NCBI RefSeq assembly: GCF_018398935.1
Contig: NZ_CP074694.1
Coordinates: forward strand, 2,520,001-2,552,000
Length of the DNA: 32,000 nt
Direction of reading: 5' to 3'
From: Telmatocola sphagniphila
Lineage (GTDB): Bacteria; Planctomycetota; Planctomycetia; Gemmatales; Gemmataceae
This document shows, one piece after another, positions 1 to 32,000 of the stretch; within the stretch, counting starts at the first letter, position 1, and every line of letters starts with the position of its first letter. The notes under the pieces were generated by a model. The model had not been told where the DNA came from and did not search any database. It worked only from the letters and a program-made list of their open reading frames with translations. Both the position numbers and the translations under genes were made by a program.

Positions 1-496
1 CTTCCTTGACCAGATCGGCCAGCAATTTAGCCGGTAACCGCATCATCCCCACCATGCCGCGGGCGAATTCCACCCAAATCGGATTGTCGTGAGAGACCGT
101 GCCCTCTTCCGGCAGGGCTGTACCCCCTATCCGCACCGCTTCCGTCAGTCGGTGAAAACATTCGCGGAGCTTCGGCGTGTGAAGAAATTCCAGGGTTTTT
201 CCCAGATAGGCCGGAGAATTTTTATCCAGATAGAAACTGGAATCCGCCGTCAATTCGTAACGGTCGTTATGCTTGATAAGAAAGCCTTGAACTGTCAGGT
301 AATCGCATAAGATGCGGATGCCGCGAGGAGAAGCCTGGCAAGCCTGGCAAGCCTGCGCGATTTCCGGAGGGGTACGCTTACCGCTGGCGATATGCGTGAA
401 TAGCTCCAGTTCGACGGCAGTACGTATCGCTTCCGTCTTTTCGTAGGCCGAAACCGCTTCGAAGAATAGACGAGGAGAAGGAGATTGAACGCTCAT
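1..496 (-). CDS. O-methyltransferase (family 2-like), N-terminal part; the CDS runs off the left edge of the window
   Basis: Manual reverse translation from ATG (complement of 494-496) is open to position 1: MSVQSPSPRLFFEAVSAYEKTEAIRTAVELELFTHIASGKRTPPEIAQ...RILCDYLTVQGFLIKHNDRYELT. This pattern matches the winged-helix dimerisation domain that precedes SAM-dependent O-methyltransferase domains. It is absent from the ORF track because it is truncated by the window edge. Confidence 0.6.
   Translation of the reverse strand, partial: MSVQSPSPRLFFEAVSAYEKTEAIRTAVELELFTHIASGKRTPPEIAQACQACQASPRGIRILCDYLTVQGFLIKHNDRYELTADSSFYLDKNSPAYLGKTLEFLHTPKLRECFHRLTEAVRIGGTALPEEGTVSHDNPIWVEFARGMVGMMRLPAKLLADLVKE
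332..355. repeat. 9-bp in-frame tandem repeat (agcctggca x2 plus a partial third copy) inside the methyltransferase CDS
   Basis: Direct reading gives agcctggca agcctggca agcctg. It translates on the minus strand as QACQACQA. Confidence 0.9.
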
Positions 497-771
497 TGAG
501 ATTCCTAACTCTAAGAAACACTTCGCTGACCGGACAAGGTCCGCGAACTTGTTTTACTCGGGAGTCATCGCGGACGAGACAGGTGAAATTCTTACTCGGA
601 TAAAAAGACGATCAATCGAGTCGACATTCAGACAAATTCCCGGGATATTTTTTTTCTTGATCCTGCCGCTTCGAATGGAGTTTCCATTTCTTTGTGGTGA
701 TGTCTTTCCCAAGCCCATAAAAATTGGAAAAGACGCCTGAAAGCTGAAAACACCAAACGTTGGAGTTTCCT

Positions 772-1782
772 ATGCACTTTCGATTCTTATTTCTCTTCGC
801 CATGCTCATGGGAAGCATCTTCTGCACATCCGCCCCAGTTGAGGGCCAGACACCCACGGATTCGAAGAAACTGGCCAACAGCCTGATTGGTCGCTGGGAC
901 CTTACCGTCAAAGGAACCAACAGTACCTACCCTTCCTGGCTGGAGATCACGCGATCCGGATCCCGGACACTGGTCGGATCTTTCGTCGGTCAGGTGGGCA
1001 GTGCTCGGCCCATCTCCAAAATCGAAATCAAAGACGGCAAATTCCACTTCAGCATTCCGCCTCAGTGGGAAGCTGGAACCGAAGATTTTGTATTTGAAGG
1101 CACTTTCGAAAACGATCGCATTCAGGGGACGACTACGCTCCCCAAGGGACGTAAAGTCGATTGGGTCGGCGTCCGGGCTCCTTCATTAAAGCGGACCCAG
1201 CCGCCCGTCTGGGGCAAACCCATTTCGCTCTTCAACGACAAAGATCTCACGGGCTGGAAGGCGCGACAAGTCAACGGCACGCATGGCTGGGAAGTTAAAG
1301 ACGGGCTTCTGGTGAATGCCAAACCGGGCCAGGATCTCGTTACCGAAAAAACCTTTACCGATTTCAAACTGCATGCCGAATTCCGTTACCCCAAAGGAAG
1401 CAACAGTGGGATTTATCTGCGCGGCCGTTATGAAGTGCAGATCGAAGATGGTTACGGCCACGAACCCGAAAGCCACGAAATCGGTGGAGTTTACGGTTTC
1501 CTGACCCCCCGTATCAATGCTTCCAAACCGGCGGGCGAATGGCAGAGTATTGACATCACCCTGATTGGTCGCGAAGTCACCGTTGTTCTGAACCACGAAA
1601 CGATAATTGATCGCCAGACGATTCCGGGCATTACCGGCGGGGCCTTGGACAGCGACGAAGGCAAACCGGGTCCAATTCTGCTACAGGGCGATCATGGTTC
1701 CATCGAGTTTCGCAATCTGATTCTGGTGCCGTCGGAAACGGATGGCAGCACGACTCTGACGGCCCCTCGAGAGAAGAAATAA
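772..1782 (+). CDS. Secreted DUF1080 (3-keto-disaccharide hydrolase family) domain protein
   Basis: The ORF-track frame is 760..1782; ATG at 772 is preferred (MHFRFLFLFAMLMGSIFC, a signal-peptide-like N-terminus). The C-terminal half has the DUF1080 pattern: DLTGWK...WEVKDGLL...FTDFKLHAEFRYPKGSNSGIYLRGRYEVQIED...GGVYG...KPAGEWQSIDITLIGREVTVVLN...GPILLQGDHGSIEFRNL. Confidence 0.85.
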   Translation: MHFRFLFLFAMLMGSIFCTSAPVEGQTPTDSKKLANSLIGRWDLTVKGTNSTYPSWLEITRSGSRTLVGSFVGQVGSARPISKIEIKDGKFHFSIPPQWEAGTEDFVFEGTFENDRIQGTTTLPKGRKVDWVGVRAPSLKRTQPPVWGKPISLFNDKDLTGWKARQVNGTHGWEVKDGLLVNAKPGQDLVTEKTFTDFKLHAEFRYPKGSNSGIYLRGRYEVQIEDGYGHEPESHEIGGVYGFLTPRINASKPAGEWQSIDITLIGREVTVVLNHETIIDRQTIPGITGGALDSDEGKPGPILLQGDHGSIEFRNLILVPSETDGSTTLTAPREKK

Positions 1783-1890
1783 AATCGATCGGACGTTTTA
1801 TAATTTGTTCGGCCATTCGGAGGCAGTAACTCAGAATGGCTGTTCAAAGATGCACTCATCGATAGTTTCAAATCATCAACCCAACGGCAA

Positions 1891-2652
1891 TCAAGGATTT
1901 TTCACCGCGAGAGAATCACTCTCGAAGAATTGCACGCTTCCTTCACTCATGTCGTAAATCCCGCAAATCACTTGGAGTCGGCCTCTCTCCATCGCTTCCT
2001 GAATGACCAAACTTTCTCGAATGAGAATGCGAGCCTGCTGGAGAGCATTCTCCCGGCAGAGATATTCTCGCTCGGACTCGGAATGGTCGTCGTGAGCCTG
2101 CAATATCTCCTGGGCAAGTCCTCGGGTGTGCTCCTGAAGTGCTTTCAAATGATGCGGCAAAGGCTTCCCCTCGGCTTCCAGAACTGCATCAATGGCTCCG
2201 CATCCTTTATGCGCCAGAATCACAATTAACGGGACGTGCAGATGTTCGACCGCATATTCAAAGGAAGCCAGCACGTCTTCATCAACCAGATTTCCCGCAT
2301 TGCGAACTTCAAAAATGCCGCCGGGACGGGAATCGAAAATGAACTCCGGACAGACCCGGCTATCCGCGCAGGTAAGTATCGCCACATAGGGGTGTTGACC
2401 CGCCATTAATTCATGTCGATTTTCGGCATCGAGGCTGGTATCGGTGGATAGAGAACGGTTGCATTCAACGAAACGGCGATTCCCGTTGACGAGGGCCAAG
2501 AGGGCCGATTCCGAACTGTCTGGTTTGGCCGAGCGAATCCGTTTTCGGGGCGGACGAACCAGCCCCAGGACGATTCCCACGCAGGCCAGAGTGAGCAGAC
2601 CTCCCAACAACATCCAGACAAGATTGCGCATCTTTGCAAAAAGCATCAGCAT
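1891..2652 (-). CDS. Beta-class carbonic anhydrase with an N-terminal transmembrane anchor
   Basis: Beta-CA zinc-ligand motifs are present: CADSRVCPE and HKGCGA. The N-terminus has a hydrophobic helix (LVWMLLGGLLTLACVGIVLGLV). The start could instead be the internal Met at 2631. Confidence 0.85.
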   Translation of the reverse strand: MLMLFAKMRNLVWMLLGGLLTLACVGIVLGLVRPPRKRIRSAKPDSSESALLALVNGNRRFVECNRSLSTDTSLDAENRHELMAGQHPYVAILTCADSRVCPEFIFDSRPGGIFEVRNAGNLVDEDVLASFEYAVEHLHVPLIVILAHKGCGAIDAVLEAEGKPLPHHLKALQEHTRGLAQEILQAHDDHSESEREYLCRENALQQARILIRESLVIQEAMERGRLQVICGIYDMSEGSVQFFESDSLAVKNP

Positions 2653-2712
2653 TTCCTGCGATATTTGGTTTTTAACCCGGCTCGAGTTTCGCGGCGATCC
2701 GGGAAAACGTTC

Positions 2713-3081
2713 TTAGGACGGTGTTGAAGCCAGTGTGCTCTTTTCCATCTTGTGCATCAGGGCCAGCGATTCGCTTAGATGGGAATGGAAGTACGTTTTC
2801 ATGAGATCGAGTAGCTTGCCGAGCAATTTATCCCGAAGTCGGTAGAAAACCTGGTTACCCTCCTTGCGAGCCAGGACGATATTTTTACCGCGTAACACGG
2901 CCAAATGCTGGGAAGCGTTGGCCTGCTCGATTTCCAGCTTTTCATAGATGCGGGTAACGGGTATCTCCCCTTCATCTCTCAAGAGTTCCACGATGGCAAT
3001 TCGCGTGGGATTAGCCAGCGCCCGAAACAGGCTGGCCTTAAATTCCCGCAAAATCTCCGGCATCGAATCGGTATTGACCAT
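2713..3081 (-). CDS. ArsR/SmtB-family metalloregulatory transcriptional repressor
   Basis: Shows the typical ArsR wHTH: LFRALANPTRIAIVELLRDEGEIPVTRIYEKLEIEQANASQHLAVLRGKNIVLARKEGNQVFYRL. It lies 60 bp upstream of, and co-directional with, the carbonic anhydrase gene. Confidence 0.85.
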   Translation of the reverse strand: MVNTDSMPEILREFKASLFRALANPTRIAIVELLRDEGEIPVTRIYEKLEIEQANASQHLAVLRGKNIVLARKEGNQVFYRLRDKLLGKLLDLMKTYFHSHLSESLALMHKMEKSTLASTPS

Positions 3082-3114
3082 CCAGGCCCCCGGCAGGGTG
3101 CATATTTAAAATCG

Positions 3115-3136
3115 TATATTCGAATTATTGAATATA
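3115..3136. promoter_or_regulatory. Candidate ArsR-family operator: 7-8-7 inverted repeat TATATTC-n8-GAATATA
   Basis: Perfect inverted arms at 3115-3121 and 3130-3136, in an A/T-rich tract 34-55 bp upstream of the ArsR start codon. ArsR/SmtB repressors typically autoregulate through A/T-rich imperfect palindromes overlapping their promoter. Confidence 0.45.
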
Positions 3137-3181
3137 GTTGCGGGAAGTCAATCGGATTTCGTTGTGAATTGCCGCGACTCT

Positions 3182-3748
3182 CTATTCTCCTACAAGGAAT
3201 CCTAAAACCACCAGTAGAACGAACACCGCCAGAGTCCCCCAGGCCACATCCCGGCGAACGGCTTCCTTCGAAGCTCCGAGCCCAAAGTGAACACCCTGCT
3301 TATGCCACAGAGTCAGGCCCACTGGAACGGTCAACAGACCGAAAAACCAAAGCTCCCAGATACTCGAGCCGTGAAGCAGCATTTGACCGCAATCCCCTAC
3401 CCTATCGAATGAGCCGCAGCTGATGTAAATTCCATTCACTACCAGACAGAAACCTGCAAAATAGCGGAAGACAAACGCCGCCGTCCCCCGGATGCAGACA
3501 ACAAATGCCCAGAGTAAAAGGGGAACGATCACCCCAAAAATAGGTCCCGCCCAGACGACAAAAAGTGGATGGGGATTCTCGGAAAGATCCGTGCGCGAGA
3601 TGGTCAAGGGATAAAGCACGACTCGTTCAACTTTACCACCGCTCAGAAGTGCTCCTATCACGTGCCCGGTCTCGTGCACGGCTTGCATTCCCAGCCAAGA
3701 GCCGAGTAACGTGGAGAGGATAAGCAGGATTTGGAAGCTGCGAGACAC
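3182..3748 (-). CDS. Polytopic membrane protein with an HExxH motif (M50B-like putative zinc metalloprotease)
   Basis: HETGH sits within the first hydrophobic segment (GMQAVHETGHVIGALLSGGKVERVVL), followed by several further hydrophobic helices. This resembles the Peptidase_M50B family. Confidence 0.6.
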   Translation of the reverse strand: MSRSFQILLILSTLLGSWLGMQAVHETGHVIGALLSGGKVERVVLYPLTISRTDLSENPHPLFVVWAGPIFGVIVPLLLWAFVVCIRGTAAFVFRYFAGFCLVVNGIYISCGSFDRVGDCGQMLLHGSSIWELWFFGLLTVPVGLTLWHKQGVHFGLGASKEAVRRDVAWGTLAVFVLLVVLGFLVGE

Positions 3749-3919
3749 AGTTTTATCCCTCGTATGGAACTAGAGCGGTGGTAACTGAAAGAAAGTGTTT
3801 CCACTTTAAACGACCCGGGTTGCACTCTAACCTGAGTTTAGAATTGATAACGAACACGGCTATACGAGAACAATCTTACCATTGTCAATGTGCAAGTAAA
3901 CGAGTCGATAGGAACAAGG

Positions 3920-4029
3920 CGTAAATGCTGAAATGTCAACGAAAAAGGGCTTGCTGCCATTCGCTGACAACAAGCCCTCTGAATCGGACCGGGGAGATTT
4001 GAACTCCCGACCTCTTGCACCCCAAGCAA
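3920..4029 (-). repeat. Distal att repeat: duplicated 3' part of tRNA-Pro (anticodon stem to discriminator base) plus a duplicated terminator hairpin; a pseudo-tRNA fragment
   Basis: Identical to 12153-12262. Homology to the tRNA stops at 4029, inside the anticodon stem, so no complete tRNA can be folded here. Confidence 0.9.
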
Positions 4030-4084
4030 AAGGCAATCGATCAAATTCGCAAGAAAAACCGGGGATTTCAGACGATGGCCGCGC

Positions 4085-4105
4085 CGTTCGTCCCTCAGTT
4101 CGTCC
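4085..4105 (+). repeat. 21-bp repeat GTTCGTCCCTCAGTTCGTCCC (internally 2x GTTCGTCCC); candidate integrase arm-type site, left copy
   Basis: Exact second copy at 12045-12065. Both copies lie inside the element, 55 bp and 87 bp from the att repeats, so they would flank attP in the circular form. Confidence 0.5.
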
Positions 4106-4230
4106 CAACTCTAAGAAAACCATCGAAGCCGACGCCTCAGAACTCGCCAAAATGATCGCTTCTCTTTCGAAGGCAGAACGAGCGAAACTGGTGGCATTAC
4201 TCATCGCCGGGCCGGGGGTTGAATAGCACT

Positions 4231-4740
4231 ATGACGCCGGAGAATGAACCGATCCCCGAGACGCCCGGGCTGCCGACTGGCGATTCGAAAGCTGAGCTGG
4301 GGGGAGGCACACCGCCAGATAGTCTCAAAGAGTCCGATAATGTCCGCTCTTCAATGCGTCATCGGCGCGAAATTGACGATTTACTCGCCTTGAAGCTGGG
4401 AACCGGCTCAACGATCAAAGCCGCCGCCGAAGCGGCCGGAGTATCAGAAAAAACCGTTTACCGGCGATTGAAGCGAATCCACTTCAAACAACAGATTCTA
4501 GGCGTTCGGCATCGGCTTCTAAGCGAATCAACAGGCTTATTGGCCGCACAACTAAACAAAGCTGTTTTGAAATTGTCCGATCTCGTCGACTCTCAGACAG
4601 AAACCGTCGCGCTTGCGGCTTGTCGGGCTTTATTTGACGCATCGACGAAAATGACCGAAATGATCGACTTCGCGATTCGACTTGAAATTCTCGAATTCCA
4701 GCAAAAAACAATCACGAAAGATCTGGCCGATGAAAAATAG
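4231..4740 (+). CDS. Helix-turn-helix DNA-binding protein of the element (function unknown; regulator or small-terminase-like)
   Basis: The ORF-track frame is 4219..4740 with a TTG start; ATG at 4231 is preferred. The HTH is GSTIKAAAEAAGVSEKTVYRRLKR, preceded by a disordered N-terminus and followed by a helical C-terminal region. Confidence 0.6.
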   Translation: MTPENEPIPETPGLPTGDSKAELGGGTPPDSLKESDNVRSSMRHRREIDDLLALKLGTGSTIKAAAEAAGVSEKTVYRRLKRIHFKQQILGVRHRLLSESTGLLAAQLNKAVLKLSDLVDSQTETVALAACRALFDASTKMTEMIDFAIRLEILEFQQKTITKDLADEK

Positions 4741-5053
4741 AAAGGAACTGAACGAAGTCACGAATTCGATTGAAAGCGATTGGAGCAAACTCTCTGAGAG
4801 AATGCACGGGCCGGGCGTTAACTTCCGTTGGATCGCTCGAATAGCAAAGCGCGACATAGTAGATCTTGTCGGACCGCTCACGCTGAAGCAACGCAAATTA
4901 TTCGAAGAATTCGAAGCAAAGCTAACTGAATGTGAAGCCGCCGGTATGGACTCCAAGGAACTAGGGCGAAGCTTAGCTGAACTCGCCCACCAACTTTTGA
5001 ACGAAGCTACAACAACCTTGCAAAGATGGACAGCGGAAAGCATTATTATTTGA
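4730..5053 (+). CDS. Hypothetical protein of the element
   Basis: Same frame as track ORF 4682..5053. ATG at 4730 overlaps the end of the upstream gene (stop TAG 4738-4740) by 11 nt, which suggests translational coupling. I recognise no domain. Confidence 0.45.
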   Translation: MKNRKELNEVTNSIESDWSKLSERMHGPGVNFRWIARIAKRDIVDLVGPLTLKQRKLFEEFEAKLTECEAAGMDSKELGRSLAELAHQLLNEATTTLQRWTAESIII

Positions 5054-5152
5054 AGATCAAATCGACCAGTTCTTATGCGTTGCCTACCTTTCCACGACGT
5101 TTATAATTCAAGTATCAGGTAATCCTCGGAGTCGACACCGGGGATTCTGCGG

Positions 5153-6445
5153 TTGCCCGTTAGCGTGGAAGCACTCTCCGCGATAGCGGGCAACTGGCCT
5201 GATATTGAGAGTGCGTTCATGGTTCCATCGTCAACAAAGCAACCAAATCGAACTATTGCCCAAATCGACAAACGTTATTCTAATTGGAAAAAGGCGAATA
5301 GCTTGAGTGTCCAGCAAAGCATCAAATTGGCCGAAGCTGGTGGAAAAGCTCTGGGATATTGCCGTGAGATCGCTTATGGTATCGAAGAGCATCTCGCAAC
5401 CAAGAATCTCGGTTACAAGCATCCCAGAGCATTACCACCAGCATCTATAATCGCCAAACTGTTCGATGCGCTGCAATCGGTTGGCAAACTAGTTCGAAAA
5501 CTCAAGAGGAAGTGGTTACTTGAAGAATTGGCGTTTGATGAGATCGTACAGAAGCTGTCTCACGACCACATATCAGAGGAAATGCGAGTACACGCAAAAA
5601 AATGGGCCTTAATGTGGATCACGAAAACTATAGGCGGAAAATTTGAAGCATCCGATCTATCAGGCAGATGGGAATCCGCCAGCAAGGGGGATGCAGGACT
5701 GTTAATTTTTTGCGAAGCAATTCATTACCTCGATCATTCAGTAAACAGCATCACTGGCTACGATACCCGGGCATATCGACATCAAATTCTTGATCTTAAT
5801 TCGACGATAAAGTTGACTACCAGATTGAGGGCGATTTCGAGAAAGGATACCTGGAACCCAGAGGATGCATTTTACTACGATTTTCATTCGATGAGTCTCG
5901 TTCTGTCGATGGGGGAGTTGGGTCTTAAAGCCAAAAAGCATCCCGTAACTTTTGACGAGCTGGAGAAGTATACAGATACCCTGATTCTAAAGCAAAAGCA
6001 GGTTAGGGAAGAAAATAGAGAGATGTCCCAAAAGCGAAAGATCTCAATTACTAAGCGTGAAATCGATGCGACCTTGAATCAAACGATAGCGAAAAAAAGT
6101 CTTAAATTTCTTAGTGAGTCTGAAAGTGAAATTAAACCGGACGCATTACCTGAATCGCTCTCAGATGTAGTGAACAAATATATCATTTTGTCCCTATCGT
6201 CACTAAACGCTTATTCCAGCGAAACATGCCAAAGCTGCTCTAGATTAATGAAATATATCAGAAGTCAATTTGATGGAAATCCCAAAATTCAAAAGGTGCG
6301 AAGCCCTTCTGCGTACCAGAAAAGGCTGGGACTTTTGAAGCGCCTCGGGCTACTTCAAACAAACGGTTTAGGTCAAAACAGTGGTCACTATCTAACCCAA
6401 CAAGGAATAAAAATTGCACGCGATCTAAAGCGATCAAGTGGCTGA
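5153..6445 (+). CDS. Orphan 430-aa protein (A/T-rich cargo gene) with a possible C-terminal winged-helix
   Basis: It is a long uninterrupted ORF in a visibly more A/T-rich stretch than the flanking element genes. I recognise no catalytic motif. The C-terminus (QKRLGLLKRLGLLQTNGLGQNSGHYLTQQGIKIARDL) looks like a wHTH recognition helix plus wing. The start is uncertain: TTG 5153, GTG 5165 or ATG 5219. Confidence 0.6.
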   Translation: MPVSVEALSAIAGNWPDIESAFMVPSSTKQPNRTIAQIDKRYSNWKKANSLSVQQSIKLAEAGGKALGYCREIAYGIEEHLATKNLGYKHPRALPPASIIAKLFDALQSVGKLVRKLKRKWLLEELAFDEIVQKLSHDHISEEMRVHAKKWALMWITKTIGGKFEASDLSGRWESASKGDAGLLIFCEAIHYLDHSVNSITGYDTRAYRHQILDLNSTIKLTTRLRAISRKDTWNPEDAFYYDFHSMSLVLSMGELGLKAKKHPVTFDELEKYTDTLILKQKQVREENREMSQKRKISITKREIDATLNQTIAKKSLKFLSESESEIKPDALPESLSDVVNKYIILSLSSLNAYSSETCQSCSRLMKYIRSQFDGNPKIQKVRSPSAYQKRLGLLKRLGLLQTNGLGQNSGHYLTQQGIKIARDLKRSSG

Positions 6446-6534
6446 AAGAAATAAGAATCATAATTCGTCATAGATCATCGTACATCGTCATAATTTACAT
6501 CTCTCTAATCACCGTTTAGGATTTCACTAGTCAA

Positions 6535-6551
6535 CCGCGAATCAATCGCGG
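6535..6551. promoter_or_regulatory. Inverted repeat CCGCGA-n5-TCGCGG upstream of the xis-replication operon; candidate operator
   Basis: A perfect 6-bp-arm palindrome lies 28 bp upstream of the GTG start at 6579. It is preceded by TCGTCATA direct repeats at 6465-6472 and 6485-6492. A GGGAG RBS-like motif is at 6566-6570. Confidence 0.3.
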
Positions 6552-6578
6552 CATTCATCGACTTAGGGAGTCCAACAA

Positions 6579-6800
6579 GTGCAAACCGTTACCACTACGC
6601 CGGGGAAACGCCTCGGCGACGCCAAAGAAGTCGCAAGGCTTTTGGACTGTTCATGGCGGCATGTCCTTCGAATGGCCGACGCTGGCCTTTTACCGTGGGG
6701 CTGCAAGTTAGGAACACTTCGCCGCTGGGATCTCGACGAGATTTCCAAATGGATTTCTGAAGGCTGCAAGCCGGTCCGCTCTCACAAAGGGAGGGACTAA
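6579..6800 (+). CDS. xis: Excisionase/AlpA-family HTH DNA-binding protein
   Basis: LGDAKEVARLLDCSWRHVLRMADAGLLPWGCKLGTLRRWDLDEISKWI matches the excisionase-family (MerR-like HTH_17) pattern. It is a small protein located in an integrase-bearing element. The start is GTG. Confidence 0.7.
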   Translation: MQTVTTTPGKRLGDAKEVARLLDCSWRHVLRMADAGLLPWGCKLGTLRRWDLDEISKWISEGCKPVRSHKGRD

Positions 6801-6802
6801 AA

Positions 6803-7297
6803 ATGTCGTGCAATCCGAATTTACTCAAGGCTGAGGCTATCGGGCAAGGCGAAGAGCTAAGGGATCGTGGAATGGCTCTCGCCGCAAACGGGGCCGGGCG
6901 TCAAATCCTGATACTAACCGCTCAAATCGCACTCCTCGAAGCTGTCCGACGGAATCCAAGCCGATGCACCACAACGGACGATATAACCGCCGATTTGATG
7001 GCGAAGCATTCGGACGGTGGCCGATGGCGGGGAACCGTTCCGAGATCTCTGGCGGTGGCCGGCTTGATTAAGAAAATAGGCACCGTGAACTCAAGCCGCG
7101 CCGCCCGTCACTCTGGCTATCTGGCTCAATGGCAAGGCGTCTCAGATTCTGCAATTGATGCCCATTTAGTCACTCTGCGCCGTGAACTCAACGAATTAAA
7201 AACTCAATCCAGTTCGGCTGATGCCGGGCTATTTGCAGGCTTTGAAACGGAATCGGGCCGGACGGTTGCTCCCGCCGACCCGATGATTAAGGAGTAA
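6803..7297 (+). CDS. Hypothetical protein of the element
   Basis: ATG lies 2 nt after the xis stop, with GGGAGGG upstream. Codon usage is consistent with the neighbours. I recognise no domain. Confidence 0.55.
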   Translation: MSCNPNLLKAEAIGQGEELRDRGMALAANGAGRQILILTAQIALLEAVRRNPSRCTTTDDITADLMAKHSDGGRWRGTVPRSLAVAGLIKKIGTVNSSRAARHSGYLAQWQGVSDSAIDAHLVTLRRELNELKTQSSSADAGLFAGFETESGRTVAPADPMIKE

Positions 7298-7302
7298 TCG
7301 CA

Positions 7303-7782
7303 ATGGAACCACGAAAACGCCTTTCGGATATTTTAGCAGAAAGCGCTTCAAGAAAAAGTTTTTCGGAACTTTGGAAGAATACAAAGCCTGCGCGGGATTT
7401 TGTTGTAATCCCTGCGGGCGAATACCTATGCCGGGTTCGTTCCGGGGAATTGGGCGTCACTAAAGAGAAAGGCACAAGATTCTACAAACTTGGATTCGAA
7501 ATCGTCGAAGGGGAATTTGCAAGGCGACGGGTTTGGCATGATTCTTGGCTGACGCCTGATGCGCTTCCTTACACGAAGCGGGATCTAGAGAAAATCGGGA
7601 TCTACACCGAAGAACAACTTGAAGAGCCGTTGCCCACCGGGATATTGGTCAAATTACGTCTGGTAGTTCGCCGTGACGAAGATGGCAAGGAGCGGAATCG
7701 GATCAAATCCTTCGAGTACTTCGGTAGGGAGGAAGCCGACCCTTTCTCGCCGGAAGATCTGACCGGGGGTGACAGCAAATGA
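7303..7782 (+). CDS. DUF669-like phage protein (putative ssDNA-binding or replication accessory protein)
   Basis: The pattern VIPAGEYLCRVRSGELGVTKEKGTRFYKLGFEIVEGEFARRRVWHDSWL resembles DUF669 proteins, which sit next to primase/helicase genes in phages. This assignment is from memory of the family pattern only. Confidence 0.45.
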   Translation: MEPRKRLSDILAESASRKSFSELWKNTKPARDFVVIPAGEYLCRVRSGELGVTKEKGTRFYKLGFEIVEGEFARRRVWHDSWLTPDALPYTKRDLEKIGIYTEEQLEEPLPTGILVKLRLVVRRDEDGKERNRIKSFEYFGREEADPFSPEDLTGGDSK

Positions 7783-8756
7783 TTCACCCCGATTACAAAT
7801 TTGGCTTTCGCGTTGCGGGCGATATAACCGGACGTCGTAACCTGATTGACTTCGAAAAAGCTTTCCTTGCCTACCTGGAGAACTCTCCGAAAGCGGAAAC
7901 CCACAAAGAAAGCTATCTAAGCGCTTTCGTGTTCGGGGCCGACTTCCGGGCCTACCTTGACCGCGAAGGCTCTCCAAGGGGCTTTAATGGGCCTTGCTGG
8001 GCGCCTTACGTTTGGTTCGACATCGACGAAGCCGAACTACCGAAAGCCCTCGAAGCCGCCAAATTTCTCGCCGAGTCGCTATTGGAGCGATACCGCACAC
8101 TTCATGCTGATGATTTATTGCGTTTCTTCTCAGGCTCAAAAGGCTTTCATATCGGGGTGCCCGTTTGCTGGGAAGCTGCGCCTTCTATAGTCTTCAACTC
8201 CGTTGCCCGACGCATGGCCGAGGGATTAGCCAACCGCGCCCGCGTCAAAATCGATAGCGGTGTTTATGACAAAGTTCGCTGCTTTCGGGCGCCTAACTCG
8301 ACGCATCCGAAAACGGGGCTGAGGAAGCGATTTCTTGAACATTCCGAACTAATGGGGCTATCCGTCGACGGAATTTTGGAACTCGCAAAAGAACCGGTTG
8401 CAGTCGAACTCGGCGAAAGACCGAAACCGGATTCGTTAATGCTCGAAGATTGGCGGATTGCTGTTGAGGAAGTAGACCGGAACGATAGGGCAAATGAACA
8501 ACGCCGCCTAGACCTCACGGACGGTAATGCCAAGCTTAACCGCTCAACTCTCGACTTTATCCGGGCAGGGGCATTGGAGGGAGACCGGCATCGACTTTTA
8601 TTCTCGGCCGCTGCAAATCTCGCTGAGTTAGGCTGCCCGCCGACCTTGGCGCATGAACTTCTCACCGAGACGGCTCTCGATAGTGGGTTAAAACCTTCAG
8701 AAGTTCGAAGGCAGATTGATTGCGGGCTTACTCATGTGAAAGGGGGTAAGCCGTGA
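7779..8756 (+). CDS. Archaeo-eukaryotic primase (AEP) superfamily primase-polymerase
   Basis: All three AEP motifs are visible: DxD (VWFDIDE), sGxGxH (SGSKGFHIGV) and the hRxPxSxH motif (RCFRAPNSTHPKTG). The ATGA overlap with the upstream gene suggests coupling. Confidence 0.8.
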   Translation: MIHPDYKFGFRVAGDITGRRNLIDFEKAFLAYLENSPKAETHKESYLSAFVFGADFRAYLDREGSPRGFNGPCWAPYVWFDIDEAELPKALEAAKFLAESLLERYRTLHADDLLRFFSGSKGFHIGVPVCWEAAPSIVFNSVARRMAEGLANRARVKIDSGVYDKVRCFRAPNSTHPKTGLRKRFLEHSELMGLSVDGILELAKEPVAVELGERPKPDSLMLEDWRIAVEEVDRNDRANEQRRLDLTDGNAKLNRSTLDFIRAGALEGDRHRLLFSAAANLAELGCPPTLAHELLTETALDSGLKPSEVRRQIDCGLTHVKGGKP

Positions 8757-9658
8757 AAAGCTTCTTTACTGCCGGAGATCTCTTCGAAGATTGGCGGGAT
8801 GAAATAGAAAGCGGTAAGCCGCCGACCCTGTATCGATGCGGGACCGGAGACTTCGAGAAAATCGAGCTAGGACCGGGCCGGGTTATGCTCATCGGCGGAG
8901 CGCCCGGCGCTGGGAAAACGGCTTTTGTCATGCAATGTGTAGTCGATGCTCTAAGGATCGACCCGACGCTTCGGGCTTGCGTGCTTAACGTCGAAATGGC
9001 GCCGGGTGTTTTGCTTGACCGCCAGCTTGCGCGGCTCTCTGGAGTCGATGCCACATTGATACGCCAGCGAAAACTCGAAACGATTCACGCCGATAGGATC
9101 GATCAAGCTTTCAGCACACTCGAATCTATCGGGGAAAGGTTAGCTTTCGTCCGACCGCCCTACTCGCTCGAAAATTTGGCGAACGCCGCCGATGAGTTCG
9201 AATCGGGGCTATTAGTTCTGGATTACATCCAGCGAATTGAAGCGCCTGGAGATCATGCCGATAACCGGGGATCTGTAAACGCGTCGATGAATTTCCTTCG
9301 GCAATTCGCAGACAACGGCCAAGCGGTTATCGTTGTTTCTGCCGTGGGCCGAACGAAAGACTCAAAAGGGCGAAGTTCTTATTCCGGGGAGGGGTTAAAC
9401 CTAGCATCATTCCGGGAATCTTCCGAACTAGAATTCGGCTGCGATGATGCCTACATACTTGTACCCATTGACGAAGACACTGTAAAGCTAGGTCATCACA
9501 AAAGCCGGCATGGCGAACAGCGGGATATATCTTTGAGCTTCGCGAAGTCGATTCAACGATTCACGCCAGAATCGGCGCCGTCAATCCCGGGGAGTAAGCC
9601 GAGAACGCCGATTGAGTCGCTCTGGAATCGCCCTAAACCGGCCAAGGGGAGCGTATGA
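8753..9658 (+). CDS. DnaB-like (RecA-fold) replicative helicase C-terminal-domain protein
   Basis: Walker A is GAPGAGKT and Walker B is LLVLDYIQRI. The sequence LNVEMAPGVLLDRQLARLSGV matches the DnaB_C pattern (SLEMs...l..Rl). The GTG start overlaps the primase stop (GTGA). Confidence 0.75.
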   Translation: MKSFFTAGDLFEDWRDEIESGKPPTLYRCGTGDFEKIELGPGRVMLIGGAPGAGKTAFVMQCVVDALRIDPTLRACVLNVEMAPGVLLDRQLARLSGVDATLIRQRKLETIHADRIDQAFSTLESIGERLAFVRPPYSLENLANAADEFESGLLVLDYIQRIEAPGDHADNRGSVNASMNFLRQFADNGQAVIVVSAVGRTKDSKGRSSYSGEGLNLASFRESSELEFGCDDAYILVPIDEDTVKLGHHKSRHGEQRDISLSFAKSIQRFTPESAPSIPGSKPRTPIESLWNRPKPAKGSV

Positions 9659-10017
9659 GCAAACCCTTTGAAATCGGGGCCGAACCGCCGCCGCTGGCAT
9701 CGAAGAACCAGAGGAAGCTTACGCCAAAGAAATTTACTAAGGGCCGTTTTAACGACATAAACAGCTTCCTCGACTTTGCGGCATCGAACCTTGAACGGTC
9801 CGATTTGGTTGTTTGGCTGCTGCTCTGGCGGGATACCGGTCGCGATGGCTGCGCCCGCCCATCAACACAATATTTAGCGATGCGGGCCGGTTGTAGTCGG
9901 GAAACCGTTTCCCGGGCGATTGCTTCACTAACCTCGAAGGGATTGCTTTCGATCATACATCGTGGCGGATTGAATCGGGGGCCGAGTGTGTATCGTATTC
10001 GACCGCCCAACATGTGA
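9655..10017 (+). CDS. Winged helix-turn-helix protein (candidate replication initiator or origin-binding protein)
   Basis: The wHTH is STQYLAMRAGCSRETVSRAIASLTSKGLLSIIHRGGLNRGPSVYRI. The start shows an ATGA overlap with the helicase gene. An iteron cluster follows immediately. Confidence 0.6.
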   Translation: MSKPFEIGAEPPPLASKNQRKLTPKKFTKGRFNDINSFLDFAASNLERSDLVVWLLLWRDTGRDGCARPSTQYLAMRAGCSRETVSRAIASLTSKGLLSIIHRGGLNRGPSVYRIRPPNM

Positions 10018-10120
10018 CGCCGAGATCACAGGCGCATGTGACGCCTAGCTACGTCGCACGGTGACGTGGGGATCACATATTCCATAAAGATTCCATAAGT
10101 GACGCCCCTAAAGGGCGTCG
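10011..10120. repeat. Iteron-like cluster: GTGACG(C/T) x4, CATGTGACGCC x2, GATCACA x2, TCCATAA x2 and the hairpin GACGCCC-n5-GGGCGTC
   Basis: Read directly from the sequence.
- CATGTGACGCC at 10011-10021 and 10035-10045.
- GTGACGTGG at 10061.
- GTGACGCC at 10099-10106.
- GATCACA at 10024 and 10071.
- TCCATAA at 10081 and 10092.
- Inverted repeat at 10101-10119.
The region is non-coding and lies immediately 3' of the wHTH gene. Confidence 0.6.
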
Positions 10121-10216
10121 ATTGAAGACAAATAATTACCGGGCGAGAGGCTTTCCCTGTGGGGTAACCATTAAGCCCGAATCCAACAATCTACAAATTT
10201 GAAACAGGTAATACAA

Positions 10217-10477
10217 ATGAAGTCGAAACAACCATTGACCGAACAGAATAAGAAAAAACCGGCGAGAAAGCCTAATCAGCGTAAAGCCAAGCTCAATCCC
10301 TCTTTCGAAGAGGTATTTTGCGCCCTGATGGATTTGGACGAACTGGCCGAACCGAATCGAGGGACCGAAGTTCTAAACGCTGCTAACGAGATTGCTTACG
10401 AAATTCTGATTTCTGCGAAAACAATCTGCAAAGCGAAGCTTCGAGAGTTAGGGCGAAGTGGCATAACGAGCAAATAA
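10217..10477 (+). CDS. Small lysine-rich basic protein, hypothetical
   Basis: ATG at 10217, in frame with the track ORF starting at TTG 10199. The N-terminus is KKKPARKPNQRKAK. I recognise no domain. Confidence 0.4.
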   Translation: MKSKQPLTEQNKKKPARKPNQRKAKLNPSFEEVFCALMDLDELAEPNRGTEVLNAANEIAYEILISAKTICKAKLRELGRSGITSK

Positions 10478-10483
10478 CCCTGA

Positions 10484-10512
10484 TTGCGCGATAGGCCGAA
10501 AAGAGTTATAAT
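10484..10512 (+). promoter_or_regulatory. Sigma-70-like promoter candidate for int (TTGCGC - 17 bp - TATAAT)
   Basis: The -35-like hexamer is at 10484-10489 and a consensus -10 TATAAT is at 10507-10512. It lies ~85 bp upstream of the int ATG. The match is by eye, and planctomycete promoter consensus is poorly defined. Confidence 0.35.
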
Positions 10513-10596
10513 CCTATTACCTTCGGGGAGAACGGGCCGGCGAACTGGAAAGCGCCGCGTCCCGTTTCTCTCCCGACTTTCCAGAGGTTCAATTCA

Positions 10597-12321
10597 ATGG
10601 GATCGATACGCCGAAAACATACTTGGAAGCGAATACCGCCCGAAGCGAAAATTATTGAAGTCGATGGCAAGCGGTTCGCTACTTGGATCCAGAACGGGCG
10701 CCGCCGAAAAGAGGAAGTCCGCACGATACAATCCGGGCCGCATAAAGGCGAAGATAGAATTGTATTTATGCCAAAGACCTGGTACGCGAAATACCGCGAC
10801 GCCGAGGGATTAGTCTGTGAAGTGAATACGAACTGTAAAGACGAAATGGCTGCAAGGCGATTTCTTTCGACTCTGGAAAGAGACGCCGAACGGATTCGAA
10901 AGGGCGTTATCACTTCCGAAGAGACTCGGATCGCTGAACATTCTGGCCTAGCCATGAAATCCCACGTTTCCGACTTCGAAACTTATCTGGAAGCGAAAGA
11001 GACTACAAAAGTCTATCGGGAAAATTGCCGTAGGTATCTCGAAAGATTGGTGAAGGAATGCGAATTCGAGACCTTGAGAGATTTGAGAAGAGAACGCTTT
11101 GAAAAATGGCTCTCGCTGCAAGTTGCTGAAAAGATGTCTGCTCGAAGTCGCAACGCGCACCGCAACGCCTTAAACACTTTCTGCAATTGGGCTGTCCAGA
11201 CCGAGAGGCTAGCAAGCAATCCTTTCCGGGGAGTGTCTAAAGCGAACGAAGCCGCCGACCCGAAACGGCAACGCCGAGCAATGACCGCCGAGGAACTCGA
11301 ACGCTTGTTACTGGTGGCAAGAGAACGCCCTTTCAATGAAGTAGCACTCATCCGAAGAGGGCCGAAAAAAGGTACGCTATCAGAGAAAGTTTCGAACAAA
11401 ACCCGCGAACGCATGGAGCTACTCGGGAAAGAAAGAGCACTCATCTACAAATCACTGGTTCTGACCGGATTACGGAAGTCGGAACTGGCATCTATCAAAG
11501 TCTCTTCGCTGGATTTAGATTCTGATAACCCTACCGCCGTATTGAACGCCGCTGATGAGAAGAACCGCTCTGGTTCCGTAATTCCTATTCGAGAGGATCT
11601 AGCGGACGATTGGAGGGAATGGCTCTCTCAGAAACTGCAAATATTGCGAAAGGAATGCTTTCGAAAAGGTCAACCGGTTCCGGCTCACCTTCCGGGCGAT
11701 ACGCCTCTCTTTCGAATTCCCGGGCAAATTATTCGGATTATGGATAGAGATTTGAAAGCCGCCGGGATCTCGAAGAGGGACGACCGAGGGCGAACTATCG
11801 ACTTGCACGCCTTGCGAACTACCTTCGGGACGCTGATGAGTAAAGGCGGGGTATCACCTAGAACCGCTCAAGCCGCGATGCGGCACAGTGACATTAAGCT
11901 GACGATGGGCGTTTATACCGATCCGAGGTTGCTCGATGTCCGGGCCGCGCTCGATGTACTTCCTCGACTTGAAGTCGAAAGACCTTCTAACGAATCTCTG
12001 AGGATGACCGGGACGGAGGGTAAACCGAAAGTCGATATGAGTCAGTTCGTCCCTCAGTTCGTCCCTACTGCTGGAATTTTGGGACGAACGGGAGCAAACG
12101 TGGACAATCTTACAATGATGAGTAACCAAATGGTTGAACCGAACGAAATCGTCGTAAATGCTGAAATGTCAACGAAAAAGGGCTTGCTGCCATTCGCTGA
12201 CAACAAGCCCTCTGAATCGGACCGGGGAGATTTGAACTCCCGACCTCTTGCACCCCAAGCAAGCGCGCTAGCCAAGCTGCGCTACGGCCCGAATCCGCTC
12301 GAGAATTGCTCCCCAAACTGA
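10597..12321 (+). CDS. int: Tyrosine recombinase (phage-type integrase) with an unusually long C-terminal extension that reads through attR and antisense through tRNA-Pro
   Basis: Catalytic signature: LTGLRKSEL (Arg), HALRTTFGT (His-x-x-Arg), MRHSDIKLTMGVYTD (His...Tyr; Tyr codon at 11914-11916). No in-frame stop occurs until 12319-12321, about 135 codons after the catalytic Tyr. Confidence 0.9.
   Translation: MGSIRRKHTWKRIPPEAKIIEVDGKRFATWIQNGRRRKEEVRTIQSGPHKGEDRIVFMPKTWYAKYRDAEGLVCEVNTNCKDEMAARRFLSTLERDAERIRKGVITSEETRIAEHSGLAMKSHVSDFETYLEAKETTKVYRENCRRYLERLVKECEFETLRDLRRERFEKWLSLQVAEKMSARSRNAHRNALNTFCNWAVQTERLASNPFRGVSKANEAADPKRQRRAMTAEELERLLLVARERPFNEVALIRRGPKKGTLSEKVSNKTRERMELLGKERALIYKSLVLTGLRKSELASIKVSSLDLDSDNPTAVLNAADEKNRSGSVIPIREDLADDWREWLSQKLQILRKECFRKGQPVPAHLPGDTPLFRIPGQIIRIMDRDLKAAGISKRDDRGRTIDLHALRTTFGTLMSKGGVSPRTAQAAMRHSDIKLTMGVYTDPRLLDVRAALDVLPRLEVERPSNESLRMTGTEGKPKVDMSQFVPQFVPTAGILGRTGANVDNLTMMSNQMVEPNEIVVNAEMSTKKGLLPFADNKPSESDRGDLNSRPLAPQASALAKLRYGPNPLENCSPN
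12045..12065 (+). repeat. 21-bp repeat GTTCGTCCCTCAGTTCGTCCC, right copy (candidate arm-type site)
   Basis: Exact match to 4085-4105. It lies within the int 3' region, 87 bp before attR. Confidence 0.5.
12153..12262 (-). repeat. Proximal att repeat, overlapping the 3' part of the intact tRNA-Pro and its terminator
   Basis: 110/110 identity with 3920-4029. Confidence 0.9.
12175..12210 (-). terminator. Rho-independent terminator of tRNA-Pro
   Basis: On the minus strand: GGGCTTGTTG-(11-nt loop)-CAGCAAGCCC, a 10-bp stem with one G-U pair, followed by TTTTT. A duplicate lies at 3942-3977 as part of the att repeat. Confidence 0.7.
12217..12291 (-). tRNA. tRNA-Pro (anticodon GGG)
   Basis: Folded by hand as a cloverleaf.
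- Acceptor stem CGGGCCG/CGGTCCG (one G-U pair), discriminator A.
- D stem GCGC/GCGC.
- Anticodon stem CTTGC/GCAAG, loop TTGGGGT (anticodon GGG, G37).
- Variable loop AGGTC.
- T stem GGGAG/CTCCC, loop TTCAAAT.
It is 75 nt long and the CCA end is not encoded. Confidence 0.9.
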
Positions 12322-12328
12322 TGCACTC

Positions 12329-12356
12329 GTTATAATTACCCCGCCGACGTTTTCAA
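12329..12356 (-). promoter_or_regulatory. Candidate promoter for tRNA-Pro (TTGAAA - 16 bp - TATAAC on the minus strand)
   Basis: Read on the minus strand, ~37 nt upstream of the mature tRNA 5' end. The same intergenic region contains TATAAT on the + strand (12331-12336), upstream of the FAD oxidase gene. Confidence 0.3.
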
Positions 12357-12392
12357 GGGCTATTTGCTCTCCTCAACAAAGAGTTTCCCGCT

Positions 12393-15233
12393 ATGGATAG
12401 GTTCGCGGATCTCCAAAAGCATCTTCAGAAACATACCCAGGCCGAAATTCGATTCGATAGCACCACACGACACCTCTATAGCACCGACGCCAGCATCTAT
12501 CAGGTCCCACCGCTCGGTGTAGTAATTCCCCGTACCGCCGAAGATCTCCAGAGCACTCTTCAAATCGCACTGGAACAAAAAATTCCCATAATTCCCCGGG
12601 GCGGCGGCACCAGTCTCTCCGGCCAATCGATCGGGGCCGGCCTGATAATCGATTGCTCGAAATACCTGCAACGAATTCAATTCGGCGAGTTGGACTCCCA
12701 GGGTCGGCCAACGGAGATGGTCGTCCAGCCGGGGGTAGTACTCGACGATCTGAACCGAGCCGCCGGGAAGTATCAGATGCAGTTCGGGCCGGAAGTAGCG
12801 ACCGCCAACCGGGCCACTCTAGGGGGGATGATCGGCAATAACTCTGCCGGTTCCCGATCAATAGTGTATGGCCGAACCATCGATCATGTTTTGGGACTGA
12901 AGATGATGTTTGCCGATGGCACTTTTCAGCAGATTGGAAAACTCCCGGCGGTCGCTGAACGGAACAAAAATTTTCAGAAGATTCTGACAGGCCACGAGAC
13001 CGCGATTCGCGCGGTTTTTCCCAAAATCCAAAGACGCGTCAGCGGCTACAATCTGGTCGACTGCCTGCCGGACAATTCACTACTTCCCTTACTGGTTGGC
13101 AGCGAAGGGACCCTAGGTTTCACACTGGAAGCACGGCTACGGCTGATTCCCAAGCCCAAACAAAGGGGATTGATCGTTCCGCAATTTAGTTCAATGCGTG
13201 CCGCCTTGGATGCCCTATCCCTTTGCCTGGAGTCAAAGCCGAGTGCCGTGGAGTTGATGGATGCCCTGCTCATTCAATTGGCCAAAAAACAACGCGGACT
13301 GGCGGATAGCTTCCAAGTCGTTACCGGCGACCCGGCAGCCTTGCTCATTGTCGAATTGGTTGGGGACGACGGCGCCGAAGTGGCTGATCGATCTGAAAAA
13401 TTAGAACAGCGACTTCGTTCGGTACCTGGGTTGACCGACGTCGCAAGCGTGCTGCAGAACGAGGAGCGGGAGAAACTCTGGAATGCTCGGCGCTCCGCCG
13501 TGCCCCTGCTTTACAGCATTCCCGGCAAGCGAAAGCCGATTACCTTCGTCGAAGACACCGCCGTTTCGCCCGAGGTCCTGCCGCAGTTTGCCGATGATTT
13601 CCGTGAAATCTTGAAGAGACATGGCACGGATGGGGCTTTTTACGGCCACGCCAGCGTCGGCTGTCTGCATATCCGCCCTTTGCTGGATATCCAGCGTAAT
13701 GAAGACCTGAATCGCATGACAGCGATCATGGAGGATATCACTTCTCTGGTGCGCAGCTACAAGGGTTCCTTGAGTGGCGAGCATGGCGACGGGTTGGTAC
13801 GCAGTTCCTGGAATCGCAAGATGTTCGGCGATGAGGTCTACGGGGCTTTCCAACAAGTGAAAGACCTCTTTGATCCGGGCAATCTCTTCAATCCCGGCAA
13901 GATTGTGAACGGGCCGCCGATGACGGAAAATCTTAGGTATGCGAAAGCGGAGAAGATCGAATTAATCACTGTAAAAACCCAATTCGACTATTCGAAGCAG
14001 GAAGGGTTCTTCAATTCGGTGGAACTCTGCAACGGATCGGGCGTCTGTCGAAAAACGCAGAATGGGACCATGTGCCCTTCTTATCGGGCCACCAGAGATG
14101 AGAAGGACACTCCGCGCGGCCGGGCGAACGCGCTGCGCCATGTAATGGTGGATCAGCAGCCGATCTCCGAACGCTGGGTTCATGAAGTGATGGACCTTTG
14201 TTTGAGCTGCAAGGCGTGCAAAACCGAATGCCCCAGCAATGTCGACGTTGCCAAAATGAAGGCGGAGCATCAGGCGGCCTATTACGCAATCCACTCCCGA
14301 CCCCGAAGCCATTATGCCGCCCGCTACGTCGATACCTTGAATAAGCTAGGTAGCCTACTCCCCAGCTTGTCGAACTGGCTGGGAAGCTTCTCTTTTACGC
14401 GAAGGATCGCCGGCTTTCATGCGGATCGTCCGTTACCCCGATTTGCTCGGCGGTCCTTTTTTTCCTGGTTCCGACGACGAAAAACTCCCTTGAAACCTAA
14501 AAACGGCAAGTCGATCGTTCTGTTTGCGGACTGTTTGACCTCCTATACCGAACCAGGCATCGGCCGGTCCACCGTGCAGATTCTGGAATTGCTGGGTTAC
14601 ACGGTCGAACTCTCCAGCGTGAAATGCTGCGGACGAGCCAAGATCAGCAAAGGTTTTCTTGCGGAAGCCAAAGCGGCAGTTCGAGCGGGAGCCCAAGCAT
14701 TAGCAACCCAGGCCGCGACGGCCGAGGCGATCATCGGTTGGGAACCGAGTTGCGTCGTAGCCCTGCAAGATGAATGGACGGAACTTTTGGTCTCTCCGGA
14801 AACGAAAGCAATAGCGGCAAAAACCTGGCTCATCGACGATTGGTTGGCCGTGCACCTGAAAGAGTTGCTTCCGCACTGGCCCGCCGCCGCTGAAAAGAAA
14901 TCGGTAGTCCTTCACGGACATTGCCATCAAAAAGCCATGCTGGGAACTGCTGGACCGGTGCAGGTTCTAAAAGCAATCCCAGGTTGCGAAGTGAAACTTC
15001 TGGATACCGGCTGCTGTGGCATGGCCGGGATGTTCGGCTACGAAAAAGAACATTATGAATTGAGCAAGCAGATCGCCGAGTTGTCGGTGCTACCGCAATT
15101 GCGAGATAATCCCCAGGCGACGGTCATTGCGGATGGAACTTCCTGCCGTCATCAAATCAGCGATTTGAGCCAAAGGCCTTCCATGCATCTGGTGGAATGG
15201 GTGGCCAGTAACCTGAATTTGGATTCGAAATAG
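12393..15233 (+). CDS. Fused FAD-linked oxidase / Fe-S (CCG-domain) oxidoreductase, YdiJ/GlcD-GlcF-like 2-hydroxyacid dehydrogenase
   Basis: The N-terminal part is an FAD-binding PCMH-type domain (VVIPRTAEDLQSTLQIALEQKIPIIPRGGGTSLSGQS). Two ferredoxin-like Cys clusters follow (CNGSGVCRKTQNGTMCP; CLSCKACKTECP). The C-terminus carries cysteine-rich CCG repeats (CCGRAK..., GCCGMAGMFG). Confidence 0.85.
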   Translation: MDRFADLQKHLQKHTQAEIRFDSTTRHLYSTDASIYQVPPLGVVIPRTAEDLQSTLQIALEQKIPIIPRGGGTSLSGQSIGAGLIIDCSKYLQRIQFGELDSQGRPTEMVVQPGVVLDDLNRAAGKYQMQFGPEVATANRATLGGMIGNNSAGSRSIVYGRTIDHVLGLKMMFADGTFQQIGKLPAVAERNKNFQKILTGHETAIRAVFPKIQRRVSGYNLVDCLPDNSLLPLLVGSEGTLGFTLEARLRLIPKPKQRGLIVPQFSSMRAALDALSLCLESKPSAVELMDALLIQLAKKQRGLADSFQVVTGDPAALLIVELVGDDGAEVADRSEKLEQRLRSVPGLTDVASVLQNEEREKLWNARRSAVPLLYSIPGKRKPITFVEDTAVSPEVLPQFADDFREILKRHGTDGAFYGHASVGCLHIRPLLDIQRNEDLNRMTAIMEDITSLVRSYKGSLSGEHGDGLVRSSWNRKMFGDEVYGAFQQVKDLFDPGNLFNPGKIVNGPPMTENLRYAKAEKIELITVKTQFDYSKQEGFFNSVELCNGSGVCRKTQNGTMCPSYRATRDEKDTPRGRANALRHVMVDQQPISERWVHEVMDLCLSCKACKTECPSNVDVAKMKAEHQAAYYAIHSRPRSHYAARYVDTLNKLGSLLPSLSNWLGSFSFTRRIAGFHADRPLPRFARRSFFSWFRRRKTPLKPKNGKSIVLFADCLTSYTEPGIGRSTVQILELLGYTVELSSVKCCGRAKISKGFLAEAKAAVRAGAQALATQAATAEAIIGWEPSCVVALQDEWTELLVSPETKAIAAKTWLIDDWLAVHLKELLPHWPAAAEKKSVVLHGHCHQKAMLGTAGPVQVLKAIPGCEVKLLDTGCCGMAGMFGYEKEHYELSKQIAELSVLPQLRDNPQATVIADGTSCRHQISDLSQRPSMHLVEWVASNLNLDSK

Positions 15234-15240
15234 ACCGCGA

Positions 15241-15696
15241 TCAGCTCGAAGAAGTTTTAGCTTCAAACGACGCGATTTTATCGATCCGGCGCAAATGACG
15301 GCCCTGTTCAAACTCGGTGGACAGGAAGATGCTGAGAATTCGTTCGGCACCGTCTTCCCCTAGCAAATCGGCGGACAGGCAGATGACGTTGGCGTCGTTA
15401 TGGCGCCGGCAGAGCTCGGCCGTTATCGGATCGTGACAGCAGGCCGCCCGGACATTAAACACTTTATTAGCCGCGATGCACATGCCGACACCCGTGCCGC
15501 AGATCAAAATTCCGCGGTCGTATTCGCCCTTACTGACGCCCTCGGCTACCACGAAGGCGTAATCCGGATAATCTACGCTGACATCGGGCGTGTTCGCGCC
15601 CAGATCGCTGATCTGGTGTCCCTGATCTCGAAGCCAGTTGAGAAGGCGCTGCTTCATGGCAACGCCACGGTGATCATTGGCCAAAGCAATTTTCAT
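15241..15696 (-). CDS. rpiB: Ribose-5-phosphate isomerase B (RpiB/LacA/LacB family)
   Basis: MKIALANDHRG...ILICGTGVGMCIAANKVFNVRAACCHD...RRHNDANVICLSADLLG is a characteristic RpiB sequence. Confidence 0.9.
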   Translation of the reverse strand: MKIALANDHRGVAMKQRLLNWLRDQGHQISDLGANTPDVSVDYPDYAFVVAEGVSKGEYDRGILICGTGVGMCIAANKVFNVRAACCHDPITAELCRRHNDANVICLSADLLGEDGAERILSIFLSTEFEQGRHLRRIDKIASFEAKTSSS

Positions 15697-15881
15697 AAAA
15701 TTAATTTAGCTGTCAATTTAGTATCAGACAAGCAACAAATAGACGGTAATCTCGTTCTGGGAGTCGACTTCCCAGGCAAAAGTGAACCGTCCAACGGCCT
15801 TCGAGTCCATGGAAGCTATTCTGTGATGTTGAGCAGATTATTGCCACGCGGTGCGATAAAGGCGAATTCAATTCTCGCGAT

Positions 15882-16454
15882 TTAGAGTTTCAGGAAGTTC
15901 TTGAGGATCACCGGGCCTTCCACCGTAAGGAAACTCTCCGGATGGAACTGAACACCATGCAAGGGCCAGGTTTTATGCCGGACCCCCATAATTTCTCCTT
16001 CGGCTGTCCAAGCTCCTATCTCGAAATCGGGATTGTGGAATGTTTCTTTTTTAATCACCAGACTGTGATACCGGGTCGCGTCAAACGGATTCGATAAACC
16101 CGCAAAGAGCCCTTTGCCGTCGTGGTGAATCGGTGACACTTTCCCATGCATGATGCGAACATTGCGCACCACTTCGCCACCGAAGGTATGCCCGATGCAC
16201 TGATGCCCCAGGCAGACGCCGAAAATGGGAATCCGGGCCGCGAAATTCTGCAGCACCTGATTCGAGATTCCCGCTTCTTTGGGTGTACAGGGTCCGGGAG
16301 AAATAATGATGTGGCTGGGCTTGAGTTCCTCAATTTTTTCGAGAGTAATCTTATCGTTCCGGTAGACCTGCATGTCCAGATTCGGGTCGATCTCGCCGAA
16401 CCGCTGAACGAGGTTGTACGTAAAAGAGTCGTAATTATCGATGAGAAGAATCAT
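15882..16454 (-). CDS. trpG: Anthranilate / aminodeoxychorismate synthase component II (class-I glutamine amidotransferase, TrpG/PabA)
   Basis: MILLIDNYDSFTYNLVQ, the nucleophile elbow GVCLGHQ, and VQFHPES. TrpG and PabA cannot be distinguished from sequence alone. Confidence 0.9.
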   Translation of the reverse strand: MILLIDNYDSFTYNLVQRFGEIDPNLDMQVYRNDKITLEKIEELKPSHIIISPGPCTPKEAGISNQVLQNFAARIPIFGVCLGHQCIGHTFGGEVVRNVRIMHGKVSPIHHDGKGLFAGLSNPFDATRYHSLVIKKETFHNPDFEIGAWTAEGEIMGVRHKTWPLHGVQFHPESFLTVEGPVILKNFLKL

Positions 16455-16526
16455 TTTGAAATTCTAGTGGGCAAGAATGGACCGGATCCAATGGATTCTG
16501 TCAAATTCCAGTAAATGGCTTGCAAA

Positions 16527-16811
16527 TCAGGATTGCCGAGCGGGCTTAGCCTGGGCACTGTTAGCCGTCGAATCATATTTCCCGTTCGCTTCCTCGGGGG
16601 AAAGGATTTTAAGTACACTCTCCGTTGCGGGTAAGTCGTACCAGGCCCCATCGGCGAAATCGACTAGGGCTCTGCCTCCACAATTCACGGTAATTACCCG
16701 CCCTGTCAACCCCGCGAATCGGCTGAGTTCCCCGATCGGTTCGATGACCGTGACGAATTGATCGGTCCATTTTTTCTTCAGAGCGATTTCCGTATCCGTG
16801 ATGTAGTTCAT
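16527..16811 (-). CDS. Small conserved-looking hypothetical protein (94 aa)
   Basis: The ORF is packed between the isomerase gene (6-bp gap) and trpG (72-bp gap) on the same strand. I recognise no domain. Confidence 0.5.
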   Translation of the reverse strand: MNYITDTEIALKKKWTDQFVTVIEPIGELSRFAGLTGRVITVNCGGRALVDFADGAWYDLPATESVLKILSPEEANGKYDSTANSAQAKPARQS

Positions 16812-16817
16812 GGAAGC

Positions 16818-17780
16818 TCACCCCAGGATATCGAACGATTTCAGGAACTGGCAAGCGTCCTGAGCCCCCGATTCACGGGGTATGCCTCGATCGTGATAAT
16901 CGACTGCGATTGCCCCTGTGTATTTCATTGTATTCAACTCTCGAAACAAGCTTTCCCAGTCGATACTGCCATGACCGGGAGAGCGAAACTGAAAGCCGCG
17001 TCGGGGATCACCGCTCGGAAGATAACTGTTGAGAATCCCGGCTCGCCCGTTCAGCGTCAAAATCGCGTCCTTGGCATGGACGTGGTAGATGCGTGTGGGG
17101 AAAGCTCGCAGAAATTCCAAGGGCTCGACTCCCTGCCAGTGCAGATGGCTGGGATCGAAGGTGAAACCGAATTCCTCGCTCCCATGCACGGCATCCAGAA
17201 CCATTTCCGCCGAGTAAAGATCGAACGCCATCTGCCCGGGATGCACTTCGAAGGCGAATTTGACCCCGGTTTCCCGGCAGGCTTCGAGTATTGGACGAAA
17301 GTTCTTGCCAAAATCCTTGAAGGCCTGGCTGATGAGCTTTTCGGGAGCAGCGGGGTAACCTGCAACGTAAGACCAAATCGGCGAACCGGTGAAACCCGAG
17401 ACGACGGCCACACCGAGCTTTTGAGCCAGATGAATTGTGGCGACCATTTCCTCGATGGCTCGTTTTCGAACACCTTCCGGCTTACCATCGCCCCAGATAA
17501 CCTCGGGCAGCAAAGCTTTATGGCGTTCGTCGATCAAATCGCAGATCGCCTGACTGACTTTGTGATTGCTGACTACGCCGATTCGCAGATCATAACGGCT
17601 CAGGGTTTCTCGAATTTGCGATAGGTAGCTGGAGTCGCTGGAGGCCCGGCCCACATCAATAAATCCGGGATAGCAGGTCAATTCAAATCCGGCATATCCC
17701 CATTGGCTGGCTTTGGCCGAGAGCTCTTCCAGAGCGAGATCGGTCCAGCCGTTCGTGAACAGTAGAATTTGTTGAGGCAT
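16818..17780 (-). CDS. Sugar phosphate isomerase/epimerase (xylose isomerase-like TIM barrel)
   Basis: Family pattern: GYAGFEL..., FAFEVHPGQMAFD, IYHVHAKDA. The start is set at MPQQILLFTNGW (complement of 17778-17780) rather than the longer track ORF that extends to 17831. Confidence 0.8.
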   Translation of the reverse strand: MPQQILLFTNGWTDLALEELSAKASQWGYAGFELTCYPGFIDVGRASSDSSYLSQIRETLSRYDLRIGVVSNHKVSQAICDLIDERHKALLPEVIWGDGKPEGVRKRAIEEMVATIHLAQKLGVAVVSGFTGSPIWSYVAGYPAAPEKLISQAFKDFGKNFRPILEACRETGVKFAFEVHPGQMAFDLYSAEMVLDAVHGSEEFGFTFDPSHLHWQGVEPLEFLRAFPTRIYHVHAKDAILTLNGRAGILNSYLPSGDPRRGFQFRSPGHGSIDWESLFRELNTMKYTGAIAVDYHDRGIPRESGAQDACQFLKSFDILG

Positions 17781-17874
17781 GCTCGACGCTCGCCACTCCG
17801 TGGCTCGTGAGGATCTGAAAACTCGGTCCACAAATGACAGAGATCGGCTGATTCGCCGATCTCCGCAAGTTCAA

Positions 17875-19518
17875 TTAAACACTCGGCTTAGGATCTGTCG
17901 AACTGGTTGGCGGCGGATCGATCGGCTTAATATCGCTCGGCGGCACGGCTCGCAAGGTCGGCGGATCGACCATCTGAACCACCGGAGCCGAATTCACGGC
18001 TTCGGGAGCCGGAGTCGGAGAAGGAGGAGGCACCTTAGCCCCTTGCGGTTCGAAATCGGCATCGTCGATGTGGATTTCATCGATCTCCGTTTCATCGACC
18101 TTCTTCCGCATCAGCAGGTAAATCATTGAACTGGCCGTCCAGAAGTAACTGTAGCTGAAACCGAGCATGAGCATGAAGACGGCGGTCAACCAGAAGGAAA
18201 CCATTCCAGCGCCGGCAATGTTGTACCAGGTGTATTCCTTCAGATATTCTTCCGCGGCAGTCTTGTGAACGTAGACATCGTTGTAAGTTTCCAACGGGGT
18301 TCCTTCGAGCAGCAACTGCCGCCAGCCGAAAGATGTCGGAGCGTAAGTGTACAGATACTGCGGTTCGCGATTGGTAGTCTGAGTCAGGATTGTCTGGCTC
18401 ACCCCCCAGTTAGCGAGATATACAGTCAAAGAAGTAACCACAACCACGAAGAATACCAGCACTGCCCCGTAGAGAATCGAAATGATGGAGTACCAGAGGT
18501 AGCTCCAGGGCGATTCATAAACGTAGTTGTAGGACCGACTGAGCGCATCGAAGGTGTCGCTTCCTTCGGCACTCAGAGTCGTGTACATCAGCGGGTACCC
18601 AACAAGGCCCAACACAATCAGGGCCATGATGAAGCCGGCGCCGAGGGGAATCAACCATCCCAGGCCATCGATCAGAATATCGCCGATGCCCGGAATCAAA
18701 TGGAACAGGCCGAAGACCATGCAACCAATGACAATGGCGAACAGGCCGGCGATGGGAACCACCGGAGAGCTCACATAAGAAATATAGTGTTTGCGAACGA
18801 AATCGATGGCGCCTCTCAATCCACCAGTTTCCTTCCCGGCGAGCGTGCTAATGGCCATTCGGGTGATAATTCCGCCGAAGAAAGCCCAGATGGCCAGTTC
18901 AACCAAAAGCAGCACGACCAGGTAGAGCCGAGTCCAGGTATTGGCCTGGGCGTCGAATAGATAGCTCACCGGGGTCAAAAACTTCAAGAGCGGTTCGACT
19001 AGTACGAAAACCTGTCCCTGAAGGAATCGGCCGATGGTTTCGTTGCGCTCATTCGGGCTGCCGGTGACGGTATTCTTCAGCATGGAGACCGGATTGGGTC
19101 CGCGATCCTCGAACCAGGGCATGATTCGGTATTTACCGCCTTTGATTGTGTGCTTGACTCCATCTACCGTTTCGTATTCTTCGATAGCTGTGGAACCAGC
19201 CAGTTTGTACTGCAGTTTCCAGGAGTTTAGCCGACGAGAGTAGTCGTCGTTACGCTTCTTAATCGCTTCCTCATCGGTCACGCCGTCCTTCTGATAGGAC
19301 TTCGGATCGAAATCGGTGAGTTTCGGCTTGGCTACAAAGAAGAAGTTGTTGAAGAACAACGAAATGATTAACCAAGCCAGGGCGGTGGTTAAAATACCGA
19401 CTGCGGCAACAATCAGTTTAAAAGGATCGAGTGCGACGAGAAAAGTTCTAAACAAGCGGAGCCACGGAAATGTCTTGAGCCAATCGATTTCACGGGTCGC
19501 CAAGCGCTCGTCGGCCAT
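17875..19518 (-). CDS. Polytopic membrane protein of unknown function with an acidic then proline-rich C-terminal tail
   Basis: This 547-aa ORF has many hydrophobic helices. The C-terminus reads DETEIDEIHIDDADFEPQGAKVPPPSPTPAPE...DPPPTSSTDPKPSV. I recognise no catalytic motif. Confidence 0.75.
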   Translation of the reverse strand: MADERLATREIDWLKTFPWLRLFRTFLVALDPFKLIVAAVGILTTALAWLIISLFFNNFFFVAKPKLTDFDPKSYQKDGVTDEEAIKKRNDDYSRRLNSWKLQYKLAGSTAIEEYETVDGVKHTIKGGKYRIMPWFEDRGPNPVSMLKNTVTGSPNERNETIGRFLQGQVFVLVEPLLKFLTPVSYLFDAQANTWTRLYLVVLLLVELAIWAFFGGIITRMAISTLAGKETGGLRGAIDFVRKHYISYVSSPVVPIAGLFAIVIGCMVFGLFHLIPGIGDILIDGLGWLIPLGAGFIMALIVLGLVGYPLMYTTLSAEGSDTFDALSRSYNYVYESPWSYLWYSIISILYGAVLVFFVVVVTSLTVYLANWGVSQTILTQTTNREPQYLYTYAPTSFGWRQLLLEGTPLETYNDVYVHKTAAEEYLKEYTWYNIAGAGMVSFWLTAVFMLMLGFSYSYFWTASSMIYLLMRKKVDETEIDEIHIDDADFEPQGAKVPPPSPTPAPEAVNSAPVVQMVDPPTLRAVPPSDIKPIDPPPTSSTDPKPSV

Positions 19519-19633
19519 GCGTTTTTCCTCAGGTGTCGGACTTGCGGACTTCTTCGAGTAAGGATTCGTCGGGATATTAAGGTGAGATTATAGTCCGGCC
19601 CGCAAACGTGGCAATCACCCTTTGAAATGAAGA

Positions 19634-19671
19634 TTGGCCGTAGATCTCGACGGAGCGAAATCCACGGCCAA
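19634..19671 (-). terminator. Hairpin terminator candidate downstream of the porin-like gene
   Basis: The minus strand reads TTGGCCGTGGATTTCG-CTCCGT-CGAGATCTACGGCCAA, with stem segments of 8 and 7 bp, followed by a T-rich tract (tcttcatttc). It lies 30 bp after the stop codon. Confidence 0.45.
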
Positions 19672-19700
19672 TATGCGTTTAGGGGATTGTTCCAAGGAAA

Positions 19701-20927
19701 CTAGAAAGAAATACCCACGCCGATTTCGATACCTTGTGTCATCCGGAAGGCTTTGTGGGTGTATCCGGGTTCGATGTCCCCGAAGTTCCAGCCGATCGGA
19801 TCGGTCATCTGATAGGTATTGAAGTACATCAGAGCGTTATAGCTCGCCCGGACGGATACCCCTTTGATGGGATACCACCAGAAGCTGGGCTTGAGCCCGA
19901 CGTTAGGTACCACGCTGTACTGATCGAACTTGTTCTTGCTCTGCGTGCCGGATGCCCGGTCTTCCCTCTCGTAGTCGGCGGAAGCCCGTGCGAAGTCGAG
20001 CATCAAAGCCGCCGTGGCATCCAACGACAGAGCGAAGTTATTCCCCAGATAGACTTCGTTGCCGCAACCCAAGAAGGCACCGAACATTCGCTGCTTCAAG
20101 GTGTTATTGTAATTAGCGGCATCCGTACCATCGGAGTTCCCGTTCACGTCGGTGGCAACTGTGAACCAGTTAAACCGTTCCGAAATCTGTGAATATCGGA
20201 AACCCATCAGAGCATAGGTCCGCGAATAGTCCGTTTCCATTACAGGAGCGCGACCGGTGATATCCAGGTTCGAAAAGTGCTGGATGAAACTGATCGTTTC
20301 ATACGTCGCCCCGTTCCAGATACCGTAAAGCCGCCCCGTGATGGGAAACGGCGAGAACTCTTGAGAAAACTGATCGTCGAAGGTTCGGATCTTCGGACCA
20401 CTGTAATAGTTCGTGAAGTTGTAAACGCCTGAGTACAGGTAGGTATTCTGGTTCAGGTTTCCCGGATTGGAAATATTCCCAGGACCGCTTGCCCCCGCCG
20501 TGTACTTGGCGTCCACCAGATCCATATAACTCAGCGAAATGGCAAATCCACTTTCGAACTTATAACCCAAGGTAATTTCGTACCCGGGTTGATAGGTCGA
20601 ACGGCCCAGTTGTCCGGTGGTCAGTGCGATCGCCCCACTGCCGACGAAGGTCCCAGGTGTTCCCGAGAAAGCACCGATGCTATCTCGGAAGCCATAAACC
20701 GCCACGACCTGATTTCCCAGCGGCCTCGTCTGGGACATGAAAGCCACTTCGATGGCTCCGTAGAAGCCTCCCGAACTCGCTTTATCCGGACCGATCGGTA
20801 ACGGCACTGGATTCGCCGGTATCCCCGAAAAGTCGTAATTATTCGTTTGCTGCGCTTTCGACGAAGTAACGCCCACGAAAAGGACGCTAGCCAGGACGAG
20901 AGCCTTGCTCATCCAACGGTATCGCAT
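19701..20927 (-). CDS. Outer-membrane beta-barrel (porin-like) protein
   Basis: The signal peptide is MSKALVLASVLFVGVTSSKAQQ. The body is aromatic/Gly-rich with an alternating pattern, and the C-terminus ends ...GIEIGVGISF (terminal Phe, the typical OMP beta-signal). It may belong to planctomycetal porin families such as BBP7, but that is unverified. The start is 20927 or 20912. Confidence 0.7.
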   Translation of the reverse strand: MRYRWMSKALVLASVLFVGVTSSKAQQTNNYDFSGIPANPVPLPIGPDKASSGGFYGAIEVAFMSQTRPLGNQVVAVYGFRDSIGAFSGTPGTFVGSGAIALTTGQLGRSTYQPGYEITLGYKFESGFAISLSYMDLVDAKYTAGASGPGNISNPGNLNQNTYLYSGVYNFTNYYSGPKIRTFDDQFSQEFSPFPITGRLYGIWNGATYETISFIQHFSNLDITGRAPVMETDYSRTYALMGFRYSQISERFNWFTVATDVNGNSDGTDAANYNNTLKQRMFGAFLGCGNEVYLGNNFALSLDATAALMLDFARASADYEREDRASGTQSKNKFDQYSVVPNVGLKPSFWWYPIKGVSVRASYNALMYFNTYQMTDPIGWNFGDIEPGYTHKAFRMTQGIEIGVGISF

Positions 20928-21291
20928 AAGCCATAACCCCCTTACAAACTGCCGGAAAATCAGCGACTCGCAATCCCCCTGATCGAGTCGTCTGCTGCAC
21001 CGACAGATGGCTATTTCAACCGGTATGCGCATTTGTGGAATGCACGCACCGGGAAATCAATGCCCGCGTTACATAACTCTATTCGGTATTCCGTCAACGC
21101 CAGATTTGCCAAAAATGCGGGCTCCGGTGGCAAATACTCATTTTTTTTCGACGGATTTCTTAAAGATGGGTAGGATAACCTTTGCGAGTCAAGAATTGGG
21201 TTTTGAGTGATTTGCCTGAAAGTAGGATTTTTTACAAATGAACTGGCCCCATGGTGAGTTTTATCATTGACGAATGAGTGCGTAGCGTTCA

Positions 21292-21300
21292 TGCTATAAT
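21292..21300 (+). promoter_or_regulatory. Extended -10 promoter candidate (TGCTATAAT) for the first glycine-rich gene
   Basis: TGnTATAAT at 21292-21300 lies 37 bp upstream of ATG 21337. An AGGAG RBS is at 21326-21330. Confidence 0.35.
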
Positions 21301-21336
21301 CACCGTACAGAGTTTTGACTTACACAGGAGTCCTTG

Positions 21337-22167
21337 ATGCCATTTTCGTGCCGGTATTGCCTACTTTGCTCCGTAGTTGCTCTCGGGGCCGTTTCCATCG
21401 TTCCTATGACCTTGATGAAAGCTCAAAGTTATGGGCCGAATGTCTCGATCACCCGCCCCCGGCCGAACCTCCCCATCAGTCTCTTACCCCCGGCTCCCTC
21501 ATTCGCCCCACCCAGCCGACAACTAAATCCCGTAAATACTTTGTTCGGTAGCACCAGCGGTGGTACCAGCGGTACCAGCGGCACGACGGGTACGAGTGGA
21601 ACTAGCGGTAATAACAACGGCACCTCAGGTACCAGTGGCAGTTTCAGCGGGAACAATGGGGGCAATAACGGTACCAGTGGGGGTATCAGCGGTAGCATCA
21701 GTGGGGGCAATTCCGGTAGCATTAGTGGAGGCGTCTCGGGTGGCGTCAGCGGTGGAGTTAGTGGCGGCATTGGCGGTGGTGGTTCCACATCCGGCGGCGG
21801 CGGCTTGAGCGCGTTCGGCTTCGGTTCCCAGGGGGGTTACAATCTCCCCCAGGGCGGCGTGACTCCTCCCGGTGTTATGCCCAACACCATGATCGGCTAC
21901 ATCGGTGGCTCAGGCGGCGGTAACTTCGGTGGCGGCTTCCAGGGCTTCTCCGGAACCTCGGGTACCCAAGGCGGCGGTATCCAGGGGGTACAGGGACAAG
22001 GGGGCGGCATTCAAGGAGGCCAAGGGGGATTTGGTGGTGGAATCGGCGGAGGTATTGGTGGTGGAATCGGCGGAGGTATTGGTGGTGGGATCGGCGGAGG
22101 TATCGGTGGCATCGGTGGTGGGATCGGCGGCGGCAAAATCGGATTCGCCGGCACAATGGGTCAATAA
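21337..22167 (+). CDS. Secreted glycine-rich repeat protein, paralog 1
   Basis: Domain order along the protein:
- Signal peptide (MPFSCRYCLLCSVVALGAVSIVPMTLMKAQS).
- Conserved Pro/Arg N-box (RPRPNLPISLLPPAPSFAPPSRQLNPVNTLFG).
- Gly/Ser/Thr/Asn repeats.
- Conserved core (GGLSAFGFGSQGGYNLPQGGVTPPGVMPNTMIGYIGGSGGGNFGGGFQGFSGTSGTQGGGIQGVQG).
- (GGGI)n repeats, ending GGGKIGFAGTMGQ.
A terminator follows the gene. Confidence 0.8.
   Translation: MPFSCRYCLLCSVVALGAVSIVPMTLMKAQSYGPNVSITRPRPNLPISLLPPAPSFAPPSRQLNPVNTLFGSTSGGTSGTSGTTGTSGTSGNNNGTSGTSGSFSGNNGGNNGTSGGISGSISGGNSGSISGGVSGGVSGGVSGGIGGGGSTSGGGGLSAFGFGSQGGYNLPQGGVTPPGVMPNTMIGYIGGSGGGNFGGGFQGFSGTSGTQGGGIQGVQGQGGGIQGGQGGFGGGIGGGIGGGIGGGIGGGIGGGIGGIGGGIGGGKIGFAGTMGQ
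22033..22104 (+). repeat. 24-bp tandem repeat x3 (GGTGGTGGAATCGGCGGAGGTATT) encoding GGGIGGGI
   Basis: Units 22033-22056 and 22057-22080 are identical. Unit 22081-22104 differs at 2 positions. Confidence 0.9.
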
Positions 22168-22207
22168 ACCTGTTTTCGCAGCCTCTACAATCTAAAGTTC
22201 AACCCAA

Positions 22208-22232
22208 CGAGCCGGTTTCGGCTCGTTTTTTT
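22208..22232 (+). terminator. Rho-independent terminator after glycine-rich paralog 1
   Basis: CGAGCCG-GTTT-CGGCTCG followed by TTTTTTT. Confidence 0.75.
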
Positions 22233-22629
22233 GCGCACCCATTCAACAGCGAAGCTCGCATTTTATTTGCCGCTGCCCACTTCAGCTAGGAATCGAAAGA
22301 TATAAACCGCTCCACCCTGGTGCGACCGCGTCATTCTAAGACAGCATTTATCTTTACAAGGCTCATTCTGATCACGCAAACGCATCAGTCGAACCCCTAA
22401 CATGTGGGTCCATTTTCAACCGAAATGCTGTGAATTCGGCTACTCGCACCCTAGGCTCCACCCTTTTTCGGCAAAAAACAATTCTGCTGTAAGATCGGTC
22501 ATGATAAATTGAATTTTAAGATAATTGGTTTTTCTTAAAACCAAATCAAATTTTGGGGCGTTTATTTATTGGAAACTCGCCCTTGCTCTTTTACGAAACC
22601 ACCTGGGAAATCGAACAGGAAATCCAACC

Positions 22630-23391
22630 ATGCGAAAAATTCTGGTTTACTCGTTGCTTCTTTTGGGCTTAGCCAGCCTCTACCCCATGACTTACATGGC
22701 CGCCCAGGGCAATTTTGGGCCCCCCGTCACGGTCACTCGACCCCGACCGAATGTTCCCATTAACCTCCTGCCGCCCCGACCAACCGCGCCGCCCCCTTCC
22801 CGACCGCTGAACCCAGTGAATACTCTTTTCGGCAACAGCACTGGCACCTCGGGCAACAGCAATACGGGAAATAGCGGTAGCACCTCGGGCGGCGTCAGTG
22901 GGGGCATTTCGGGGGGCATTAGTGGAGGGATCAGTGGGGGAATTAGCGGAGGGATCAGCGGCGGCATTTCCGGGGGGATCAGCGGAAGCATCAGTGGTGG
23001 TATTTCCGGGGGAATTAGTGGAGGCATCGGCGGATCTACCGGCGGAACTTCTGGGGGCCTCAGCGCTTTCGGCTTCGGAGTCCAAGGCGGCTATAACCTC
23101 CCCTCCGGAAGCCTGACTCCGCCGGGAGTGATGCCAAACACTATGATCGGCTACATCGGCGGAGCCGGGGGAGGCAACTTTGGTGGGGGCTTCCAGGGTT
23201 TCTCGGGAACCTCGGGCATTCAAGGCGGCGGGGTCCAGGGAGTTCAGGGATTTAGCGGCGGTGGGATTAGTGGAGGAATCGGCGGTGTTGGTGGAGGGGC
23301 CGGATCCGTCGGGGGTTTTGGAGCCATCGGTGGTGTGGGAGGCGGTATTGGCGGCGGAAAAGTGGGATTTGCCGGAACGATGGGCAATTAG
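22630..23391 (+). CDS. Secreted glycine-rich repeat protein, paralog 2
   Basis: The start is set at MRKILVYSLLLLGLASLYPMTYMAAQG; the track ORF begins earlier, at 22525. The architecture matches paralog 1, with 12 consecutive SGG(I/V) tetrapeptides. Confidence 0.8.
   Translation: MRKILVYSLLLLGLASLYPMTYMAAQGNFGPPVTVTRPRPNVPINLLPPRPTAPPPSRPLNPVNTLFGNSTGTSGNSNTGNSGSTSGGVSGGISGGISGGISGGISGGISGGISGGISGSISGGISGGISGGIGGSTGGTSGGLSAFGFGVQGGYNLPSGSLTPPGVMPNTMIGYIGGAGGGNFGGGFQGFSGTSGIQGGGVQGVQGFSGGGISGGIGGVGGGAGSVGGFGAIGGVGGGIGGGKVGFAGTMGN
22885..23028 (+). repeat. Protein-level tandem repeat: 12 x S-G-G/S-I/V tetrapeptide encoded by heterogeneous codons
   Basis: Codon-by-codon reading gives Ser = tcg, agt, tcg, agt, agt, agc, agc, tcc, agc, agt, tcc, agt. 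Gly uses ggc, ggg, gga and ggt. Ile uses att and atc. Confidence 0.9.
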
Positions 23392-23803
23392 TGATCCCTA
23401 TACCGTCTTGGGAGCAAAACCTTTCATCAGGTATTGCTCCCAATTCATCTTCTTCAGCGCGACAAACTTTTACTCAACGGCGCTTCGCACACATTTCCCT
23501 ACAATAATTATCAGGACAGAAATAGAATTCAACAATTTAAAATTAAGTAATCTTAAACTATTTCTCGGCCAAATTAAGTACCATTCATCTTTTTCCGTTC
23601 TAGAAAAAAATCGATTATTCCTCGACAATTCCGCCCAAAACGCGCAAATCCAAAAATTCGATAGCTCACATTTACTAATGAATTAAAATTTGACAGATTT
23701 TGAAAAATCCGCAATCATATTGTCCTGACTTTACGTTATTATAAAGTACTGACAGCAATTTTCGTAATCCCATTAGATGCTTATTCAGATTCGTGGAGGA
23801 AGC

Positions 23804-24634
23804 ATGCAGAGGCAAATTAAACGGACTCTATGGGGCGCTGTGATCGCGCTCTCCGCGATATCGGTAATTCCCGTATCGCTCATTACTGCTCAATCCGGAA
23901 GTTTCGGTCCGAACGTGTCGCTCGGCCGACCGCGACCGAACATCCCCATCAGCTTGTTACCGCCGGCACCGGCTTTTGCCCCGCCCTCGCGACAGCTGAA
24001 CCCCGTAAATACGATTTTCGGAAATACTACCGGTACCAGCGGTGGCACATCGGGAACAACCGGAAACAATAACGGCACCACCGGTAATAACAACGGCGGG
24101 ACCAGCGGAAGCTTTAGCGGAAACAATGGAGGCAACAGTGGTATCAGTGGAAATACCAGTGGTGGAATTTCCGGCAACATAAGTGGAGGTATCTCCGGTA
24201 GCGTCAGCGGTGGAATCTCCGGCGGTATCAGTGGCGGAATTTCTGGCGGCATCAGCGGTAGCATCGGCGGTGGCGGGTCCACATCCGGCGGCGGGGGCTT
24301 GAATGCCTTCGGCTTTGGAGTGCAGGGTGGCTATAACCTCCCCCAAGGCGGAGTGACCCCTCCCGGTGTCATGCCTAACACCATGATCGGCTATATTGGT
24401 GGCTCGGGCGGCGGCAACTTCGGTGGCGGTTTCCAAGGCTTCGCCGGAACTGCCGGCACTCAAGGCGGCGGTATACAAGGCGTACAGGGTATAAGCGGAG
24501 GTCAAGGTGGCATCCAAGGCGGGATTGGTGGCTTCGGCGGCGGGGTTGTCGGGGGCATCGGTGGCGGTATTGGCGGCGGTATCGGAGGCATCGGCGGTGG
24601 AAAGATTGGCTTCGCCGGCACCTTGGGACAATAG
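23804..24634 (+). CDS. Secreted glycine-rich repeat protein, paralog 3
   Basis: The start is set at MQRQIKRTLWGAVIALSAISVIPVSLITAQS, with GGAGGA 4 nt upstream. The architecture matches paralogs 1 and 2, and a terminator follows. Confidence 0.8.
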   Translation: MQRQIKRTLWGAVIALSAISVIPVSLITAQSGSFGPNVSLGRPRPNIPISLLPPAPAFAPPSRQLNPVNTIFGNTTGTSGGTSGTTGNNNGTTGNNNGGTSGSFSGNNGGNSGISGNTSGGISGNISGGISGSVSGGISGGISGGISGGISGSIGGGGSTSGGGGLNAFGFGVQGGYNLPQGGVTPPGVMPNTMIGYIGGSGGGNFGGGFQGFAGTAGTQGGGIQGVQGISGGQGGIQGGIGGFGGGVVGGIGGGIGGGIGGIGGGKIGFAGTLGQ

Positions 24635-24660
24635 CGTTCCTCAAAATTGCCGATAGACTA

Positions 24661-24690
24661 AGCGAGCGGTCCCATACCGCTCGCTTTTTT
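24661..24690 (+). terminator. Rho-independent terminator after glycine-rich paralog 3
   Basis: AGCGAGCGG-TCCCATA-CCGCTCGCT followed by TTTTTT. Confidence 0.75.
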
Positions 24691-24710
24691 ATTTGTGGAA
24701 GACAAATAGC

Positions 24711-26189
24711 ATGTTTAATCCCTTCAGCCTTCTATTTCTGGCCCTTCTCCCTGGCGATGCCAACTTCCAAAAATCGGATTTACACGACTTCACCCAACGC
24801 ATCGTTCCCGGTTTCCTGGAGAACTGGCAAGTCCCGGGCTGCGTGGTCGTGATCGTACGCAAGGCCGAAGATCCACTGATCCTGCCGTTTGGAATTCGGC
24901 AAGTCGGCCACCCGGAAAAGGTGACCCCGGATACCTTGTTTCCTCTGGCCTCCTGTACCAAAGCTTTCACTTCGTTTCTCATCGGTACGGCGGTTCAAGA
25001 AGACAAGATGCTCTGGGACGATCCCGTCCGGAAGCTGCTTCCGGATTTTCAACTCTCCGATCCTAACGCCTCCCAGTTGGTTTCTCTACGCGATTTGCTC
25101 TCCCATCGCACAGGCGTTGGCTCACACGATTTCCTCTGGTATCGCGCCCCGTGGGGAATGTCGGAAGCAATTAAGAAGGCTTGTCGGTTGCCTCTGGAGA
25201 AACCTTTTCGAGGCGCGATGCAGTACCAGACAGTGATGTATATGGCGGCGGGCCAGGCTTTGGAAAAAGCAACGGCTACTCCCTGGAAGCAACTCTTCGA
25301 GCAGAAAATTGCCAGCCCGCTGGGTATGAAACAGCTGCAGTTTACGACGGTCGACTATTTGAAAAGCAAAGATCACGCCGCCGGCCATCGTCGCGATTTG
25401 CAATTGAAGACGATTTCAGTTCCAGAATACGATCTGAAAGAACCGAACCCCGCCGGTTCGCTTTACTTGTCGGGAAACGACTTGAGCAAGTGGTTGCAGC
25501 TTCTGCTGAATGGAGGAAAATTCCAAGAGAAGACTCTGCTCGAATCCAAGATCTTCAACGAACTATTTCAACCGCAAATCGCCATACCGATGGACGAATC
25601 GGCCCGGCGCTTCAATCCGGAAACTCGACTTACCAGTTACGGATTGGGCTGGATCGTTCAGGATTATCGGGGCCGGCTCTTGATTTCGCATGGCGGTATC
25701 ATCGATGGCTATCGTTCGCACCTGACGATCCTGCCCGAGGAGGGGCTGGCGATCGGAGTTCTGGCGAATTTCCACGCCTCCCGCATGAATATCGCACTTT
25801 GCAATCAATTGATCGATCACTATTTGAAACTCGAAACCACAGATTGGAATGCTTACTATCGCAAGTTAATGGATGAGAATGTTGAGGCCGAGATGCTCGC
25901 GGAACAGAAACGGGATCAGAATCGGCTGAAGTTTACGGTTTCCTCGATCCCTCAGGGGCAATTTGCAGGCCAATACGAGAACCCCGCCTATGGAGAAATT
26001 TCCGTCACTTTCAAAGACAATCAACTGCTTTGGGAATGGGGCAGTTTTCACTGCCCTCTCCAGCATTTCGAACACAATCGGTATCGGATTGTCGAAGGGT
26101 TGTTAGCCGGAATGTTCGTGGATTTTAAAGTGAGGAATGGAAAGGTAACCGGAATGGAGACATTCGAGTTACCTTTCGCCCGCAAATAA
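24711..26189 (+). CDS. Serine hydrolase of the beta-lactamase/transpeptidase-like family (class C/esterase-like)
   Basis: The SxxK active-site motif is present (LASCTKAFTS) in an N-terminal beta-lactamase-like domain, and the N-terminus looks like a signal peptide (MFNPFSLLFLALLPG). ATG at 24711 is preferred over the track start at 24693. Confidence 0.8.
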   Translation: MFNPFSLLFLALLPGDANFQKSDLHDFTQRIVPGFLENWQVPGCVVVIVRKAEDPLILPFGIRQVGHPEKVTPDTLFPLASCTKAFTSFLIGTAVQEDKMLWDDPVRKLLPDFQLSDPNASQLVSLRDLLSHRTGVGSHDFLWYRAPWGMSEAIKKACRLPLEKPFRGAMQYQTVMYMAAGQALEKATATPWKQLFEQKIASPLGMKQLQFTTVDYLKSKDHAAGHRRDLQLKTISVPEYDLKEPNPAGSLYLSGNDLSKWLQLLLNGGKFQEKTLLESKIFNELFQPQIAIPMDESARRFNPETRLTSYGLGWIVQDYRGRLLISHGGIIDGYRSHLTILPEEGLAIGVLANFHASRMNIALCNQLIDHYLKLETTDWNAYYRKLMDENVEAEMLAEQKRDQNRLKFTVSSIPQGQFAGQYENPAYGEISVTFKDNQLLWEWGSFHCPLQHFEHNRYRIVEGLLAGMFVDFKVRNGKVTGMETFELPFARK

Positions 26190-26199
26190 TCGACTTCGC

Positions 26200-29100
26200 T
26201 TACTTGCCCAGCAAGAGACTGAATTTGGCCGGGTTCTCTTTCGCTTCATTCAATTCCATTGCAATCGGTTCCTTGCACTGATTGCGATTAATGACCAGGG
26301 CAATCTCACTCTCCCCTTTCGGTAGTTCGAGAGTACTCTTGGCTTTCAGATCAACCACTTTGCCGTTCACCCAAACTTCAACTCCGACCAAGCTCACGAG
26401 TTTGAGATCGATCTTGCCGGGGGTGGTGATCGATATTTGAGTTCGCAAGACCGACTGGGGCTCGGATCCACCCCAAACCGCGAACGAGGGTATCTCCGAC
26501 AACGGCAATTTGCCCCCGACTTCCGCATACGCCGATACCCAGCTGACAGGAGCATCTTTTTCGAGAGCGGCCATAAGTCGTTTCTGTCGAACGAAAGACA
26601 TCGTGTTCGGCGTGGGCTCCAGAGTTTGCCAGCGACGAACGATCGGGGTTTTCTGGGGAGCATAGGGTCCGACTTTACCCAACTCGGAAAGAAACCGAAC
26701 CAGATCGGCCTGTTCCTGAGTGGTTAGCGTATCCACGAGTCCTTCAGGCATCAGAGACTTCGCCTGCTTGCGTTCTGCAATATCTCGAACTGGAATGGTA
26801 AGGATCTTGTCCTCGGCCGTGCGCAGAATCAATTCGCCATTGGCCTCGCGTACAGGGATACCGGTAACGGAGTTCCCATTTTCCGTATTGATCAAAACAG
26901 AATGGAACCCTTCCTTGATAGCTTTGCTGGGAAGCCAAAGCGATTCGACTAGGTAATCCATCTGAGCCGAGGCGCCGATGCTGCCCATATCGGGCCCCAC
27001 GGCCCCGCCGACACCGTTAATTGCGTGGCAATTCAAACATTGCATTTCTTTGCGACGATAGATTGCTTCACCGCGTGCGGCCTCCCCCTTCTCTAAAGCC
27101 AAAGCTACCAACTTCTTGACCGCCTCAGTGGAGTAGTCGGGCTTAAGATTCGCCAATTTGCCCGCGTCGTTGATTGCGGCCAGTAGCGCCGGAAGTTCCT
27201 TGCCGGACGCTCGGACTGACCGCAAGGCCATCTTGGCCGCGTCGGGCTTGATCGTGGCGCCTTTTAAAGCGTTTGCCAGTACGGCGGGCCCCGTTTTCCG
27301 ATTCAGAAATGCTTCCACGAGCTTCTGCATATCGGCTGGTTCGATCTTCGAAAGCTCCTCTTTCATGACCTCGACTGCCTTCCCGGCGGCTTTGGCTTCA
27401 TCGAATTGAGCGAGAGCCGCAATGGCAGCCGCGCGTGTAGAAGGATGATCGACGGCGCTAGTTTGCAGTTCAATTTCCTGTTTTGCTTCGCCCGTTCCTA
27501 AATCGACGAGAGCTTGCACAGCCGCTCGCTGAAACGTAGGCGAAGGATTGGCACCGCCGGCCAGGAGGTTGTGAATATGATTCTGTAGGGATTGGTGCTT
27601 CCAGAGACCGGCCAGCCGAATAATGGAAATTTTCAAGTCTTCCGGGGTTTTGTCATCCAGAAGGATTTTGTCGATGATAGCGTTCGACGTTCGGCCGTTC
27701 CAGAGCTTTCTGCGCTGCGAATTATCGATTAGCGAGTTTAAAAGTTCCTGGCGAATTTTGACGTTTGTCTCTGAATTCAAGGCCTGATTGAGAACTCGAA
27801 TCTGCTCTTGCGGTCCGCCGAGATCCGCGAGAAGTTTCCACATCCCCAGGGACTGTTCCTGAGGCAAGCGGGACGATTCGATCATCTTCACCAGAGCGGG
27901 CAGAGTTGAGGCACTGTTGATCGCCTGCAAGGCAAACGCCAGGTGTTTCGGATTATTGTTGAAAGTAAGTTTGCCTTCCAGAAACGCGGGCAGCCAGATC
28001 GGATCGAGATCCCGGACCGTCAGCCAGAGGGCGTAATCCAGCGTGGGATCCATGGGATGGTCGAGGGCCTTCAGGGCAGCGGCTACAGCTTCAGGAGATG
28101 TCAAGCGAGCCAACGTCCTTATGGCCTCAAGACGAATCTTCGGATTCGGGTCGTTAATATCTCTGGATGAAATTTCTTTAGCAAAGTTTTGAGATTGGGA
28201 CGGACTTGGAGGATTCTCCAGGAATTTCTGCGACATCTTTCGAAGAGCCCAAGTACGATTATCCGGCTCGGTTATTGGATCTTTCTTCTTTACCAGCGGT
28301 CGGCCCTTAGCCGTGACCCGCCAAATGCGGCCGTGGGTGTGGTCGCGGCGTGGATCGCGGAAATCGACTTCGCCATGCTGAATGATCGGGTTATACCAGT
28401 CGGCGATGTATAGCGCGCCATCTGGCCCCATCTTCACATCGATAGGTCGAAACGCCGGGTGATTCGATTTGATGACTTCGGTCATTTCTTTCGAAGCAAA
28501 AGTGGAACCATTTTCACTGAGTTTGAACCGGCAGACGCGATGGCCGCGAAAATCGTTGGTGATCATGTCCCCCTGCCAGTCGTCGGGGAATTGGCGACCG
28601 GAGATGATTTCCAACCCGCAATGTTTCGGACTCCCCGGATTCATGCCATGCAGCAAGCGCGGCCCCACGTGATTGCCCGTCGGATAGTAGGCCCCGGGAA
28701 TCACGTGCACAATTCCCTCGCCATTGGCGCCATCGGTCGCGAAGGATTGGCCATATTTGTCAAAGGCATGGCCCCACGGATTCCAGAAACCCCGGGCGAA
28801 AACTTCCAGACGGCCAGTTTCCGTGTCGTATTGCCAAATGCCGCCGCCGTTGAGCCGGCGCGGGCCGTAAGGTGTTTCAATATGGCTGTGGATGTAGACC
28901 GATTGATTCATGTAGAGTTTGCCATCCGGACCCCAGCGAAGGGTATGCAGAATGTGGTGCGTATCTTCGGTTCCGAAACCGGAAAGAACCACCTTACGAA
29001 TATCCGCCTTGGGCAGGTCGGGCTTGGACTTCGAAAAATGGAGCAGTTCGGTGCTGGCCGCGACGTAGCAGCCCCCCTTGCTGTCGGGTTCGATACCGGT

Positions 29101-29451
29101 TGGGATCAATAAACCGTCGGCAAAAACGGTCACCTTATCGGCCTTGCCCTGCCCTTTGATGTCTTCCAGAATCACAATCTTGTCGTTGGCTTTTTTGCCC
29201 GGTTCGATCTGCGGATAAGTCTCACTGGTGGCCAACCAAAGCCGACCTTGAGCATCCCAGTTCATCTGAATCGGCTTGGCCAAAAGCGGGTCGGCCGCCC
29301 AGAGATTCACTTCGAAACCTTCCGGCAGGATGAACGTCTTTCGTTCAATTTCCGGGTCGGGATCGGGAATCTTGGCATCACGCTGAGCCAGAGCCCACAG
29401 AGGAAAAACGAGCAACAGTTGGAGAGAGAGGACAAATCGCATCGGCATCAT
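26200..29451 (-). CDS. PVC-type heme-binding CxxCH protein with a membrane-bound-dehydrogenase-like beta-propeller domain and HEAT-like repeats
   Basis: This is a 1083-aa ORF.
- Signal peptide: MMPMRFVLSLQLLLVFPLWALAQ.
- N-terminal propeller-like region: GRLWLATS..., GKLYMNQS..., GALYIADWYNPIIQHGEVDFRDPRRDHTHGRIWRV.
- Central helical repeats.
- Cytochrome c motif CLNCH (complement of 27025-27039) in the context MQCLNCHAINGVGGAVGPDMGSIG.
This architecture is common in Planctomycetota and Verrucomicrobiota. Confidence 0.8.
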   Translation of the reverse strand: MMPMRFVLSLQLLLVFPLWALAQRDAKIPDPDPEIERKTFILPEGFEVNLWAADPLLAKPIQMNWDAQGRLWLATSETYPQIEPGKKANDKIVILEDIKGQGKADKVTVFADGLLIPTGIEPDSKGGCYVAASTELLHFSKSKPDLPKADIRKVVLSGFGTEDTHHILHTLRWGPDGKLYMNQSVYIHSHIETPYGPRRLNGGGIWQYDTETGRLEVFARGFWNPWGHAFDKYGQSFATDGANGEGIVHVIPGAYYPTGNHVGPRLLHGMNPGSPKHCGLEIISGRQFPDDWQGDMITNDFRGHRVCRFKLSENGSTFASKEMTEVIKSNHPAFRPIDVKMGPDGALYIADWYNPIIQHGEVDFRDPRRDHTHGRIWRVTAKGRPLVKKKDPITEPDNRTWALRKMSQKFLENPPSPSQSQNFAKEISSRDINDPNPKIRLEAIRTLARLTSPEAVAAALKALDHPMDPTLDYALWLTVRDLDPIWLPAFLEGKLTFNNNPKHLAFALQAINSASTLPALVKMIESSRLPQEQSLGMWKLLADLGGPQEQIRVLNQALNSETNVKIRQELLNSLIDNSQRRKLWNGRTSNAIIDKILLDDKTPEDLKISIIRLAGLWKHQSLQNHIHNLLAGGANPSPTFQRAAVQALVDLGTGEAKQEIELQTSAVDHPSTRAAAIAALAQFDEAKAAGKAVEVMKEELSKIEPADMQKLVEAFLNRKTGPAVLANALKGATIKPDAAKMALRSVRASGKELPALLAAINDAGKLANLKPDYSTEAVKKLVALALEKGEAARGEAIYRRKEMQCLNCHAINGVGGAVGPDMGSIGASAQMDYLVESLWLPSKAIKEGFHSVLINTENGNSVTGIPVREANGELILRTAEDKILTIPVRDIAERKQAKSLMPEGLVDTLTTQEQADLVRFLSELGKVGPYAPQKTPIVRRWQTLEPTPNTMSFVRQKRLMAALEKDAPVSWVSAYAEVGGKLPLSEIPSFAVWGGSEPQSVLRTQISITTPGKIDLKLVSLVGVEVWVNGKVVDLKAKSTLELPKGESEIALVINRNQCKEPIAMELNEAKENPAKFSLLLGK

Positions 29452-29499
29452 TCCGTGGTAGGGTCAAACTGAATAACGAGCGGTTATGCTCAGGTGGGA

Positions 29500-30396
29500 C
29501 TATTTGGACTTTATTTCCTGAATTTTCTTTTCCGCAACATCGATCAGGGGATCGAATTCAAACACTTCCTTGGCGTTCTTCCCCTGCTCGTGTTTACGGA
29601 AGCCGAACAGGTAAGTTTCATTTTCGGGTCGCCAGCGGTGGAACACCAACTCATTCTTAGCCGCCACGGCTTCCCGAAGCGACTCGGAAGGCTGGGGGAT
29701 ACTAGACCCGGCGGGAGCAAATTGTTTCTGCCAGAACGCAGCCGATTCCCGATAACCCTGATCGTTAAACTGGGTACCTTCCTCGGTAAATGGATACTTC
29801 ACGCCTTCTTTGTGATATTCCGCGAACCGTTCCAGCTCCCAAGAGCGTAAATCCGCGAGATAAGTTCCTCGTTGATTGGCGATTTTCTTCACCGCATCGG
29901 CATACAGGGCGACTTGAGCGTAACGATCCTTGGGCGTGGAAAAATGGGGAAGAATCAGTGGCGTAACCAAAATAATTTTGGCTTTGGCCGGTGCTAGAGC
30001 ATCCAGTAATTTGCCATACTGCGCTTCGAACTTGGGCAGACCTTTTTGCCCTTCCACCGATTCATTCGCTCCGTAATCGATAATTATGGTCGTCGGCTTC
30101 CATTCCAGAGTGATTTCTACGAGCCTCTTAAACCCCTGATCGACCGAATCAAATGCCGCTCGGGATTCTCCCCACACGGTATCAGCAGACCAGCCGAAAT
30201 TCCGGAACTTCAAATTCTTGTCTGGGAACTGTGCCGTGAGGGCGGCTTCCCAATGGCCGTAGCGTTGCTCCCGTTCAATGATGGTACTGCCGATCAGCAC
30301 AATGCGTTCTTCTTTATTGAGAGGGATCGGTTCGGCGGCCAGTAATGGAGAAACCGGGAATGCAAAGAGGCAAAAGCCGAGCAGAAACGTTTTCAT
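29500..30396 (-). CDS. SGNH/GDSL-family hydrolase (secreted)
   Basis: The start is set at MKTFLLGFCLFAFPVSPLLAAEP (complement of 30394-30396). Block I is a variant (IVLIGSTIIERE). The size and position immediately upstream of the PVC heme-binding gene are typical. Confidence 0.6.
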   Translation of the reverse strand: MKTFLLGFCLFAFPVSPLLAAEPIPLNKEERIVLIGSTIIEREQRYGHWEAALTAQFPDKNLKFRNFGWSADTVWGESRAAFDSVDQGFKRLVEITLEWKPTTIIIDYGANESVEGQKGLPKFEAQYGKLLDALAPAKAKIILVTPLILPHFSTPKDRYAQVALYADAVKKIANQRGTYLADLRSWELERFAEYHKEGVKYPFTEEGTQFNDQGYRESAAFWQKQFAPAGSSIPQPSESLREAVAAKNELVFHRWRPENETYLFGFRKHEQGKNAKEVFEFDPLIDVAEKKIQEIKSK

Positions 30397-30503
30397 ATAT
30401 CCCAGCCTGAGAGAGATTGTTATCGCCAGTCGATGATAACAAATTAGCGGATTCCGAATAGTTTTCGATGTTCGATTATGGGCATTGCTTCCCGAAATCG
30501 CAA

Positions 30504-31409
30504 TCATGTTTTGCTCGAATATCGCCAGCCGAGTGCAAAAAGAATGAAGGCTCCCCCGATCCAGATGGAAATCGGATTGGTTTCCCCGAAGGCCAGCCAG
30601 ACCCAGAGGGGATTGAGAATCGGCTCGAGCAGAGTGATAAACCCCGCTTCTTGCGGCGAGAGTTTCTTGAGTCCTCTCGCGAAAAAGTAGTAGGAGAACC
30701 CCATTTGCACGGCCCCGAAACAGGCCAGGAAAACGAATTGGTTCAATGTAGGCCCGGTGAACCAGGCCAGAAACTCATCCACGCCAGAAAAAATGATGAC
30801 TCCCAGTCCCAGGCAAATTCCACTCCCGAGTTGATTGAGTAGAGTCAGCCAAATCGAAGACTGGCCGCGTAAATAGCGGAGGCAGCAAATCACCAGGGCG
30901 TAAAGAACGCCGCTCCCAACCGCCATCAAGGTGACCAAGGGGGTCTTGCTATCGGCGGAGGTGAAACCGCTGAACACAATTATCAACACGCCGACCATGG
31001 CCATGAGGATTGCCCGCCAGGTCTTCCGATCGGCCTCCTCCCCCATGAAATTGACGCCGATCAAATAGACCAGAAACGGGGCCATGTATTGCAGAAAAAT
31101 CGTTGCGGCCGCCGATCCTAAGGCCATCGAGGACAAAAACAGCGCATTCATGCCCGCAAAAATTGCGACCATGATCGGCATGATCGGGCGAAATTTCATG
31201 TCTTTTCGCGACAGGAAGGGAATCAGAAACAGGCCAGCAAAAATGGCGCGGAAAAATGCCATCTGGATGGGCGAAATGGGGGTTTCATTGAGGTTAAGGA
31301 AAGTATCCTTCTGAAGTAAACGGGTAAAGAGCCCGCTGAAACTCCAGAGTACCGCTGCCGCCAGGCAGAAAATTCGCCCCTGGCGACGGTCTTTAGCCAA
31401 ATCATCCAT
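30504..31409 (-). CDS. EamA/DMT-superfamily transporter
   Basis: About 10 hydrophobic helices form two EamA-like halves (e.g. LAAAVLWSFSGLFTRLL..., FITLLEPILNPLWVWLAFGE). Confidence 0.8.
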   Translation of the reverse strand: MDDLAKDRRQGRIFCLAAAVLWSFSGLFTRLLQKDTFLNLNETPISPIQMAFFRAIFAGLFLIPFLSRKDMKFRPIMPIMVAIFAGMNALFLSSMALGSAAATIFLQYMAPFLVYLIGVNFMGEEADRKTWRAILMAMVGVLIIVFSGFTSADSKTPLVTLMAVGSGVLYALVICCLRYLRGQSSIWLTLLNQLGSGICLGLGVIIFSGVDEFLAWFTGPTLNQFVFLACFGAVQMGFSYYFFARGLKKLSPQEAGFITLLEPILNPLWVWLAFGETNPISIWIGGAFILFALGWRYSSKT

Positions 31410-31670
31410 GAACTCGTCCTTGTAAATTTGACTAAATCATTAGATAAATGGGTCGGAATTCGTACAGATTAGGCGGTCAAATCGGGCATATCCCCTCCAA
31501 ATTATCGCTCCACCTCAAATTTGTTTATTGCTGTAGCTTACCGACATCGTTACTTGCAAAGTTCTGCCAATAATTGAAAATTTTTTCGTGACAAAGATCG
31601 TACTTAGAGTATACAGTTGGTCGATGAATCGAATGCGTCACTGGCATTCGGGGGTAGGGAAAGGACGAAA

Positions 31671-31817
31671 ATGACCAAGAGTAAGAAGCCAGGCAAACAG
31701 GTGGTTTTTGAAGTTCGCAAAAACCACTCTGCGAGGGAGCGCTCTGCCAGCTGGTTAGAATTGCTCTTGGGAATTCGGAAAGTGCCGGTTAAAGTCCGCA
31801 CTACGGATCAGAAGTAG
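31671..31817 (+). CDS. Small basic hypothetical protein (48 aa); weak call
   Basis: ATG at 31671 lies within track ORF 31617..31817 (MTKSKKPGKQVVFEVRKNHSARERSASW...). There is no supporting homology. Confidence 0.25.
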   Translation: MTKSKKPGKQVVFEVRKNHSARERSASWLELLLGIRKVPVKVRTTDQK

Positions 31818-31837
31818 GTTCTTAAAGAATTGATCGC

Positions 31838-32000
31838 ATGATGCGGTTACGTTTCAGCCTGATGCTGCTTGCAGCCCTTATTTGCCAGAGTCATCTCCAG
31901 GCCCAGGAAGATGATCCATCCCAAATTGACTTTTTCAAAGCACTCAATCTCGCTCCCTTGGCTAGCCAGCAGGATCGCTTTCAGATTTACGAATCGGCTA
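31838..32000 (+). CDS. N-terminus of a secreted protein; the CDS runs off the right edge of the window
   Basis: ATG at 31838 gives MMRLRFSLMLLAALICQSHLQAQEDDPSQIDFF..., a signal-peptide-like start. The frame is open to the window end. Confidence 0.4.
   Translation, partial: MMRLRFSLMLLAALICQSHLQAQEDDPSQIDFFKALNLAPLASQQDRFQIYESA

Follow-up and report, generated by a model that had tools for sequence, protein, structure and literature searches.

Three tandem glycine-rich genes

What are the three tandem genes for extremely glycine-rich proteins (GRPs) in the planctomycete Telmatocola sphagniphila, and what might their products do? The window analyzed here is a stretch of 32,000 nucleotides (32 kb), and all coordinates are counted from its first letter. 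An initial annotation of this DNA had placed three co-directional genes in it, and an ORF with an ATG start codon was found at each of the three positions. The genes (identified by ORF, translation, and composition) and the signal peptides (judged by eye) are as follows.

21337–22167, plus strand: GRP paralogue p1, 276 aa
22630–23391, plus strand: GRP paralogue p2, 253 aa
23804–24634, plus strand: GRP paralogue p3, 276 aa
p1, about residues 1–29: signal peptide, probable cleavage MKA/QSYG
p2, about residues 1–25: signal peptide, probable cleavage MAA/QGNF
p3, about residues 1–29: signal peptide, probable cleavage ITA/QSGS

On the Logan contig L001, independent gene calling gave p2 and p3 the same lengths (253 and 276 aa). 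Ribosome-binding sites (AGGAG/GGAGG) lie 5′ of p1 and p3, with AGGAG at p1, and a weaker one is present at p2. The signal peptides proposed in the initial annotation were upheld but their proposed end, AQ(S/G), was not; the site judged by eye, between Ala or Gly and Gln, is probably one residue earlier. Since the porin encoded in the window also has an Ala/Gln cleavage context, Gln at position +1 may be a habit of the lineage and not a feature of the family.

The composition count bore out the claim that the mature proteins have no Asp, Glu, Cys, His, or Trp, three or four Arg residues, and exactly one Lys. Gly accounts for 34–36% of the whole proteins and 37–40% of the mature parts, in which Ile, Leu, Val, Met, and Phe together make up 19–23%, Asp plus Glu 0%, and Lys plus Arg 1.6–2.2%. 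The pairwise identity among the paralogues is 71–81% (81% and 71% against p3), and HMMs built with one paralogue left out score the omitted one at E-values from 1e-64 to 1e-100, with the database size set to 1.8e9. Two conserved segments stand out.

21751–21995 (p1), 23005–23249 (p2), and 24245–24489 (p3), plus strand: conserved non-repeat core (direct-repeat family D4, 70–82% DNA identity)
22135–22164 (p1), 23359–23388 (p2), and 24602–24631 (p3), plus strand: C-terminal decapeptide, KIGFAGTMGQ in p1

The ten-residue tail comes directly after the Gly repeats and ends the protein, and the sole Lys of each mature protein sits in it at position −10.

Are the copies old? In a Nei–Gojobori comparison of p1–p3, the core has a dN/dS of 0.036–0.058 with a saturated dS (1.0–2.2), and the whole genes have a dN/dS of 0.085–0.14. 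Thus, the plus frame is coding and the duplicates are old and under purifying selection, as had been proposed. The 24-nt unit of the GGGI repeat of p1 (22031–22109) is 96% identical, so the GGGI repeats are still turning over while the core is old.

Upstream spacers of 400–460 bp had been described, and the p1–p2 and p2–p3 intergenic regions measured 462 and 412 bp. Terminator-like hairpins were found after both p1 and p3, again in agreement with the earlier reading.

22206–22237, plus strand: intrinsic-terminator-like hairpin with a U-tract after p1 (−19.3 kcal/mol, z −3.3)
23408–23443, plus strand: stable hairpin 3′ of p2, with a weak U-tract after it (−21.5 kcal/mol, z −4.0)
24660–24696, plus strand: terminator-like hairpin between p3 and the hydrolase gene (terminator scan and folding energy)

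The consensus terminator scan did not flag the hairpin after p2. To judge from the 3′ hairpins and the AT-rich spacers, it is plausible that each gene is its own transcription unit.

A conserved slot between a porin gene and a hydrolase gene

The three genes lie between two genes for envelope proteins, and a further conserved block adjoins the porin gene.

16818–17831, minus strand: AP_endonuc_2 protein, in the conserved block adjoining the porin gene
17875–19518, minus strand: DUF7847-like protein of 547 aa, in the same block
19701–21032, minus strand: porin-like outer-membrane protein (Legionella_OMP/BBP7-like; Pfam PF05150, PF07585), the upstream anchor
24711–26189, plus strand: exported S12-family serine hydrolase (Beta-lactamase fold and DUF3471; Pfam E-value 8e-53), the downstream anchor

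The porin gene is divergent and 304 bp upstream of p1. Its PF05150 match (E-value 8.9e-6) reaches 25.3 bits, just below the gathering cut-off of 25.4 bits, and its PF07585 match has an E-value of 3.4e-3. The hydrolase gene starts 77 bp after the stop codon of p3, a spacing typical of the family, and its translation has an apparent signal peptide (by eye). The SxxK Ser and Lys residues are invariant among 31 hydrolase orthologues, and the nearest solved proteins are IS11, Flp, Pab87, ClbP, D-amino-acid amidase, and alkaline D-peptidase. The planctomycetal context suggested earlier fits well; the window also encodes a PVC-type heme-binding protein in addition to the BBP7-like porin, and relatives of the hydrolase carry the names Gemmataceae, Fimbriiglobus, and Isosphaera.

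Is this arrangement found elsewhere? The proposed synteny with the porin gene was borne out, and it was through this synteny that relatives came to light. Around 40 loci have the GRP slot flanked by porin orthologues with 32–45% identity. A single acid-free gene, mostly with 40–55% Gly, takes the place of p1–p3 in 27 more hydrolase loci, 25 of them distinct. Positional orthologues that share the architecture are present at L004, L007, L010, L014, L070, L075, L079, and L084, and on 19 contigs whose first base falls within the GRP gene or a short way upstream. Three GRP genes were found in the T. sphagniphila genome only. When 761 kb was scanned on both strands, all 27 ultra-Gly, acid-free ORFs lay directly upstream of the hydrolase gene. 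The two genes are on the same strand with a gap of 55–160 bp, the outliers being L081 (1 bp) and L029 (632 bp), and the divergent porin–GRP arrangement is kept in every locus that shows both sides. L093, which was looked up separately, adds one more GRP fragment on a JGI contig; a metagenome-assembled genome (MAG) named Fimbriiglobus sp. carries the same gene end. On the other hand, 21 loci have the porin–hydrolase pair without a GRP gene, so the GRP family is dispensable for the porin and the hydrolase. Further hydrolase orthologues occur in unrelated contexts. The linkage of the GRP gene to its neighbors may be historical rather than functional.

Members of the slot family were defined here by their position in the slot, by a tail whose Lys sits at −10 or −11, and by a mature part that lacks acidic residues and contains 35% Gly or more. 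L006, with 17% Gly, lies outside the Gly criterion and was treated as a divergent variant. The genes p1–p3 are on the hydrolase strand, directly upstream of the S12 hydrolase gene and divergent from the porin gene, and all three products end in the strict motif G-K-Φ-G-F-x-G-x-x-G-x. Of the 31 family C-termini (29 distinct), 26 place their last Lys at −10 or −11, and the tail usually carries the only Lys of the protein. The shared parts are a signal peptide, a Pro/Arg box, (G3-4Φ)n repeats, a short non-repeat center, and a C-terminal K-Φ-G-F-x-G-x-x-G-Φ. The residue Φ is Ile in T. sphagniphila and Leu, Met, or Phe elsewhere, and several relatives have literal GFGQ, GGFQG, or QGGFGG repeats. 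The lineages agree in the slot of the gene, in the general build of the protein, in its acid-free composition of Gly and hydrophobic residues, and in the C-terminal decapeptide with its Lys. The persistence of the Gly content and the absence of charge while Φ swaps among Ile, Leu, Met, and Phe is the pattern expected for selection on composition, not on a fold.

Sequence searches

Do p1–p3 belong to a known family? As the initial annotation had supposed, they have no match at an E-value of 1 or below in Pfam or NCBIfam and none among PDB sequences. Eight positional orthologues also hit no Pfam family, apart from one chance-level match (E-value 0.09), and HMMER searches of 1.84 and 5.8 billion proteins returned low-complexity noise only. 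Because composition correction strips away the signal of the GRP family, profile searches fail to reveal it. Other families of this kind may be systematically missed in the same way.

Smith–Waterman scores of p1–p3 against the positional orthologues are modestly above those of reversed-sequence controls (for example, 402 versus 356 and 305 versus 222). In contrast, the N-terminal Pro/Arg box (N-box) and core pieces score no higher than the controls, and the A1 HMM does not score the positional orthologues at all. Thus, the N-box and the 65-aa core, which had been suggested as search motifs, do not define the family; they are undetectable outside the T. sphagniphila lineage and are lineage-specific. 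Alignment cannot demonstrate the homology of p1–p3 with the positional orthologues.

Several known kinds of protein were considered and rejected. A chlamydial Pmp or another autotransporter would contain a barrel, but PF02415, PF07548, and PF03797 all gave no match. An exosortase or rhombosortase sorting signal (PEP-CTERM, GlyGly-CTERM, and others) gave no NCBIfam match, and the tail KIGFAGTLGQ has no transmembrane segment. Curli CsgA was dismissed because PF07012 gave no match and the genes nearby encode the porin, the S12 hydrolase, and the PVC heme protein. A class II microcin or Gly-rich bacteriocin does not agree with the Sec-type N-terminus, and no exporter or immunity genes were found within the 32-kb window.

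Possible functions

At close to an even chance, I consider these proteins to be an unannotated family, confined to Gemmataceae-like Planctomycetota, of exported, disordered, and cohesive envelope material. The make-up of p1–p3 suggests a gel-like or rubber-like substance, and a structural, gel-type role is the best reading of their composition and gene context. Their composition fits the cohesive FG-domain/elastomeric low-complexity class, which is a functional class and not a homologous family. AlphaFold2 predicted only the signal helix, with a mean pLDDT of 40; with three input sequences only, this is weak evidence for disorder, and the protein may yet adopt a beta-solenoid or amyloid-like fold.

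How might such a material form? The protein would be exported by Sec, cleaved before Gln, and remain intrinsically disordered. Its molecules may then self-associate: hydrophobic side chains, set at regular intervals along a polyglycine backbone that is flexible and uncharged, would bring them together. The resulting material would be cohesive, gel- or rubber-like, and would lie at the outer membrane or in the periplasm. The cationic N-box and the Lys-bearing tail could serve as points of anchoring, cross-linking, or targeting. The triplication in T. sphagniphila may provide a higher dosage or three variants.

Could the GRP instead be a substrate or partner of the downstream S12 hydrolase? Its tail might be trimmed, or the enzyme might join it by acyl-enzyme transpeptidation to peptidoglycan or to other copies, for example via the Lys at −10. 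The close spacing on the same strand in all loci except L081 and L029, the retained catalytic Ser and Lys, and the single conserved Lys at a fixed distance from the C-terminus speak for this, as does the placement of the enzyme in the D-stereospecific/DD-peptidase-like S12 group (Pab87, ClbP, D-amino-acid amidase, alkaline D-peptidase, and Flp). Where such enzymes take D-residues, achiral Gly is often tolerated. However, many hydrolase loci have no GRP gene, either in the 21 porin–hydrolase pairs or in unrelated contexts, so the hydrolase must have another substrate. Moreover, a terminator-like hairpin lies between the two genes in the window, a comparable one after the GRP gene also separates them in the MAG named Fimbriiglobus sp., and the last residue is an ordinary L-amino acid (Ile, Leu, Gln, or Asn) and no mimic of D-Ala-D-Ala. 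Overall, the role of a hydrolase substrate or partner is quite unlikely. It would be compatible with the structural role and would provide a cross-linking step. The other neighbor invites a similar question. As a porin accessory, the GRP would plug the pore, serve as a periplasmic tether, or form a selective mesh within or beneath the pore, with its tail of alternating hydrophobic residues docking by beta-strand augmentation, in analogy with the FG and YG phases of nuclear and peroxisomal pores. The conserved divergent arrangement, a composition matching that of Nup98 FG domains, and the literal GFGQ-type repeats of several relatives are consistent with this, and the YG phase of PEX13 is a precedent for selective phases of Gly and aromatic residues (PMC9795577). 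But the same 21 loci lack a GRP between porin and hydrolase, the tail has no terminal aromatic residue and by inspection misfits the bacterial beta-signal, and p1–p3 are rich in Ile and Ser, not in Phe; this role is very unlikely.

It is highly improbable that the GRPs are secreted antimicrobials or bacteriocin-like proteins of the kind known as uncharged Gly-rich microcins and arthropod Gly-rich antimicrobial peptides. In favor of this, they are Gly-rich and weakly cationic with hydrophobic residues, are predicted to be exported, and have fast-evolving, lineage-specific repeats. However, a Sec-type signal takes the place of a double-glycine leader, genes for immunity, ABC export, or modification are absent from the vicinity in the 32-kb window, 220–290 aa is large for the class, and the gene keeps a stable place on the chromosome, among housekeeping genes of the envelope, even between deep lineages. 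Finally, might the ORFs be spurious products of a G-rich repeat tract? The sequence is of low complexity and accompanied by long antisense ORFs, and sequence searches find no homologues. It had also been proposed that a core unconserved elsewhere would suggest junk. The core is indeed unconserved elsewhere, but the conclusion fails; junk ORFs are excluded by the dN/dS of the core (about 0.04 with a saturated dS) and by positional orthologues in 25 further distinct loci, which share the terminal motif. Each copy has also kept a signal peptide, a ribosome-binding site, and a 3′ hairpin. This explanation is effectively refuted.

Comparison with known systems

How does the preferred reading, a disordered and cohesive envelope material, compare with known Gly-rich systems? 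Chlamydial Pmps (GGA(I/L/V) and FxxN motifs) are proteins of the PVC superphylum that are exported, as the GRPs are predicted to be, and that also have Gly-Gly-x-aliphatic tetrapeptide repeats, but they are autotransporters of 900–1800 aa with a C-terminal beta-barrel, whereas GRPs are about 250 aa in length without a barrel. Curli CsgA and other functional bacterial amyloids are Sec-exported repeat proteins rich in Gly, Asn, Gln, and Ser that form extracellular material, as is predicted for the GRPs. In contrast to curli, the GRPs have no Curlin repeat match, no csgEFG-like genes nearby, far more Gly, and a repeat period of four. Plant class I glycine-rich cell-wall proteins (a signal peptide and (GGX)n; PF07172) also have Gly-X repeats after a signal peptide, and a structural role outside the cell is presumed for both kinds of protein. 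They differ in their Tyr cross-linking; the planctomycete proteins have no Pfam match, and the conserved termini and gene context are not in common.

In the cohesive FG domains of Nup98, Phe, Ile, Leu, Val, and Met make up 13–17%, Asp and Glu 0–0.5%, and Arg and Lys 0.1–2.3% (PMC4283134). Together with the PEX13 YG domain, they fall into nearly the same compositional class as the GRPs, in which Asp plus Glu is about 0%, Lys plus Arg about 2%, and hydrophobic residues 13–23%. Nup98-type FG domains are intrinsically disordered, as the GRPs are predicted to be, and the GFGQ/GGFQG repeats of some GRP relatives resemble the Trypanosoma Nup158 motif (PMC4283134). However, FG domains occur in the cytosol of eukaryotes, where a pore scaffold anchors them, while the GRPs are predicted to be exported by Sec; FG domains have less Gly, and their Phe is essential, while the hydrophobic residue of the GRPs is interchangeable.

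Abductin, the elastomer of the molluscan hinge ligament, has the repeat GGFGGMGGGX and is thought to be a random-coil rubber (PMC13052691). It is secreted, as the GRPs are predicted to be, and like them very Gly-rich and low in charge, with hydrophobic residues (Met and Phe in abductin) regularly spaced between Gly runs, and the relatives of the Met/Phe type (L007, L049, L070, and L079) are nearly identical to it in repeat chemistry. It is an animal protein with no detectable homology to the GRPs and has neither the Pro/Arg box nor the K-Φ-G-F tail; p1–p3 use Ile/Val and Ser instead of Met and Phe. It is unlikely, though a serious candidate, that this charge-free polyglycine/hydrophobic protein, with its predicted export by Sec, is the first bacterial counterpart of the cohesive low-complexity materials known from eukaryotes, such as the FG/YG phases and the abductin-type rubbers. 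It would gel or form an elastomer either in the planctomycete periplasm, which is enlarged and deformable, or within or beneath a pore of the outer membrane, possibly cross-linked through its single Lys by the PBP-like hydrolase.

Three tandem glycine-rich genes

The three glycine-rich protein (GRP) paralogues, designated p1, p2, and p3, were found as ORFs exactly where the initial annotation had placed them. They lie on the plus strand, between a divergent porin gene and a serine hydrolase gene. This position is hereafter called the slot.

Features of the GRP locus (window positions)
19701-21032, minus strand, porin-like outer-membrane protein
21337-22167, plus strand, p1, ATG start
22630-23391, plus strand, p2, ATG start, 253 aa
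23804-24634, plus strand, p3, ATG start, 276 aa
24711-26189, plus strand, S12 serine hydrolase

An independent assembly of the locus, made by Logan from run SRR14506984, has identical calls for the p2 and p3 products (253 and 276 aa). The p3 protein is 81% and 71% identical to the other two paralogues. Gly makes up 34-36% of the whole proteins and 37-40% of the mature parts, from which the signal peptide of 25-29 residues has been removed. The mature proteins, which are weakly cationic, have no Asp, Glu, Cys, His, or Trp, three or four Arg, and exactly one Lys, and the unusual composition first read from the sequence was thus confirmed. The five-part layout (signal peptide, Pro/Arg box or N-box, variable block, 65-aa core, and terminal repeats) is also seen in the alignment of p1-p3. 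By inspection, the predicted signal-peptidase site is likely to be (A/G)↓Q. The porin has the same cleavage context (KAQ↓Q, by inspection), and the feature may therefore characterise the lineage and not the GRP family. The listed porin ORF begins 36-41 codons before a typical signal peptide (MSKALVLASVLFVGVTSSKAQ↓Q); translation therefore probably begins at an internal Met.

The dN/dS of the core is 0.036-0.058 with a dS of 1.0-2.2, while that of the whole gene is 0.085-0.14 (Nei-Gojobori, p1-p3). These values indicate that the plus frame is the coding frame and that the genes duplicated long ago and are under purifying selection, as had been proposed. The long antisense ORFs at p1-p3 are by-products of the periodic sequence. 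In the C-terminal GGGI tract of p1 (22031-22109), a 24-nt unit is repeated 3.3 times with 96% identity between units, which indicates a recent intragenic repeat expansion or homogenisation. The repeat number is therefore still changing, while the core, synonymously saturated between the paralogues, is ancient. Terminators composed of a hairpin and a U tract follow p1 and p3, as the initial annotation described, and a stable hairpin (-21.5 kcal/mol, z -4.0) is also present at the 3′ end of p2. No convincing shared promoter emerged when the three upstream regions were aligned.

Other features of the window
5100-12320, probably an integrated mobile element (GC 0.45-0.47 versus about 0.52-0.55), with genes for a DUF669 protein, a primase-small-subunit-like protein, and a DnaB-like helicase
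10597-12321, tyrosine integrase of the same element, whose end abuts or overlaps tRNA-Pro(GGG)
12216-12292, minus strand, tRNA-Pro(GGG)
12393-15233, adjoining the tRNA-Pro gene, large fusion of FAD-linked oxidase, 4Fe-4S dicluster, and CCG domains; glycolate-oxidase/lactate-dehydrogenase-like and apparently ordinary

Searches for relatives by sequence

It was assessed whether p1-p3 match a known family. Pfam and NCBIfam gave no family at E <= 1, and PDB sequences gave no match at E <= 10. With full-length p3 as the query, 5.8e9 clusters yielded one spurious match covering 11% of the query, because Gly-rich words swamped the candidate selection. A profile of the three paralogues (HMMER, 1.84e9 cluster representatives) had 15 matches, all in the SGGIS low-complexity block and none in the N-box or the core; inspection showed these to be repeat proteins (SGGIS, SGELS, or TGNVT) without relation to p1-p3. 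A chimeric profile of the N-box, the core, and the C-tail had no match in 5.8 billion clusters. Scans of GTDB genomes and JGI metagenomes with the back-translated motifs TPPGVMPN, TMIGYIGG, NPVNT[LI]FG, and AFGFG[VS]QG revealed no relatives. Thus, no characterised family was found in the Pfam, NCBIfam, PDB, and profile searches, in line with the initial reading. In a leave-one-out control, a relative at the paralogue level would score an E-value of 1e-64 to 1e-100, so these searches were able to detect close relatives of p1-p3 and none exist there. Literature searches found no relevant paper on Gly-rich proteins in Planctomycetes/Planctomycetota or Gemmata, or on run SRR14506984, and a paper on Gemmata pores does not discuss FG-repeat or glycine-rich proteins.

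A family recovered by gene order

The hydrolase located 3′ of p3 has a beta-lactamase fold and a DUF3471 domain and is predicted to be exported. Its homologues are either 99% identical (the same population, JGI 3300042090) or at most 47% identical, the latter being labelled Gemmataceae, Fimbriiglobus, Urbifossiella, Gemmata, and Isosphaera by their sources. This drop indicates that the source organism has no closely related sequenced genome. A scan of GTDB for the hydrolase found only a Bacteroidota locus at 30% identity, which likewise suggests that the source lineage lacks a close species representative.

On the homologue contigs, a conserved block consists of three minus-strand genes (AP_endonuc_2, DUF7847-like of about 550 aa, and porin) and, after them, the hydrolase gene on the plus strand. 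The envelope-looking minus-strand block (16818-21032 in the window) lies opposite the S12 hydrolase with or without a Gly-rich gene, and it also occurs in the Gemmataceae-like contigs L004, L006, L013, L016, L023, L027, L038, L063, L081, and L091. In L004, a contig of 2.2 Mb, a single gene of 281 aa lies between the porin and the hydrolase. Its product starts with a signal peptide and continues with a run of Gly, a Pro/Arg box (FFRPGMPQPPMYRPRSP), (GGIGG)n repeats, a non-repeat centre (GGIISFGGFGGNISLPPQIPGGYLGMSGG), and GGGFQG repeats, and it terminates in GGGKIGFNGGYGI.

With a hydrolase alignment as the seed, a scan of metagenomes gave 80 further loci. Counting the window, an acid-free, Gly-rich gene lies on the hydrolase strand in 28 loci, including two lower-Gly variants (L006 and L081) and two pairs of identical sequence (L007/L008 and L009/L010). 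Both anchors are visible in nine of the 28, and the other 19 contigs start inside or just upstream of the gene. The distance to the hydrolase start is mostly 55-160 bp, with outliers at 1 bp (L081) and 632 bp (L029). When 761 kb was scanned on both strands for ultra-Gly ORFs (>=40% Gly in an 80-residue window and <=1 acidic residue), all 27 of them were in the slot. The gene end (...GGGKPGFSGNPAL) was also found upstream of the hydrolase in MAG GCA_035539575.1 (named Fimbriiglobus sp.) and the matching JGI contig, while the GRP gene is absent at the examined loci of Gemmata sp. and two Gemmataceae MAGs. Among the loci examined, multiple copies occur in the window genome alone. In a neighbour-joining tree of the hydrolase, which is a rough guide, loci with the gene occur across several clades and one large clade lacks it; an old gene with losses fits this spread better than a recent invention. 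These results establish the GRP family as real and unannotated. It is restricted by lineage, with three copies in the window genome. The conserved position, together with dN/dS, rules out junk ORFs.

Many contigs begin inside the Gly-rich gene, namely L001 (the Logan contig of the window locus, within p1), L009, L020, L025, L028, L029, L031, L034, L037, L046, L049, L051, L053, L055, L057, L058, L087, and L092/L093. The repeats thus evidently break short-read assemblies, leaving the family under-represented in databases and its members truncated. It occupies at least 26 distinct loci, yet HMMER gave no match to it in 1.8 and 5.8 billion proteins, and it was recovered through synteny alone. Current annotation may therefore have a blind spot for secreted proteins of low complexity.

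Conserved and variable features

Common to the lineages are the slot, a Sec-type N-terminus ending in (A/G)↓Q, and a Pro/Arg-rich box shortly after it. Typical members have 37-54% Gly and zero to two acidic residues. The regularly spaced hydrophobic residue (Φ) of the (G3-4Φ)n repeats differs by lineage: Ile/Val in the window and L004, Leu in L031 and L079, Met in L007, L070, and L087, and Phe or Gln-Phe in L014, L029, L046, L055, L075, and L084. The C-terminal decapeptide K-Φ-G-F-x-G-x-x-G-Φ is conserved across lineages. Of 31 C-termini (29 distinct sequences), 18 have the last Lys at -10 and eight have it at -11; this is the sole Lys of the mature protein in many members, including p1-p3. 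The divergent slot proteins of L006 (9300-9839) and L081 (5419-5910) are Asn/Phe/Gly-rich and not ultra-Gly, and their repeats include GFNPVGMNIN and GFNGQWGGPNN. They retain a signal peptide and the lack of acidic residues, and their C-tail is altered or absent.

The N-box and the core had been put forward as the conserved parts, a view that did not hold for the family. In pairwise alignments of p1-p3 with the slot proteins, neither rose above reversed-sequence controls. The paralogue HMM also failed to score the slot relatives, even with all filters off, which indicates that the negative searches reflect the HMMER composition correction hiding the family, not confinement to one genome. Common descent of p1-p3 and the slot proteins is thus proposed from position, architecture, and the terminal motif, not from alignment statistics. 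Could the slot proteins have arrived independently? In the related loci L026 and L027, the slot contains a gene for an unrelated acidic protein of 246 aa, encoded on the opposite strand (L027:5134-5874, minus strand), so that the slot seems permissive for insertion. Convergent occupation of such a site is nevertheless unlikely, since p1-p3 and the slot proteins share the Lys(-10) tail.

Proposed role and comparison with known systems

The N-termini of p1-p3 and their relatives have the form of Sec signal peptides, and the genomic neighbourhood is of the envelope type. Selection on sequence was shown at the termini and centre of the GRPs; in the repeats, it acts on composition because Φ is interchangeable. 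AlphaFold2 with the three-sequence alignment gave a mean pLDDT of 40, which is weak evidence of disorder as the alignment is shallow, and its only secondary structure was the signal helix, making the model unusable for a fold search. The mature GRP may be a flexible, largely disordered chain, and such chains might associate with each other through their hydrophobic residues, forming a cohesive gel or elastomer at the outer membrane or in the periplasm. In this model, the Pro/Arg box, which is cationic, and the tail with its Lys would serve for attachment, cross-linking, or targeting. The observations of the initial annotation on p1-p3 stood, and its interpretation is supported in part.

The neighbours offer other roles, both compatible with the structural one. 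The GRP may be a substrate or partner of the hydrolase, whose catalytic Ser and Lys are invariant and whose nearest solved relatives are IS11, Flp, Pab87, ClbP, D-amino-acid amidase, and alkaline D-peptidase, or it may be an accessory of the porin. Both possibilities are made less likely by 21 loci that have the porin and hydrolase genes directly adjacent (gap 230-590 bp) and no GRP gene. For a bacteriocin-like role, the expected leader, exporter, and immunity genes are missing. Met-rich copper binding, suggested by the GMGG relatives, is rejected as a general function since other lineages have Ile, Leu, or Phe in place of Met.

Gemmata-group planctomycetes have unusually plastic, invaginated envelopes whose material basis is poorly understood. 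If true, an abundant exported GRP with the chemistry of rubber or FG hydrogels would be a concrete candidate envelope component and would extend this class of biomaterial to bacteria. I consider it rather doubtful that the GRPs are a previously unrecognised bacterial material, and if they prove inert, the finding reduces to a lineage-specific hypothetical protein. It is inferred that they function as secreted Gly-rich structural or cohesive proteins, in a bacterial form defined by synteny.

The searches placed the GRPs in no curated family of Pfam or NCBIfam. They lack defining features of chlamydial Pmps, curli, plant GRPs, C-terminal sorting-signal proteins, and microcins. A compositional precedent is found in the Nup98 FG domains, which phase-separate spontaneously (FILVM 13-17%, D+E 0-0.5%, K+R 0.1-2.3%; PMC4283134), as compared with 19-23% ILVMF, 0% D+E, and 1.6-2.2% K+R in mature p1-p3. 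The repeat of the scallop rubber abductin, GGFGGMGGGX (PMC13052691), is nearly reproduced by the Met/Phe relatives. By composition only, the GRPs fit the functional class of charge-depleted, cohesive low-complexity proteins.
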